DNA of 64,000 nt, from the IMG/VR virus record IMGVR_UViG_3300027126_000148; one strand, 5' to 3'. The notes under the pieces were generated by a model. The model saw only the letters and a program-made list of their open reading frames with translations. It searched no databases and was not told the DNA's origin. The DNA comes from an uncultured virus (IMG/VR IMGVR_UViG_3300027126_000148) (taxonomy: Duplodnaviria; Heunggongvirae; Uroviricota; Caudoviricetes). This document shows positions 1 to 64,000 of this stretch, one piece after another (positions within the stretch are counted from its first letter, which is position 1; each line of letters begins with the position of its first letter). The translations under genes and the position numbers were made by a program.

Positions 1-753
1 AAAATCACCAATAGTTCTTTTGGCGAAGGAGGCGAAGAATTCTTTGATATATCAATTACTAGATTAAATAACTCAACATTCACAGGCAATATAAAGAGTC
101 TGATTCCTGACAACGCAAACACTTATTTAATTCCTGTAAACGCCTCAACTTCAAACACAGAAGCCAGTGCTAAATCAGTATTTAACAATGTATTAAATGA
201 TGGGCTACTTAACTCATCTTTTAATGCTGTAAATGTAACTCCTGAAAATAATTTTTCTGAACTTGGAGTTAGCACCAAATCTGTTGAGATATTTATAAAT
301 AGAGAACCAAAAGACTTTACTGTTTATACTATAAATCAACAAACTACCAATTCATTGAGTAATGGTATAAATACTTTATTTTATGCTGGAGTGCCCGTTT
401 TAGAAAACGAGTCTTTGTCTGTTTCTTTCGCAATTGGAAACGTTAATAAGGCTAAGGCTATAAAAGTATACTGCTTTGCAGGAGAAGACTTTATTGCCAG
501 CGAAGTAGATAAGGCTCAAATAATTCCCGGAGATGATAATATTATTAAGGTCACCTTAAAAAATGTACCTTATGCAAATTATTACACTTATATTAACACT
601 TACGCTGCGACTGAATCAATAACTAATCCAAACTTCTGGAAGTTTAAGAGCCCAAAGAATTTAGCGTTTGCACATTTAAATTTCAGAAATAAATTTCCTT
701 TATATAATTTCCACATTCAAGCCTTAGAACTATCAATAGTAATAACTTACTAA
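1..753 (+). CDS. C-terminal part of a larger, probably virion/tail-tip protein (5' end outside window)
   Basis: Frame 1 is open from base 1 to the TAA at 751-753, so the 132-aa ORF call is truncated; N/S/T-rich composition; tail-gene context. Confidence 0.7.
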   Translation, partial: KITNSSFGEGGEEFFDISITRLNNSTFTGNIKSLIPDNANTYLIPVNASTSNTEASAKSVFNNVLNDGLLNSSFNAVNVTPENNFSELGVSTKSVEIFINREPKDFTVYTINQQTTNSLSNGINTLFYAGVPVLENESLSVSFAIGNVNKAKAIKVYCFAGEDFIASEVDKAQIIPGDDNIIKVTLKNVPYANYYTYINTYAATESITNPNFWKFKSPKNLAFAHLNFRNKFPLYNFHIQALELSIVITY

Positions 754-754
754 A

Positions 755-1453
755 ATGAAACACTACATAGTATATTTTATAAACGGCAGCTACAAATACT
801 TGCAGTCTTCTCTTAACTTAATGGACAACCTAGATAAGCTTCATCTTGTAGGAGTAGACTATGAAGTAGTCGATTATATCGTACCATTAGAAAAACACAT
901 TGATCAAAGCGTACTAGAACATAGAAAATTTTTACCTGATGGCAATTCAATATGGAAAAAAGAAGAGCTTATCAATAAAAAAGTAAAAGAATTCACTTCT
1001 AAAAGAAACGCTTTACTGCAAAAGCTTGATATTGATTTTATTATATCACTAGAGACCCCTAATAACAAACAAACAGAGATCATTAAAAAGAATAAAAACT
1101 TCTTAAGAGAACTCTCTTGCAGAACAGAGATGCATCATGTTCATGACTGCGAAAAGATTAATAAGTTTAACGCTTTTTATAATATAGTAGACATACAAAT
1201 CATTGACCCCGGTTATGGTTGTTCAGAACCTGTGCCTTCTGTTACTATAGCTCAACCTGAAGAAAGTGAGTTTAATTATGGACTAACTGCTTCTGCTCAT
1301 GCTATTAGAGGATCAAAAGGAGAGCTTCTTTCAATAACAATGGAAAAGCTAGGTAGTGGTTATATTTCAGATCCAGAGATTAAAATTAGCGGGTATGAAG
1401 CAGAAAACGCAAAACATCCTATAGTAAAAGCAGTGATTGGTAATATAATGTAA
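755..1453 (+). CDS. Hypothetical tail-associated protein
   Basis: 232-aa ORF abutting the upstream gene; C-terminal I-x-D-x-G-x-G and GSGY repeats typical of phage tail/baseplate proteins. Confidence 0.6.
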   Translation: MKHYIVYFINGSYKYLQSSLNLMDNLDKLHLVGVDYEVVDYIVPLEKHIDQSVLEHRKFLPDGNSIWKKEELINKKVKEFTSKRNALLQKLDIDFIISLETPNNKQTEIIKKNKNFLRELSCRTEMHHVHDCEKINKFNAFYNIVDIQIIDPGYGCSEPVPSVTIAQPEESEFNYGLTASAHAIRGSKGELLSITMEKLGSGYISDPEIKISGYEAENAKHPIVKAVIGNIM

Positions 1454-1456
1454 TAT

Positions 1457-2284
1457 ATGACGGATGTGCTATTTAGTTTCGGTGATGAGCATTTTTATTC
1501 AAATAATTTAGCTAACTGGTCTTCTATTAATTCAGGCCAAGAAATTGAAATAATGGGTAGCCCAGAGAAGTTCTCTGCTGTTCGTATTAATTCTATTAAT
1601 TACAATAAACCATTCTCCGTCATCTCTGAGTCAAGGATTAAATTTGATTCTAATGCAAAAGACTTGGTATTAGATGGTGATACTATTGATTGCTATTTTA
1701 AAACTTATTATGTTGCGCTTATTAATGATGTTATTGAGAAAGGTAGTGGATATAAAATCAATGAAGTAGTTAGTCTTTCTAATAGCTCTTATTTTGAGAA
1801 TAGTTTAGACAAGAAAGAAAAAGCTTTATTTAAGGTCATCTCTATAGACTCTAATGGCGGCATCTTAGAATTAAATCTAATTAGTAAAGGCAAATTTTGC
1901 CAAAATTTTAATGAAGCAGAAATAGAAGGCGGCTCTGGCAAAGGAGCCAAGCTTTCTGTAATCTTGGGCAAAAACAATAATAAAGAACTTAAGTTCTTTT
2001 CTGTGTTAGATGTTAAGCACGAAGGTTCATTTATAATCGCAGATTTAAACGAAAAGATTAAAGACCCTTTCCTATGTGGCGAAATATACATAAAGAGATA
2101 TCGTATTACTTTAAATAAACCAATAAATAAAGAATACTCAAGTCATCCCTTTATTGTAAAAGTAGAAAAAACTCCATTTCTAAATCTTCCTCTAGCTAAA
2201 GACAGCAACATAGAGCAAATCTATAATCAGGCTATACTGACTATAGACTCTAAGATTAAAGAATTATCTACTACCGTAAAGTAA
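1457..2284 (+). CDS. Hypothetical tail-associated protein
   Basis: 275-aa ORF with VIEKGSGY...GGSGKGA motif; 3' end overlaps the TMP 3' end convergently. Confidence 0.6.
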   Translation: MTDVLFSFGDEHFYSNNLANWSSINSGQEIEIMGSPEKFSAVRINSINYNKPFSVISESRIKFDSNAKDLVLDGDTIDCYFKTYYVALINDVIEKGSGYKINEVVSLSNSSYFENSLDKKEKALFKVISIDSNGGILELNLISKGKFCQNFNEAEIEGGSGKGAKLSVILGKNNNKELKFFSVLDVKHEGSFIIADLNEKIKDPFLCGEIYIKRYRITLNKPINKEYSSHPFIVKVEKTPFLNLPLAKDSNIEQIYNQAILTIDSKIKELSTTVK

Positions 2285-5200
2285 TCCTCCGGGTCTCTTT
2301 TGCTCAACCAAGACTTCAACAACTTTGCTTCTAAGTAGTTCAGCAAGTTTTGCATTGTTTTGAATGTTGTTTTGATTGGTATCTTTACCTTGCTGGGTAG
2401 AAGCATTAGCCTCAGAAGTAACTTCTCCGCCTTGAGTCATGTTGATTGAAATGTTATTTACTACAGACATTCCAGATTCTTGAGCAACTCCAGCGGCTGA
2501 AATTTTGCCAGACTCAGATTGAGTTATTCCTGTGTCCTTTGAAAGGTTTTCATTTAAAGTATTAAGAGCAGTGACCAATTCTTCTACACTGCCTTGAGGA
2601 GTATTTTGACCAGTGTAACTTGTGCCAACCATCCCTCCACTAGCATACTTAGGAAGACTGCCAGAGTTCAATTGACCCATGAAGTCTCTGCCGTACATAT
2701 CGACAGCTTTTTTATTCATGACATACTCGCCGCCCATTAACAAAGCAGGAATATTATCTTTGCCTGTGTATCCACCACCAGCAAATTTAGGTATATAACC
2801 GCCATTTGCTCTTCCATTTCTTGCGTATTGAGCATTTAATTGATCTTGACTAAATCCTGCACCTCCGGGTTCTAATCCTGCTCCGGGAATATTAGAAAAC
2901 TTGGGCTTTGCATTTAATTTTTGCGCTCCCATTGTCAATCCAGCAGCCCCTAATTGGACAGCGGCAGCAGTTACTCCTGAATAGAAGGTGCTATTTACTT
3001 GATTTCTATAATTCTTAAGAGCTTGTTTTTTATCTCTTTCGAATTGATCTCGGTCTTGTAAGTATTGATCTAACTTATTAAAACGATCTTCTCTTATTCT
3101 ATTTTGAGGATTGTTTTCGTCAGAGAGAGCCATTGCTGACAATCTAGAGTCTACTGCGTATTCTCCAGAAGTTGGACGCTCAGGATCATTGTACAAAAAT
3201 TCATTCTGCAATGGACCTATAGAGAATCCTCCAGTTGCATATTTAGGAACGAGACCGCCATTTAAAGCTCTTAGATAATTAGCGCCATATTTATTAACAG
3301 AAGACTTCTTGATAACGTACTCGCCGCCACTCATCATGGCAGGTACATCATCTTTCATTCCAGAGCCCCCAGTAACCATACCTCCAGAATTATATTTCTT
3401 TATTTCACCACCATTTTTAAGTCCAGTAGCGGCTTTACCAAAAGCAAATAAAGCATCAACGCCCATTTCTAAAGACTTATCAAGCATTCTATTTAAGATG
3501 CCTTGGAACATGTCTCTAAAAGCATCCTTAAGAGTCTTAGTACCTTTGATGGCTTCACCAAATGCACCAGCAATTCCAGACTTGAAATCAGTTTGGAATG
3601 TGTCTATCAATTGCCCAGTATCCCTAGCAAAATCTGCTCTATTATAAGTAGTATTTTTTTCAGTGATAGCTCCTATATCTACATTCCCTTGGCGAGCATT
3701 ATTTTCAATTTTAGCATTGGCAAAAGCCGCTCTTTCGTCTTTGAAGAAAGTCTCTCCATATGAACTTTCATAATATAATTTATACAGTTCTTCAGCAGCT
3801 TTACCTTCTTGTTCTAAAGATTTTTTTCTTAATTTAACTTGAAGATTTATAAGCTCTTGTCTTTTTTCTGTAGAAGTGACATCTTCTTTTAAGAGAGAAT
3901 TTACTTTTTCATTTAAATCAAGGAGTTCTTTGCTATCGTCTAGCCTAGTAAGAAGAGCTTTATTTAGATTATCTACATTGGCTCTTGCTTGAGCTAATTG
4001 AGGAGATACTTCTCGTTTAACAACTGGCGCATCTGCTAAACCATACTGATCGATAATTGATTGCAATGGAGAAGGAGGAGATGCTGTAGGAGTACCCATT
4101 AAAGGAGGTTGTTTATCTAAATTCCTTTTTTCTGCTATCTTCTCCAATAAAGACTTAAGCTGCTCGGGAGCGAATGGAGTGTTGAACTCTTCACTTATCT
4201 TTTTCGATTCTTGATCATAAGTTTGATATACCGGCTCAACTGGTTTTTGCTCACTAAGAGTAATTATAGATTTAGCTCTTTCTTCTGTTAGAGTTTGCTT
4301 TCCATCTTTAAAAAACTTTACTTGCATGTCAATAGCATCTTGTACATCTTTGAGAGTGACTTCTGAAGTCAAGTCTCCTCGAAATTTTGGCCCACGACTA
4401 AGGTCGCCTGTTAAGTTATTGTCAGGCGAAATATAAGCGTTTTTGGTTAATGCAGTTACTAATTCAAAAGATTTAATATATTTTTCTAACTCAGGCACCG
4501 TTAAACCTGTATCATTTGCAATCGGCCCCTTCAGACTTTCAGGAGAAGGCGGAGGAGTTGCGTTTTCTCTAAGGTCTTCTGATTTATAACCTTCTAGTTT
4601 TTTAAGCAGTTTTCCTCTTTGTGCAGCGTCTATAGTGCTAGGGAGTAAATTACTTATGTCAGTTTCGAGAGAGCCTCTTTGCGTGGAAACGCTGAGTTTA
4701 TTAATGACTTCTGTTAAAGACTTAGTTAAAGAGGTTAATTTGTTGCCCACTTCTGTTTGTATAACATTTTTAAAATTATTGTTTATACTAGTTGGTAATT
4801 TATTTCCTAAAAGATCATTTTGTTCTTGAGTTAAAGCATTTAAAGCTCTTGCCTCTTGCTGCAATACGTCAAGATAATTTCCCATGTTTTCTAACTTAAA
4901 TTGAGAAGATATTTGATCTAAAGCAGTTTTCACTGCCCCTTCTTTAGCCATATCAAAAGCTGTACCCAAAGCAGTGCCTTGTGTCGATTTTCCTGTTTGA
5001 ATTTCAGTAACATTTTTAGCTAAATCTAAACTGTCTCTTATTTGCTGCACTCTGCCAGCAATTGCTGTAGCTGCTAATGGATTTAAATCAGAGGAAACTT
5101 GTTTATTAAAGCTTTGAGCGTCTGCAAATCCAGCAGGAGCTTCAGTTGCTCTATTTAACTGTAATTGATTAGTTAATACATCTAAAAACTTAAAAGAAGT

Positions 5201-8200
5201 AGACCCCTTTTGAGCGGCACTTCCAATAGCATTAGTTTGTCTAAATTCTGAAACTAATTCAGAAAGACTATCGAAAAGATCAGATACCCCAGACTTGCCA
5301 GTTGAACCCAAAGCTTGGGCACCACCAGCAAAAGAGAGCCTCTGGTTTAAAGCTAATGATTGTTTTTGATATTCTCTAGAAGCTTTTTGAATATCTAAAT
5401 CTATATCATTTTGAGCTTTAATTTCTGCAAGTCTATTCTCAAATTCACCAAAAGAAACTTGAAGAGACTGAATTAAAAGATCAGCAGCTTCAGTTGTGAA
5501 TGCTTTTCCCGTTCCTGTATTATTTATTATTGATGTCCTTAATGACTCTCTTGTGCTAGAGATATCTTCTCCTCCATTTATATTCTTCAAACTCTGAGTG
5601 ATGACAGGAGTCAATAGGTCTATTTGCCTTTGGAAAACCGCTCTTTGCTTTTGAATATTGTCTGTGCCTGTAGCTCCTTCTATAGCTGGGACTATTTTTC
5701 CTCTAGCTTCTTCGACTTTTTTAGTTATAGAGTCCGAAAGAGAATCAAGTAATTTGCTTGTAGCGTCTCTTATTTGAGAATTTTGTCTTACATTTATTTC
5801 GTTAATATCTAGTTGATTTTGGATATCATTTTTTGTTCCTTCCCCGACAAAAGGAGTAAAAACATCTAAAGCTCCTTTAACTCTTGCCCTTTGAGTAGAA
5901 ACTTTGCCTTCTGCTTGAATTTTATTAATTTCCCTAATCGTTTTAGCGCGATTTTTTTCTATATCTATTTGGTTAGATATTTGTAAGTTAATGTCATTAA
6001 ACTGTTCATTTAAGGACTTAAGAGATTCAGCATTAGCATTTATTCTTTTCGTATTCTCTTCTAAAATAGAGCCAAGTATCTTTAGTGACTCACCATTTTC
6101 AAAGATAGCAAGACCTGTTTTTTTAAGTCTATTAAAAATTGATTCAAGAGCAGGGGCATCAAATTCTTTAGCCGCTTTATCAAGTTCTTGAGATATAGCT
6201 TCAGAAAGGACTCCTTTTTCTTGTAGTCGAGCCCTTATTCCTCCTATGGACTGTCTATTTAAAGCTGGCTCTTCTCCAATTTTTGTGCCAAAAGGAATTG
6301 GATTATCTTCGCCTCCTGTGCTATAAGTATTTTTAGTAGATATAAGTTCACTCTTTAATGAATCAATAAAAGAACCAAAATCTTTTCCACTAGTAAAATT
6401 TTTACTAACTGCCACCTGATCTATAGAAGCAGAAAATAAATCATCTAGCAGTTTTTGATTTTTAGGAGATACGTCTTTAGTACCAATAAAGGCAGACTCT
6501 TCTTTAATGATTTTACTGATTAATAATTGTCTTTCTAAATTTTTTTGAGTATTACCTAATTCTTTGTTGACTCCAGAAATAGCTTCTGCAACTTTTGTTA
6601 TATCTGTTCCTGCTTGCAAAACCTTACTTTTAAACTCCTCTGGAATAGAATTTAAAGCATCTGTTAAATTATTTTGAAATCTTAATAAAGCTTCTGGCCT
6701 AGTCTTAGGATCATTTAAAGCATTTTGCAAACTCTCTAGGGAAGAGGTATAATTTTGAGCAGCACCAGAAAATTCAGCAGCTTTTTCTTTTGTTTTATCT
6801 AAACTGTCATTTATCTTATCCACCGCTTCTTCTGCTTTAGCGTCTGAAATTTTCTTTAAAGCAAAGCCGAATCCAACAATAGCACCAATAGCTACTCCGG
6901 GGGGACCAAATACTGCTCCAGTTCCAGCATACTGAGCTATATCAGAAGCTCCAGAAACATATGCTTTAGCTTGTTTATTCTTTTCTGGTATGAACTGACT
7001 GCCAACACTTAATAAAGTACTAGCACCTACTGCTGCTCCGGGGCCAACAGCTTTTAATAAACCGCTTAATTTTGAATTTTGAGCAAACATCCCTTTACCA
7101 AAATATGGAGAATCTACTGCTGCTACTGCACTTTTAGACTCCTGCAATGACTGTCTTGCGGCTTTTAATTTTTCTGCTGTAGCTTTTCTTTCTTGTGCGA
7201 GTTGATCTCTTAACTCTTGCAATCTCGCTTCTTGTTGTGTACTAGCTGCCACTGTAGATCTTGTCATTTTACGGGTCACTGGGTCCATTGTAAATGGCCC
7301 ATATGCTAAGGGAGCAACTGAAGTACCTGTTAATTTTAAAGTCTTTTTATTTACATTTGTAAATGTATTTTGAATTTCGTCTGCAATGTCTTTTTCTTTC
7401 TTTCTGAGATCTTTTGGAATTTGCCCTATTTGTTGGGCGTAAGAAGCTGCGGCAGAAGTGTAGTCTTTCTTTAGATTTTGATTAGTTGTTTTTAATTCAT
7501 TAAGAGATTGAGCCGCTTGTTTAACAGAAAAAATTAATGCAGAAAAAGCGGCAGTCATAGCAAACAAATCAAAACCAGAAGTTTCTGCAAAATTAGGAAT
7601 ATGTCCTTTTGCAGACATTCCTTTTGTTTTGGGATTTATACCAGCTTTCTCTGCTAATCCAATTCCGTTATTAAGAGAACCTTCTGTGGAATTGTAAACT
7701 CCCAAGCCCATTGGGTTGAAACTTGTTTTTAATTTGCTGCTTTGACCTAATCTAACTTGAGAAGAAGAATAACCAGCAGCCATTTCTCTTCCCATAGCTT
7801 CTTTAACTGCATTAAAATTAGGAACATGACCTTTAGAAAAAGTATCAACTAAAGTATCTATATTGATATCTCCGTCAAGAAGGGCATCAATTAAAGACTG
7901 TTTGTCGTTTTTATAAAGATCTTTAATTTTATTTTGAACTAAATATAAAATATGTTTACCAAATACCTCTTCTTCATCTATATTTCCAATATAATTACGA
8001 TTTGAAAATTTTAAGTTAGTACTTTTAGACAACCCTTTCTGTCTATAGGATAATTGAGGGAAAGCTATTTTAACTATATCTTCAATTGAAGTTTTTTCTA
8101 AAGCATAATATTTTTCTCTATCTTCTTCTCTTAAAAGATCATATTGTTTTTGAGGAACGATTTTCTTTAATTTATCTTTCTGTGGTACGATAGTAGAAGA

Positions 8201-11200
8201 ATAAGAATTAACTCCTAGTCGTTTGGCGGTCTTTGAGTATCGGTCAAACATCTCTTGACCTTGGCCTCTTTTACTAGACTCAATATAATTAATTTTTAAA
8301 CCATTTTCATAACTACCTGTGTTTGGATTGAGAAATGACCCCGGATAATAGTTTAAAAAGCTGCCTGTTTCAGGATCAGTTAATGTTCTAAAATTATTCT
8401 TTTTATCTTTTTCGAATTGCTTTCTTTTCGTTAATTTATAAGCAAAATTAGGAACATGACCTTTAGAGAAAGTATCTCTTAAATCACTTATATGAATATG
8501 CCCATGTAAAACATCTTCAATAAAAGATTGCTTATCATTTCCATAAATACTTTTAATTTTATTTTGTATTTCGGAAAGAATATTCTTACTAGAAAATTTT
8601 TCAAATTGTAAAGAACCAGCGTAATCACGATACTGTAATTGTAAGCTTGAATTTTTAGATAATCCTTTTTGTCTATAAGATAATTGAGGATAAGCTATTT
8701 TGGCAACATCACTTATTGATAGTTTTTCAAGAACAGAATAATCTTCCAGTTCTTTTTTACTTAACATTGTGCTTAAACGATCATATTCTTCTTGAGGTAC
8801 TATTTTTTGTAAATTCTCTTTTTGAGCTATAATTAAATCAGAAAACCCTTTAACGCCTAATCTTCTAGCCATTTTTGAGAACCTATCAAACATCTGCTGT
8901 CCTTGACCTTTCTGATAAGATCTGATAAAGCTTATATTTAAAGATTTTTCATCAGATTTTGTTTCTGGATTAAAATGACTTCCCGGATAGTATCTTAGAT
9001 AACTATTTGTCGAAGGATCAGTAATTTCTCTAGTTGCTGTTTTACTAGCTGTTGGTTTATATATTTTATAAGCAAAATTAGGAATAAAACCAGAAGCTAA
9101 AGCTGGCAAAGATCCGGGAACAAAACTTGGTAATCTTGTTCTTAAAGCATTTAAGAAAGCTCCCGCTCTTGCTCCTCTATTTTGTCTAGAAACAAAGCCT
9201 TGTTGGCCTCTAACTGGAATTCCAGCTACAGCATTTGGGTTCTCAAGACTAGAGAAGAATGCTCCAGAATCACGATTCAAAGAAGCTAATCTTTCCAACA
9301 TCTCTGGGCTTGCCATTTCGGGATCGAAGTATTTATCAGCAAGCCAGTCTCTTAATTTTGGAGAAATTTGAGCAGTCTTTTCTCCTAAGCTTGAAAATCT
9401 AAAGTTAAAAGGTTTTGGAGCAAAATTAGGGATAAAACCTAAAGAACTAGTTTTAAATCCGCTTGTAACGCTACCGGCTTTGATTTCTTGCTCTTTAAAG
9501 TGATTTCCTATTTCCTCACCATATTGCTTCGTGACTTTATCAATAAATGATCTTATGGCCTCATCATTATTTTTTAATTTATAATCTCCATATTGATCTG
9601 TAAATCCGGGGAAAAGCTCTCTTACGTTTCCAATATTTCCACCTCTTACGTCAAAATCTCCTCCAACATTACTTTTATCTCTTGTATAATTAGCAGCTAA
9701 ATTTGTAGAAGCTTCAAATATTGTACCAGCTAATACATTGTAATTTTTACCTGCTGCCTCAAAAAACGTATCGACAGAACTATCTGAATATTCTCCGGGT
9801 CGAATATAATTAGCAAGATCTCTAGTCACTTTACGAGAAAAATCTTTTGTTTTTTGAATTAGTCCAGTCTTTTCTTCGTTTAAAGCTGAAGCATTTAGAG
9901 CATAAGATTTAATTCTAAAAATTCTTCCAGAAGTCTTTCTTTTAGTGGACATCTCTCCTATCTTTTCTTCCAAATCATCTTCATTAATATCCCTTTCTGA
10001 ACTCTTTTGCATTGCGTCAAAGACAAGCATTGAAGCGGGAGGGATATAAGCATTATAAACTTTTTTTATTCCTTCTCCGATAATGTCTTCGCCTTCTATT
10101 TTTTTTCCGGGAACGAAGTCTCGTCTAATAATCTCTACATCTGATATAGCTCCAGATTTCCATCTTGGGTCAGTCTTTAAAATATAATCTGGTGCATATT
10201 CTCTTAATTGACCATAAGTTGCGCCTCTTTTCAAAAAAGCATTTAAGTCGGTTGCGGTAAATTTTTTTTCATTGCCATTTTTATCTTTCTTATAAAATCT
10301 TATTCCATCAAAACCGGATACATCTCCTGCTGCATTTGTTATTTTTATTTGACTCAAAGGAACTGGAAATGGATTTTTGCCACCGTCACGAAACCATTGA
10401 TCATCCCCGTATCCATAAGGATTAGTAAAATCTGTCCCAGCAAAATTAGGAACGAATCCCCTAGCTTTATAAGGATTTATTCCATTTTTAGCCATTGACT
10501 TAGAAGTCAAATTTCTTGCTGCGGAACTCCCTTGAGGAGGCAATATATAAGGTTGAGCAAATCCGGGGACGTATTTAACTGTTTCGGCGCTATTCATTAC
10601 TCCGCCAATTGATTTAGGAGCAGCGACTACTTTACCGGGAGCATAGCCTCCCTGCATTGCCCCTACTATTTCGGCAGCTTGTTGTTTAGCGGGAATATAA
10701 CCTCCAGCGCTATTTCTTCCTTGTATTAAACCAGTCTGAGGACTAACGGTTAAACCTGAAGCTGAAAATCTTGCAGTAATATCTTTTGAATTGTCTTTGA
10801 TAGACTTTGATATTGCCGCTTGTTCAATTAAAATTTGTTTAATTTCTTTTTCGACTTGAAGACGGCTTTTACTACCAGCTATAATTTGTTGAATTAACTG
10901 AGGATTACTTGAAAGAATTTTACTTATCTCTCCTTGAATGATTGCTTGATCTTTACCTACTCCTAGAAGATTTTTAGCTGCATCTCCTGCGAAACCAGTA
11001 AAGTTAGCTATTAATTTTCCAATAGCCAAAGCTCCAAGGCCCAATCCGGGGCCAGTGATAAAATCAGTAAGGCCAGTTAGCAATCCTGTAGCAATTTTAG
11101 CTCCAACGCCTTCTACTTCTTTATTATTAAAAGATTCTAGAGCAGGATTAACAATGTTACTTAAGACCTTTCTTATTCCGGGGGCTATGCTTACATTTCC

Positions 11201-12337
11201 AATCTTACTAGCAAATTGAGTAAAATTAACAGTCGTTTCATTAATTAAAGCAGAGAGGCTCTTATTTAAAGCGTCATTCTTTATAATAGCTTCGTCTGCT
11301 GCTTGAGAAGAAGCTCTTGTAGCTTCTGCAAATGCAGAGTTTTGTTTTGAAACGTCCGCCAAAGCAGCTTTTAATATGTTAATCTGATAAACACCACCAA
11401 CGAGTTCAGCGACTTGAGATTTAACAACTGGATTTAAATTTTGAAAAGACTGAGCTAAGTTTTCAATTACTTTAATAGTTGGTAAAGTGTTTCCAGAAAT
11501 ATCAGTAACAACAACACCAAAATCTCTCAAATCATTAATAACTTGAGGTCTCTCAATTCTTGTAAAAATAGTCTTTAAAGCATTACCAATAACAGCACCA
11601 CCACGGGCAGTAGTTTGTTGAACAGAAGTAACAATACCTAGTAGCTCATCGAAACTAACACCAGCTTCACTGGCAGAAGATCCTACACGTTGCAGAGCTT
11701 CAGAAAGATCTCTAGAGCTTACGGCGAATTTAGCGTCAACTGCCGCAAGTTTATTAACGACATCGGTTGTAGTTAAAGCTTCTTTAGTGAAGGAGTTTAC
11801 AGCAGCAGTAAGAGCTTCTGTGCTAGAAACTACATCAAGGCCAGAAAGGCGAGTTAAGATTAGAGCGTCTCTTGTTCTCTTTAGCGTCTCTTCTAGACCT
11901 AAACCTTGTCTTGAAAACTCTGTTGCAGCGCCAGCAACATCTTTAAATGCAGATCCAGTATTTTTTGCTACGTCAAACAACTGGTCACCAAATTTTTTAA
12001 TTCCAGAAGAAGACGTATTTAATACTACATTGATGTCAGTAAGAGCTTTTTCTACTTCAATTGTAGAAGCTACCAATGCTGTAAAAGACTTTTGAACAGC
12101 AAAAATAACACCAGCAGAAGCGCCGAATGCAACTACACGGGCGTTTGAAGCCTCTAAAGACTTATTAAACTCATTAGCAAGACCAGTAATTTTACCCAGC
12201 GGTTGGGTGAAATTTCTCGTATTTAAGTTAAGAGTGCTTTTGCTTTGGATACGATTTAACGCTGAAAGCACATCTTTTTCAAGCTGCGCTCCGTTAAATG
12301 TCGCATTAATAGGAATTGTACCTGCTGATGTAGCCAT
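2264..12337 (-). CDS. Tail tape measure protein with internal cargo-domain array
   Basis: 3357 aa; N-terminal TP901-type TMP core (AATEFSRQG...GNALKTIFTRI); long helical regions; C-terminal D-x-[VI]-P-A-x-x-x-GGEYV repeats; lies downstream of tail tube and chaperone genes. Confidence 0.92.
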   Translation of the reverse strand: MATSAGTIPINATFNGAQLEKDVLSALNRIQSKSTLNLNTRNFTQPLGKITGLANEFNKSLEASNARVVAFGASAGVIFAVQKSFTALVASTIEVEKALTDINVVLNTSSSGIKKFGDQLFDVAKNTGSAFKDVAGAATEFSRQGLGLEETLKRTRDALILTRLSGLDVVSSTEALTAAVNSFTKEALTTTDVVNKLAAVDAKFAVSSRDLSEALQRVGSSASEAGVSFDELLGIVTSVQQTTARGGAVIGNALKTIFTRIERPQVINDLRDFGVVVTDISGNTLPTIKVIENLAQSFQNLNPVVKSQVAELVGGVYQINILKAALADVSKQNSAFAEATRASSQAADEAIIKNDALNKSLSALINETTVNFTQFASKIGNVSIAPGIRKVLSNIVNPALESFNNKEVEGVGAKIATGLLTGLTDFITGPGLGLGALAIGKLIANFTGFAGDAAKNLLGVGKDQAIIQGEISKILSSNPQLIQQIIAGSKSRLQVEKEIKQILIEQAAISKSIKDNSKDITARFSASGLTVSPQTGLIQGRNSAGGYIPAKQQAAEIVGAMQGGYAPGKVVAAPKSIGGVMNSAETVKYVPGFAQPYILPPQGSSAARNLTSKSMAKNGINPYKARGFVPNFAGTDFTNPYGYGDDQWFRDGGKNPFPVPLSQIKITNAAGDVSGFDGIRFYKKDKNGNEKKFTATDLNAFLKRGATYGQLREYAPDYILKTDPRWKSGAISDVEIIRRDFVPGKKIEGEDIIGEGIKKVYNAYIPPASMLVFDAMQKSSERDINEDDLEEKIGEMSTKRKTSGRIFRIKSYALNASALNEEKTGLIQKTKDFSRKVTRDLANYIRPGEYSDSSVDTFFEAAGKNYNVLAGTIFEASTNLAANYTRDKSNVGGDFDVRGGNIGNVRELFPGFTDQYGDYKLKNNDEAIRSFIDKVTKQYGEEIGNHFKEQEIKAGSVTSGFKTSSLGFIPNFAPKPFNFRFSSLGEKTAQISPKLRDWLADKYFDPEMASPEMLERLASLNRDSGAFFSSLENPNAVAGIPVRGQQGFVSRQNRGARAGAFLNALRTRLPSFVPGSLPALASGFIPNFAYKIYKPTASKTATREITDPSTNSYLRYYPGSHFNPETKSDEKSLNISFIRSYQKGQGQQMFDRFSKMARRLGVKGFSDLIIAQKENLQKIVPQEEYDRLSTMLSKKELEDYSVLEKLSISDVAKIAYPQLSYRQKGLSKNSSLQLQYRDYAGSLQFEKFSSKNILSEIQNKIKSIYGNDKQSFIEDVLHGHIHISDLRDTFSKGHVPNFAYKLTKRKQFEKDKKNNFRTLTDPETGSFLNYYPGSFLNPNTGSYENGLKINYIESSKRGQGQEMFDRYSKTAKRLGVNSYSSTIVPQKDKLKKIVPQKQYDLLREEDREKYYALEKTSIEDIVKIAFPQLSYRQKGLSKSTNLKFSNRNYIGNIDEEEVFGKHILYLVQNKIKDLYKNDKQSLIDALLDGDINIDTLVDTFSKGHVPNFNAVKEAMGREMAAGYSSSQVRLGQSSKLKTSFNPMGLGVYNSTEGSLNNGIGLAEKAGINPKTKGMSAKGHIPNFAETSGFDLFAMTAAFSALIFSVKQAAQSLNELKTTNQNLKKDYTSAAASYAQQIGQIPKDLRKKEKDIADEIQNTFTNVNKKTLKLTGTSVAPLAYGPFTMDPVTRKMTRSTVAASTQQEARLQELRDQLAQERKATAEKLKAARQSLQESKSAVAAVDSPYFGKGMFAQNSKLSGLLKAVGPGAAVGASTLLSVGSQFIPEKNKQAKAYVSGASDIAQYAGTGAVFGPPGVAIGAIVGFGFALKKISDAKAEEAVDKINDSLDKTKEKAAEFSGAAQNYTSSLESLQNALNDPKTRPEALLRFQNNLTDALNSIPEEFKSKVLQAGTDITKVAEAISGVNKELGNTQKNLERQLLISKIIKEESAFIGTKDVSPKNQKLLDDLFSASIDQVAVSKNFTSGKDFGSFIDSLKSELISTKNTYSTGGEDNPIPFGTKIGEEPALNRQSIGGIRARLQEKGVLSEAISQELDKAAKEFDAPALESIFNRLKKTGLAIFENGESLKILGSILEENTKRINANAESLKSLNEQFNDINLQISNQIDIEKNRAKTIREINKIQAEGKVSTQRARVKGALDVFTPFVGEGTKNDIQNQLDINEINVRQNSQIRDATSKLLDSLSDSITKKVEEARGKIVPAIEGATGTDNIQKQRAVFQRQIDLLTPVITQSLKNINGGEDISSTRESLRTSIINNTGTGKAFTTEAADLLIQSLQVSFGEFENRLAEIKAQNDIDLDIQKASREYQKQSLALNQRLSFAGGAQALGSTGKSGVSDLFDSLSELVSEFRQTNAIGSAAQKGSTSFKFLDVLTNQLQLNRATEAPAGFADAQSFNKQVSSDLNPLAATAIAGRVQQIRDSLDLAKNVTEIQTGKSTQGTALGTAFDMAKEGAVKTALDQISSQFKLENMGNYLDVLQQEARALNALTQEQNDLLGNKLPTSINNNFKNVIQTEVGNKLTSLTKSLTEVINKLSVSTQRGSLETDISNLLPSTIDAAQRGKLLKKLEGYKSEDLRENATPPPSPESLKGPIANDTGLTVPELEKYIKSFELVTALTKNAYISPDNNLTGDLSRGPKFRGDLTSEVTLKDVQDAIDMQVKFFKDGKQTLTEERAKSIITLSEQKPVEPVYQTYDQESKKISEEFNTPFAPEQLKSLLEKIAEKRNLDKQPPLMGTPTASPPSPLQSIIDQYGLADAPVVKREVSPQLAQARANVDNLNKALLTRLDDSKELLDLNEKVNSLLKEDVTSTEKRQELINLQVKLRKKSLEQEGKAAEELYKLYYESSYGETFFKDERAAFANAKIENNARQGNVDIGAITEKNTTYNRADFARDTGQLIDTFQTDFKSGIAGAFGEAIKGTKTLKDAFRDMFQGILNRMLDKSLEMGVDALFAFGKAATGLKNGGEIKKYNSGGMVTGGSGMKDDVPAMMSGGEYVIKKSSVNKYGANYLRALNGGLVPKYATGGFSIGPLQNEFLYNDPERPTSGEYAVDSRLSAMALSDENNPQNRIREDRFNKLDQYLQDRDQFERDKKQALKNYRNQVNSTFYSGVTAAAVQLGAAGLTMGAQKLNAKPKFSNIPGAGLEPGGAGFSQDQLNAQYARNGRANGGYIPKFAGGGYTGKDNIPALLMGGEYVMNKKAVDMYGRDFMGQLNSGSLPKYASGGMVGTSYTGQNTPQGSVEELVTALNTLNENLSKDTGITQSESGKISAAGVAQESGMSVVNNISINMTQGGEVTSEANASTQQGKDTNQNNIQNNAKLAELLRSKVVEVLVEQKRPGGLLYGSR
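7811..9070 (-). repeat. Two tandem 630-bp (210-aa) diverged repeats within the TMP
   Basis: PNF motifs at about 9072, 8442 and 7812 are exactly 630 bp apart; both units share TDP-x-T-x-S-x-L-x-YYPGS, GQGQ-x-MFDR, IA-x-PQLSYRQKGLSK and DTFSKGHVPNF. Confidence 0.9.
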
Positions 12338-12356
12338 ATGTCCTTAAACCTAACAA

Positions 12357-12365
12357 TAATTACAC
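12357..12365 (-). promoter_or_regulatory. Putative phage late promoter GTGTAATTA (TMP)
   Basis: Recurrent intergenic motif about 20 nt upstream of the ATG. Confidence 0.65.
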
Positions 12366-13382
12366 TTAAACGCCGTGTAGTTTAATTAAATCTTCAAAAC
12401 TTAATGAGCCACCTTTTTTCTTGGCAGCTTCGTCTAGAGATATGCCACCAGTGTTGTCTTGTTTTAATTTCTTTAGGTCTTCCTTTGTGGCTCCCATTAC
12501 AGATACCGCCTGAACTGCGGTTTCTTTGCCACTAGCCGCATTCTTATCTTCATGTAGCTTCTCAAGGTTACTGCTAGACTCATACCAATCAATAATCTTA
12601 TCTACATCATCGTTATATTCATCAGGATGCTTAATTGTAGACTTACTCATTAGATCTTTAAAGTACCTTGCGTAACCGAATAGCTCAACCTGATAAAACG
12701 TCAGATGCGTAACTGGTCTACCAAAGAAAAAATAAGGGTTATCATCAGATAAATAAAAGTAATTAAGAAAAAATCCGCTAACTCCTATTCTTTTTATATT
12801 ATGGTTATTGAATTTGTGGGCACTCTTTGAATAAGAACCAACAAAGACAAATAATTCTCCTTGATCTAAATCTTCAAATTCTTCCAAGGTGAAAGCATGG
12901 GTTTTACATTCTTCGTCTTTATAAACAGAATAATAAATATAAAACTCATTCATTCTTTTGCCAGAATATATTTCGCAAGTGTTTTCAAGCAATTGATTTT
13001 TCTTTTCTTCAAGGAGGCGAGTTTCTTCGCTTATTTCCTTCATTTGCTTATCTATATTATCAAGATCTCTTGTTAGATAAAGCTTTCTGCGAGTTCTGGC
13101 TAAGTTGGCTAAAGTTAATCTATTTGTCTCTATTTTTTTATCATCTTTTGGATCATAACAGCCTTCTTTTATTAGCTCTTTTATCTTTTCTTCGTTTGTA
13201 GGAATGCCTTGCGATTTTGCTTTATTATAGTAATAGTTTTCGCGCACTTCAATAACGCCAGCATCTTTTGGCGACATATGTTTTACATAATATGTCTTGT
13301 TATTAACAATGAAAGAAGAAGATCCAGTTACAATCTCCCAGTATAGAGATTTTAGATTTTTATTGAATGCTTCTAGATCCAT
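12366..13382 (-). CDS. Probable tail assembly chaperone (pre-TMP)
   Basis: 338 aa, helical and charged, directly upstream of the TMP. Confidence 0.55.
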   Translation of the reverse strand: MDLEAFNKNLKSLYWEIVTGSSSFIVNNKTYYVKHMSPKDAGVIEVRENYYYNKAKSQGIPTNEEKIKELIKEGCYDPKDDKKIETNRLTLANLARTRRKLYLTRDLDNIDKQMKEISEETRLLEEKKNQLLENTCEIYSGKRMNEFYIYYSVYKDEECKTHAFTLEEFEDLDQGELFVFVGSYSKSAHKFNNHNIKRIGVSGFFLNYFYLSDDNPYFFFGRPVTHLTFYQVELFGYARYFKDLMSKSTIKHPDEYNDDVDKIIDWYESSSNLEKLHEDKNAASGKETAVQAVSVMGATKEDLKKLKQDNTGGISLDEAAKKKGGSLSFEDLIKLHGV

Positions 13383-13387
13383 ATACT

Positions 13388-13414
13388 AAAAAGCCCCCGC
13401 TCGCGCAGGGGCTA
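13388..13414 (-). terminator. Intrinsic terminator between the two chaperone genes
   Basis: Minus strand TAGCCCCTGCGCGAGCGGGGGC followed by TTTTT. Confidence 0.7.
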
Positions 13415-13435
13415 GGATTAATTTACGCCAAGAGT

Positions 13436-14176
13436 TTAAAAAATTTGCTGCTCTGTTTTTAGCAAGTCAAAGTCTTCCTTTGTTACTGCTCTTCCAACAT
13501 ACCAGAAACTAATAAAGTAGATAAATGCATTAGCTGCTTTAATTAGGTGAGGGTCTTCTGATTCAAAAATTTCGTCATACTTGTTCATTCGGGCTTCGTA
13601 ATCTCCTTCACCAAAGAATGGTTGTTTCTCCCCGTTTTTCTCATAGTATGACAAAAATAATATCCACCAAGTTATGACCTTATTGCGAGCCCTCGTTTCT
13701 GCGGTATTATCAAACAAGGATTCTTTTTGCATCTCCAATTCGGTCAAAGAATTCTTAATGACTGAAATTTTATCCTGTAGTTCTTGTTTCTTGGTTTGAA
13801 AATAATCTGGACGATCTTTTTCTTCTAGAGCGTCTAATCTTTGAAGCTCATTTTGAGCATCATATAAGTCTTTATAAGCATCTGATTCTGCGTTCTTTGC
13901 TTTATCAGCCAAGATGCCGCCATCATCAACATATCTCTTATTTAGCAGAGTACGAGTAAGAAGCCCAGCCTTAACGCCTTCTGAAAGCTTAACTCCATAA
14001 AACAATTCAGCCTCATCAAATAAAGCTCTTGTCGGCTTTTTAAGGAAATACTTATGAGGAACCTGAGTCGTTACATCTTTAGTAATAGTAACCTTTTGCC
14101 CAGCTTCGTTTGTTGACTCTTCTGTTTCTTTTACAACACCTTCTTTATTGATTGCAAATTCGTATATTGTTTTCAT
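13436..14176 (-). CDS. Probable tail assembly chaperone
   Basis: 246 aa with coiled coil; lies between tail tube and TMP. Confidence 0.55.
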   Translation of the reverse strand: MKTIYEFAINKEGVVKETEESTNEAGQKVTITKDVTTQVPHKYFLKKPTRALFDEAELFYGVKLSEGVKAGLLTRTLLNKRYVDDGGILADKAKNAESDAYKDLYDAQNELQRLDALEEKDRPDYFQTKKQELQDKISVIKNSLTELEMQKESLFDNTAETRARNKVITWWILFLSYYEKNGEKQPFFGEGDYEARMNKYDEIFESEDPHLIKAANAFIYFISFWYVGRAVTKEDFDLLKTEQQIF

Positions 14177-14394
14177 TATAAATCTATATTGTTTAGCTCT
14201 TCTTCGAACTGTCTAATAGCATCATTACCAGAATCAAGGACCTTTTTCCTCAATCTTTGATACTTTTCTTCTGATATATTATATCCATCTTCTTTTAAAT
14301 CTTCAAGTAAGATTAAAAAGTTTTTATATAGATTAATAACTTTACGCCGATTTTGAAAGAGAACAAACTCTTTCATTTTAATGTCCATAGCCAT
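14176..14394 (-). CDS. Hypothetical protein
   Basis: 72 aa; stop overlaps the next start; preceded by the late motif. Confidence 0.7.
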   Translation of the reverse strand: MAMDIKMKEFVLFQNRRKVINLYKNFLILLEDLKEDGYNISEEKYQRLRKKVLDSGNDAIRQFEEELNNIDL

Positions 14395-14425
14395 AACACC
14401 TTTGAAGAACCTTTATCCTTATTTG

Positions 14426-14434
14426 TATTTACAC
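14426..14434 (-). promoter_or_regulatory. Putative late promoter GTGTAAATA
   Basis: Motif immediately downstream of a terminator. Confidence 0.6.
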
Positions 14435-14440
14435 GCAGAA

Positions 14441-14474
14441 AAATAAAAAAGCCCCAGTTTTTGGCTGGGGCTTT
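14441..14474 (-). terminator. Intrinsic terminator after the tail tube gene
   Basis: AAAGCCCCAG-loop-CTGGGGCTTT stem followed by a T-run on the minus strand. Confidence 0.85.
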
Positions 14475-14492
14475 GTGTCGATATTTGTTTAA

Positions 14493-15671
14493 TTAGTTAA
14501 GAGGGAGAGTCTCTAGCATGAACAATCCTCTATCAGTCTGTTGTGGTGAACCAACTTGAGTAGAGAATGTTAGAGTAACTTCTTTGTTAGCTCCGATTGA
14601 AGAAGAGAAGTCTTGAGAATCAAGATTGAGTCTCTTTAGAACGTAGCCAACGCCTTCGTTAGCAAGGTTATTCGTAGTAGTCACAGAAGGGGCGGCGAGT
14701 CTAACTACGGCATTATATAAGCCATCTGTGTTAATTAGATCAACCAAGTTGCCAGTAGTAAGATCTTGAACTAGAGCAGTAACTGTTAAAGTGACAGTGA
14801 CTGGGAAGTCAATTTCTCTAGAATAAGCATATTTGCTTCCAATCTTCTGCAATGGAGTTCTGGTTAGACCCATTGCAATAGAGAAGTTTTGAATAGCGGC
14901 ATCAGTAGTGAGATCTGTACCAGCGTAATCTTGCCCTTGAGTCTTAGTTAGAGAGAAAGAGATGTCTCCATGTCTTAGAGCAGATACTTTTCCTAAATTG
15001 TTTTCGCTATTAGGATTAGTGGCGGCTTGAGGTAGAACGAATGCTCCTCCAGCGATATTTCCAGCAGCAGTTACGCCGGGAGCAGCACCTGAATTTCCAT
15101 TGCTGAAATTCATGTTTAAGCATTCCAAGCTGACAGAAACAGTTGGGAAATCTCCTACGGCAGCATTAATTGAATAATTAGTTAAGAATCCATTTCCTAA
15201 ACCAATTGTACTTCCGGGAGTATTATTAGCGGCACTATCAGTAGAGAAAGCAGAAGCATCGTTACCTTCGCTTACTGTTCTAATGAAGTAATTCTTGGTG
15301 TTAACAAATCCACTAGTGAGAATTCCTGACAAACATGAATTAGCGGCAGCAGTAGCAGTGATGTCTACGATTCCAGTTCCAGTAACATTAATAGAGAAAC
15401 CAAGATTCTTCTCGTTTGCCATATCTGTTAGCAAATAAGTAAAATCAAGACCAACAGTTGGTTGCTCTAGAATAATACGATCAATAGCAGCTAGATTGCC
15501 GAATTGGTTAACGTCCCTTCTTGCAATGTTAAAATTGTAGTTACAAGATTGGACACGGGAAAACTGGTTAACAAATAAAGCACCAGTTTGTGGAGTAGAG
15601 GCTGTTACGTCAACAAGATCATTTGTATTGAATAACGCTTCTGATTGGTAAATTACACGATTTCTTGGCAT
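14493..15671 (-). CDS. Major tail tube protein (probable)
   Basis: 392 aa, beta-rich; has its own promoter motif and terminator; upstream of chaperones and TMP; paralogue of 15729-17399 and 52417-53691. Confidence 0.7.
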   Translation of the reverse strand: MPRNRVIYQSEALFNTNDLVDVTASTPQTGALFVNQFSRVQSCNYNFNIARRDVNQFGNLAAIDRIILEQPTVGLDFTYLLTDMANEKNLGFSINVTGTGIVDITATAAANSCLSGILTSGFVNTKNYFIRTVSEGNDASAFSTDSAANNTPGSTIGLGNGFLTNYSINAAVGDFPTVSVSLECLNMNFSNGNSGAAPGVTAAGNIAGGAFVLPQAATNPNSENNLGKVSALRHGDISFSLTKTQGQDYAGTDLTTDAAIQNFSIAMGLTRTPLQKIGSKYAYSREIDFPVTVTLTVTALVQDLTTGNLVDLINTDGLYNAVVRLAAPSVTTTNNLANEGVGYVLKRLNLDSQDFSSSIGANKEVTLTFSTQVGSPQQTDRGLFMLETLPLN

Positions 15672-15698
15672 ATTTTTAATCCTTTAAATTTCTTTTTA

Positions 15699-15707
15699 TT
15701 ATTACAT
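15699..15707 (-). promoter_or_regulatory. Putative late promoter ATGTAATAA
   Basis: Variant of the recurrent motif upstream of the tail tube gene. Confidence 0.5.
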
Positions 15708-15728
15708 TTTCTTTGCTGTTTTGAGAAA

Positions 15729-17399
15729 TTATATAATTTCTTGTCTTTGCATCCAATAGTCTCCTTGCATAAAGACTCCCTTTGTGGAATCTTGTGGAGA
15801 ACTCATTTGACCTCCAAATGTTAAAGTAGCTGTTTTATTAGCCCCGATTGAAGAGCTAAAGCTTAAAGATTCTAGTTGAGCAGACTTCATGAGATACTTA
15901 ACACCTGTTATTCTACCTAAAGCAGAAAGCTCAGTTCCGGGTTTAATAAATGAAACAGATGTATCAAATTTAATATCTTTATTAGACACAATATCTACTA
16001 AATTACCAGTAGCTAAATCAGAAACTAAAACATCTACTGAAAAAGAGTAGCTAACTGGGAAAGTAATTTCTTTGGCAAAATTAAATGTATTTCCTAATTT
16101 ATTCAATGATTCTCTTGCTAAAGCAATACCGAGGCTAAAACTTTGAGCATTTAATACAGAAGATCTTGTATCAACACCAAAACCTCCAGAAGCATAAAAT
16201 GGAGTTAAGTCAAGAATAATATTTCCGGGTTTAAATGCAGACACAGTTTGAGATACGTCAGTTCTTCCATTAAAATCTGGCAATGAAAAAGTACCATTTA
16301 CTCTTGAACCGTTTTCACCTATAGAAGGCAATGGATATCTTGCTCCTGCCGCTGAAGATTTAAAGTCATTTGCGCCTGTTGATATTGAAAAGTTTCTTGC
16401 TTCGTTAGTTATATTAACTGTTGGGAAGTCTCCAACTGCTGCGTTTACTGTATAATTAGTGATAACGCAGTTTCCAAAGCCTATAATAGCTTGATCTAAA
16501 GTTCCTGTAGTAGCGACTGAAACGTCATTTCCTTGAGCAACAGTCCTAACAAATAAGTTTCTTTCATCACTAGCTTTTGTTAGAATACCACTTAAACAAG
16601 TAACTTCTAAAACAGTTACGCCACCTTCTGGATAGTTATTAGCGAGTGTTGGAGAAAAAGATTTGGCATCAGAACTTCCACCAATTCCAACATTAACAGG
16701 AACATTTATGTAAGAATTTGGTGAAGTGACTTGAGATGAATTTATAAAAATTACTCCTGATCCTTGATTTGTAATAGAAACTCCTGTAGCTTGACCCGCA
16801 TACAATCCTCCAGTAGCAACTCCGAAAGAAAGAACTGGAGGCACATCATCCCCTGCTTGAGGGAGAGTTAACGTAAAGGAATTTAAATACCCTTGACCGC
16901 CATCGGCAATAGAAGCAGAGGCTATCCCGAATATATTGGCTTGTATTCCAGAAGCAACGAGGGTTAAATTTACTGCTGCGCTTCTCTTTAAAGCGGTAAC
17001 CTGAAAACCTAATTCTTCTTCATTCTTAAATCCATTTTGTAGATAATTAAAATCAATACCTACAACTGGCTGATCAACAATTACTCTATCTACAGCAGCT
17101 AAATTACCAAATTGATTAACATCTCTTCTTGCGACATTGAAATTATAATTAATGCTTTGAACGCGATCTAAATTAGCTAAATTTGGCAACAAACCGCTTT
17201 GCATAATTGCAAGAGAAGAATTAGTAGTGCTGCTACCAGAAACTAGAGTGCGAGTAGCAAGAGGATCTAATTGATTTAGCTTTTGGGTAGGAACGTTAGG
17301 AGCATTGTTTCCAGTAACGAACTTATAATGACCCGAAATTGCAGGACTTGGGCCTGCATACAGGGCTTCGCTTTGATAAATTACTCTATTTCTTGGCAT
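15729..17399 (-). CDS. Tail tube-like paralogue with inserted domain
   Basis: 556 aa; same N-terminus MPRNRVIYQSEAL; shares RRDVNQFGNLAA, AAVGDFPTV and FSSSIGANK. Confidence 0.7.
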   Translation of the reverse strand: MPRNRVIYQSEALYAGPSPAISGHYKFVTGNNAPNVPTQKLNQLDPLATRTLVSGSSTTNSSLAIMQSGLLPNLANLDRVQSINYNFNVARRDVNQFGNLAAVDRVIVDQPVVGIDFNYLQNGFKNEEELGFQVTALKRSAAVNLTLVASGIQANIFGIASASIADGGQGYLNSFTLTLPQAGDDVPPVLSFGVATGGLYAGQATGVSITNQGSGVIFINSSQVTSPNSYINVPVNVGIGGSSDAKSFSPTLANNYPEGGVTVLEVTCLSGILTKASDERNLFVRTVAQGNDVSVATTGTLDQAIIGFGNCVITNYTVNAAVGDFPTVNITNEARNFSISTGANDFKSSAAGARYPLPSIGENGSRVNGTFSLPDFNGRTDVSQTVSAFKPGNIILDLTPFYASGGFGVDTRSSVLNAQSFSLGIALARESLNKLGNTFNFAKEITFPVSYSFSVDVLVSDLATGNLVDIVSNKDIKFDTSVSFIKPGTELSALGRITGVKYLMKSAQLESLSFSSSIGANKTATLTFGGQMSSPQDSTKGVFMQGDYWMQRQEII

Positions 17400-17404
17400 A
17401 TTTT

Positions 17405-18253
17405 TTAGGTTTGTCTTGGTTGTCTAAATTTAACTAATTCAAAGTCAATCAACCCATAATAAGAACCGGGATTGATGTTATTCTCTCTATCTCTTACACC
17501 TGCGATCTTTGAGACGGAAACCCTATCAATCATGCAGTAATCTTTTCCAGATGTGATATTGTCATAATTAAAAGCAACACCACTCTTAAAACTTCCTAAT
17601 ACATTAAATGGATTGTATGTTGGGTCAATTAATGGAACGTTGTCATAATTTCGATCTCTAAATAAAGAACACACTGCATCTAAAGTATATTGAGAATCTG
17701 CAATAACTATTGCTCTAAAATCTATTCTCGTTTCGTCTGTACCGCCGAAAGCCCAAGGATCATTGGTGCTGCCATTGTTTTTAATGAAAACTACAGGGTA
17801 TGTAATGGTATTTTCTTTGAGAGAATCTTTTAGAGAAGTGGCGGGAGTTTTATTTCTCCTTACATATTGAGTTTCAAATAACAAAACCTCTTCAGGTTGA
17901 GAAGTTAATAATACATTAAACTCTTTAACAGAATAAGTTCCTGTGACATTTAAGTTTCCTGATGCTAAATAGATCTGACCTTCTGAATAATTGATTCCGC
18001 TAACTGGGTTTTGTCCTAAATTGTAGCTTGCATTGTTAACTGTAACTCCAGTCATTACTGTGGCTCCAGCTATAGATGTGTCATATACTAAACCCTTGTA
18101 AGGACCATTGTAAGCATAGAAGCCATTCACATAAGAAGTATTGGCGGGAAACGAAGTTGTGACATTATAATAAGCCTCGCCTTTAGAAAGTAACGTGTGG
18201 TCAAACCACATTAAAAATGAAGAAGATATCTGATTATCAAATTGCGGTTTCAT
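17405..18253 (-). CDS. Probable tail completion/terminator protein
   Basis: 282 aa; YPVVFI...RAIVIAD segment; directly precedes the tube genes. Confidence 0.45.
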   Translation of the reverse strand: MKPQFDNQISSSFLMWFDHTLLSKGEAYYNVTTSFPANTSYVNGFYAYNGPYKGLVYDTSIAGATVMTGVTVNNASYNLGQNPVSGINYSEGQIYLASGNLNVTGTYSVKEFNVLLTSQPEEVLLFETQYVRRNKTPATSLKDSLKENTITYPVVFIKNNGSTNDPWAFGGTDETRIDFRAIVIADSQYTLDAVCSLFRDRNYDNVPLIDPTYNPFNVLGSFKSGVAFNYDNITSGKDYCMIDRVSVSKIAGVRDRENNINPGSYYGLIDFELVKFRQPRQT

Positions 18254-18864
18254 TGTTTAAGCTTCTCTTTAAGATTTTTTAATATTTCACTTAGGTATTT
18301 AACAGTGGTAAAAGCACCCGCTCTAACCTTATATTCAGACTGAATACCTCCTCCAGATTGACTGGGCTCTGGTGTTTTAAACCTGCCAGATAAATAATAA
18401 CCAAGGCCAGAAATTCCTCTTTCAATTCCCCTAACCCAACTTCTGCCACCTTCCCAAGGTAATGGAGTTTTTTGTTCTATAGACTTAAGAGTTGGAGCTT
18501 CTACATCAAAAGTAAAAAGTATACCATTTGAAACAGTTTTTGATTTAGGTTGCCTGTTTAAATTGATTTCGTCTTCTAGGATGTTTCTAACTTCTTGTGT
18601 TGGGCTTGAATCTTCAGGAAACCCAATAAAGGAAAACAAATTAGCGTCACCTTTAGTTCCGGGCAAAGTGTTTGAGATATTCTTTGCTTGTATTCCTCCG
18701 TTTATTTCTTGAGTAACAGGGTGGTTGTCGAATTCTGCTAGTGCTTGTTTTTTAATTCTTTGAAATTCTCTAGAAGCTCTTTGATAAGCCAAATCTTGAA
18801 TATCTTTATTGAAAAGTAATTTTTTTACTTCTCTATTTAGAATTGTCTTATTTATAGTAGCCAT
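18250..18864 (-). CDS. Probable neck/tail-joining protein
   Basis: 204 aa, basic; position in the head-tail joining block; coupled overlaps with neighbours. Confidence 0.45.
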   Translation of the reverse strand: MATINKTILNREVKKLLFNKDIQDLAYQRASREFQRIKKQALAEFDNHPVTQEINGGIQAKNISNTLPGTKGDANLFSFIGFPEDSSPTQEVRNILEDEINLNRQPKSKTVSNGILFTFDVEAPTLKSIEQKTPLPWEGGRSWVRGIERGISGLGYYLSGRFKTPEPSQSGGGIQSEYKVRAGAFTTVKYLSEILKNLKEKLKQ

Positions 18865-19304
18865 TACATTATTTCCTTCATCATGTACTCATAGAAGTTC
18901 TCATCGATGTATCTTTTTACTACAAATCCATAATTAATATTCCAAGATTTATTATCAAACATGATCTTTTCAGTTTTGCCATTTTCTATGTAATTCTTGG
19001 CAGTTTCTTTTACTCTGATTCTGGCAGAAGTATTTGGATTCTTGATTTCAGAATTTAAAGAAATGATATCTTCATCTGGGCTACCATAAAATATTCTTGC
19101 TTTAAAAGTTTCAAAAACAGGAGTATATGTTACGCTCTCTGGCAATTGATCTGATGGATAACCAAATACAGGAGTAGAATCTACAGAAGTAATAGTCTTA
19201 GTTGGCTCTTTGTAGACGACAACATCTCTAGACAATGTATCAAAAAGATCATTGTAATTTGATCCAAAGCTTGCTCTTTGTGCGTCTGTTAATAAAGATG
19301 CCAT
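18864..19304 (-). CDS. Probable head closure protein
   Basis: 146 aa, beta-rich; gene order. Confidence 0.45.
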   Translation of the reverse strand: MASLLTDAQRASFGSNYNDLFDTLSRDVVVYKEPTKTITSVDSTPVFGYPSDQLPESVTYTPVFETFKARIFYGSPDEDIISLNSEIKNPNTSARIRVKETAKNYIENGKTEKIMFDNKSWNINYGFVVKRYIDENFYEYMMKEIM

Positions 19305-19306
19305 AA

Positions 19307-19801
19307 TTAAACTCTATTGAATGGACGAGGTGTATAATATTTATCAGTAATAAATGAGCCAACGACAGTATCGTCGCCAGCAACTTGAAGAGGACCAACG
19401 TCATTAATGTTGTAATCACTGATCATCATAGTTAATTCATTTAGAGCGGTCTTCTTTGCGTCTAAATATATTTTACTTGTTTCATTTCGGTTGATTCTGC
19501 GGACAGTTCCGCCGCCATCTGTTACTTCTAAAACAGAGTCATTGTTTATTGAATTTAGAGTCTGCTTGATTTTTAAATCATAGAAATAGCATTCATAGAT
19601 TTTCTTATAAATAGACTTCTCTGCTTCGCCAAGGTTTGGATCAAGCTCTAAAGTAGTGTCATTAATAACAATGTCTTTGTTTAGTTTGTTATTAAGAATA
19701 CCAATGTTATTCCTTAGCCAATAACCAATAGCAGGTACAGAAAGGTCAGTTGGATGACCTAACTCAAAATAAATTTCTTGCGCCATGTCTACGATTTTCA
19801 T
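19307..19801 (-). CDS. Probable head-tail adaptor protein
   Basis: 164 aa, helical with a beta hairpin (EVTDGGGTVRR); gene order. Confidence 0.45.
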   Translation of the reverse strand: MKIVDMAQEIYFELGHPTDLSVPAIGYWLRNNIGILNNKLNKDIVINDTTLELDPNLGEAEKSIYKKIYECYFYDLKIKQTLNSINNDSVLEVTDGGGTVRRINRNETSKIYLDAKKTALNELTMMISDYNINDVGPLQVAGDDTVVGSFITDKYYTPRPFNRV

Positions 19802-19804
19802 ATA

Positions 19805-20179
19805 TTAGTATGTTATTTCTGGATTAATGATGAAATATCCGCCTTCAATAGTACGAGCGTAATTATCTCCTGAAAATACTTGTACATCATAAAGAAGATA
19901 ACTACATGGCAACGCTGCCATTCCTGTTCTTCCAATATCAATGTCTATATATCCGCTAACGAAAGCCTGTCCCGCATTTCCTGAAATGATTACTGGATTT
20001 AAATCTAATAGGATACCTGAGCTAGGCGTATACACATTATCATTAGTATAACCTGCTCCATAAGAAGCTCTCACATACCCAGAAGCCGTGAATCCTGATA
20101 AATTCATCACATTATTATCAGAATCACGGGCTACAAGTCTCTTGTAAAAAGAGTTTCCTTGTGTACCTGTTAAATTCAT
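19805..20179 (-). CDS. Small virion beta-sandwich protein (BppU-N-like)
   Basis: QGNSF...NLSGFTA...YDVQV...RTIEG-x-F-x-I-x-PEIT pattern; second ATG chosen because the first overlaps the promoter motif. Confidence 0.55.
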   Translation of the reverse strand: MNLTGTQGNSFYKRLVARDSDNNVMNLSGFTASGYVRASYGAGYTNDNVYTPSSGILLDLNPVIISGNAGQAFVSGYIDIDIGRTGMAALPCSYLLYDVQVFSGDNYARTIEGGYFIINPEITY

Positions 20180-20184
20180 ACACA

Positions 20185-20193
20185 TTATTACAC
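20185..20193 (-). promoter_or_regulatory. Putative late promoter GTGTAATAA
   Basis: Motif directly after a terminator T-run. Confidence 0.6.
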
Positions 20194-20216
20194 AAAAAAA
20201 GCCCCTTTCGGGGCTT
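20194..20216 (-). terminator. Intrinsic terminator
   Basis: Minus strand AAGCCCC-GAAA-GGGGC-TTTTTTT. Confidence 0.85.
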
Positions 20217-20236
20217 GAGAAGAGATATTTTAAAAA

Positions 20237-21046
20237 TTAACCATTATCTCCAGTTGGAATTGGAGGAGGAATGATTATTGTAAGATTGGCTCCAGAGCTT
20301 TCGATTGAGCCAGCAATATTCGTAGCTTTAGCTTTATAAACTCCTACGTTATCTTGAGTAACTCCGCTAATTGAAAGATTAGCAAAATCAGAGTCTGGAA
20401 TTGCTTGATCATCTTTAAACCATTCAAGAGTAATTGGTTTATCGCCATTTACTCCAACTGAGAATAAAGCATTTTCTCCAGAATTTACAGATACATCTGT
20501 TGGGTTAAGAGATATACTAGGAGCTATATAAATATCCAAGTTCACTTGGTCGCTATATACGCTTCCAACAGGATTTTTAGCTTCAAAGTAATAAACTCCT
20601 ACTTCTGCTTGAGAAACAGAGCTAATAGAAATGCTTTCTGATACCGCTCCAGAAATAACAGCTTGATCTTTATACCACTGATAGCTTAGTGGCGCGTCTC
20701 CAGAAGCTAGTCCAGAGAAGACTGCCGAAGAACCAATTAATGTTTTTACGCTTTGTGGTTGAGTGACGATAAACGGAGCAATAGCTTCAGTATATCCTAA
20801 GTTTTCTAAGACTACTTTCTTGACATAATTATAATCATCTCCAGCAGTTTGCTCAGGGGGCCAATTTTGCCAATCATCACCAGCTAAATTAGTATAAGTT
20901 CTATCTAATGTTAATCCTTCTGGATTTTTCATTACAACAGAAAATCTTATGCCTTCGTGTGGATCAAATTGATTAAAATCAACACAAAGTTGAGTTACGT
21001 TGGGGCCATTTGGCTTAGGATAAACTGAGATAAATATTGTATTCAT
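20237..21046 (-). CDS. Protein with two immunoglobulin (I-set-like) domains
   Basis: APFIVTQPQS...PLSYQWYKD...GVYY and APSISLNP...LEWFKD...GVYKAKATN. Confidence 0.85.
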   Translation of the reverse strand: MNTIFISVYPKPNGPNVTQLCVDFNQFDPHEGIRFSVVMKNPEGLTLDRTYTNLAGDDWQNWPPEQTAGDDYNYVKKVVLENLGYTEAIAPFIVTQPQSVKTLIGSSAVFSGLASGDAPLSYQWYKDQAVISGAVSESISISSVSQAEVGVYYFEAKNPVGSVYSDQVNLDIYIAPSISLNPTDVSVNSGENALFSVGVNGDKPITLEWFKDDQAIPDSDFANLSISGVTQDNVGVYKAKATNIAGSIESSGANLTIIIPPPIPTGDNG

Positions 21047-21047
21047 T

Positions 21048-21467
21048 TTATTTTTTAATTATTGGGAAAGGAGCGGTCCATTCTGAACCTGTTAATATTG
21101 AAATTATTTCAGCCCATTCATATGGGCCTTCTTTTGTTGTTAAATTATTTACGAAATTTGGTTGCGAGTTTGAAATTCCTGTTTGTGGTGGAGTGATCAA
21201 ACAGCCAGTAGCAGTATATGGTTGACTTAAAAAACCAGTAATATTATGATTTGAATCGTATTGTGGAACCATAGCGTTTCCATTGGTTACAACTTGACTC
21301 TCTGGAGGACATGGGGCGTAAAGTGGAGCTACATCCCATTTAATAATGGCTTTCGTTTGGTCAATAGACCTGCGTAAAGTCTGAGGAGATGTTTCGTTTA
21401 TTTCAGAAAAATCAATCTTATCAATTTCAGACACGCCAAAAATTAAATATTTACGATTTTCGACCAT
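21048..21467 (-). CDS. Hypothetical protein (fibre/LamG-associated)
   Basis: 139-aa ORF with upstream GTGTAACTT motif at 21483-21491. Confidence 0.65.
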   Translation of the reverse strand: MVENRKYLIFGVSEIDKIDFSEINETSPQTLRRSIDQTKAIIKWDVAPLYAPCPPESQVVTNGNAMVPQYDSNHNITGFLSQPYTATGCLITPPQTGISNSQPNFVNNLTTKEGPYEWAEIISILTGSEWTAPFPIIKK

Positions 21468-21502
21468 ACATTATATTATTTAAAGTTACACTTTTTATTA
21501 AG

Positions 21503-24500
21503 TTAATATCCATATCTAGCTTTTTGAGTATTAAAGTTTTGTAAAACTTGATCTGCCGTTAGAGTTACTGCGTGTTGAGTAATGATTCCTAAATAACCAA
21601 TAAAGCCTCCATAGTATCCACCGCCTATTACATTATTGAAACTTGAAGCAAGTTGAGCAAAATATCTTGGAATTTCTACTCTTCCATCTAAGTATATTGT
21701 CATATAAGAATCAGAAGAATTAGCAAAAACTACTTGATGCCATTTTCCATCATCAACTCTTGTTGTACCATAATCATTTATCCAAGTATTGTAATAATGT
21801 ATGTAAGCCACTACTCCGCTTACAATACCTAAATTCATTGTAACTGGACTTCCAGAGTAATGAGTAAACAAACTCATTGTACCTGTAGATGTAGTTTTAA
21901 ACCAAAAACTCCAAGTCCAATTAGTGTTACTTCCTACAGTTATTCCATTGCCATTTAGGTTTTGATTTGATTCATTTAATATAAAGTAATCGCTTACTCC
22001 ATCAAAATAAAATACACCGCCATGAGCTTCATAAAAAACAGGTCCAGTTATGTATAAATTACCTGCGGTTAAAGTAGTTGTGTTAAATATATTTTTAACG
22101 TTTCTATATTCTGTGCCTGAACGAATATAGCTCTTGTAATTAGCTGGGTCATAATATCTAACTAAATTAGTTTCATAATCATTTTCTAAGTCGTATCTGT
22201 CTTTTGTAACATTGTAGTTTTGAAGTACTTCAGATTGGTTTAACTCTTTGTTGTATATTCTAAACGTAGACATGTAACCAGAATAATAATAACCAGCAGG
22301 AGCCCAAGTACCAATAACCCCTACGCCATTATTAAAATTCGTATTAGAAGAATTGTTAGAGCCTTGAATCTGAACCATTGTTTGAGAAACGCCATTTATA
22401 TATATTTTATTATTAACATAAGAACCTGTATTCATTACAAATACAAAATGCGCCCATTGATTCAATACTCCTAAATTGTTTATAATATTTACTCCATAAA
22501 TATCTCCAGCACCAGTATTAAAACCTATAATTCCATTTCCACCATTACTAGCATAAACATCATAATAACCAAATCCAAAAATCATTCTGTCAATAAGAGT
22601 ACTATAATTAGCCCAAATTTCTACAGTTATAGTAGTACCTATCTTTGCCATCGTGAAATTACAATAGTCATCAGCCCCATCGAAAGATAAATATCCTCCA
22701 TTTAAAGCAGAGTAAGCAACTCCGTTATTTAAAGTAGCATTGTACCCATTACCACTTAAGTCTGTCCAAGTTGTGCCGCTGCCACTATAACTACTTGGAT
22801 TTGTGGCATCTAAATTAAGATCTGCTCCAGCAACTATTTCTGGAAAAAATCTAGTTTTAAATTGACTATAATTTTGAAATATTTCTGAAGCAGTTAGCGC
22901 TTTATTATAATGAGCAAAATAACCTAGTTTACCATTAAAATGTCTTGTCGCTGCCGAAGTCCAATCAGACTCAGGTCCACCTAATAAAATATCATCGCTA
23001 TAAGAATCTCCTATTACTTTATCTACTCCAGAAGCGCCATTATCTAAAACGCCATTTAAATAAAGTTTAATATTTCCTGCACCACCCCTCCTAACGACTA
23101 CTGTTACATTATACCAAGTCTTTAATCTTAAAGAAGTATTCCCTGTAGTTCCATAATCTAAATCTGTGGTTCCAGAATTTGCAGTTCTTGTATATTGACG
23201 GAAGGCATAGCTACCTCCATTACCTTGAATTGCAATACACATATCTGCATTATTGCCTATAGAATTAAGGACTATACATTGAAATGCATCAGTCCAATTG
23301 TCTATCCTAAACCATACGCTTCGTGTATAATTTTGTTGAGATCTAATTGAAGCATAAGCTGGTGAATAAAGATTTTGCCCAGTATTAAATCCTCTATCAA
23401 ATTTAATTGCAGGAATAGTAACTGCATCTGGGTCATTAAATACTGGATGATTAGAGTAATCTTTAAATTGATTTTTAGTACAAAGATCTCTGCATGTTGT
23501 ATCATCAACTACAATACCCCACTTGTATCCTAAGTAATTATGAACCAATCTTAATTCGTCAGTATTTAAGGCTCTATTGAAAACAATAATCTCAGCAATA
23601 TCTCCTCTGAATCTTTCGCCAGTATAGTTTGGACCGTTGCCTACTACGAAATTATGTGTACTACTTATGGGTTGAGCATTTGTTCCCGTAGAGACAAGGG
23701 CTCCTTGGTGATATAAGGTCGCTTGGTTACTAGAATTTCCTGCTTGGACATATGTATTTAAGTAAGAAACTCCGGGATATGTAGGACTAAACGTATTTGC
23801 ATTACCTTGATTTGAATTATAAACAAATAAATCAGATCCATAAAAATAAAACTCAAACCCAACTACTGGAGAAAGTCCATAATTTCCACAAATATAATCC
23901 GCTGTTGAATTAGTGTTAACTAATCTCCTAGTTACAGCAAAAATAGTTAAAGTTGTCAGACCTCCAATTAATGGACTGTTTAATATCAAACCATTTGTAG
24001 TGCCGCCGCTTTTATTAAATGAAATAGCTCTTTTACCATTTACAAAATAACTATAACTTGGAGCAGAGCTATTTAGATAGGCATGATTATTTAATCCACT
24101 TTTATCTTTCCAAGAAGAAACCTCTGTTGTTCGAAAAGCATAATGAGTACCTGAACCCGCACTACTTGTATTAATAGGAACACCTTCAAATGTAGAAGAA
24201 ACCCTAAAAGTAGTAGCAGTTATAGCTTCTCTTAATACATAATATTTAGTATTAGCAGTTAAACCCGTTGGCAAGCCTCCTGTTGTCGTAAAATAAATTA
24301 TATCGCCCGGATTAAAATTATGATTTACGCTAAAAGTTACTACTGCTGGCGAAGCATTTGATATAGTGACTGTGTAAGTATTAAATACTCCAGTGATGAC
24401 AGAAGAAGAATCGTCTGCATCTAACCATAAAATTAAACCATCTTTAATTGGTAGAGTATAACTTGGGAAAGAATTATTATTAGCTGGATCAACTACTATT

Positions 24501-24544
24501 TGTAATCCATCAGTAACAATTCTTGGTGAATAATTTATTGCCAT
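21503..24544 (-). CDS. Multi-LamG/concanavalin-like virion protein
   Basis: 1013 aa; repeated LDA...SY-x-GSGTTW-x-DLSGNG, FDG-x-DDY, Y-x-NG and YNKAL...E-x-x-QNY motifs. Confidence 0.85.
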   Translation of the reverse strand: MAINYSPRIVTDGLQIVVDPANNNSFPSYTLPIKDGLILWLDADDSSSVITGVFNTYTVTISNASPAVVTFSVNHNFNPGDIIYFTTTGGLPTGLTANTKYYVLREAITATTFRVSSTFEGVPINTSSAGSGTHYAFRTTEVSSWKDKSGLNNHAYLNSSAPSYSYFVNGKRAISFNKSGGTTNGLILNSPLIGGLTTLTIFAVTRRLVNTNSTADYICGNYGLSPVVGFEFYFYGSDLFVYNSNQGNANTFSPTYPGVSYLNTYVQAGNSSNQATLYHQGALVSTGTNAQPISSTHNFVVGNGPNYTGERFRGDIAEIIVFNRALNTDELRLVHNYLGYKWGIVVDDTTCRDLCTKNQFKDYSNHPVFNDPDAVTIPAIKFDRGFNTGQNLYSPAYASIRSQQNYTRSVWFRIDNWTDAFQCIVLNSIGNNADMCIAIQGNGGSYAFRQYTRTANSGTTDLDYGTTGNTSLRLKTWYNVTVVVRRGGAGNIKLYLNGVLDNGASGVDKVIGDSYSDDILLGGPESDWTSAATRHFNGKLGYFAHYNKALTASEIFQNYSQFKTRFFPEIVAGADLNLDATNPSSYSGSGTTWTDLSGNGYNATLNNGVAYSALNGGYLSFDGADDYCNFTMAKIGTTITVEIWANYSTLIDRMIFGFGYYDVYASNGGNGIIGFNTGAGDIYGVNIINNLGVLNQWAHFVFVMNTGSYVNNKIYINGVSQTMVQIQGSNNSSNTNFNNGVGVIGTWAPAGYYYSGYMSTFRIYNKELNQSEVLQNYNVTKDRYDLENDYETNLVRYYDPANYKSYIRSGTEYRNVKNIFNTTTLTAGNLYITGPVFYEAHGGVFYFDGVSDYFILNESNQNLNGNGITVGSNTNWTWSFWFKTTSTGTMSLFTHYSGSPVTMNLGIVSGVVAYIHYYNTWINDYGTTRVDDGKWHQVVFANSSDSYMTIYLDGRVEIPRYFAQLASSFNNVIGGGYYGGFIGYLGIITQHAVTLTADQVLQNFNTQKARYGY

Positions 24545-24547
24545 ATT

Positions 24548-26701
24548 TTATTTTCCGTATCTATATTTTGTTGCGTCGTAAACTTGTCTAACCTGAGAAG
24601 CAGAGAGATTTGTAGTATGATAAATGACATGCCCCATTTTGCCATTAAGATAATCAGTATAAACATATGCCCCCATCATATTAACAGGATTAAGAGCATA
24701 ACTAACATTAGAAGCAAAACTTGTTTTTTCGACATTTCCATCTAAGTAAATAATCATTGTATTAGCTGAATTTACGAAAGTTGCACAGTGCCATAAACCA
24801 TCAGCGACATTTGTAGTTGTAGATGAGTCGTCTATCCAGCCGCTATTATAATGACGATAAGTTAAGTATGAATTTGTAACTCGAAACGCACAATAAACTG
24901 GACCACTTCCAGCATGAGATAAAAATACACCATTAACCGCCGATGTTTTAAACCAAAAAGTCCAACTCCAATTATTCGCACTAGGTAAAGAAATTCCTGC
25001 GCCCGTGCTAGGTGCTGCAATATCTGCTGTTAAAATCCAATGGTCATCAGAACCATCAAAGTTCATGCATTTAGGATCTGTAGAAAAAAATGTTGGATTA
25101 TTAACCCTTGTCCAATTATAAGCGTTACCAGTTAGGTCAAATATTGAAGTGCCGCTATTTGGGTAAGTACTGCTATAATTAAAATCAATCCACAGCGCAA
25201 TATTTGATGTAACCATTTTATTAGGCACTGTATCAATTCTTGGCTTCATTAAACCATATTGGTTAAGAACTTCTGTCGCACTAAAAGCTCTTCGATGTAA
25301 TTTTAAAGTCAGAGTCTCTCCTTCGCAAGTCTGAGTATCTCCTAAGACATAAAATAGTGAAGCACCATTGCTTCCGGGGGTATATTGACCTGAAGTATAA
25401 TCAGTTGTTAAAACTCCATCTCTATAAAATCTTAATCTTCCATTATCAAATACAATCATATAATGATAATAAATTCCGGGCAATAATTCTCCTCCTCCAG
25501 TATCTGATCCAGCATTCGCTGTAATAAAATTAGAACGATGATACATTACCCTAGACCCACCATCGACTCTTAGGACTAACCCAGAAGATGGATAACCTTC
25601 TGTTGTTATGATTGCATAGTTAGTGCCAGTATTTCTTCTAGCGTAAAGTGCGCCACACCATTCAATAGTATAAGCTGTTCCTAGATAGTCAATGTTCGAA
25701 GGTTTTGTTGCTGTAAAATAATTACCACCAGAAGCATTTAAGCTTATTCCTTTTTTATAGTAACTGATTAAATTTGGATAATTTCCCGGATCAGTATAAA
25801 CTATATTATTTATCTCTGTGTTGCTAGATAAATCTTCAAGCGGAGCATTTGTCAGATCTAGGGCTAATGGGATATTCCATTTTTGCGACAAGTAACCTTC
25901 AACAGATCTTCTTTCTCTTTGGGATAGTGCTTTTGAATAAATGATAACTTCAGCAATATCTCCTTTATAAGGACCATTTAGAGTAGTACTTGACGCTCCA
26001 ATAAATAAATTAAGTCCCGCACCACCGATAGTTACCGTTTGGGTGCCTGAAATTGACGTATAATAAGGAATTCTACCATTTAAATATAATATATTAGCGG
26101 AACCGATGTGAGTGAAACTCACAATAGTAGGCGAACCTTGAACAAGATCAGAAGTTGTATTTGGACTTGTTCTTGGCACTGTTAAGCGATTGCCTCCACT
26201 ACCATTCCAGTAAACCCACATAGTTTGAGCAAAATTAGCACCATCTGGGTCATTAACATCAAAAGCAATCGATCCAGCAACAAATGAACCACTATTGATA
26301 TTAACAGGGTATTGATAATTAGTTGGGCTAGGATTTCCGTTCATCACAAAAATGAAGGTAAATTCAGAGTAAGCAGTAGCAAAACCTCCAAGAAAATAAT
26401 CTCCACCATCAAAACGCATAACTGTTCTGTTATTCATTCCGTTAGCTACTATATTAGGCTGTTTAGCCAGAGTAAGGCCACCTCCTTCTAATGAACTACC
26501 AATGTCAGATTTATCATACCAATATCTTACCGCAGTACCTCCAGTTTCAGTGACTATCATTGAAGGGTCGTCAGCATCAAACCATCTTACGCAATTTGAA
26601 ATTTGCTTTGGGCTTTTTATAGCAGGAACAGAAGCTCCGCCATCAAGACAGAATAGCAAGTCTTCAGTTATTATTTTGGGGCCTAAATTTATTGAACTCA
26701 T
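24548..26701 (-). CDS. Multi-LamG virion protein
   Basis: 717 aa; WFDADD...GDIAEVIIY...YLSQKW and further LamG repeats. Confidence 0.85.
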   Translation of the reverse strand: MSSINLGPKIITEDLLFCLDGGASVPAIKSPKQISNCVRWFDADDPSMIVTETGGTAVRYWYDKSDIGSSLEGGGLTLAKQPNIVANGMNNRTVMRFDGGDYFLGGFATAYSEFTFIFVMNGNPSPTNYQYPVNINSGSFVAGSIAFDVNDPDGANFAQTMWVYWNGSGGNRLTVPRTSPNTTSDLVQGSPTIVSFTHIGSANILYLNGRIPYYTSISGTQTVTIGGAGLNLFIGASSTTLNGPYKGDIAEVIIYSKALSQRERRSVEGYLSQKWNIPLALDLTNAPLEDLSSNTEINNIVYTDPGNYPNLISYYKKGISLNASGGNYFTATKPSNIDYLGTAYTIEWCGALYARRNTGTNYAIITTEGYPSSGLVLRVDGGSRVMYHRSNFITANAGSDTGGGELLPGIYYHYMIVFDNGRLRFYRDGVLTTDYTSGQYTPGSNGASLFYVLGDTQTCEGETLTLKLHRRAFSATEVLNQYGLMKPRIDTVPNKMVTSNIALWIDFNYSSTYPNSGTSIFDLTGNAYNWTRVNNPTFFSTDPKCMNFDGSDDHWILTADIAAPSTGAGISLPSANNWSWTFWFKTSAVNGVFLSHAGSGPVYCAFRVTNSYLTYRHYNSGWIDDSSTTTNVADGLWHCATFVNSANTMIIYLDGNVEKTSFASNVSYALNPVNMMGAYVYTDYLNGKMGHVIYHTTNLSASQVRQVYDATKYRYGK

Positions 26702-28299
26702 ACTTGATATGTTCCTCTTTGCGAATCGAAATTTCTTTTAATCTCTGCTGGAGTCAATATTCTTTCGTAAACCATTACTTGGTCTATTTCTCCTGTAAAA
26801 TATGCATCGCCACCGCCGACAGTTCTTCTGCCTATATTAAAATAAGAAGTACTAGTTGAAACATTTAAAAATGGGGCTGCAAAAGCACTCCCATTGTTTG
26901 TAGTCGCTTCTAATACTCCATTTATATAAACTTTTAAATCATTATAATTATCATTAAAAACGACAGACACATTTGTCCAACTTCCATTAGCGTAATAATT
27001 ATTACCTCTTCTTATCACTGCTCTTTGGCTTGCTGTAGCATTATAACTTTCTGCAATTAAAGATTCATCTGCATAGTCTCCTGTCCAATTTGCTGTAATT
27101 TCAATACTGCCAAAATTTCCACTTCCATTATCGCCCCAGCCAACTAAAGTACCGTTTTGGTTTGTTGAAGCTTTAAACCAAATTGAAATAGTGCCTGAAT
27201 TAAGCCAAAATGGATCTGTTCTTGTATAAGTTTTTGCTATTACATAAGTATTCACACCATTAAAATAAAAACCAGTACTGTTAAACGCAGCATTAGATAG
27301 GTCGCAATTGTTTCCTTTTAAACTTAAATCAACTAAACCGCCGCCGCCAGCGACAGTATTCGCTGATCGGCTTGGCAAAGCAAATGATGTTGCATATCCC
27401 TTTGCTTCGAATTGCATTTCTGAAATATCTACTGCACCTATTCCTCCAAATTCAGGCCAATAGTAAAAAAGATAAACTCCCGGTGTTGCATTAGATGTCC
27501 ATGTCCAAGTCCATTTTTTCCAATTAGCAGTTAGTGTTGGGCAAGAATTGCTTGGTCCTCCTACGTTTGGACCAGCATGATATGTATCCATTCTGATGCT
27601 TTGGCCTATTGTATTTAAAGTCGCTGCTCTTACATAAGCGCTAAAAGTATACACTGTGCTACCTGTATAACTTGGCTGAACTCCATAAGCCATTGCGTCT
27701 ACTATTCCATCTGGTCTGTACCAATTTAATCTCAGACAATCGTGTCTCCTACCTGCAAAATTAAAACCATTAGGAATAATTTCCTTAATAATTCCAGAAT
27801 TAGGAAGATGAGGTGGTCCCCACCACATTGTTGGAAAACTTGTAGAATTTATACTTATTTTAGTATTTCTTAATATTGGAGCAAGTATATCAGCCATGCT
27901 AACGCTACCATCTTGGGCACCATTATAAGCATGCAATGAAAATTGTGTATTTGATATTTTTAAAACATAATAATTTGTTCCATAAGTAACGCCGCCTCCT
28001 GTAGTTTGAGGAGTTATTACGTCAAAAGTTCTTAATCCATGTGGAGTAGCCGTCGTTACAATATTACTTAAGACGCTACTTATTGCTCCTATCGAAAAAT
28101 AACTTCCGCCATTGTATTGATTTGTATTATATGTACCCCAGTTATTTCCAACAGAAGGATATGCATTAACAATACCGTTACCATATGTAGCTATTAAATT
28201 AGTAGTACTTTCTCCACGGAAACTTCTTGGGAAAGCTCTATTGTAGTACAAGAGCAGTCCATCTCTAACGATTCCAATATTTCCTTGTTGGACAGACAT
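26698..28299 (-). CDS. LamG/carbohydrate-binding virion protein
   Basis: 533 aa; YTFSAYVR...QFE-x-x-x-YATSF module and C-terminal LamG (TISIWFK...YING...FTGEIDQVMVYER). Confidence 0.8.
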   Translation of the reverse strand: MSVQQGNIGIVRDGLLLYYNRAFPRSFRGESTTNLIATYGNGIVNAYPSVGNNWGTYNTNQYNGGSYFSIGAISSVLSNIVTTATPHGLRTFDVITPQTTGGGVTYGTNYYVLKISNTQFSLHAYNGAQDGSVSMADILAPILRNTKISINSTSFPTMWWGPPHLPNSGIIKEIIPNGFNFAGRRHDCLRLNWYRPDGIVDAMAYGVQPSYTGSTVYTFSAYVRAATLNTIGQSIRMDTYHAGPNVGGPSNSCPTLTANWKKWTWTWTSNATPGVYLFYYWPEFGGIGAVDISEMQFEAKGYATSFALPSRSANTVAGGGGLVDLSLKGNNCDLSNAAFNSTGFYFNGVNTYVIAKTYTRTDPFWLNSGTISIWFKASTNQNGTLVGWGDNGSGNFGSIEITANWTGDYADESLIAESYNATASQRAVIRRGNNYYANGSWTNVSVVFNDNYNDLKVYINGVLEATTNNGSAFAAPFLNVSTSTSYFNIGRRTVGGGDAYFTGEIDQVMVYERILTPAEIKRNFDSQRGTYQV

Positions 28300-28316
28300 A
28301 CTTTATTATTATATTG

Positions 28317-28592
28317 TTAATTTGAAGGTAAGAATACTTTTCCTATCACTGAGTCCCTTTTGCTCAATAGTTTTTGCTTTAGGACTTCGATTCGGTCTTT
28401 GATTTTATCATAAACTAATTGACACACCTCTTCTTGGTCTTTACCCGTAGACTCTAATAGGGTAGCTATTTCTTCTATGTTTAAAGACTTGCCGTTTGTA
28501 GTGTCGGTTATTAGGAATCCAACAATAATCCTATCAGGATCATCAACTGGACATAACTCGTATTTGTATATTTTGTATTCTATGTCTTCCAT
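28317..28592 (-). CDS. Hypothetical protein (possible fibre-associated)
   Basis: 91-aa ORF tightly packed after the fibre gene. Confidence 0.6.
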   Translation of the reverse strand: MEDIEYKIYKYELCPVDDPDRIIVGFLITDTTNGKSLNIEEIATLLESTGKDQEEVCQLVYDKIKDRIEVLKQKLLSKRDSVIGKVFLPSN

Positions 28593-28599
28593 AAATTTA

Positions 28600-31500
28600 T
28601 TAATTTAAAGGTCCAAATAATGGGATATAAACTTTATCAGTAGCGTTTGCTCCCGTCATGATAGGCAACCACCCTCTAAGAGTTCTGCCAGCGGTGCCTC
28701 CTGCTGGGCCTTCGATTGAATTTGTTTCTACTCTTATTACAGGATTAGTTGTATCTCCTTTAATATGAAGCCTTGCAGCAGATGGATTAGTTAAACCAAT
28801 TCCAACATTACCATTAGTTTCTAAAGAGTGATAGGTCACCCCTCCTGCTCCTAGCAAAAGCTTATTAGTATCTGTCCTAATAGTAGAGTTACCTGCGCCA
28901 CCATCAGTAGTTCTAGTTGAAGAATTAGTAAACATCGCTAATCCATTAGTGTTACCATCTCTGCGTAATACTAATACTGAATGAGCATTTGCTCCTGCAC
29001 TTAAATTTCTAATAAAGACACCGTTTTCTGCATCTCCACTAGCATAAACATCAAGTCTTCCAACAGCACCATCAGTTCCAATACCAACAAATCCATTGTT
29101 TGCCTGTATACGCATTCTTTCTGTCGCTCCGTTAGCATAAAATCTTAAGTGAGCAGAAGTCGTTCCAGCACTATTGTAGCCAATAAACATTCCGTCGTTG
29201 TAATTATTGCTTTCCGCTCTTATTACTCTACAGTTTAAATACATGTCACCATTACCGCCTCCTGCTGTATTGACAACATCTACGCCATTAAATTTTATTT
29301 TACTAGTTGTTCCAAGAATGTTTATGTCTCCATTTACGGTTAATTTAAAGTTTGGATTTGTGGTGCCAATACCAACTTTATTATTTGCGACTACTAGATC
29401 GCCACTTCCGTATTGACCCATTACAATACTATCATCAGCAAAGACTTCTAGGACTGGAATACCAGCAGAGTTATTAACACTCAATAGAGAGTTACTGAGG
29501 TCATCTACTACTGAGAATATAGTTCCATTAGTTCCATCTGCTCTTATAAGAGTTTGACCAGTAATAGTAGAGTAGATATGTAATTTACCAGTAGGAGTTG
29601 CTGTTCCTACTCCGATATTACCACCTCCTAAGTTAAATAATATATCACTATTTGCACCATTAAAACGAACTCTTGGGGCAGCGTCATTTTCTCCGACTCT
29701 TTGTATTTGTAAATTAGTGGTTCCATTATCTACATAATAATACCAATCAACAGAACCCGCTGTAGTAAACGCCATTCCGTTTTCGCTAGAAGTAGAGCTT
29801 CTATTTAATGCTAAAGAAGTTGCTCCTCCTCCTTGACCATCAATTGTAAAATTACCATCTGTTTTTATTCTTGATGAAGAAATTCTATACAAATTAGCTT
29901 GGGAGTCTGCTCCAAAAGTTATTCCACTTGCGGCAGTTGTTGAACCAGCACCACCAACTGATAAAATAGTGGTTGGATTTGTTAATCCAATGCCAACTCT
30001 ACCCTGATCAGTAAAAGTGACTCTATCATAGAGCGTTCCACCAAATCTAGTAGCAATAGCTAAACCACCGAAACCTCCGCCATTACTGTTTTCATAGACA
30101 CCCCTTATTTGACCAATATCATGAGCGGTATCTGCTATTCTAAAGTTTAATCCAAATCCATAATAACTACCCTGTCCATCATTTGTTGAGATAGTTACAT
30201 ATTTTGGCGAGGCAGAAGCTACTTGAACATCCAATAGACTATATGGACTTGTTGTATTTATGCCTACATTACCACCATCTTTTACTATTAATTTTGTAGA
30301 ATATGAAGTAGTTGGAGTTTGAATCAAAAAGTCACCGTCATCATTTCCCAAGAAAACATTATCATTAGATGAATCTATTAATGATATAAAACAACTAGTA
30401 GCAGAACTTCTGAATGTTCCAACTGTAGACGTTGTCCCACTAACTCTTAAATCACCTAAAACATCCAACTTAAAAGCAGGATTTGTTGTGCCTATACCAA
30501 CATTACCATTGGCGGCTAATCTCATTACTAAATTGCCATCACTTGCAGTCGTCGTTTGGCCTACAGTATTGTTCGTATAAAAATCAAGAAAACCACCTGC
30601 TGTTGTTCTACCTGCACGAATTTCATTTGCTCCATTATTACCAAATATTAAAAATCCTTTTGCTGTAGAGTCAACTCCAAAAGTGGTTAAATATGTACTT
30701 GGATAACTGGTGCTACCCAAGGTTAAGATAGTTGGTGCTGTACCGTATAAATTTAATGTTGATAATGGATTTGTTGTACCTATTCCTACGTTTCCATTCT
30801 CTCTTTTAATATTTAAAACTCTGTTCTGAGCGCTATTTTCATACACTCCAAGAGAAACTACATTATTATCAGCATCATAACCAATATAACCTCCATAACC
30901 AGTAGTTCCGTAAGTGGATCTATCTTCTGAAAATATTATCCTCTTGAAATAAGTATCATTAATATCTAGCACCATCCAAGGGTTACTATTCGAAGCAGTT
31001 CCGCCAATGTGCAATTGAGCTGCTGCATTAGTAGTGCCTATTCCAACATTTCCTGAGAAATATCTATTTCCAACTTGGGTAACTTTTATAACTTTCCATC
31101 CAGAAATACGACAAGCTCTTGTTCCAGTTCCCGCTGTATAGTTGAATAAAGCTAAAGGAGTCCAATATTTTGTACCTGTTTTAAATTGACCAGTTGCTGT
31201 AGCTGAAAATCCACCAATATATCCACTTACTTTTGTCCAAGTAGTTGTTGGATTAGAATTAAGCATTACCCAATAACCATAACTACCGGGATTACCTCCT
31301 AAATCAGCAAAATTATGATCGAAATCTTGGCTTCCCATGTAGTGACCTTGGGATGTTCCTACATTTTGTATCCAACATTCCATGTAGAAAATATCATTAG
31401 TATCTACAGGAATATAAGGAAAACCAGAATCCATAAATCCACCAACATTAACTGCACCATCAATATAAATACAATATCCACCGGGAGCATCAGCTACTGC

Positions 31501-34500
31501 TACCCAAGTGACGTTACTACTATTAAAATATTTTTGAAGTTCAGCTTGGCTCCATGTGGGGTCTATTTCAAATACCGTTTCTCCGGGAGTATAGTGACCA
31601 AGCGGATAACCTTCAGAATTACTAATTCTACTATTCGTTCTTAGGATTCCGCCTCTAACGTCTAGTTTTTCAAGTGGACTTGTTGTACCTATTCCAACAT
31701 TACTGTCGTATCCAACTGACATTATGACGCTAGTAGCTAAATTTTCTGATCTGTTGATAGCAAAGTCTATTCTTGTGTCTGTGGGATTATTCCAATAAGG
31801 AGTAATTTGAGCGCGATAACCAGTACCAGTATCGAATCTTAATTGAATACCTTTGCCTTGAGTAGAAGCTACATCAATATTAAACAAAGGAGCAGTAACT
31901 CCACCTAAACCAAGATTATATCCACCTGCAATATCAAGAAGAGTTAAAATGTTAGAATTTAAACCAGAAATTACAAACCCCCTTGTATCTTCATTACTAA
32001 CACCTCTAAAATAACCTACGTCTACATAACGAGAATTTTTTGTATCTGTTTGGTATCTTGTTAAAGCGTATTGATTCCAAAGAAGGCTTGGATTTCTTAC
32101 GTTTTGGACTACACTTGTTGTAGAAACTCCTTCAAGATCTAACTTATAAGTAGGATTTATTGTACCTATTCCAACATTTCCTCCTTGATGTTGCAGTAAT
32201 AAAGCATTGTATCCACCACCTTGATAAGAACTTGCAATTGAAGTAGTTCTTTGCGCTGAACCACCAGCATTTTCTACTCTAAAAGCGATACCTACAATAT
32301 CATTTGAATCAACTGATGCTGCTGTAAATTTTCCATCAAGCAATAACAAAGAGTTTGTTGAATTATCAGCTAATCCAGTTTTATAAACGTGCAATCTTTC
32401 TGCTGGAGCATTGGTGCTTAGTCCAACATCATAAGTATTAGTAAGTATTGTGAAAACATTTATTGGAGAAGCTGAGTAACCTGCATTATTAATTATTAAA
32501 CCATTAGAAGAAATTACATGATATCCCCCATTTGCGTACTGTATACTTTGCCAAGAACTAAAAGATCCAGCGGTGCCACCTAAATATAAACCGTTTGTAC
32601 TTGGAATAAATACAGGTCCATTTACTTCTAATTTAGCACTTGGAGCTGTAATTCCTATACCAATATTTCCTGTATAAGCAAACAAAGCGTTTGCTATCTT
32701 ACCACCCCTAGAAACTACTCCAATTGCTCCAGTTATAGATGTATTAGCTTGTATAGTAAGAGATCTTGCATCATTACTTTGATCATAAAATTGACCATTG
32801 TAATATACTGTCGCAGCATCAAGACTTGATGGACTAAATGACACTAATTGCGCGGCATCGATTGCAAAATATTTACTAGTAAAACCGTTAAGGTAAACAC
32901 TATAAAGAATTGGTTGCTCTGTAGTAGAATCACTATCAATTGAAAGAACATCAGCATGAAGAAGATCTTTATTATATCCTTGCCCTATACATACTTTAAC
33001 TCTTGCATTTCTAAGATTTTCTCCGTTGCTTCCTCTAGAAAAGAATAATTCTCCTCTGACTCTTAAACCATTTCCTGCAACAGTTAATGTATCATTATAA
33101 GGACCAAGAATTATCCACCTGTAAGCTGCCGTCGCTATACTTGGGAAAGTAGCGACATAGCCTAAATAAAGTCCCATACGATATTCTGAAGATGCAGTAA
33201 TTGAATTTCCAACAGTTAAGTTTCCAACAGCAACAAAACTACCATCTGTTCTAATTGTGTCTCCAGCGACACGATAGAGATTTGCTTCATCATCTCCACC
33301 AAAAGTTATGCCGCTTGCTGGTGATGTAGAACCCGCAGGACCAACAGAAAGAAGAGTTGTTGGAGAAGAAGTTCCAATTCCGAATTTTCCACCAAGAATA
33401 TAAGAATCTGCTCCTGCCGTTGATCTTAATAAATTTGTCCATGCGCCAGCATCATTCCAAAGTTGGACATTAGATGCAATATTCCAAGAAGATGTCGCAT
33501 CGTTTGAAGCATACCATTTAGCGCCACCTCCGGGCGTTAAAACAAATAGTTGATTATTATTATTTGCATTATGATGTTGCCAAGCACTATTGTTATAATA
33601 AATACCAGCGCTTAAATACGTTTCGGCTTCCCATGCCATGATGCCAAAAGCGCATTTTGAAGCAGCTTTTCTTGCAACGAATTGTGATTCTTCAAAACCA
33701 TCAGTAGATACTGTTATTCCACTTACTGATGCGAAATTACTTCCAAAGACTAATCTTGAAGAAGGATTTGTAGTTCCAACTCCTATATTGCCTCTTACGA
33801 GCAAAGCGGCATTTTGATCGATATTACCATTGAATCCTATTCTGCTTTGTAAAGTTTCAACTACTGGTTTGTAATAGACCGTCGTATTTGTTGTATATAC
33901 AGTACCTGCTGTTAAGGAATTGATATTTACGGAACGAGTGACATCAACCGTAAAACCTTTAATTTTGATAGCAGGAACATTACCAGTAGAAGTTCTATGA
34001 ATAATTGTAAAATAATATTTACCAGTAGTCGTATTAAAGAAAATACCATCAATTGCATAATTATCTGCAACTGCTCCATATGCTGCTGTATAATAACTAG
34101 TATTGTCATAAAGAGAAGCTGCATAAGGACCAGATCCTGTTGCTGGATTTAATCCAAGCGCAAATACTTTAATTAATTTACCAGTTGCTAATTGATCGCT
34201 ATATCCATCTGTTATTTCAACTTCTAAGTTTCCCCAAAATACAACTGCGCCGGGAGTAACATTAAAAACAATGTCAACCTTTTGGTTAGCTACAGCATGA
34301 GGAAACGATACTGTTATGATTTTCTCTGAGACTCTTGATAAAGAGCGAAAAGTATCTTTATAAACATCCAATCCAAATATTGGATTATTTGTACCTATAC
34401 CTACATTTGTATTCTGAAGTCTCATGACTTCATTTGCAGATAAACTATCAGCATTACAAAATCTTAAACTATTTACGTTACTTCCATCACGAACAAACCC

Positions 34501-36417
34501 AACAGAATACTCTGAAGCTTGTGCGCTAAAATTAATCAGAGATTCAGAATCATTCGCGCTTTCAATTGTAACCTTAGCGGCAGCACCAAGATTTTTAATA
34601 TGCAATGCTGAAGTAGCTTCTGGATTTGTTAGTCCAATACCAACATTACCAGCAAAAGTTGCATTTGCAGCGACTACTAAAGAGCCATCTGTTTTAATTG
34701 TGTCTTCAGCCGATCTATAAAGATTTGCTTGAGCGTCTCCACCAAAAGTTATACCGCTTGCAGCAAGCGTAGAACCGGCACCACCAATATTTAAAAGAGA
34801 AGCTGTACTTGTCGATCCAATCAAAACTCTTGTCCCACTAATTGCAAAATTTACATTACTATTATGATCTTCTATAGACAAAGAATAATTTGATAAATGA
34901 TCTCTTATCCTTAACCCAGCGTTTGAAGTCGTTTGATTTGCTGCGCTTAAATTATTTCCCCTTTCTAAGAGAAGGAGATTAGTTGCGGCAGGATTTGTGA
35001 ATAGCTCTTTAAAGAATGCAATTGGTTGAGCAGTGTTTGAATTCCTTGTTACATTAAGTAAACCAGTTATTACTGAAGTTCCAATACCAACGCCAGCAGC
35101 GGTAATGTTTATAGAGGTTGATGTTAATATTAAATTAGAACTATTGTCATTATTTAATCCTAAAGAAAGAATATTATTATAGTAATTTATTAAACTAGAA
35201 TTATAAGCACCAGCACTATTAAAAAGTAATATTGATGTATTATCACTATTATAATTTGATATTATTAAATCAGCATCAGCGGCATCATAAGTACCATAGC
35301 TATTTTGTCTACCAATAAATCCTGCTCCTGCTGTATGTAACTTAAAGGAAGGATTTGTTGTACCTATACCAACATTACCATCATTTTTTATGGTTAAAGA
35401 ATCTCCATACGCTTGAGAGTTAAATCTTAACGTAGTATCGTCTGCGGGTGGCATATACATATACCATTTAGCAGTACCATTTGTTCTAAGTTGAACGCCA
35501 GCTTCATAATTGGTTCTGTTTATAACAACATAGGCATGTTGATTGGTTGCGCCATTGATTGTTAATTGTGGATAAGTAGTGCCAATTGTCGATGTGCCAC
35601 CCGCAGCAAAATTACCATTAACTTCTAATTTATAAACTGGACTTGTCACGCCTATACCAACATTACCAGCCCCATTAGGAGACAAAATTATATGACCATC
35701 AGCCGCATTCGTTGCTAAAGTTAAAGGTCCTGTACTAGTGCGAATAGTTTGTGCGCCATCCGATTGTAAAATACCAGCCGAAGTAACAGCCCACTTTTCA
35801 ACATTACCTATTCTAAAATGCAACGTTTGACCTGCCGCAGCGTTTACAAATACTTCTCCAGCAGGACTTTGCAAGAATCCATAATTTGCGCCAATTAAGC
35901 TTAAAGAATTATTCTGTAAATAAATATAAGTAGTATCAAGAGGCCAAGTTCCAAATTCCATTAGGCCAACTCTGGCATTTACACCACTGCCCCTTACATC
36001 TAATTTATAAGCTGGATTAGAAGTTCCAATTCCAACTTTATTATTAATCAATACAAAATCACCACTTCCATATTGCCCAGCAACAACCCTATCATCAGCA
36101 AAGACTTCTAGGACTGGAATACCTGCGCTATTATTAACGCTCAATAGAGAATTAGATAAATCATCAGTAACAGAAAAAATTGTACCATTAGTACCATCCG
36201 CTCTAAGCAAAGTATCGCCAGTTATAGAAGAATAAACATGCAGCTTGCCTGTTGGTGCAGTTGTTCCAATACCAACCAAACCTGCGGCAGTAATAGAAAT
36301 TCTTTCCACGTTACTCGTCTTGAGCAACATAGGATAAGAATCAGACGTTCTTATATTAAGCGTACCCGCTGTTGAATTTACATCATTAGATGCTGGTGTG
36401 ATTACGATATCGCCCAT
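28600..36417 (-). CDS. Giant tail fibre-like protein with GNVGIGT repeats
   Basis: 2605 aa; many G-N-V-G-I-G-T-x-x-P-x-x-x-L-x-V repeats separating variable modules. Confidence 0.85.
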   Translation of the reverse strand: MGDIVITPASNDVNSTAGTLNIRTSDSYPMLLKTSNVERISITAAGLVGIGTTAPTGKLHVYSSITGDTLLRADGTNGTIFSVTDDLSNSLLSVNNSAGIPVLEVFADDRVVAGQYGSGDFVLINNKVGIGTSNPAYKLDVRGSGVNARVGLMEFGTWPLDTTYIYLQNNSLSLIGANYGFLQSPAGEVFVNAAAGQTLHFRIGNVEKWAVTSAGILQSDGAQTIRTSTGPLTLATNAADGHIILSPNGAGNVGIGVTSPVYKLEVNGNFAAGGTSTIGTTYPQLTINGATNQHAYVVINRTNYEAGVQLRTNGTAKWYMYMPPADDTTLRFNSQAYGDSLTIKNDGNVGIGTTNPSFKLHTAGAGFIGRQNSYGTYDAADADLIISNYNSDNTSILLFNSAGAYNSSLINYYNNILSLGLNNDNSSNLILTSTSINITAAGVGIGTSVITGLLNVTRNSNTAQPIAFFKELFTNPAATNLLLLERGNNLSAANQTTSNAGLRIRDHLSNYSLSIEDHNSNVNFAISGTRVLIGSTSTASLLNIGGAGSTLAASGITFGGDAQANLYRSAEDTIKTDGSLVVAANATFAGNVGIGLTNPEATSALHIKNLGAAAKVTIESANDSESLINFSAQASEYSVGFVRDGSNVNSLRFCNADSLSANEVMRLQNTNVGIGTNNPIFGLDVYKDTFRSLSRVSEKIITVSFPHAVANQKVDIVFNVTPGAVVFWGNLEVEITDGYSDQLATGKLIKVFALGLNPATGSGPYAASLYDNTSYYTAAYGAVADNYAIDGIFFNTTTGKYYFTIIHRTSTGNVPAIKIKGFTVDVTRSVNINSLTAGTVYTTNTTVYYKPVVETLQSRIGFNGNIDQNAALLVRGNIGVGTTNPSSRLVFGSNFASVSGITVSTDGFEESQFVARKAASKCAFGIMAWEAETYLSAGIYYNNSAWQHHNANNNNQLFVLTPGGGAKWYASNDATSSWNIASNVQLWNDAGAWTNLLRSTAGADSYILGGKFGIGTSSPTTLLSVGPAGSTSPASGITFGGDDEANLYRVAGDTIRTDGSFVAVGNLTVGNSITASSEYRMGLYLGYVATFPSIATAAYRWIILGPYNDTLTVAGNGLRVRGELFFSRGSNGENLRNARVKVCIGQGYNKDLLHADVLSIDSDSTTEQPILYSVYLNGFTSKYFAIDAAQLVSFSPSSLDAATVYYNGQFYDQSNDARSLTIQANTSITGAIGVVSRGGKIANALFAYTGNIGIGITAPSAKLEVNGPVFIPSTNGLYLGGTAGSFSSWQSIQYANGGYHVISSNGLIINNAGYSASPINVFTILTNTYDVGLSTNAPAERLHVYKTGLADNSTNSLLLLDGKFTAASVDSNDIVGIAFRVENAGGSAQRTTSIASSYQGGGYNALLLQHQGGNVGIGTINPTYKLDLEGVSTTSVVQNVRNPSLLWNQYALTRYQTDTKNSRYVDVGYFRGVSNEDTRGFVISGLNSNILTLLDIAGGYNLGLGGVTAPLFNIDVASTQGKGIQLRFDTGTGYRAQITPYWNNPTDTRIDFAINRSENLATSVIMSVGYDSNVGIGTTSPLEKLDVRGGILRTNSRISNSEGYPLGHYTPGETVFEIDPTWSQAELQKYFNSSNVTWVAVADAPGGYCIYIDGAVNVGGFMDSGFPYIPVDTNDIFYMECWIQNVGTSQGHYMGSQDFDHNFADLGGNPGSYGYWVMLNSNPTTTWTKVSGYIGGFSATATGQFKTGTKYWTPLALFNYTAGTGTRACRISGWKVIKVTQVGNRYFSGNVGIGTTNAAAQLHIGGTASNSNPWMVLDINDTYFKRIIFSEDRSTYGTTGYGGYIGYDADNNVVSLGVYENSAQNRVLNIKRENGNVGIGTTNPLSTLNLYGTAPTILTLGSTSYPSTYLTTFGVDSTAKGFLIFGNNGANEIRAGRTTAGGFLDFYTNNTVGQTTTASDGNLVMRLAANGNVGIGTTNPAFKLDVLGDLRVSGTTSTVGTFRSSATSCFISLIDSSNDNVFLGNDDGDFLIQTPTTSYSTKLIVKDGGNVGINTTSPYSLLDVQVASASPKYVTISTNDGQGSYYGFGLNFRIADTAHDIGQIRGVYENSNGGGFGGLAIATRFGGTLYDRVTFTDQGRVGIGLTNPTTILSVGGAGSTTAASGITFGADSQANLYRISSSRIKTDGNFTIDGQGGGATSLALNRSSTSSENGMAFTTAGSVDWYYYVDNGTTNLQIQRVGENDAAPRVRFNGANSDILFNLGGGNIGVGTATPTGKLHIYSTITGQTLIRADGTNGTIFSVVDDLSNSLLSVNNSAGIPVLEVFADDSIVMGQYGSGDLVVANNKVGIGTTNPNFKLTVNGDINILGTTSKIKFNGVDVVNTAGGGNGDMYLNCRVIRAESNNYNDGMFIGYNSAGTTSAHLRFYANGATERMRIQANNGFVGIGTDGAVGRLDVYASGDAENGVFIRNLSAGANAHSVLVLRRDGNTNGLAMFTNSSTRTTDGGAGNSTIRTDTNKLLLGAGGVTYHSLETNGNVGIGLTNPSAARLHIKGDTTNPVIRVETNSIEGPAGGTAGRTLRGWLPIMTGANATDKVYIPLFGPLN

Positions 36418-36421
36418 ATTT

Positions 36422-39400
36422 TTATTCCATATCCCTTTCAGTTATTAACCTAGAAACGTCCTTACGTTCTGCAAAAATTGTATAATAATAATCATATATA
36501 TTATCATCACTATCTGTATAAATGTACACTTTGTTGTGACCTATTTGATCTACACTGTAGTTTCTTATTTTTCCATCTTTGCGTTTGCCTACTGATGTTA
36601 AATCAACAGTTATTGAATCATCGTGGACTAAACCTGACCAGTAATGAGGTAGATTTATTTCATTATTATTATTTCTGCCTCTGAAGTAAACACCGTTTTC
36701 TGGACCTTCTAGAGATGCATAAATTAATCTCTTTCCAGAAATTGTTGGGTGAACTATATCGAAACTCTTTGTTGTGGCAGCGAAGCTACCATTTACTTGA
36801 AGCCTATATGTAGTATTAACAGCAGTATTTACTCCTACATAAGTGCCATCATCAAAGATTTGGCTATTTGCTATTGATTTGGTGTCATTCCATTTAGTGA
36901 TATAATTGGCAGTACCATTACCAGAAACGAGATTCGCAGCAGTTACATTTCCAACTACTATTAAGTTACCATCTGTTTTAATCGTATCTTCAGCAGACCT
37001 GTATAAATTAGCTTCAGCATCATTTCCAAAGCACATTCCGCTAACAGCAGTAGTTGAACCTGCACCACCAACTGATAATAATGTAATTGGAGAACTTATT
37101 CCTATCCCTACTTTTCCATCTGCTTGTATTCTAACTTTTTCAGTTAAGCTTCCTCCAGTTGCAGTATAAAAAGCGAGATAAGCGTTTTGATCCGCCGCAG
37201 TAGAAGAATAAGTGTTGTGATTTAAAGCTGCAATCCTTGCGCCTCTTGCTATGGTTCCAGCAGTAGTAGTACTAGTTCCACCATAACCTATGTCTAAGTT
37301 TAAAGAAGTTCCACGATTAACAAGTGTATCTGGACCTTGAGCGTTAACTAAAGTTAAAACTGTTGTCCCTTGAGAGCCTATGTTTTGATTTCTTTGTATC
37401 AACAATCCAGAAACAGAAATGGGAGTAAAATTAATATATCTACCATTATTACTAAAAACATGTAATAATCCAGCGGGATCAGTTGTACCGATACCAATGT
37501 TACCATTGCTTAAAATACTTAATCTCTCAACTCCTGCATCGTCATCGATGAAACGTAAACGATCATTTGCTATGATGGTCCATTCACCATCTGAATTTTT
37601 CATCTTAATTCCAGCGTTACCAGCGCTAGAATTTCTTGCGTAAAAGTATGTATTATTAGTATTTAAATCATTATATAAATAAACTTGGTCTCCGCGAACA
37701 TGCAATGCAGCGTCAGGACTTGTTGTGCCAATACCTATATTTGAACTTTGATCAACGAAAATTACACCATTTCCAAAAGCAGTGACATTAGAAACAAAAG
37801 ACGCATCAGTAAGAATAAGAGGAGAATCAATAATAGATCCTTCAAAATACATTTCTGTAGAAGGTTGTCCTCCTGAATCTGATGTTTCTATCGCATGATA
37901 AACTACTCCACCGTATGTGACTTTTACAAGTCTAACGAATCTAGTGCCTATAGCACCTAATCTACTAACTTGAAAAATTTCAGTATTGTAACCTCTGCTA
38001 GAATTTACTTCATAGATATCTACATTATGCCCAGTTCCACTAGTTCCTCTTCTTAGAATTACTTTACCAATTACATAACTTGCTTCAAGAAACCCAGATG
38101 TATAAGCTTTCGCTAAAATTAAATATCCTTTATAAGTTCCTCCTTGAGGGTTTCCTTCTATTGGTATTCTCTGTGCTTTGAAATTAAATAGAGCGCCATC
38201 AGTGGCATAAATGTTTCCTTGAACTTGTAATTTTTCAAGTGGACTAGTCTGACCAATACCAACATTTCCACCGTTAAAGTAAGAAGACGCACTAGCTCTA
38301 ATTTGAAATCCAACTGAAGTAGACGTACCTACCGGAGTATATCCAAAAATACTTGCTCCATTCGTATCGTCACGCATTAATGTTAATACGCGATTTGTGT
38401 CATTGGTAGTATTTACTTTCGATAATATGATACCATTACCATTTGGAGTTCCTATAGCAACAACACCACCCCAATCATTTGTTAGAGTACCAACAGTTAA
38501 TAAACTTGCAGTTGTCCCAGCGATTTGTAATTTAGCATTAGGACTTGTTGTGTCTATACCTACTCTGCCAACAGCAACATCATGATAAAAAGTTGAATTG
38601 TTATCAAAACGCCATTTTTCGGCGTTATAGTTCTGCATTACTTCCGTTATTGATAAAACTCTATTATAAGTTCTAGCAATTGGAATATAACCATTAAAAG
38701 TTTCTACTGTTGTATCTCCTCCTAACCATATCGCTCCTGTACCAACGTTAAATGTACTTACATAAGCAAACGTCGCAGTTAGAACGCCATTTATATAAGT
38801 ATTAATATTAGAAGAAGCATCGGTCGTTACTACTATATGATACCATTTTCCAGCAGTTAAAGTTCCGCAATTATTAGTATTTGGATATACATTCAATACT
38901 CCATTTATAACACCAATTAATGGTCTCTCTATACCTAAGCCACCAGAATCCCAAATTGTATCCCAGCCACTTCCACCAGTAGCGAAAGCGTCTCCATTAA
39001 CCCAAGCTTCCCAAGTATGAGGCAACGCCATTACATAAGAAGCAATTTGCAAGTATGAAGAATTATTTGCAGTATATAAAGAAGTGTTACCATCTTTATT
39101 ACTTATTGTTGCTGCATTAACTAAAGCTAAAGCATAGTTATTATTAGAAAGATCTTTTATTGAAGAAGCAGAAACTACAGAATCAAAACAAGTTTTATTA
39201 TTAAAATCAACATAAAAAGAAAGACCATTTTTTACAATATCATTTCTTTGAGTATAAGCAAATTTTGATCTATTTAAAATATAACCATTAACATCTAATC
39301 TTTCAGCAGGACTTGTTGAACTTATACCGACATTCCCACCTCTTAATATGGTCATCCTTTGAGTAAGGCCACCAGCAACAGTGGGACGAGTATAGAAACC

Positions 39401-42400
39401 TAAAGCATAACCATTGTCTTGAACATCTTCATTATAAGCAGCTATTTGAGCATTATCTTGAAGGACATTTCCAGCAGTTCTTCCTTTGAAAATAATAGAT
39501 GATCCAAAATTAGTAGTAATAGCAGAAGGGTAATCAGAAGTAATTGTTAACATCGGCTGCAAAGTGCCAGAAGTAGCAGGAACTTTATATAATTCTAATA
39601 TTGAATTAGCGGTTACTGTTCCTATACCGACATTGCCTTCATTAGTTATACGAGCAACTTCAACAGGAGCTGTCGCATGAGTTAAAAATCTAATGCCATC
39701 ACGGGATTGAGAAGCTATTTCTAATCCTAAGTAAGCAGTAGCACTTGTTCTAGCAAGACGTAAATAAGCAGTAGCATTAGCAGTGCTATTATTTAATTGC
39801 AAGTTGTAGCCGCAATAACCAACATTTGAAGTCGCATTTCCAAAAACATTGTATCCAAAAGTAGTTGGATTAGTACTAATTGTTCCTATGTTTAAATCTA
39901 GCTTATGATTTGCAGTAATAGTCCCTATGCCGACATTACCACCATTTGGATTTAATAATAATGGATAGTAAGCATCTAAACTAGTTTCATCTGTAGATTG
40001 TATCCATGCGCCTGAGCCCCCTGCTCTAATACCAAAATCTAGAACTGCATTGTCTGTAGTATTACTAATTCTAAATATACCACTTTGGGTCGTACCATTT
40101 AAAGCAGGATTTCCGACAACTCCATCAACTTGTAATTTTTGAGTTGGAGAAATTCCAAGACCTAAAGAATTAGTTACAATTAATGAACCATCTGTTTTAA
40201 TTACATCTTCTGCCGAACGATAAAGATTAGCTTGGGCATCATTTCCAAAACATATTCCACTATCTGGGAGAGTTGAATTTGTTGGCCCAACAGAAAGCAG
40301 ACAATTTGGAGTGTTATTGGTACTCCCAATATGCAAACGCCCTTCTTTATTAAGGACCATTGCGACTCTACCACTTGAATAAAACCAAGTTTGCTGTACA
40401 GAAGCTCCTTGATTAAACAATACTAAACTTGGACTAACGCCTCCTGCCGTTGTTGCATAAGGTCCAATATAAGCAACATTTGTTGGAAGTACAATTCCAA
40501 GCATTGGAACTGCTAATCCTGTAGAAGTAGTAAAAGATATGCCTCCGCCAGAAATATGAACTTTATTAGAAGGATTAGTTATACCAATTCCGACATTACC
40601 ATTACCTAACATTACAAAATCATTTCCAAAATTGGATTTGTAAGCTAATATAGCCAAGTTATTTCCAGTACCTGTGGCATCTGCATCTACCCAATCCCAA
40701 CCATCAGCATAATCATCATTATAACTACTACTATACATGCTTTCCACATATAGCTTAGGCCAATATCCGGGGCCTACTAATACGATACAAACTTTAGGCG
40801 TACCTGAAGAATCCCAGTCTTCAGCAGACAACTTGACTATTGGAGCAAAACTACCTGCTGAACTAATTGCTGGACTATAAAATGTACTATTATAATAATG
40901 CCAACATACCATCAAACTAGCAGCTTCTGCACTATTATATCTGAAACCTTTAATATTAATAGTGAAATCAGCGGCAGGTGAAGCAAAAGGAATTTTTGTT
41001 CTTATCTTTATGAAACTTGGAGTAGCTCCACTATTTATATCTAAACCAATTAACGTAAGTTTGCTGTCATCTCCAAAACTCGCCTCTCCATTAACAGCTA
41101 ATTTTACTGAAGGACTTGTCGTTCCTACACCTACACTACTTTGAAAATAAGTTGGCGTAGTTGAATAACCTGCTATTCTAGAAACAGCTTGATCTGATCC
41201 ATTTCTAACTTCTAAATAACCATCGGCACCAGATTCATAAGCATATATTAATTTAGCAGTACTAGCATATCTTTCTATAATGAAAGTATTTGCACTAATA
41301 GTATTTGGCTTTATATGTAAAGAAGCTGCTGGAGATATTGTACCTACGCCAACATTTCCAGCACTATTAATACGCATGTATTCTACGCCGGTCGCAGAAG
41401 ATGTTTTATCTCTGCCAAATGTTAATGCGTTTACTCCAGAAGGTTGACCAATAAACCAATCAGCTATTCCATACTGAGTCCAAATAGTAAAAGCTCCGTT
41501 TGCTCCTGCTGCTCCAGCATTAAAATTATAGAACTGCGCTAAAACTCCATTAGTAGGATTGTTGGCTTGGAGTTGTAATCTATAGATTGGATTTATTGCG
41601 CCTATGCCTACATCGCCGCTTAAATTGATACGCATTCTTTCATTCGTATCTTCAGAGATGTCAGTATTTAAAGCAGAAATTATGTTAGTATGAAAAGTAA
41701 CGCCCTTATTATAAATTAACTTTATAAAATTACCCTGATCATTTGCACTTGCAAAACGACGAACTTGAGAATTTGCTGTAGGAGACGCTTTTACATTATT
41801 ACCTATGATTGAGGCTGCACTGTTTAATACTTCGCCATAAGCTGCATAACCAAAGACAATATTTTTACCTGCTCCGCCGAAATCTAGAAAATCAGTAGGT
41901 GCATTTGAACTAATTCCAACGAGGCCATTATTTGTTATTCTAACTTTTTCGCTTCCAGTACCTCCATTAGAAGTTCTAAAAGCCATATAAGTATTACCAG
42001 CATCGCTTCTTGCAGAAAGAGTAAATATTCCACCAACTGTATCATAATTTAAGAACCCTGCGTTATCAGTAGGATCAGAGTATGTCCCTGCTGATTTTAT
42101 TTTTAATGTTCCGCTTACATCAAGTTTTTGAGTTGGACTTTCACTACCTATTCCAACGTTTCCAGCGGTCGTGATGCGCATTCTCTCTGCGCCAGCTCCT
42201 CTTGCTCTAAAAATATGAGTAGTATTGTCATAATAATTAGTAGGATCGCTGCTATCTCCTAAATAGATTGATGGAAGTTCTGGATTCCATACTCTATTAT
42301 AAACCGCAAACCTATCAGCAAATGAATAACCACTTAAAGCAATAGTACCATTGACATCTAATCTTGAAACAGGACTTGCAGATCCAATACCTACATTACC

Positions 42401-45400
42401 TTGTTGAGTAACAACAAATTGTCTTGTAGTTTGACCGCTAACATTCCAAACAGCAAAAGTATTATTTGCATCTGCTCCGATTGCGCCTAGTCCTGAGACT
42501 GCACCAATTCTTCCTAAAACTAATTGAATTGAAAAATTATTGGCTTTAATTTCTGCACCATAATTAAGTCTTTTATTGGCGATTGGAACTCCAACTCCCA
42601 ATTGACCAGATACATAAAGATCTGTTCCTATATTTATACTTCCACTTGTTGATAAAGTTGAGGTTACATTAACGCTACCATTTATTCTTGAATCACCAAA
42701 TACTTCAAAAGTATCAGTAGACTGAGAATGAGTACCGAACCTTACTAGATTTATGTATTGATGAGCGACACTTCCTGCTTGCTGCAAATATAAAGGTATA
42801 TTCGCAGAACGATCTACTTTTATAAATCTATGCCTATACAAACCATTTGTATAAGTATCATGATCCATTACTAAACCAAAAACTCCAGAGGCATTTGGAA
42901 ATAAATTAGTATCAGGGACTGTATCTTGATTAGTGAATCCCATGTTTTTCAAGTGTAGTTGACCTGATGGATTGGTTATACCTATTCCAACTGAGCCACC
43001 ATTTGGATTTAATAAAAGTGGATAAGTTGCAGATAAACTAGTTTCATCTGTAGACTGTATCCATGCGCCTAAACCTCCTGCTCTAATACCGAAATCTAAA
43101 ACTGCATTATCTGTTGCGTTACTAATCCTAAATATGCCACTTTGAGTTGTACCATTTAAAGCAGGATTTCCTACTTCTCCATCAACTTGAAGTTTTTGAA
43201 CCGGATTAATTCCAATACCTAAACTGCCATCTGTTTTTAAAGCTCCTAAGGCTGATCTATATAAGTTTGCAGAAGAGTCATTGCCAAAACTCATTCCACT
43301 TACGGCAGCAACAGAAGAAGTTGGACCGACATTCAATAAAGCTGGAGGAGTATTGCCAGCATTTCCTGCTATATTTAAACGACCCTCTTTATTGAGGACC
43401 ATCGCAATTCTGCCGCTAGAATAAAAATAAGTCTGTTGAACAGATGACCCTTGATTAAATACAACTAAAGTTGGAGCATTACCATCTGTAGAAGTAGAGT
43501 AAGGTCCAATGTAGGCTACATTTACAGCAGTAAGACCAATCATTGGTACTGCTAATCCCGTAGATGTAGTAAAAGAAATACCACCACCAGATATATGAAG
43601 TTTATTAGAAGGATCAGTTATTCCTATACCAACATAACCATTATCTCTTAAAATGTTTATGGATCTTTTTTCTACGCTATTCTCATACGTTCCAAGAGAA
43701 ACAGTATTTGCACTAGCATCATAACCAATGTAACCACCATAAGTTGTAGTGCCATATGTTGGTCTTTCTTCTGAGAAAACTATTCTTTTGAAAAAAGTAT
43801 CATTAACATCTAACACCATCCAAGGGTCATTATTGCTTGCGTTACCACCAATATGAATAGGAGCAACGGCATTAACTGTACCAACTCCAACATTCCCTCC
43901 AGAAGTAATACTCATTACAGTATTTCTTCCAGCACCACCGACAGAAGACTCTGTGCTAAAATATAAACTTTGACCGCTGGCCCAATCGAAATAATTTATT
44001 CCACCAAGTCTAAATAAAGAAATTCTAGCATTATTTCCTTCACTAATTAATTCTCCACTTGCTCTAACTGTTCCTATTACATCTAAATTGTAACTAGGAT
44101 TAACCGTGCCTACTCCTACATTTCCTCCACCGGGATTTAATAGTAATGGACCGGCAGTAGTATTTGAAATTACTCCTGTCGTATTTTCCTGAGCTATGTA
44201 TAAATAATCGCTACCTACACCAACACCGTCAGCAGCATCTGGATCTAATATTAAATAAGACCTGCCTCCAGCGAGAGAATCTTTGCCTAATAAATATCCT
44301 CTAGTTCCATCATTACCTACAATATCTGCACTTAGATAAATATTTCCTACTACGTCTAATTTAGCAGATGGATTTGTTTTTCCTATTCCTACAAAATTAT
44401 TTGCTACATTAAAATTAACTGGCGAGGATAATGCATAAATTCCTGTAGAAGCAAAACCAAAGTTTGCTACTTTTGTTTGATACATCCCCCAACCTTGAGA
44501 ATAATCATTCTCTTGCCTTGTGGTTATGCAATCAACAGTAAATCTATAATAGTAATGAACGTCTCCTGTTTGTCCAAAGCAAACATTTATATAATTACTA
44601 GCATCTTTTGCAAGATATTTAGGAGAGCCGTCATTTCCTAAATCAATTAAAGAATAGCTAATAGGTGAGTGACTTGGACCGTAATCATAAAATACAACTT
44701 TAAAATCATAAAGTTTAGCATCACCGTAACCGTATCCTTTAACATGGACAATTGGCATTTCATAAGAGTTACCTATTTGGAAAGGCGTTCTAACGACATA
44801 AGCGCCGTCACTATAATTATCTGAATTGTAAGTGAGAATATTTTTGTACTCTTGAATTGCGGTAGTTCCACTTGCTCTTTGAGAAAATGAACCAGATATT
44901 CTTAATTTAGTATTTGGGCTTGCAGTTCCAATTCCAACATTGCCACCGCCTAGATTAAATAGGACATTACTATTTTCTCCGTCGAATCTTACTCTTGGAG
45001 CAGAATCAATTTCAGAAGATCTTTGGATTTGTAAATTATTATTACCATTATCAACATAGAAATACCAATCAGTTGAACCGGCTGTATTAAAAGCCATTCC
45101 ATTTTCAGAGGAAGTAGAACTTCTATTTAATACTAAAGAAGTACTACCCCCGCCTTGACCATCAATCGTGAAATTACCATCTGTTTTTATTCTTGAGCTA
45201 GATATCCTATATAAATTAGCTTGAGAATCTGCTCCAAAAGTTATACCGCTTGTAGCAGAAGTAGAACCCGCACCTCCAACTGATAAAAGAGTAGCTGGAG
45301 CTGCATTTCCTATTCCAACTCTGCCATTTTGCTGAAACCTAACTGTTTCAGTTCCACCGGGAGCAAAGATAAATTTGTTTGCTGTACCCTGACTATAATT

Positions 45401-45931
45401 TGATACAAATGTTAAAGTATTATCTCCAGCAGAGCTATGATATATTTGAGAATTTTGATTGGCGACAGCATTTCCTAACTGTATGCCGCCATTATAAGCA
45501 GGATTTCCAGCGAACGATTGAAATATTGCAGTTATAACTGCATCATCTGCTCCTTTAACTTCTAGTTTAGCAGCAGGGCTTGTTGTTCCTATCCCAATGC
45601 CTGTTCCTAAATCATAAATACTTCCAGTAAGTAATTCTTTTGTATTACTCCAGCGAGCAACATAATTTGCTACTCCAGATCCAGAAACAAAATTTCCATT
45701 AACATACCCACTAAGAGAATCGATCCTATTATTTAATAAAGTTCCAGTAGCCGCAATTTGCCCACTTAATAAAGAAAGATCAGCATTGTTTGAATCCGCT
45801 TGCCACATTACGCCAGAAGACGTAGATGTCAGCACATAACCATTTGCGCCTATGTTATTGCTAACATCAAATACAAATCCAGAAATTGCAATTCCCGTCG
45901 TGAGAATTTCATCTATAGCGAATTGAGCCAT
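36422..45931 (-). CDS. Giant tail fibre-like protein with GNVGIGT repeats, a LamG module and a C-terminal intramolecular chaperone-like domain
   Basis: 3169 aa; GNVGIG repeats; C-terminal TKSFDIVHP...YASLEGPENGVYFRG resembles autocleaving fibre chaperones. Confidence 0.85.
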   Translation of the reverse strand: MAQFAIDEILTTGIAISGFVFDVSNNIGANGYVLTSTSSGVMWQADSNNADLSLLSGQIAATGTLLNNRIDSLSGYVNGNFVSGSGVANYVARWSNTKELLTGSIYDLGTGIGIGTTSPAAKLEVKGADDAVITAIFQSFAGNPAYNGGIQLGNAVANQNSQIYHSSAGDNTLTFVSNYSQGTANKFIFAPGGTETVRFQQNGRVGIGNAAPATLLSVGGAGSTSATSGITFGADSQANLYRISSSRIKTDGNFTIDGQGGGSTSLVLNRSSTSSENGMAFNTAGSTDWYFYVDNGNNNLQIQRSSEIDSAPRVRFDGENSNVLFNLGGGNVGIGTASPNTKLRISGSFSQRASGTTAIQEYKNILTYNSDNYSDGAYVVRTPFQIGNSYEMPIVHVKGYGYGDAKLYDFKVVFYDYGPSHSPISYSLIDLGNDGSPKYLAKDASNYINVCFGQTGDVHYYYRFTVDCITTRQENDYSQGWGMYQTKVANFGFASTGIYALSSPVNFNVANNFVGIGKTNPSAKLDVVGNIYLSADIVGNDGTRGYLLGKDSLAGGRSYLILDPDAADGVGVGSDYLYIAQENTTGVISNTTAGPLLLNPGGGNVGVGTVNPSYNLDVIGTVRASGELISEGNNARISLFRLGGINYFDWASGQSLYFSTESSVGGAGRNTVMSITSGGNVGVGTVNAVAPIHIGGNASNNDPWMVLDVNDTFFKRIVFSEERPTYGTTTYGGYIGYDASANTVSLGTYENSVEKRSINILRDNGYVGIGITDPSNKLHISGGGISFTTSTGLAVPMIGLTAVNVAYIGPYSTSTDGNAPTLVVFNQGSSVQQTYFYSSGRIAMVLNKEGRLNIAGNAGNTPPALLNVGPTSSVAAVSGMSFGNDSSANLYRSALGALKTDGSLGIGINPVQKLQVDGEVGNPALNGTTQSGIFRISNATDNAVLDFGIRAGGLGAWIQSTDETSLSATYPLLLNPNGGSVGIGITNPSGQLHLKNMGFTNQDTVPDTNLFPNASGVFGLVMDHDTYTNGLYRHRFIKVDRSANIPLYLQQAGSVAHQYINLVRFGTHSQSTDTFEVFGDSRINGSVNVTSTLSTSGSINIGTDLYVSGQLGVGVPIANKRLNYGAEIKANNFSIQLVLGRIGAVSGLGAIGADANNTFAVWNVSGQTTRQFVVTQQGNVGIGSASPVSRLDVNGTIALSGYSFADRFAVYNRVWNPELPSIYLGDSSDPTNYYDNTTHIFRARGAGAERMRITTAGNVGIGSESPTQKLDVSGTLKIKSAGTYSDPTDNAGFLNYDTVGGIFTLSARSDAGNTYMAFRTSNGGTGSEKVRITNNGLVGISSNAPTDFLDFGGAGKNIVFGYAAYGEVLNSAASIIGNNVKASPTANSQVRRFASANDQGNFIKLIYNKGVTFHTNIISALNTDISEDTNERMRINLSGDVGIGAINPIYRLQLQANNPTNGVLAQFYNFNAGAAGANGAFTIWTQYGIADWFIGQPSGVNALTFGRDKTSSATGVEYMRINSAGNVGVGTISPAASLHIKPNTISANTFIIERYASTAKLIYAYESGADGYLEVRNGSDQAVSRIAGYSTTPTYFQSSVGVGTTSPSVKLAVNGEASFGDDSKLTLIGLDINSGATPSFIKIRTKIPFASPAADFTINIKGFRYNSAEAASLMVCWHYYNSTFYSPAISSAGSFAPIVKLSAEDWDSSGTPKVCIVLVGPGYWPKLYVESMYSSSYNDDYADGWDWVDADATGTGNNLAILAYKSNFGNDFVMLGNGNVGIGITNPSNKVHISGGGISFTTSTGLAVPMLGIVLPTNVAYIGPYATTAGGVSPSLVLFNQGASVQQTWFYSSGRVAMVLNKEGRLHIGSTNNTPNCLLSVGPTNSTLPDSGICFGNDAQANLYRSAEDVIKTDGSLIVTNSLGLGISPTQKLQVDGVVGNPALNGTTQSGIFRISNTTDNAVLDFGIRAGGSGAWIQSTDETSLDAYYPLLLNPNGGNVGIGTITANHKLDLNIGTISTNPTTFGYNVFGNATSNVGYCGYNLQLNNSTANATAYLRLARTSATAYLGLEIASQSRDGIRFLTHATAPVEVARITNEGNVGIGTVTANSILELYKVPATSGTLQPMLTITSDYPSAITTNFGSSIIFKGRTAGNVLQDNAQIAAYNEDVQDNGYALGFYTRPTVAGGLTQRMTILRGGNVGISSTSPAERLDVNGYILNRSKFAYTQRNDIVKNGLSFYVDFNNKTCFDSVVSASSIKDLSNNNYALALVNAATISNKDGNTSLYTANNSSYLQIASYVMALPHTWEAWVNGDAFATGGSGWDTIWDSGGLGIERPLIGVINGVLNVYPNTNNCGTLTAGKWYHIVVTTDASSNINTYINGVLTATFAYVSTFNVGTGAIWLGGDTTVETFNGYIPIARTYNRVLSITEVMQNYNAEKWRFDNNSTFYHDVAVGRVGIDTTSPNAKLQIAGTTASLLTVGTLTNDWGGVVAIGTPNGNGIILSKVNTTNDTNRVLTLMRDDTNGASIFGYTPVGTSTSVGFQIRASASSYFNGGNVGIGQTSPLEKLQVQGNIYATDGALFNFKAQRIPIEGNPQGGTYKGYLILAKAYTSGFLEASYVIGKVILRRGTSGTGHNVDIYEVNSSRGYNTEIFQVSRLGAIGTRFVRLVKVTYGGVVYHAIETSDSGGQPSTEMYFEGSIIDSPLILTDASFVSNVTAFGNGVIFVDQSSNIGIGTTSPDAALHVRGDQVYLYNDLNTNNTYFYARNSSAGNAGIKMKNSDGEWTIIANDRLRFIDDDAGVERLSILSNGNIGIGTTDPAGLLHVFSNNGRYINFTPISVSGLLIQRNQNIGSQGTTVLTLVNAQGPDTLVNRGTSLNLDIGYGGTSTTTAGTIARGARIAALNHNTYSSTAADQNAYLAFYTATGGSLTEKVRIQADGKVGIGISSPITLLSVGGAGSTTAVSGMCFGNDAEANLYRSAEDTIKTDGNLIVVGNVTAANLVSGNGTANYITKWNDTKSIANSQIFDDGTYVGVNTAVNTTYRLQVNGSFAATTKSFDIVHPTISGKRLIYASLEGPENGVYFRGRNNNNEINLPHYWSGLVHDDSITVDLTSVGKRKDGKIRNYSVDQIGHNKVYIYTDSDDNIYDYYYTIFAERKDVSRLITERDME

Positions 45932-45954
45932 TTGAAAACCTTAAACCTTATTAT

Positions 45955-45963
45955 TAATTACAC
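45955..45963 (-). promoter_or_regulatory. Putative late promoter GTGTAATTA
   Basis: Motif directly after a terminator, upstream of the fibre operon. Confidence 0.65.
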
Positions 45964-46004
45964 AAAAAAATCTTTAGCCCCCTAAAAATCGAGAGCTAAA
46001 GATT
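45964..46004 (-). terminator. Intrinsic terminator
   Basis: AATCTTTAGC...GCTAAAGATT stem followed by a T-run. Confidence 0.7.
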
Positions 46005-46030
46005 GCGTTTCTAATATTTTATCTGATATT

Positions 46031-46255
46031 TCAGACCTGCATCTTTGGGAATGGAGGAATCTCAGGAGCTTGAGTATTATTGAGTACACCCTGAAGAGCC
46101 GCAGTACACTTATCAAGGTACACATGCTCATCATAACTCAATCGGCTCTGACGAGCTAGACCTACAAAAGTGTTTAGCGCAATTTGCGGCGTAGGATCTG
46201 GCAAGTCCTTGACGGATGGAGGCTGCTGTGGTGGCTGTTGATTAGTCTGTTCCAT
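46031..46255 (-). CDS. Hypothetical protein
   Basis: 74-aa P/Q-rich ORF followed by a terminator. Confidence 0.65.
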   Translation of the reverse strand: MEQTNQQPPQQPPSVKDLPDPTPQIALNTFVGLARQSRLSYDEHVYLDKCTAALQGVLNNTQAPEIPPFPKMQV

Positions 46256-46266
46256 ATGATTATATA

Positions 46267-46623
46267 TTATCTTCCTTCGGCTAAAATTCTTTTGGCTGCA
46301 TCAGAAATGTCGTTGTCCAAAACTTTCTTTGTACCGGATACTTTTAAATAAGAATTATTATGGCGTCGAAATTCATTCAAAAGTCTTTCTCTCAGCATTT
46401 TCATATTATCAACTGGGAGAAGATTCATTTTGACTGCATGACTTTGAAGATCGCTCTTAGTCATAGCATTTAGTTGACTCCAATATTCATCCTCGTTAAA
46501 AGTACCGTACTTGTCTGAACCAGCATCACCAAGAATCTGGTCAAGAGTTTGGTATTGCTTTTCTTCAACTTGAGCATGAGTTTGACTCATGTCTTCTAAT
46601 GCTTGCTTCTTCTTTTTAGCCAT
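46267..46623 (-). CDS. Hypothetical protein downstream of the capsid gene
   Basis: 118 aa; MTKSDLQSHAVKMNL resembles helix-extension-helix motifs. Confidence 0.7.
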   Translation of the reverse strand: MAKKKKQALEDMSQTHAQVEEKQYQTLDQILGDAGSDKYGTFNEDEYWSQLNAMTKSDLQSHAVKMNLLPVDNMKMLRERLLNEFRRHNNSYLKVSGTKKVLDNDISDAAKRILAEGR

Positions 46624-46658
46624 ACCTTATAATACTATATATAAATAAAAATGTAAAA

Positions 46659-46690
46659 TAAAAAACCCCAGAGGGGTTACCTCTGGGGTT
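46659..46690 (-). terminator. Intrinsic terminator after the major capsid gene
   Basis: AACCCCAGAGG-loop-CCTCTGGGGTT followed by a T-run. Confidence 0.9.
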
Positions 46691-46707
46691 AAAACTGCGA
46701 TAGTTTT

Positions 46708-47859
46708 TTAGTTGGTGATTACACCACCGATAGCGCGAGCGTCGATACAAATACGACCCTCTTCCAAGAAGCCGTAGAAGCCAGTCTTCTCGGCGCGAGA
46801 AACGAATTGATCATCAGGTAGAACGCTGAGTTGTCCACCGCTCTCAGCGTTTGTAGCGACTGGGCGGATAAATGCATCACGGCTCAAGTCAAGACCAATT
46901 GAGAGGTCATGAGAAGCAGTGGCGAATGTAATGGCGTTAGCACCATTGATGTCAGGATATGTAGTTACGTCGAAAGAGTCAAACAAGGTGTTATACTTTT
47001 GACTCTTACCGAGTTCAACGAGTTCGATAATATTAATACCGAACAAGCTCTCCATTCCGCCGCCTCTATAGATCTCAGTACGAACATCTTCAGACAATTG
47101 GGTTTGATAAGTTGTAGAAGAACCTGTCGCAAAGAGAGGATTGAATGAGAAAGAACGAATCTTAGCCTTAATTTCTGGGCTAATAAAGAGATCGGTCAAT
47201 CCGCGAGCAGAAGCATCAGAAGGAGTACCACCAGCGAATGAAACGTTAATTCTCTTAAAGCGGAGAATTAGATCGTTCAAGCATCCCATATCGAAAGCTC
47301 TTGCACCACCAGTTGGGGCGATAAGATGCTTAAGGGCACCTGAAGCGGAGTAAGAAACTGAACGGCCATCCTTGGTAGCAGCAGCACCAAGAGCCTTTAG
47401 AATAACAGCCCAAGCATTGCGCTCTTGCTTAACAAGAACCTCTTGAGCCATACGATCCAAAGCTCCGCTAACTACGTCGAGACGAGCCTTACGGGCGTAC
47501 TTCTTATTGAAGGAAACGGCAGAGTCAAGACGATAGGTAGCGATCTTCAACTCTTGAACTGGTTGATCCATGTAGTTGGAGGGCAAGCCACCAGCGACAT
47601 TTTGAGCCCAGACGGAAACTAGACCAGCAGCCTCGTTGTAATAGAGGTCAAGAGGATAAGAAGGACTATCGTCTTCGTTATACTCCATGTCTCTATAAAT
47701 CATGCTGGCAGTACCAGCTTGAGCGAGAACCTTTTGAATTACTGGTCCGACGAAAGCGGCCAAAGCTTCCATAGCCTCGGCAGACTCAACGACATTGCGA
47801 GAACCAACCTTTTTGATTAGCTCTACTTGTTCTGGCGTATTTTTTAATTTAAGTCTCAT
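46708..47859 (-). CDS. Major capsid protein (HK97-fold, probable)
   Basis: 383 aa; follows scaffold and decoration genes; high-expression codon style; strong terminator; C-terminal GFYGFLEEGRICID. Confidence 0.8.
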   Translation of the reverse strand: MRLKLKNTPEQVELIKKVGSRNVVESAEAMEALAAFVGPVIQKVLAQAGTASMIYRDMEYNEDDSPSYPLDLYYNEAAGLVSVWAQNVAGGLPSNYMDQPVQELKIATYRLDSAVSFNKKYARKARLDVVSGALDRMAQEVLVKQERNAWAVILKALGAAATKDGRSVSYSASGALKHLIAPTGGARAFDMGCLNDLILRFKRINVSFAGGTPSDASARGLTDLFISPEIKAKIRSFSFNPLFATGSSTTYQTQLSEDVRTEIYRGGGMESLFGINIIELVELGKSQKYNTLFDSFDVTTYPDINGANAITFATASHDLSIGLDLSRDAFIRPVATNAESGGQLSVLPDDQFVSRAEKTGFYGFLEEGRICIDARAIGGVITN

Positions 47860-47895
47860 ATTAGTATATTAATTAGTTAGTTAAGTTATTGGTTA

Positions 47896-48459
47896 TTATA
47901 GGTCGAGGTTTAGTAATGCATAACCATCATCATCAGCAGAACCTAGATAAGTTCCAACTTTAACGTAAGAACCGTGGATAGCAGCATTTGACTCCAACTC
48001 TCCGAGGGTATTAATATAAGCAGCGTTACCGGCAGAAGCACCAGTAGCGTAAGCCAATACAATACCACGCTTGAGAATAGGAACAGTTTGTCCAGAGACA
48101 ACTGCACTCAATTCAGCAGCCTTACGAGGATTGAAGATTAGCTTCTCGCCGTTTTCGTCTGTTTCACGAACGTCATTAAGAAGCATTCCAACGACCTTGT
48201 TAGCATCGCCAGTACCAGCGGTAGTGACGCGAGCAGTGGTTGAATAACGATCAGAAACTACGTTAGAGTAAGAAGCTCCAACAGCAGTAGCTGAAGTAAT
48301 GTTTAGAGCGTCATCGGTATTTTTCCAACCGGCTCCAAGAACTTTAACGAAAGTTCCCTTGTTTACAGTTTCGAGATCAAAAGCGAACATGTTAATAACT
48401 TCATGCTCACCATAACCGCGAAATGGTTTAATTAATCTTTTAGTAGATGAATATGCCAT
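47896..48459 (-). CDS. Capsid decoration/cement protein (probable)
   Basis: 187 aa; GQTVPILKRGIV...G-x-x-AY...VGTYLG pattern; lies between scaffold and capsid genes. Confidence 0.65.
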   Translation of the reverse strand: MAYSSTKRLIKPFRGYGEHEVINMFAFDLETVNKGTFVKVLGAGWKNTDDALNITSATAVGASYSNVVSDRYSTTARVTTAGTGDANKVVGMLLNDVRETDENGEKLIFNPRKAAELSAVVSGQTVPILKRGIVLAYATGASAGNAAYINTLGELESNAAIHGSYVKVGTYLGSADDDGYALLNLDL

Positions 48460-48488
48460 AGTATTTTCCTATTATTTATTTGTTTTGT

Positions 48489-49958
48489 TTATTTTGTAAT
48501 AACGAAGCCTTCGTCATTAAAAGCTGATTGATATTTTTGCTTTAAAGTCTTTGAAGGATTAACAACGCCAGCAGTGATTACATCATTTTGCTGAGTTCCG
48601 TTGCTAATAGCGTCATCAACGACAGTAGCATTTTCGGTAGAAGCGACAGTCTCTTGAATCTCAGTAGCCATAGTCTCTTTCTTCTCTTCTTTTGGCATCT
48701 TTGAGGCTTTATAAGACTTGTTCTTCTCCTTCATTAAAACGCCCATCTTTTTCTTGTAGGCGGCGAAAGAATCTTCATCCAAATCTCTGATATCGTTAGC
48801 AATTACTTCCCTATCTTCGGTATCAAGATCGAACTCTTCATCTAGTCCAGCCATTCTGGAAGAGAATAGTTCTTGCTTCTCCTTAGAAGCTTTTTCTTGT
48901 TGTAGGGTTTCTAAAGATTGCTTGAGAGCCTCAAGTTCTTTCTTTAGGTTTTCAGAATCAGAAGAGAGACTAGCGAACTTCTCTTCGGCGTTCTTGATTG
49001 CGTCTTCTTTAGCTTTTTGTTCAGCAGCGAATTTCTCAGAGGCATCTTTGAGTTGCTCTCCAATAAAATCTCTGATGGAAGAAGCGGTTGCTTCTTTAAG
49101 CAACTCATCAGTAATTTGAGATACTTCAGATATTTTCATATTCTTTCTTTCGATAATTACATTAGATTCCAATGTTTGTGAAATTTCTTCTGCTTTTTGC
49201 TCAATAATTTGTTCAGACTCCGGTTTTTTAACGCTAACACCGACAACATCGGCGGCAGGATTAGCAGTTAGTCCAACTCCAAGAGGGAGAACTCGACCCT
49301 TAATTTTACGGTAAATTAATTGGTTTTCATTGAGTCTTCCGCTGCCACCAAATCCGGTTAGTTTTCCTTTAATTTTTTCAATCTCTTCTTTGTCAGAAAT
49401 GATAGTAGCATTTTCAATATTCTTTTCGCTTCCTTCTAGGACAGCTACTTCAAAATCATTATAACCCAATTCCCAAGAAGCACTGACCTTCATGTAATTG
49501 TTAGAAGTGGGGTCATTTGACTCTTCGATTGTATTGGCGAGATCTTTATTAACGATCTTCCAAACAACACCGCCAAGAGTAATATTATAAGGCTCTTTTT
49601 TATCTTTGACTTGCTCTTCAGTAAGGGGAACATCAGTTCCAAACTCAGAAAATCCTGCTGACAAAATAACACCAACAACATTTGCGCGATTGTGTTCAAT
49701 ATTAATTGGCTTATTAATGAAGTTTTTATATACTTCAGTAGCAATAGACGAATCAATTACATCACCATTTTTATTAACACGATTTACGACACAAGCATTA
49801 AAAGCAATTGGCAAAAGATCCATATTAGACTCAGCATTGACTTCAGGAATAAAATTCCCTACATCAATTAGACTGGCTAATGATAGATACTTGTCTTTTT
49901 CTTCAGAGACTAATGGTCTGATTGAAGAACTAAATGTTGTAGAGAAGTCAAATTTCAT
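48489..49958 (-). CDS. Prohead protease-scaffold fusion (probable)
   Basis: 489 aa; NKNGD...PINIEH...SASWE...GLTANPAA protease-like N-half; acidic coiled-coil C-half. Confidence 0.75.
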   Translation of the reverse strand: MKFDFSTTFSSSIRPLVSEEKDKYLSLASLIDVGNFIPEVNAESNMDLLPIAFNACVVNRVNKNGDVIDSSIATEVYKNFINKPINIEHNRANVVGVILSAGFSEFGTDVPLTEEQVKDKKEPYNITLGGVVWKIVNKDLANTIEESNDPTSNNYMKVSASWELGYNDFEVAVLEGSEKNIENATIISDKEEIEKIKGKLTGFGGSGRLNENQLIYRKIKGRVLPLGVGLTANPAADVVGVSVKKPESEQIIEQKAEEISQTLESNVIIERKNMKISEVSQITDELLKEATASSIRDFIGEQLKDASEKFAAEQKAKEDAIKNAEEKFASLSSDSENLKKELEALKQSLETLQQEKASKEKQELFSSRMAGLDEEFDLDTEDREVIANDIRDLDEDSFAAYKKKMGVLMKEKNKSYKASKMPKEEKKETMATEIQETVASTENATVVDDAISNGTQQNDVITAGVVNPSKTLKQKYQSAFNDEGFVITK

Positions 49959-49959
49959 G

Positions 49960-50256
49960 TTATTCTAGAAAATATGTAATACTACCTACGGTTGCGGTTG
50001 CAATAGCTATTCCAGAACTATCTGGAACTCTCAAAGGAGCAGAATAGTTGCAATTCCCTTGAGCTACATAAGCAAATATACTTCCACTTGCTGTAGCACT
50101 AGCATTTGCCAAAGTAAGATTAGCTTGAGTACTTATATCAGTAATAAAAATTCTTGAATTGCCATTATTGGGTGGCTGAATCAAAACACCTGTTGTTGTA
50201 AAATTAACAGTTGTTGTTGGTACGGACGCAATACCATTTTGAATAAAAGATTTCAT
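49960..50256 (-). CDS. Small beta-rich virion protein
   Basis: 98 aa, T/S/A-rich, coupled to neighbours. Confidence 0.6.
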   Translation of the reverse strand: MKSFIQNGIASVPTTTVNFTTTGVLIQPPNNGNSRIFITDISTQANLTLANASATASGSIFAYVAQGNCNYSAPLRVPDSSGIAIATATVGSITYFLE

Positions 50257-50621
50257 TATTTTAAAGTTGTTAAATATTTAGTCTTATTTACACTTGCTAA
50301 AATTTCATCTCTAATATTAAGCAAGTCTGTATCTTTTGCAGCATCCAATTGAGATGGTAAATCATTGCTCAAAAAGCCAATAAAAGCATCCATTGCTTGA
50401 ACTGGACTAATAGATTTATAATTTTGCAAAGTTAAAACAAAAGAATCCTTAGCAATAATTCGACCATATTTACCCATGAAAACCTCTACAAATTCATCAA
50501 TATAACCAGACAAAGAATCATAAAGCTCTCCAAAAGCTTCATGCTCAGAGAATCCATAGGTTTGCCAATGGAATATCTTTACTTGGTTTTGAAACTGTAA
50601 CATTGAAGATAGAATATTCAT
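50256..50621 (-). CDS. Ferritin/Dps-like four-helix protein
   Basis: HWQT...HEAFGELYD...DEFVE resembles the Dps ferroxidase signature. Confidence 0.7.
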   Translation of the reverse strand: MNILSSMLQFQNQVKIFHWQTYGFSEHEAFGELYDSLSGYIDEFVEVFMGKYGRIIAKDSFVLTLQNYKSISPVQAMDAFIGFLSNDLPSQLDAAKDTDLLNIRDEILASVNKTKYLTTLK

Positions 50622-50622
50622 A

Positions 50623-51798
50623 TTATTTCCCTTTCTTATATTGCAGCAAGCAAGATTGGAATTTTTCTTTGTCAGTTCCCTCTTTAGAAGGGATGCATTT
50701 TTGAAGGAAGTCTTTGAAATTTTGACCTTCTGTTTCGCACATTGACTTATACTCTTCCTCTTCTTCGTAAGAAGCGTAGACTTGAGCGCGAGAGAGTTGG
50801 TCCATTGTTTTTGTTAGGACTTCTCCCTTTTTATAAGTTGGGCCTTCGTTAGTTACTTCATATGAAATAACTTTACCCATTTGATTTGGCAAGTCTTTGA
50901 TCTCTTTTACGATTCCTTCGCTGCCATAATGATAACAGTTCTTATTTACATTTCGAACCTTCTGACCAACCATAAACATTGGTTCAGAACTCATATAATT
51001 AGCGTCAGACTCTTCGGCAAACATTACATAGTTATGAATCATTACCATGTAATCTTCAGTAATAGCAATCTTGCCTTGTAAGAATGACTCAGTTAAATTT
51101 TCTTTAACCTTTTCATCATTTAAAGCATTGAGAATGTTCTCTGCATGAGTTTTAATAGAATTTAAAGAGCCAACTGACATTTCTAAATATTCATTCTTGT
51201 ACTCTTCCATTTCGCTCTCTTCGGATTCCATCTCGTCTTCAGGCTCCATCATTTCTTCGGCTTTTGATAAATCAGGCCAAATTTTTAAGAGTTCGCTTTG
51301 ATCCCAAAGAGTCAAACCATCCCACTCTTCTTCGTTAGCTTGAGCTTTCTTTAAAGCGTCTTGCTTTGGATAGTCTTTTTCTCCGGGCTTTGCTGGCTTA
51401 TAGTTCTTGCCGAGACGATCTTTCTTCTTTTGAATATTGTGCCAAAGACCTTTTCCAGCTTCTGTTTCTAAACTAAAGACCTCTTCTGAAGCTTTAACTG
51501 GAGAACCCGCCCTCCATTGATAGCATGACCAGTATTTGGCTTTCCATTTTGGTCCGGGGTTTTTGTCGCAGCCATGTCTTGCTCTAAAACTTTTTCTTCT
51601 AGCAGGATCATCTCTCTTGATCTCCATGTTAGGATCACCAAAGTTAACCTTTACAACATTTCCTTTGTCATTTTTGACATAAACAGAAAACTTTTTAGGC
51701 CCATCAGGAGTCCTGAATGGCTTATTTAATGTTTTCTTTTCTTTGTCTGCGGCGACGATTTTAGAAGAAATATCGATTTCTAATTCTTTGGTTTTCAT
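50623..51798 (-). CDS. Multi-module head-region protein
   Basis: 391 aa; basic modules (FGDPNM...RRKSFRARH-x-C...YWSC; GLWHNI...DYP; CYHYGSEG) joined by acidic linkers. Confidence 0.75.
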   Translation of the reverse strand: MKTKELEIDISSKIVAADKEKKTLNKPFRTPDGPKKFSVYVKNDKGNVVKVNFGDPNMEIKRDDPARRKSFRARHGCDKNPGPKWKAKYWSCYQWRAGSPVKASEEVFSLETEAGKGLWHNIQKKKDRLGKNYKPAKPGEKDYPKQDALKKAQANEEEWDGLTLWDQSELLKIWPDLSKAEEMMEPEDEMESEESEMEEYKNEYLEMSVGSLNSIKTHAENILNALNDEKVKENLTESFLQGKIAITEDYMVMIHNYVMFAEESDANYMSSEPMFMVGQKVRNVNKNCYHYGSEGIVKEIKDLPNQMGKVISYEVTNEGPTYKKGEVLTKTMDQLSRAQVYASYEEEEEYKSMCETEGQNFKDFLQKCIPSKEGTDKEKFQSCLLQYKKGK

Positions 51799-51799
51799 G

Positions 51800-52369
51800 T
51801 TAAATATATTCTAGCCAGTTTGCTTTTTCTTGTTCTGTATCCAAGTATAGATCATTCTCATCTTCAAAATCATAATCAAGATTATAGTCTTGAATATCAT
51901 TATCTGCTTGAGAGAAATCACCATCATTTGGTTCCCAAGAACCTGTAACATCAATTTCTGAAGCTCTAGCTACATCACTATCAGCTTTGCGATAAGCATC
52001 TTTAACAGTTTTACCAGCCATCATTCTTAAGAAAGTATTCACACGGGCCATTGCCCATTGTCCTCTTGTTTTTCCGGGTCTATGGCTAGAACTAAAAGCT
52101 CCAGCGCCTCTACGATAAACTTTTTTTAGTTGACTTAAGCTTACTTTCTTAGAATATTTGCTATTATGCTCTCTAACTTTAGACTTTAAAGCTTCAACTA
52201 CTTTAGCAGAAAACTCTATTGCTTTATCGCTTTTTGTTCCTGCGCTACCAGAAGGATTTTTAGCAGAACCGCTGCGCTTTTCAGAAGGTTTGGCAGGGGT
52301 CTGAGCAGAGCTTTTAGGCCCAGACCTCTTTGATTCTATAATTTCTATTTCTAAACCTTGTAGGTTCAT
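51800..52369 (-). CDS. Basic head-region protein
   Basis: 189 aa; LKKVYRRGAGAF...HRPG...QWAMARVN-x-F motif; acidic tail. Confidence 0.75.
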   Translation of the reverse strand: MNLQGLEIEIIESKRSGPKSSAQTPAKPSEKRSGSAKNPSGSAGTKSDKAIEFSAKVVEALKSKVREHNSKYSKKVSLSQLKKVYRRGAGAFSSSHRPGKTRGQWAMARVNTFLRMMAGKTVKDAYRKADSDVARASEIDVTGSWEPNDGDFSQADNDIQDYNLDYDFEDENDLYLDTEQEKANWLEYI

Positions 52370-52383
52370 AATTTGTAGCTTAT

Positions 52384-52394
52384 TATTTATACAC
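52384..52394 (-). promoter_or_regulatory. Putative late promoter GTGTATAAATA (head operon)
   Basis: Variant of the recurrent motif. Confidence 0.55.
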
Positions 52395-52416
52395 TAAAAA
52401 TTAACTATTAAGGAAA

Positions 52417-53691
52417 TTATAATGGCCCATTTGTATTAAAGTTTGTGTAACTTAATCCTTTTAACAATCCACTCATAAATAAACCATTAGGATGAGGATA
52501 AGAATTCATGTCCATATCACAGTAAAAACTAAAATCTAAAACAGCATTTGAACCGATTGAAGAGTCATAAGATAGGTCTTTAAATTTAGCTCCTCTAATA
52601 TCGTAGCGAATAATAGTTTCGGAACTCTTATTCATCTTGATTGAGATGTCGTATTTAGATTCTGATTTTATATCTGACAAAAGATTTCCTGAATAGTTTA
52701 AGTTTCTATATATTGTAGAGAAAGAGCCTTCTACAGTAATTGGAGTGTTTATTTGGCGATCTACTGGGTAAACATAGCCCAATGTTTTTAATGGTTCCCT
52801 TTCTAAAGGAATGTTAAAATTAAAACTTTGTATAGCGGCATCTTGGATTATTAGATTAGACTTGTTTTTAGATGTTGAATTAGCGTCATAAATGTCAATC
52901 ACGATATCGCCGGGGAGCAAAACAGAAATTGCATTTCCAGTTTCCTCAAAAGCTGTATTATAAGTTGGAATATTAAACGTTATGCCGGTATTTAATGTTC
53001 CGCTCTTTGGTTCTAAATACGGAGAAACTACGTTTATTCCAGAAGAGTAATACAACACATTGTGTGCTGCATAATTTACTGTAGCTTTAGGGAAATCGTT
53101 AACTTGAGCTTGAACTCCATAAGAAGTAATATAACAATTACCGAAAGCTAAGACCGGAAACCCAGAAATACTGTTACCAATTGCATCTGTATTATTTGGA
53201 GTAATTGTTAAAAATAGATTGCGCTGATCTCTGTATTTAAAAGGATACTTAAATGTATTATTTGTGGCTTGAGTTAAATCAGAGTTGAATGAATAGTTCT
53301 GGTCTCCAAAAGAAAACCCAGACAATAAATTACCACTAGGAAAAACTTGCCCACCATCAAATTGATCTAAATTAGGAGGCCCAAGATTAACATAGAAGCC
53401 CATTCTGGCTTCGTTTCGCAGATCTTTAATGTTGTAATTGAAACTAAGGCTAATATCAGGAGGATTTAAAGTATAATCATAAATAGTAGAAGCATTTCCT
53501 ATCTCTGAGAACCTAGAAGATTGAGTATTTATCTGATAACTAAATTGATTAATTCTTTTAAGGGGCTGAATTAAATTATAAACCCCAGTTCTGAGCAGGT
53601 TGCCGTTAGGGTCAGAGAAAAAATAGCCACTCGCTGGAGCAGGTCCAACGAATAGCAATTCGTTATTATATATTACTCTGTTTGTAGCCAT
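52417..53691 (-). CDS. Third tail tube-like paralogue
   Basis: 424 aa; NRVIY, FGNCYIT-x-Y...DFP, AAIQSF...REPL-x-x-LG, SSIGSN and GLFMSG shared with the tube genes. Confidence 0.7.
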   Translation of the reverse strand: MATNRVIYNNELLFVGPAPASGYFFSDPNGNLLRTGVYNLIQPLKRINQFSYQINTQSSRFSEIGNASTIYDYTLNPPDISLSFNYNIKDLRNEARMGFYVNLGPPNLDQFDGGQVFPSGNLLSGFSFGDQNYSFNSDLTQATNNTFKYPFKYRDQRNLFLTITPNNTDAIGNSISGFPVLAFGNCYITSYGVQAQVNDFPKATVNYAAHNVLYYSSGINVVSPYLEPKSGTLNTGITFNIPTYNTAFEETGNAISVLLPGDIVIDIYDANSTSKNKSNLIIQDAAIQSFNFNIPLEREPLKTLGYVYPVDRQINTPITVEGSFSTIYRNLNYSGNLLSDIKSESKYDISIKMNKSSETIIRYDIRGAKFKDLSYDSSIGSNAVLDFSFYCDMDMNSYPHPNGLFMSGLLKGLSYTNFNTNGPL

Positions 53692-55580
53692 TAGATTTTG
53701 CTATGATAGAGCAAACTAGCCATGTAAGAATCAACTTGATGCTCGCAAGCGATATTATGAATCTCTTCTATTCTCTTTGGGTTTTTATCTACAGGAGTTT
53801 CAATGTATTCTCCTATTTTAGAGACCCAATTAGATTGATCTTCGTTTGCGACAATAACTTTAGTGATATCAAGGACTACTTCTTTTTGTCTTTCATTTAA
53901 TTTCTTAAGTTTATGTTTTTTCTTTAAGAAACCCTCTACTTCTGCTCCTAATTTACTTGTAGCTTCTACAATGTCTTTTAATTTCATGACACTGTAATTA
54001 GCTTTAGAAGAGGTGCCGATTGGCTTTACATTTTTTGTAGTTTGCTTGATGCCTGTGCTTCCTGCTGGTCTACCGGCTGCATCTATTTTTGGTCCACCGA
54101 TTAAAGGCTGATAATATCCTTTATCTTTTAAGTCAACAAAAGCTGTTTGAGATTGCACTGACTCATCTGGAGTAGGCAATACTCCAGTTTCAATAGCTTT
54201 AAGACCTTCTTCAGGAGTAAGAACCCCAAGCTCAATAAGGCGAGTATAAATTCTGTTAAGATTTTGATCGCTCTTAAGATCCATATCTTCAAAGAATGGA
54301 GTTGGGAATACTTTGAATCCTATTTCTTTAGAAATCCTCTTAACTTCTGGCAATAAGAAGTCAGTAATAAAAGCTTGGCGAGCCTGTAATAATTTCTGCC
54401 CTAATAGAGATACTTTTGTACTAGCATTAGCGAATTTTTCATTACCAACAAGCACATTATTTAAGCCAATATTAATATCTTTATCGATGATCTCGTATTT
54501 CTTTGGATCTAAGATGTCAGCAATTTGAGGAATGACGAATTCGGCTTTTGTAGTATAGTCAGCAATCAAGACTCTTCCAATAGACTGATTCGCAAATAAA
54601 TTTTGCATCGTCTTTAAGTTCTCTTGGTTTACTCCACCTTTATCTGGCTCTGCGCCCATTGTGACAAGAAGGATTACTTGCTGAATTGTTCTTGTAAGAG
54701 CCATGTCCATACGGCGCATTTCTATTTTTGCGCTAATATCTTCAAGAACAGGAAAACCCATTGGTACAGCGAAGGGTTCGTAATCTTGTTTCTTGTAGAA
54801 TACGGCGTAGAACTTCTTTGTGTCTAAATGGAGCAAAACTGCCGTAGCTTTTCCTTTTAGAACTTGCTCTTTAACTAACGGATCAAGAGAATCCAATATC
54901 TCTTTGTCTTCTTCTGTTCTTGGATTTCTAATTTGCTCAAGCTCGTAGTCAGTTAGAACCTTATAATACTGTCCTCTATTAAAAGACAAATTACCATTAA
55001 CCTGAACGTCTGCTGGATTAATGATTATGTATCTAGCAGGTAAAGAAACTCTTGCCGCCAAAGCTTGAGAACCGAAAACTTGGCTAATTTTAGACACATC
55101 CTCTTCTCTAATGGTAGTATCATATCTATAAATAAAAACATTACCAGAACGATAATACTCTCTAAAGAACTTGTCTTGTAATGCAGTAATGTTTATCTTA
55201 TTAAATAAGGCTTGGAAGAAATCTCTTGCGCTTTTATTCCCACCTTTAAGATGAATATTGCCGCAAGAAAGCTCTGACATTAGATCAATAGTATTTCTAA
55301 ATAAACCAAAGTTATAGTAGGCTTTTTGGCAAAGAATTACTGTATCTCTGACATCAATATTTGATTTATTATAATTATAACCAGTGGCATAGTTAAATGG
55401 CACCATGCCGTCATCAATATTGCGAAAACGATCTGTTCTCTCAATGGTTGATGCGGCGTTTCTGCGGCTCCTCGTTTCGGTAACTCTGCTTGCTACTCCG
55501 CCATGAGCAGGAGTAGAGCCTTCTACCATCATTGGGGCGAAAGAATTTTCCGCAACTTTGTCTTTTTTAACCTTTGCCAT
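53691..55580 (-). CDS. Portal protein (probable)
   Basis: 629 aa directly after the terminase; FRNTIDLMSE...REYYRSGNVF...INP pattern. Confidence 0.75.
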   Translation of the reverse strand: MAKVKKDKVAENSFAPMMVEGSTPAHGGVASRVTETRSRRNAASTIERTDRFRNIDDGMVPFNYATGYNYNKSNIDVRDTVILCQKAYYNFGLFRNTIDLMSELSCGNIHLKGGNKSARDFFQALFNKINITALQDKFFREYYRSGNVFIYRYDTTIREEDVSKISQVFGSQALAARVSLPARYIIINPADVQVNGNLSFNRGQYYKVLTDYELEQIRNPRTEEDKEILDSLDPLVKEQVLKGKATAVLLHLDTKKFYAVFYKKQDYEPFAVPMGFPVLEDISAKIEMRRMDMALTRTIQQVILLVTMGAEPDKGGVNQENLKTMQNLFANQSIGRVLIADYTTKAEFVIPQIADILDPKKYEIIDKDINIGLNNVLVGNEKFANASTKVSLLGQKLLQARQAFITDFLLPEVKRISKEIGFKVFPTPFFEDMDLKSDQNLNRIYTRLIELGVLTPEEGLKAIETGVLPTPDESVQSQTAFVDLKDKGYYQPLIGGPKIDAAGRPAGSTGIKQTTKNVKPIGTSSKANYSVMKLKDIVEATSKLGAEVEGFLKKKHKLKKLNERQKEVVLDITKVIVANEDQSNWVSKIGEYIETPVDKNPKRIEEIHNIACEHQVDSYMASLLYHSKI

Positions 55581-55592
55581 AAGCCTAATAAT

Positions 55593-55601
55593 TAATTACA
55601 C
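55593..55601 (-). promoter_or_regulatory. Putative late promoter GTGTAATTA (portal)
   Basis: Motif in the 24-bp terminase-portal gap. Confidence 0.65.
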
Positions 55602-55604
55602 ATT

Positions 55605-57446
55605 TTAAATTAAAATTGGTGTAAATCCCGCAGCTACTATTTTATTTTCAGTAGTCATAATGTCATTATAGCATTTAGAGCCCCATTTAGCTAACATTAA
55701 AGCAGTATAATTATCTTTTCTTGCTCTATTAGGAGAATTGGAACGCTTTAAGTGTTGAGGAAGGTCAAAATTAACAGACCCACGGCTGCTGGTAGTGAAC
55801 TCAACTAGTGAGCATTGCTTCTTAGTGTTATAGACAAGCAAATCTTGGTGTTCAATTAGGTCTAACTTGTTCCAGTCTTTGTTTTCTTCTACGAAGATTA
55901 TGTCTTCTGGTATTCTTTTATTTATTTCTTCATTAAAGAAGGTTTCGTTAGCTACTGTCTTTGAAGCAAACCAGATTTTCTTATAGTCAATTGCCGCTTG
56001 TAGATTTTCATTACCTCTTCTAATGAAGGTAGTAGTGAATACTTGAGTTACTGCTATTTGTTTATTTTCAAGGTTATATTGACTCTTGGCTTTCTGAACC
56101 ATCTTTGTGTATTCAATGCCTTCAAGATCGGAATCGAAGTCAATAAACTTAATCTTCTCAGACTCTGAGTTTACGAATTGAGATTCATTATAAGTGTTGA
56201 AGAAAATATCAGCACCAGCATTATCACATATGATATAAACAATATTAAAGCTAGTCATTAAGTAATGAAAGTATTTAATGTGAGTATTTAAACTGCCAAG
56301 ACCAGCATAAGCATGAACGAGAACGTCATTTTTGTTTTCTCTGTCTATTTCCAAAATAGCCATTGCAAAATAGTCAGCATTTGGACTGTCGCTCATGTTG
56401 GGGTCCATTGCTAAGATATATTGCTTGCCGCTATCTCCTCTAATTTGGGAGTGAGGTCTCTCTTCAAACTTAAGAGTGCATTCTTCCATCTTCTTCATGC
56501 TGAAGTAAGAGTCGCTACCATCAGTAAATTGAGCGCAATACTCTCTCAAGAAAGAAGCGTGAGAAGATCCGCCGTTTTGCGCCTCTTCTGTAATTGAAGA
56601 ATCTATCATCTCTGGAGGAAGAGACTCATAGCTTAATTGAGAAACGAAATAAGTAGCACTTGTTGGCTCCTTTGAATAAATATTATCGCACCACTCTTTA
56701 TAAGTCTTATAGAGGTTCTCAAAAGTATAAGAAGCAGAAGACAGAGCGATCATTTTGGAAGTATTCTTGAACTCCATGCGGTCAGCTTCAGTCATTGCGC
56801 CTTGTGCAATTAATTCATTCTCTTGTTCGCGAATACTAATACGTTCTTTAATGTCTTGAGGCACGATCAAGAAGGGCATTAATACATTTTTGATGATGTC
56901 TTCTGGCAATAAGAGAAACTCATCAAGCACAAGAACATTAGCGCGGAAACCGCGAATCTTTTCGCCGCTTAGAGGAATAGCTTTTATTGAACCTTCGTTA
57001 ATTGACCAGTCGTATTCATCATTACGCTTTGACTTTGCGCCGAATGCTTGCATCAAAAGGTCTGCGCCTTTAGATTCGGTAATCTTTTCTATTGAATTGA
57101 AAATGCTTCTTGCTGTTCTGAAGGTTGGGCCAGCAATTAAGATTTTGCTCTTAGGTTCAAAGATGCATTGTAGGAAACAAAACACCGCAGCAGAGAAAGA
57201 TTTAGAAGCACCGCGACCCCACACGTTCATGCAGAAATTTCGGTTCAACATTCCTTTAATTACAATCTCTTGATAAGGCCATAATTTTATACCAGAAATT
57301 AGCTCTGTAGTTATCCCTATATTTGAACGCAAAAACTTAGCTAAAGTTATCTTAGCTTCCTTATCTTCAAGAGTATCTTTTAGTCTAGAATATTCATCAT
57401 TTAGATTTGGGATTATTCTATTGTATTTCTCTGGGGTATACCACAT
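55605..57446 (-). CDS. terL: Terminase large subunit
   Basis: LWPYQ; Walker A-like GRGASKS; IRG-x-R and Walker B VLVLDE; FLREYCAQF; RNase H-like ILAMDP...D...RKD. Confidence 0.9.
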   Translation of the reverse strand: MWYTPEKYNRIIPNLNDEYSRLKDTLEDKEAKITLAKFLRSNIGITTELISGIKLWPYQEIVIKGMLNRNFCMNVWGRGASKSFSAAVFCFLQCIFEPKSKILIAGPTFRTARSIFNSIEKITESKGADLLMQAFGAKSKRNDEYDWSINEGSIKAIPLSGEKIRGFRANVLVLDEFLLLPEDIIKNVLMPFLIVPQDIKERISIREQENELIAQGAMTEADRMEFKNTSKMIALSSASYTFENLYKTYKEWCDNIYSKEPTSATYFVSQLSYESLPPEMIDSSITEEAQNGGSSHASFLREYCAQFTDGSDSYFSMKKMEECTLKFEERPHSQIRGDSGKQYILAMDPNMSDSPNADYFAMAILEIDRENKNDVLVHAYAGLGSLNTHIKYFHYLMTSFNIVYIICDNAGADIFFNTYNESQFVNSESEKIKFIDFDSDLEGIEYTKMVQKAKSQYNLENKQIAVTQVFTTTFIRRGNENLQAAIDYKKIWFASKTVANETFFNEEINKRIPEDIIFVEENKDWNKLDLIEHQDLLVYNTKKQCSLVEFTTSSRGSVNFDLPQHLKRSNSPNRARKDNYTALMLAKWGSKCYNDIMTTENKIVAAGFTPILI

Positions 57447-57447
57447 A

Positions 57448-58386
57448 TTATAGCATTTTTAGGTCGTAGCAAAGCTGGAGATCGTATTTAAAAAAGTTCT
57501 CATCAGTAGAGAACATCTTTTCTATGATTCGAACAGACTCTTTGCGCCCTTTTGCAAATAAGAATTGCACATGGGGATATTTCTGAATCAACTCTCTGAC
57601 ATTATGGAATATAAACTCAGGGTTTACCTTTGTAGCTTTCTTGTATACATGAGGAAGATAATTAAAAGACAGAGCATTACTTAAACTCTCTTCTACAATG
57701 ATAACCATGTTAGCTTTGGCTTCGCTGGCTTTCTCAATCTCTCGACAAAACCTTTCGTAACCGGCGCTTAGTGTTCCAATGAAATCAGAAATAGACTTTC
57801 TCTCAAAGTAAAGCTTGCCATCATAACTTGGATGACTAAACCCATAGTCTCCAAACTTAAGAGTACGAACTTCAGATGCCATATTAAATATAAACGGCTT
57901 CTGCTCTCGCGTATCAATGTAAATGATTGACCCTTTGGTTTGTAATGGTGCTAAATTATCTAAACTCTCTGGGTATATGTATTTATTTTTAAATCCAAGA
58001 TCTCCAGTGAACTGATAATAATCACCAAAAATTTCTTGTAAGTAAATAACGCTCGGGCTCAAGACACTGCGAAGCTCAACTTGAGATGGAGTATATGCTA
58101 GACCTTTCTTTTCTTTTCTCTTGATGAGAAAGTCTTTGCAGTACTCTTTCTGTTTCTCTAGTGATTGAGCTTTGAGCCAGTTTTTTAGATTATTTTTATT
58201 GTTAAAGTCAGTATTAAAGTACTGCTCTTTATTCTTGTAAATAATTATGGAGTTATCGAAAGCATCATAGCGAGGATGATGTTGTTGATAGTACTCTATT
58301 ACTCTTAGTTTGTGAGCTTTGAGATGGCGATTAAAGTCTGCATCTACCTCATAAGCTTTTTGACATATTTTACATGTTTCAGCCAT
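57448..58386 (-). CDS. ERCC4/XPF-family nuclease with N-terminal C2H2 zinc finger
   Basis: CKIC...HLKAH; IDTREQ, GDY and ERKS-x-x-D catalytic motifs. Confidence 0.85.
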   Translation of the reverse strand: MAETCKICQKAYEVDADFNRHLKAHKLRVIEYYQQHHPRYDAFDNSIIIYKNKEQYFNTDFNNKNNLKNWLKAQSLEKQKEYCKDFLIKRKEKKGLAYTPSQVELRSVLSPSVIYLQEIFGDYYQFTGDLGFKNKYIYPESLDNLAPLQTKGSIIYIDTREQKPFIFNMASEVRTLKFGDYGFSHPSYDGKLYFERKSISDFIGTLSAGYERFCREIEKASEAKANMVIIVEESLSNALSFNYLPHVYKKATKVNPEFIFHNVRELIQKYPHVQFLFAKGRKESVRIIEKMFSTDENFFKYDLQLCYDLKML

Positions 58387-59497
58387 TTAACACCTCGTCC
58401 TCTGAAATTCCTAAGATACGGCACTTGATTTCATCCATTGTAGAGAGGCGATCTATTTCATTCTTTACCATCGCCTTTCTCCTTTCAGCAAGTTTTAATA
58501 ATTGCATACGAGATTCTTCTTCTTTCCACATTTGAACTAGATTAAGGATGCTGGCGTTCTCTTTTATTTGCTTGCTAAGACGATCACTTCGCTTTACCTT
58601 AAGGTCATTAAGAAGTTTTTGTTGGCGAATGGTCGATTGGTTATATTCGTCTCTTGCTCCACTGATTGCTTCAATGAGAGCCATTGGCAATTTGCCGCCG
58701 CCATCAATTTCTACATCAATTTGATTTTGAAGAGTTTGAATTGTCTCTTGAATATTAGCAGAGATAACTACTTCAGTAGCTAGAACAATGTATTGATCTA
58801 CTTCTTCTTGAGTGAGGTCTGGTTTATCAAATGTATAACGAACAAAAGAGCTTTCAAATAACTCACGATCAATGTTAGAAGAGTAACTATTTATCTGATG
58901 CAAGAAACGATAAGTGTGCATGTATCCAATGATAGCATTAACAGAAGCCTTCTGGCGTGAAGTGACTTTATCTTTATCAATACCTTCATGAACATACTTG
59001 TTGATTCGAAAAAGCATGCGCTCAAAAGTCTTTGGCGGCATGTATTGAGAATCTGCAAGACTCTCTGTATCTCTTTGTGAGACTGGACCTGCTTGAATTA
59101 CTTTCTGGTCAAGAGTCTTAATGAAATCAATTACAGTACGAGTTTCTTGACTGAGGCTAGTAAGGTTTTGATTATTGAAAATACTTTTAGTAATCTCAAG
59201 TGCGCCCATTGAACCTGCATTGTTAGCAGTAAACTCTTTTTGTTCTGGAGATAGTTCAATCTTATCTTTTGCCAAGTACTCATACGAAGCCCTTGCTTTA
59301 ATTTGTCTTGTGGATAAGAACTCTTTAACTTTCTTGCCGTGCCAACTTCTACCGTCTGCGCCTTCAATGTTAGGAAAAGCAACCCTAACAAGTTCAAGCA
59401 AAGAAGGAGGATTAGTAGGGCGATTGTTCCACTCATTTAAAATTGCCAGTCGCTGTTGGTCATTAAGTTCTTGAGGTTGGTTTTCATTTTCAGCCAT
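58379..59497 (-). CDS. Hypothetical protein (candidate terminase small subunit/DNA-binding)
   Basis: 372 aa, helical with C-terminal coiled coil, upstream of terL; function inferred from position only. Confidence 0.5.
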   Translation of the reverse strand: MAENENQPQELNDQQRLAILNEWNNRPTNPPSLLELVRVAFPNIEGADGRSWHGKKVKEFLSTRQIKARASYEYLAKDKIELSPEQKEFTANNAGSMGALEITKSIFNNQNLTSLSQETRTVIDFIKTLDQKVIQAGPVSQRDTESLADSQYMPPKTFERMLFRINKYVHEGIDKDKVTSRQKASVNAIIGYMHTYRFLHQINSYSSNIDRELFESSFVRYTFDKPDLTQEEVDQYIVLATEVVISANIQETIQTLQNQIDVEIDGGGKLPMALIEAISGARDEYNQSTIRQQKLLNDLKVKRSDRLSKQIKENASILNLVQMWKEEESRMQLLKLAERRKAMVKNEIDRLSTMDEIKCRILGISEDEVLNG

Positions 59498-60182
59498 AAA
59501 TTTCTACTTCTCCATTCACAATGCACTTCTTAGCTTTTACAAGTATAGAACGCTTTAAGTTCTTTATTTGCTTGTATCCGGGGGAACGATTCTTTTCAGT
59601 GGTCTTGAATCCTAGAACTTTTGCAACTTCTTCTTCTCTCTGATTTCTCAAGCAAAGCATTTCATAAACTATCCACTCTGCTGGCTTTAATACTTTTCTT
59701 AATGCTGATGATAAACTCTGAGTACTTCTTAGAAGGTCAAAACCTTCGTTAGTCATGTCGTGAACTTCTTTAATATGATTCTCAAGAGGGAGGGTTACTT
59801 TTGTATTGAAAGCGTCTTTCTTATTGTTTTCCCAATGAGCATACAAGGGGCACTTCTTACACTGTTCTCCATATATTGAACAAGAATCATCCCACTCTGC
59901 CGCCGCACACTTCAAACAAGGTCTGGCATAATTACCATAGTTGTTTCTTATAATGTTTTTTATTTGATTGGATATGATAATGTTTAACCAAGGGGCAAGG
60001 GGTTTTTTCTGATCGTATAGACTCCATTTTTTATAAATATGAATCCTCAATATCTGCTCAACGTCCTCGAAATCAATCCAAGACAATGCGGCAAGGTTCC
60101 ACTTGTTTTTGCGTTTGCGAATTTCTTCGTCTACGATAGCAATGTTCTTTTCAAAGGTTTCTTTTTGGACTTTTTGAGCCAT
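59490..60182 (-). CDS. Phage sigma70-family factor with Cys-rich insertion
   Basis: DFEDVEQ...W-x-x-YD...L-x-PWL-x-x-I-x-x-NQIKN (region 2); L-x-x-x-E...EEEVAKVLG (region 4 HTH). Confidence 0.75.
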   Translation of the reverse strand: MAQKVQKETFEKNIAIVDEEIRKRKNKWNLAALSWIDFEDVEQILRIHIYKKWSLYDQKKPLAPWLNIIISNQIKNIIRNNYGNYARPCLKCAAAEWDDSCSIYGEQCKKCPLYAHWENNKKDAFNTKVTLPLENHIKEVHDMTNEGFDLLRSTQSLSSALRKVLKPAEWIVYEMLCLRNQREEEVAKVLGFKTTEKNRSPGYKQIKNLKRSILVKAKKCIVNGEVEIYG

Positions 60183-60183
60183 T

Positions 60184-60585
60184 TTATTTTTGCCTTAATG
60201 TACCGGCTTCTTTTTTAAACATTTTAAGAGTATCTTTTACAGAGAGACCTTCTGCTCCTCTTGCTCCAAAACCTGCCATGCTGTCTGGCATTGTTGCGGC
60301 AATCTTTGCAAGAGATTCTTTTCTTGGGCCTTCCGCTTGATACTCAACTTCTAAACCATTTTTTAAATCAGGAATTGATGCATCATTTTCTTCATCATCG
60401 CTTTCATCATCGTCCTGCTCGTCATACTCTTCTTGAGCGCGAACTTTGTTTTCTCTTGCCTTTTTATCTTGTGGCTTTTCTACGATAACACCATAGAATG
60501 CTGTGCCACACGCAGAGCAAAACTTTGGCTTTGCTTGAGCGTACAAATTAGGATTTCCACATTGAGAGCAGTAAATTTTTTGCAT
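60184..60585 (-). CDS. Zinc-ribbon protein
   Basis: YCSQCG...KFCSACG; acidic tract. Confidence 0.8.
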   Translation of the reverse strand: MQKIYCSQCGNPNLYAQAKPKFCSACGTAFYGVIVEKPQDKKARENKVRAQEEYDEQDDDESDDEENDASIPDLKNGLEVEYQAEGPRKESLAKIAATMPDSMAGFGARGAEGLSVKDTLKMFKKEAGTLRQK

Positions 60586-60598
60586 AATTCATTAATTT

Positions 60599-60627
60599 AT
60601 TATAGTTTAATAACGGTAAAAAAGCAA
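60599..60627 (-). promoter_or_regulatory. sigma70-type promoter TTGCTT-17bp-TATAAT
   Basis: Perfect -10 with 17-bp spacer, 13 nt upstream of the zinc-ribbon/sigma operon ATG. Confidence 0.7.
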
Positions 60628-60643
60628 GTGTAATTGTAATAGA

Positions 60644-60919
60644 ATGAAGTATTCATTTAAGAATTACGAAAAAGTTGAATACACCATTAATTGGGTCAAA
60701 CCCCCTAAAGGGTGCTACGGTATATGCGATTCCCCAGAGATGGAGAATCCAAAGATAAAGATTGACCCTAAATTAACCAAACAAAAGACAGTCAACATTC
60801 TAATACATGAAGTATTACACGCATTTTTCTGGCAAGAATCAGAAACAAAAGTAACTAAATGCGCGAACACTTTATCAAGACTCATCCACCAAAGGATGAA
60901 ACAAAAGTTTAATGAATGA
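60644..60919 (+). CDS. Small HEXXH metallopeptidase-like protein
   Basis: G-x-C...I-x-ID...ILIHEVLHA...E; upstream GTGTAATTG at 60628-60636. Confidence 0.75.
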   Translation: MKYSFKNYEKVEYTINWVKPPKGCYGICDSPEMENPKIKIDPKLTKQKTVNILIHEVLHAFFWQESETKVTKCANTLSRLIHQRMKQKFNE

Positions 60920-61631
60920 TTGACTTGTATTTAGTAATCTTATCAACAATAAAGCGAGTAATACCACTTCTCATAATATCTTCTTGCCCAAGCTTAAAGT
61001 ATTGAATGCCATTGTCTCGGCTATCTTGGTCTTGGAAGATATCACAGAACTCTTTGAACCCAGACTTCTTGCCTAGGTCATTTTGCATAATAGTATCACC
61101 ACAAATAAATAGCTTACTAAATTTACCCATTCGGGTTGCCGCCGTTACAAGAGAATCAAACATCATGTTCTGACCCTCATCCAAAATAACGGAATTAACG
61201 TTAAAGGTATAGCCGCGAAGCAGAGAAACAGGGTAAGTTTTGATCCTTTCTTGCTTATTTAGTAATTCGATGCTGGATTTATTTAGTAATTCTTCTAGCT
61301 TATCAAATAGAGGTACGTTATAGAAGAAAGTCTTTTCGTCTAAGTCGCCAGTTAAGAAGCCAGTTTGACCATCTGTGCTTTGAATTAGGGATCGGATATA
61401 TACAATATCAGAAATCTTTTTAGCCTTTAGTAATTCTAGCGAGCAATAAACACTCAGTAGAGTCTTGGCTGTGCCGGGAAGCCCATCTAGAATGATTATA
61501 TTAGTAGACTTGTCTAAGGCCGCTTGAATAATTTGTTCTTGTTTCGGGGTCCATTTTAATTTACGAATTTCAAAGTCATCTTTTACTTTGTCTTTTTGAG
61601 AAACGTGGGGGGAGTTATCTTTTTTTGACAT
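60909..61631 (-). CDS. phoH: PhoH-family ATPase
   Basis: GLPGTAKT, GFLTGD, LRGYTF, ILDEGQN, TRMG, GD-x-x-Q-x-D, DIMRS. Confidence 0.92.
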   Translation of the reverse strand: MSKKDNSPHVSQKDKVKDDFEIRKLKWTPKQEQIIQAALDKSTNIIILDGLPGTAKTLLSVYCSLELLKAKKISDIVYIRSLIQSTDGQTGFLTGDLDEKTFFYNVPLFDKLEELLNKSSIELLNKQERIKTYPVSLLRGYTFNVNSVILDEGQNMMFDSLVTAATRMGKFSKLFICGDTIMQNDLGKKSGFKEFCDIFQDQDSRDNGIQYFKLGQEDIMRSGITRFIVDKITKYKSIIH

Positions 61632-61672
61632 TTTAATTAGCCTTACTATTTTAATTACATGTATTATATATA

Positions 61673-62014
61673 ATGAGGAACAAATTTCAAGTTACAGTTG
61701 TGAACCCCAAGACTTGCAGGAAGAAGATTCGTTGTGAGGGGTGCGAACTGGCGTATAGTAAAGAGGATTATTTATTATTCTTCACTGTTCGTAAGCTTGT
61801 TTATTTTAATATGATTGCTGAAGATGGGAAGCAAATGAAGATTTGCGACTCTTGTTTAGTGTCTCTCGCTTCGATGACTTGCGCGAAATATGATTTACCA
61901 TATATTACTATTATAATTAAAGGCGAGGAAAATACAAAACAAATAAATATCGAGTATAGTGGAGACAAATCTTTTGAGCAAGAATTACTAAAAGTCTTTA
62001 ACAAGATCAATTAA
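61673..62014 (+). CDS. Hypothetical Cys-containing protein
   Basis: 113 aa; CEGC and CDSC pairs; divergent from phoH. Confidence 0.6.
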   Translation: MRNKFQVTVVNPKTCRKKIRCEGCELAYSKEDYLLFFTVRKLVYFNMIAEDGKQMKICDSCLVSLASMTCAKYDLPYITIIIKGEENTKQINIEYSGDKSFEQELLKVFNKIN

Positions 62015-62500
62015 TTTTTGCCGCGATTCTTCTGTTCTCTGATCTGGAGTAGTGATATTTTTATAATACTGCATTACTCCAATCATAGAATTAATATTGT
62101 TTTTATTTTTTAATGCATTACCTTCGAAAGAGACAATCTTAACATTGTCTGGTACATAGCCCTTATTTGGGTCTATCCTATCTAATGATGCAGATCTTTT
62201 ATTATCTACTCCTGACTTATATAGTATTTCGCAGCCCAAAATGGGGCAGATATTATTTTTAATCTTTATTAAATCCGCAAGAGTGAGGTTGAACTCTATA
62301 TTTTTCTTTTTTGAACGCATCTTGGCGGCTCTCAATATTACTTTTCTTAAATAGTAATTTTCGCCATCCATAGGGTCTTCCATTTTTTCCTTTTGTCTCT
62401 CGTATTCTAGAGAATAACAACAAGTATTGCACTTGTCTTTTGATCTACTGAATTCTGTATCTTCTTTCTCAGCTTGACACACAGAACATTTGATTAACAT
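61988..62500 (-). CDS. HNH-like endonuclease with zinc-binding motifs
   Basis: CSVC...CNTC; CPILG...SLDRIDP-x-KGY-x-x-DNV...N-x-x-K; upstream GTGTAGATA at 62507-62515. Confidence 0.75.
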   Translation of the reverse strand: MLIKCSVCQAEKEDTEFSRSKDKCNTCCYSLEYERQKEKMEDPMDGENYYLRKVILRAAKMRSKKKNIEFNLTLADLIKIKNNICPILGCEILYKSGVDNKRSASLDRIDPNKGYVPDNVKIVSFEGNALKNKNNINSMIGVMQYYKNITTPDQRTEESRQKLIDLVKDF

Positions 62501-62847
62501 TAGATATATCTACACAAGCTATATCTAAAAAAGGTATTTTTTGGGAAGGGCTCCGGGGATTTTTTGACCTTGCAAACTCTTCAGGTCTTCCTTTTGGTCT
62601 TATTTTTTGAGAAATAGGGGGGTCTTATATAGGGATAGATATTAATACATAGACAGATAGAATAGTAAGTATTTAGTAATTAAGGATAGAATGATAGATT
62701 CTTTTAATTGGTATATTAATAAAAGAAGGTTTTATTGATTAAGGGCAGAATGATTTTTAGACCCCCCCGCCCCCGTATTTGAAAAGTCTCTGGCAATATT
62801 TTCATAAATTGGGGGCAATGTCAATAGCATTTTCTGGCAATCTTCGC

Positions 62848-62877
62848 AAAAAAAATCCCCCTCTTTCGAAGGGGATT
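62848..62877 (-). terminator. Intrinsic terminator after the 141-aa gene
   Basis: AATCCCC...GGGGATT stem followed by T8 on the minus strand. Confidence 0.8.
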
Positions 62878-62896
62878 CGATTGACTTTCGCTCGCC

Positions 62897-63322
62897 TTAG
62901 TCGGCCAGATTGGCGACATCTTCAACGGGGAACGTGAGGAACTTAGGCGGAGTCTTTGCCTTTTTGTAAAGGGTAATCGTCGCCAGTTCTTCAGCGGTAG
63001 CAGGACGACCGTCCACAAGATAGCCAATCGTCTTCATGGCAGAAGACGGAAGCGCGGCAACGTAGTGACGACCAGTAACAGGGTGCTTGACCAGTCCGGG
63101 CTTGACCCAGACGAACCACGGCTTGTCACCGGGTGCGTCTTCATGGCGATTCCCGTAGGAATCAGGACCGGCCAATGTCACAACCACGCGGTGATTCTTC
63201 ATCACGCGGCCAAGTAAAGGGTTCAAAGGAAGGCCAGATCTGCCGCCTGTCTTCATGGAATGTTCCCCACGAAGGAGAACTGTGCAGATGCTACCTGCAC
63301 GAATTTTATTGAGGTCAATCAT
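62897..63322 (-). CDS. Hypothetical protein (probable early gene)
   Basis: 141 aa, GC-richer codons, followed by a terminator; clear paralogue at 63726+. Confidence 0.85.
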   Translation of the reverse strand: MIDLNKIRAGSICTVLLRGEHSMKTGGRSGLPLNPLLGRVMKNHRVVVTLAGPDSYGNRHEDAPGDKPWFVWVKPGLVKHPVTGRHYVAALPSSAMKTIGYLVDGRPATAEELATITLYKKAKTPPKFLTFPVEDVANLAD

Positions 63323-63423
63323 GATGCGTTGGTTTTTTAGTGCCGCTCACTCGCGACGGAAAGAGAGTCGCACGGTTCCCATTTGATTGCAACCCACTTT
63401 CTCAAATAATTTTCGCCCCTAGG

Positions 63424-63625
63424 CTGGCACACTCTTTGCTCCCCAGCACGTTTCATGCCAAGTCTAGGTTGGCACACTCTTTGCTCCCCAGCAAGTCCCA
63501 TGCCAAGTCCGTGGAAAGGATAGTTTCCCAATCTGGGGTCCCCAATTCGAAAAACTATCGTCGCCCATAGCTTGGCATGATTCCTGCTCTGGCATGGTTC
63601 CTGCTCCCAGCATAGACTATGCCAA
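63424..63625. promoter_or_regulatory. Cluster of seven sigma54-type -24/-12 elements
   Basis: YTGGCA[CT]-N5-NTGCT with exact GG-N10-GC spacing; four on plus, three on minus. Confidence 0.7.
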
Positions 63626-63725
63626 GTGCCCGTTAACGTAGAAAATTAAAGTAGATTTACTTCTCGTATATATATAAGTACATGTTAAATTGTCATAGTC
63701 AGTTTGGCTCTTATATAAATACAAC

Positions 63726-64000
63726 ATGATTAATATAAATACAATCAAGGCGGGGCATATTGCTACTGTTTTGATGCAGGGTGAATATAAATTAAACACT
63801 GGCGGTCGCTCCGGTCTTCCCTTGAATGAATACAAGGGTCGTGTGACAAGAGCTTATCGTTTTGCGATAACGCTTGCGGGTGAGGAAACGTATAACAATA
63901 AATACCCTGATTCAGTCGGCAAACCTAATTGGTTTGAGTTTGTGAAGGATGGTGTTGTTAAACATAAGACTACCGGCCAATTGTATTTGGCTGGGCTTCC
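63726..64000 (+). CDS. Hypothetical protein, paralogue of 62897-63322 (3' truncated by window)
   Basis: Not in the ORF track; translates as MININTIKAGHIATVLMQGEYKLNTGGRSGLPLNEYKGRV...TLAG...WF...VKH-x-x-TG-x-x-YLAGL. Confidence 0.85.
   Translation, partial: MININTIKAGHIATVLMQGEYKLNTGGRSGLPLNEYKGRVTRAYRFAITLAGEETYNNKYPDSVGKPNWFEFVKDGVVKHKTTGQLYLAGL

Follow-up and report, generated by a model that had tools for sequence, protein, structure and literature searches.

The window, that is, the whole stretch of DNA that was analysed (64,000 nucleotides), comes from an uncultured river phage and carries seven near-perfect sigma-54-type boxes. Most of these form mirror-image pairs, and all lie between the two copies of one gene. 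The GC-rich copy (62897..63322, minus strand, from the list of open reading frames) encodes a 141-aa protein, and the AT-rich copy (63726..64000, plus strand) runs off the window end, its full-length form being present in L002. The two genes are divergent, as the initial annotation had stated, and are also paralogs (52% identity, 47/91 residues, E 1e-35). A terminator-like hairpin with a T run closes the GC-rich gene at 62853..62878 on the minus strand (11-pair stem in the scan, tail TTTTTGCGAA). From this terminator to the last of the boxes (62850..63640) the DNA forms a self-contained, moron-like cassette of 45–61% GC in a genome of roughly 35%. An AT-rich stretch (63640–63720) lies beside the array. 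The related record G001 matches the window at 100% identity as far as 62655, where G001 ends.

Boxes 1 and 2 face each other across CCCC (63441–63444), box 1 (CTGGCACACTCTTTGCT, 63424..63440, plus strand) being directed away from the 141-aa gene and box 2 (TTGGCATGAAACGTGCT, 63445..63461, minus strand) at it, with a predicted start at ~63434. Box 3 (TTGGCACACTCTTTGCT, 63469..63485, plus strand) stands opposite box 4 (TTGGCATGGGACTTGCT, 63490..63506, minus strand), again across CCCC (63486–63489); box 4 lies 13 nt off a central palindrome and is directed away from it at the 141-aa gene. On the far side of the palindrome, box 5 (TTGGCATGATTCCTGCT, 63572..63588, plus strand) is also 13 nt off and is directed away from it at the AT-rich paralog. 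Box 6 (CTGGCATGGTTCCTGCT, 63589..63605, plus strand; predicted start ~63616) follows directly on box 5 in tandem and stands opposite box 7 (TTGGCATAGTCTATGCT, 63609..63625, minus strand) across CCC (63606–63608), box 7 being the closest to the AT-rich paralog and directed away from it. Rereading of the sequence and a motif scan recovered all seven sites at the positions and on the strands first given for them, including the three pairs facing across 3–4 C residues. Sites within the array are spaced 17–25 bp apart. With ~20 bp from centre to centre a mirror pair would leave no room for two holoenzymes, and the earlier argument that head-to-head sites could not both fire is probably correct on this geometry.

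Enhancer-dependent sigma-54 (RpoN) promoters of bacteria, such as glnAp2 and pspA, have the consensus YTGGCACGrNNNTTGCW, and their transcripts begin about 12 nt beyond the GC in the downstream direction. GG and TGC are the key positions of the consensus according to the available text of Bonocora et al. (2015, PMC4591121). In all seven window sites GG and GC are exactly 10 bp apart within the TGGCA and TGC boxes. The pattern TGGCA-N7-TGCT matches seven times in the 64-kb window, always within 63424–63625, against 0.56 expected, and none of 100 dinucleotide shuffles of the window reached that number. Relaxing the pattern to TGGCAYR-N5-TGCW with at most one mismatch gives 13 matches in the window; the six outside the array all have a mismatch, fall within coding sequence and are as numerous as chance would provide (mean 5.48).

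Several other readings of this DNA were tried and rejected. The box pairs make poor hairpins, with weak DNA folds (−5.2, −7.3 and −8.3 kcal/mol) containing 7×7 internal loops, and unpaired single boxes occur too. A short transcript from the reverse box across the palindrome would fold weakly (RNA z-scores −1.4 and −2.3) and have its predicted start inside a palindrome arm. In the window, L067 and L068, no Rfam family reached its gathering score. The motif TATAAATA, considered as a T4-type late promoter, has 17 matches against 9.5 expected, and these are not positioned before genes.

The boxes recur in related phages. Five related records contain 40 motif matches against 0 in the reversed control, 39 of them in one 3–4 kb zone per record, and genomes of the window's clade carry 7–10 boxes each. 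There are nine in G007 (eight at the locus) and ten in G008 (nine at the locus). When 21 array rows from relatives are aligned, the rows having been picked by the two palindrome-adjacent boxes only, AGCA, TGCCAA, TTGGCA and TGCT are invariant and the 7-nt spacers differ; at the box 3 position of L069 the spacer has been replaced and both boxes are intact. The initial annotation had described sigma-54-type −24/−12 elements that keep GG-N10-GC as their spacers vary. Both statements hold in the window and in the relatives, where the matches cluster, the spacing is conserved and both boxes are kept through spacer turnover, as befits a specific and selected motif. At the free positions of the 40 sites a pyrimidine always precedes TGG (36 T, 4 C), Y and then R follow TGGCA, and T follows TGC in 39/40. 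This clade shows no preference for the T of TTGC (T15, C12, G7, A6 of 40); instead, position 11 is Y.

Just past the window end, relatives carry the same boxes singly beside further GC-rich cassettes. These single boxes, the GC-rich island and the 39-bp palindrome had escaped the initial annotation. The confinement of the boxes to GC-rich, imported-looking cassettes could mean that they are inert passengers, undecayed relics of a donor phage's regulatory region that was imported with the cassettes, and two distant relatives with 32 and 27 boxes in ~10 kb (G010 and G011) could be such donors. We regard this as highly improbable, since the boxes stay the same while their intervening spacers are exchanged, and since arrays still adjoin the gene family where its proteins have diverged to 56% identity.

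Arrays adjoin the 141-aa family in three lineages, namely the window's clade, G008 and G009, the last with a 56%-identical homolog (P0012). The boxes could therefore be operators for another phage or host DNA-binding protein that recognises a pair of short boxes spaced by one helical turn, in which case the likeness to sigma-54 sites would be coincidence or mimicry and the 141-aa family a candidate self-regulating reader. The unconserved T of TTGC and the extra Y at position 11 would agree with such a reader, the 17–25 bp site spacing suits small proteins better than a 450-kDa holoenzyme, and the host may lack rpoN. However, three box-bearing records, G010, G011 and the complete phage G012, have no 141-aa homolog, and no Sigma54_DBD match was found in five related fragments. 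The AF2 model of the 141-aa protein (small all-beta fold, pLDDT 82) also speaks against the operator explanation, as it is a small beta barrel in which no DNA-binding fold can be recognised. Its best VIA-align Z, 5.8 over 65 residues to Tudor, KOW or BAH-like barrels, is below a meaningful level, and a Foldseek comparison with the PDB gave nothing at E ≤ 0.001. The protein has 20 homologs, all unnamed, belongs to no Pfam or PHROG family, and has ESM Atlas features scoring at most 0.87 with no family; Pfam likewise gave nothing in seven more proteins of relatives (four members of the 141-aa family and three other GC-rich cassette proteins). We consider the operator explanation quite unlikely, and the wider distribution of the motif described below also counts against it.

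The array centres on a 39-bp palindrome, HP (63520..63558), of the form ATAGTTT-N25-AAACTAT with GGGG-N-CCCC at its centre. HP belongs to a family with copies in nearly all spacers of the small-gene region next to it, and 14 columns are invariant in an alignment of 44 copies. HP was also considered as a structured RNA and rejected, its covariation being 0.133 against 0.147 in shuffled alignments with 451/500 shuffles at least as high; its DNA folding z-score is −1.5. In 44 aligned spacers (five records plus the window) the composite order is a terminator hairpin, HP, and then either TTGACA-N16/17-TGnTAAGGT or a box-bearing module. The module upstream of each paralog consists of HP, 13 nt, a forward box, 3–8 nt that are usually a C or G run, a reverse box, ~100 nt and the ATG; a conserved CAAATAA at its beginning provides stop codons. 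That the distances to HP and to the sigma-70-like promoter are fixed may be due to common descent of a repeated module and not to function.

Sister genomes have these two genes in tandem, each with its own module, and the inversion that we mapped has both endpoints at HP copies, not at boxes. This inversion between two HP copies placed two modules back to back on one HP, giving the locus its bidirectional look; the breakpoint evidence comes from a single rearrangement mapped in detail. What had been described as a dense bidirectional array is not a designed unit: through inversion, a pair of ordinary upstream modules came to meet head to head at one palindrome. The suggestion that it acts as a switch between the divergent genes is doubtful, the two genes being tandem with separate modules in sister genomes; RNA-library contigs that cover both genes and begin close to their start codons hint weakly in the same direction.

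PeSL modules are mobile regulatory cassettes of T4-type phages, reportedly described by Arbiol et al. in 2010 (PMC2839356). As portrayed in the accessible part of Comeau et al. (2014, PMC4122927), they are short terminator-plus-promoter modules repeated between the small accessory genes of a hyperplastic region and are points of genetic exchange, much as terminator, HP and promoter are combined here and the inversion ends at HP copies. Our locus has both composite modules between accessory genes and breakpoints at modules, the latter in one rearrangement. PeSLs differ in being sigma-70 early promoters with a stem-loop, and that part of the source describes neither sigma-54 boxes nor a conserved 39-bp palindrome for them. 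This likeness, the inversion endpoints at two HP copies and the differing gene content between HP/box modules of close relatives would suit a further alternative, in which mirror pairs and HP are DNA-level elements for cassette exchange or replication (border recombination hot spots, or iterons beside the AT-rich 63640–63720) with no role for RNA polymerase. The stop codons supplied by CAAATAA would fit as well, as would an HNH endonuclease gene adjoining the island (61988–62500) and a cumulative GC skew that stops falling near 61–64 kb. However, homologous recombination at any repeat suffices for an inversion and asks no special function of the boxes, the breakpoints are at HP and not at the boxes, single and tandem boxes exist, and a sigma-54 consensus across unrelated phages is unexpected for a recombination or iteron site. 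We therefore think this alternative very unlikely.

The forward boxes are aimed at the genes with ~110-nt leaders, and HP lies symmetrically 13 nt from both HP-adjacent boxes, which raises the question of whether the boxes are working, activator-dependent sigma-54 promoters. The HP-adjacent boxes would then fire outward into the paralogs, with HP as a shared enhancer for a host activator, centred ~60 bp upstream of both predicted starts, and with antisense or divergent transcripts from the mirror partners. This explanation is favoured by the complete phage G012, where single boxes precede ORFs on the same strand by 100–130 nt, and by the Pseudomonas phage YuA, which according to the passage on it in PMC10914365 (citing Ceyssens 2008) depends on sigma-54-type promoters. 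YuA resembles the present phage as one that has sigma-54-type elements, for the host enzyme to read, and no RNA polymerase of its own. In that passage, promoter trap and 5′-end mapping verified a sigma-54-like promoter region of YuA; unlike at the present locus, there is no mention of arrays or mirror pairs. Moreover, E. coli sigma-54 promoters are silent unless an activator is induced (PMC4591121, in the portion available), and RNA from the field may miss them. However, HP is also present in nearly every boxless spacer with a plain sigma-70-type promoter; it is thus not specific to box-bearing spacers and not a dedicated enhancer. In addition, the box nearest to a gene is always directed away from that gene, and in single-box cassettes the sole box is directed into HP, again away from the gene. 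We consider it unlikely that the boxes are ordinary working promoters, although the forward boxes, with the orientation and leader of ordinary sigma-54 promoters, may fire under conditions that were not sampled.

Both paralogs may be read from promoters closer to their start codons. Upstream of the GC-rich gene is a weak sigma-70-like candidate at 63364..63392 on the minus strand (TTGCAA, 17 nt, GACTCT), which was read by eye and is absent from the consensus-scan list; sister cassettes have TTGATT-N17-GACAAT at the equivalent place. The putative promoter of the AT-rich paralog, at 63690..63721 on the plus strand (TTGTCA, 16 nt, TATATAAATA), ends 5 nt before the ATG and is likewise absent from that list. 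Contigs from four RNA libraries (X1–X4) cover both paralog ORFs; being contigs, they are unable to show transcript starts or strand. On the 141-aa gene they span 62891–63345, 62896–63345, 62873–63200, 62890–63075 and 63055–63332, all at 100% identity, and on the AT-rich paralog they begin at 63728, 63734 and 63744, which is a weak hint. The X1 and X2 contigs both end at 63345, 23 nt before the ATG, and this shared end hints weakly at proximal promoters; it is also a weak point against firing from the boxes, falling 89 nt short of the start predicted for box 2 (63434) and not at 63479, another predicted start, either. None of these contigs covers 63346–63727, the array stretch, or 62000–62872, and this missing cover carries no weight.

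Mirror pairs are typical of phages and nearly absent from bacteria. In IMG/VR, 116 stretches are face-to-face, 91 back-to-back and 14 tandem, against 19 stretches in a 596-Gb prokaryote set, mostly with bases at the free positions that are not those of sigma-54 sites. Hundreds of viral contigs against almost no bacterial genomes indicate that the arrangement serves the phage, and the contrast speaks against working promoters, given that sigma-54 promoters abound in bacteria. Among 111 distinct sites from 65 unrelated viral loci, position 6 is C58/T46, position 7 is G71/A32 and position 12 is T in 64, so that the free positions of this wider viral set agree with TGGCAC-G...TTGC. Loci with the bipartite motif, at least 65 of them unrelated, range from 36 to 65% GC. 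Their sigma-54-like free positions are better explained by a universal host reader than by operators of a particular protein. In 48 of 105 pairs the gap consists of C only or G only. On unrelated contigs, 35 of 56 pairs fall "inside ORFs" of 70–300 aa, by crude ORF calls that are unreliable. A search of the literature found no description of mirror-paired sigma-54 boxes.

Compared with bacterial sigma-54 promoters, the phage boxes are alike in having GG and GC 10 bp apart, in their intergenic location, and in the preference for T or C before TGG, for C/T and then G/A after TGGCA, and for T or A after TGC. They are unlike them in standing as mirror pairs 3–8 bp apart, which bacterial sites almost never do, in the direction of the gene-nearest box, in a G/C-rich would-be melting region and an unpreferred T of TTGC, and in that no activator gene or dedicated enhancer was found here. 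No Pfam match to a sigma-54 activator or factor is present among 41 window ORFs, and Sigma54_activat (PF00158) is found in none of nine related fragments, these records being fragments of 7–45% estimated completeness. Such estimates put the complete genome at about 150 kb. The phage-encoded enhancer-binding or RpoN-box protein envisaged at the outset did not appear in any of these proteins, which further disfavours working promoters, although the host may supply the activator.

As regards the host, a control search for the sigma-54 family matched 6 of 14 model genomes, Synechococcus, Corynebacterium, Thermus and Deinococcus not being among them, and sigma-54 is hence not universal. No close cultured phage emerged: the best TerL matches are 24% identical, to Bacillus and Microcystis phages, and for PhoH the identity to cyanophages is 34%. 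Neither GenBank phages nor 185,579 species genomes contain a match to the 141-aa protein, a DNA search of GenBank phages with 62700–64000 found none, and no tRNA genes were detected. The cyanobacterial HIP1 octamer is uninformative, with 0 matches in the window against 0.1 expected. A Shine-Dalgarno-like tetramer is absent from 36 of the 44 window genes, and such scarcity presumably fits Bacteroidota, which have rpoN, as well as Cyanobacteria, which do not.

Phage morons, as defined by Hendrix and colleagues, are accessory genes that bring their own promoter and terminator and deviate in base composition. The island at 62850–63640 resembles them in having an upstream control region, one gene and a terminator at 45–61% GC; its promoter region is a predicted one, and its own terminator reads 62878–62853. 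It departs from them in that its gene is a paralog of the resident neighbour rather than a foreign function, and in that its control region is an array of sigma-54 boxes.

Taking these observations together, we tentatively favour, at somewhat less than even confidence, the reading that the boxes are real but mostly silent docking sites for sigma-54 polymerase in a mobile regulatory cassette, provided that the host has rpoN. In this proposal the boxes would dock the host sigma-54 RNA polymerase holoenzyme, or sigma-54 itself, as part of a mobile, moron-like cassette. The polymerase would mostly be held in closed, non-firing complexes, because mirror partners ~20 bp apart exclude each other, because the stretch to be melted is G/C-rich, and because no activator gene is seen. 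The flanking genes would have proximal sigma-70-type promoters of their own from which they are read. The parked complexes could serve the cassette as a conditional brake or boundary and, added up over replicating genomes, could form a sink for sigma-54. The sponge or decoy role first suggested for the array survives in so far as it fits the lack of a visible activator gene.

There is a precedent of sorts in E. coli, where the sigma-54 holoenzyme is bound yet inactive at most of its sites (PMC4591121, as far as the accessible text goes). Those sites, like ours, have a strong consensus, and they hold holoenzyme without RNA, whereas binding at the phage boxes is something we infer; the same text presents them as single, mostly intragenic and chromosomal, unlike the clustered, mirrored, intergenic boxes on the phage. 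Its authors (Bonocora et al. 2015) also consider that inactive sites might serve as decoys. In the same paper (PMC4591121), however, single intragenic sites in E. coli have no roadblock effect, which weakens the suggestion of a brake or boundary.

A more general proposal goes further and is correspondingly more doubtful. Mirror-paired boxes could be a phage-specific class of cis element that captures host sigma-54 polymerase as a DNA-bound, non-transcribing complex, each partner blocking the other and the G/C-rich junction resisting melting. Such elements would mark and insulate cassette borders and drain sigma-54 from host stress regulons, and in this clade the cassettes would carry them along. 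Among bacterial sigma factors, only sigma-54 parks polymerase on DNA in a state that does not fire.

The locus is a good test case, with a short module of defined anatomy, natural variants (tandem against inverted, single against paired boxes) and both flanking genes seen in environmental RNA libraries. It also illustrates how a 39-bp palindrome can turn regulatory modules round and so produce symmetric arrays that only look designed. If the docking of silent polymerase is borne out, it would represent a new viral use of a host transcription factor, as a boundary, brake or sink and not as a promoter.

Seven 17-mers matching YTGGCA-N7-TGCT fall within 63424–63625, four on the plus strand (starting at 63424, 63469, 63572 and 63589) and three on the minus strand (63445–63461, 63490–63506 and 63609–63625), and a pattern scan reproduced all of the coordinates and strands in the initial annotation exactly. 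Its three face-to-face pairs with short C gaps are also present as described, the gaps being CCCC, CCCC and CCC. This core pattern matches seven times in the 64-kb window against 0.56 expected, with no match outside the array, and none of 100 shuffles of the window reached seven. A looser pattern allowing one mismatch gives 13 matches against 5.48 expected; the six that lie beyond the array are all imperfect, all in coding DNA, and equal in number to chance.

The DNA comes from a large, uncultured tailed phage, and the window makes up most of its structural arm. Almost all window genes lie on the minus strand, including a tape-measure-like ORF of 3357 aa (2264–12337) and two tail-fibre-like ORFs of 2605 aa (28600–36417) and 3169 aa (36422–45931), each matching the corresponding families; a large terminase, PhoH and an HNH endonuclease are also encoded. 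A 230-aa minus-strand protein (59490–60182), with only a borderline Sigma70_r2 match (23.6 bits against a cut-off of 24), may be a phage minimal sigma factor for late genes. A composition profile places the array within an 800-bp island of 45–61% GC in a genome of ~35% GC. The sole island gene encodes 141 aa (62897–63322, minus strand) and is followed by a terminator found by terminator scan (62878–62853, minus strand), and this combination of one gene with its own terminator makes the island look like a moron. Across the array lies an AT-rich paralog on the plus strand (63726 onward), the two being 52% identical (E 1e-35). A 39-bp palindrome (HP, 63520–63558) lies between the fourth and fifth boxes, 13 nt from each. 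The nearest related record compared, G001, matches the window at 100% identity from 60000 until its own end at 62655, just short of the island; the ends of several further related contigs fall inside or beside arrays, which suggests assembly breaks from repeats or strain variation.

Sigma-54 promoters are textbook knowledge, with the consensus YTGGCACGrNNNTTGCW, and sigma-70-family factors use spacers of 16–18 nt, so the 7-nt spacing of the boxes does not suit the latter. Among 40 sites in related records, the base before TGG is always T or C, TGGCA is followed by Y and then R, and the base after TGC is T in 39. The T preceding TGC departs from the consensus, being present at 15 of the 40 sites with no preference, although it is favoured (64/111) in a broader and independent collection, 111 distinct sites at 65 unrelated viral loci picked by the two boxes only, where positions 6 and 7 are C58/T46 and G71/A32. 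GG and TGC are described as the most important positions of sigma-54 sites by Bonocora et al. 2015 (PMC4591121). A hairpin reading of the box pairs was rejected, with spacers unpaired and folds weak. Since one motif recurs in phages of 36–65% GC, sigma-54, a reader common to many bacteria, appears the most economical candidate, with the proviso that the host may be without rpoN. An SD-like tetramer is found in 8 of 44 window genes (in the 19-nt stretch 4–22 nt upstream of the start codon) and is missing from 36; gene leaders are rich in A/T, and a TATAAA-like hexamer precedes several start codons by 5–6 nt. These features suggest leaderless or SD-independent translation, which bears on host identity. 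Scarce SD sequences presumably narrow the host to groups including rpoN-bearing Bacteroidota and rpoN-less Cyanobacteria, and an rpoN-less host is the main open risk to the sigma-54 reading.

The 141-aa protein is encoded at 90–92% identity by six IMG/VR loci on six contigs, and further relatives were located by pattern search. The core pattern matches 40 times in five related records (reversed control, 0), all but one of these within a single 3–4 kb zone; in two more records, 8/9 and 9/10 matches are at the locus. Across an alignment of 21 array rows, no change is seen in the box elements AGCA, TGCCAA, TTGGCA and TGCT, whereas spacers vary; at one orthologous position, for example, TGGTTCC stands in place of CACTCTT between two unaltered boxes. 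The GG-N10-GC spacing on which the initial annotation depended is thus conserved in relatives, and because rows were chosen by the two HP-adjacent boxes only, the outer boxes provide independent evidence of conservation. We regard it as highly improbable that the boxes are inert relics. Viral contigs L013, L031 and L032, picked by exact 17-mer match only, likewise have sigma-54-type boxes of both orientations clustered close to the matched site.

Maps of relatives cover the small-gene region just past the window end, where nearly every spacer runs from a conserved CAAATAA through a terminator hairpin and HP to a promoter, most commonly of the sigma-70 type (TTGACA, 16–17 nt, TGnTAAGGT). In many small genes CAAATAA lies immediately before the terminator (L067, L068 and L070 spacers) and would give stop codons to any gene joined upstream, as for a shuffling module. 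Spacers ahead of GC-rich cassettes instead have HP, 5–7 nt and one box aimed back into HP, followed by a conserved 40 nt with a GTGAC-RAA-TCAC palindrome, the sigma-70-like promoter TTGATT-N17-GACAAT, and the gene. The module upstream of both 141-aa-family genes consists of HP, 13 nt, a gene-directed box, 3–8 nt, a mirror box and ~100 nt to the ATG, sometimes with a second box pair, so that the gene-nearest box is always directed away from the gene. The PeSL cassettes (PMC4122927) account for this modular layout. GTGA-N4-TCAC palindromes, which may be operators of some regulator, flank modules on both sides (L067 5932–6110 and 6508–6680; L068 8207–8400; equivalents in L069 and L070): tagtgatttatcacta lies immediately before many HP copies, and gtgacRaatcac lies in the 40-nt segment separating the reverse box of GC-rich cassettes from their sigma-70-like promoter.

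At loci L070 and L071 the paralogs are in tandem, each with its own HP and box pair; the window, L067 and L069 instead show an inversion of the stretch bounded by the two HP copies. L067 11983–12547 is a reverse match to L070 13334–12785 (both in reverse complement), with flanks collinear as far as the HP copies; over L067 11952–12956 and L070 12567–13347, the inverted segment carries the AT-rich paralog with its box pair, and both endpoints are at HP. The bidirectional array is thus a pair of ordinary modules with one HP in common, produced by inversion between palindromes. That the boxes themselves are recombination or replication elements seems to us very unlikely.

HP copies share ATAGTTT-N25-AAACTAT with a GGGG-N-(G/C)CCC centre (symmetric GGGG-N-CCCC within box arrays) and occur in a single orientation in almost every spacer of the ~10-kb small-gene region. 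Among 44 aligned copies (window, L067, L068, L069 and L070), 14 of 39 columns are invariant and no covariation above shuffles was found, which makes an RNA structure less likely than a protein site or a recombination-prone repeat; HP is probably a protein site.

Searching IMG/VR for the exact pattern with a 3–8 nt gap gives 116 face-to-face, 91 back-to-back and 14 tandem stretches. Among 105 pairs from 80 of these loci, 89 have a gap of 3, 4 or 5 nt, and in 48 the gap consists purely of C or purely of G. Species genomes of bacteria and archaea totalling 596 Gb yield 19 mirror-pair stretches, all on MAG or other uncultured-genome contigs with one pair each, and most have position 6–7 bases that sigma-54 sites avoid. 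Mirror pairs are typical of phages, and since sigma-54 promoters abound in bacteria, promoter density does not account for the mirrored form. Phage YuA is reported to have sigma-54-type promoters (PMC10914365), and silent sigma-54 sites have been mapped in E. coli (PMC4591121). No paper on mirrored sigma-54 boxes or phage arrays of sigma-54 boxes was found in a search whose coverage excludes most subscription journals.

Distantly related to the window's phage, with nine early-region ORFs in common (33–68% identity), G010 and G011 carry 32 and 27 boxes, respectively, in ~10 kb each (G010 14000–23600; G011 21000–31600). Their spacers have 4–5 boxes around a highly stable hairpin (−41 and −44 kcal/mol in the two stretches folded), and the gene-nearest box is again directed away from the gene. 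Two G011 spacers read back-to-back pair, hairpin, face-to-face pair, next gene, the first with a sigma-70-like promoter after the face-to-face pair. Such phages may have been the source of the GC-rich cassettes here, including the associated control regions. The complete phage G012 (202,880 bp, with direct terminal repeats) lacks a 141-aa homolog; it has box pairs ~1.7 and ~6.6 kb before the right terminus (within 194500–202880) and single boxes 100–130 nt upstream of same-strand ORFs.

The boxes could be working activator-dependent promoters with HP as enhancer, which we consider rather unlikely. The phage-encoded activator that the initial annotation proposed to look for was not found: Sigma54_activat has no match in nine related fragments and Sigma54_DBD none in five (7–45% estimated completeness), and neither is present among 41 window ORFs by Pfam, three giant ORFs being searched by PHROGs only. 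The would-be melting region just downstream of TGCT is G/C-rich here and in the wider set. Parts of 62800–64000 are present in 15 riverine RNA libraries, and contigs from four (X1–X4) are 100% identical to both paralog ORFs, covering the GC-rich gene (62891–63345, 62896–63345, 62873–63200, 62890–63075 and 63055–63332) and the AT-rich gene (63728–64000, 63734–63974 and 63744–64000). X1 and X2 contigs share one endpoint, 63345, lying 23 nt upstream of the ATG; the start predicted from box 2 is 89 nt further out. Such contigs show neither transcript ends nor strand and the runs are possibly from one campaign, so this is only a weak hint that the paralogs are transcribed from proximal promoters. 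Alternatively, the boxes could serve as operator sites for a different protein, perhaps of the 141-aa family, which travels with the arrays in three lineages; this too is unlikely in our estimation.

We tentatively favour silent docking, at somewhat less than an even chance. Sigma-54 polymerase would sit at the predicted sites as closed complexes, mirror partners ~20 bp apart would exclude or block each other, and the G/C junction would resist opening. Single intragenic sigma-54 sites in E. coli have no roadblock effect (PMC4591121), which counts against the boundary part of this proposal. The outcome would be a conditional brake or boundary beside the sigma-70-type promoters of the accessory cassettes; with many genome copies present, the boxes would also form a sigma-54 sink.
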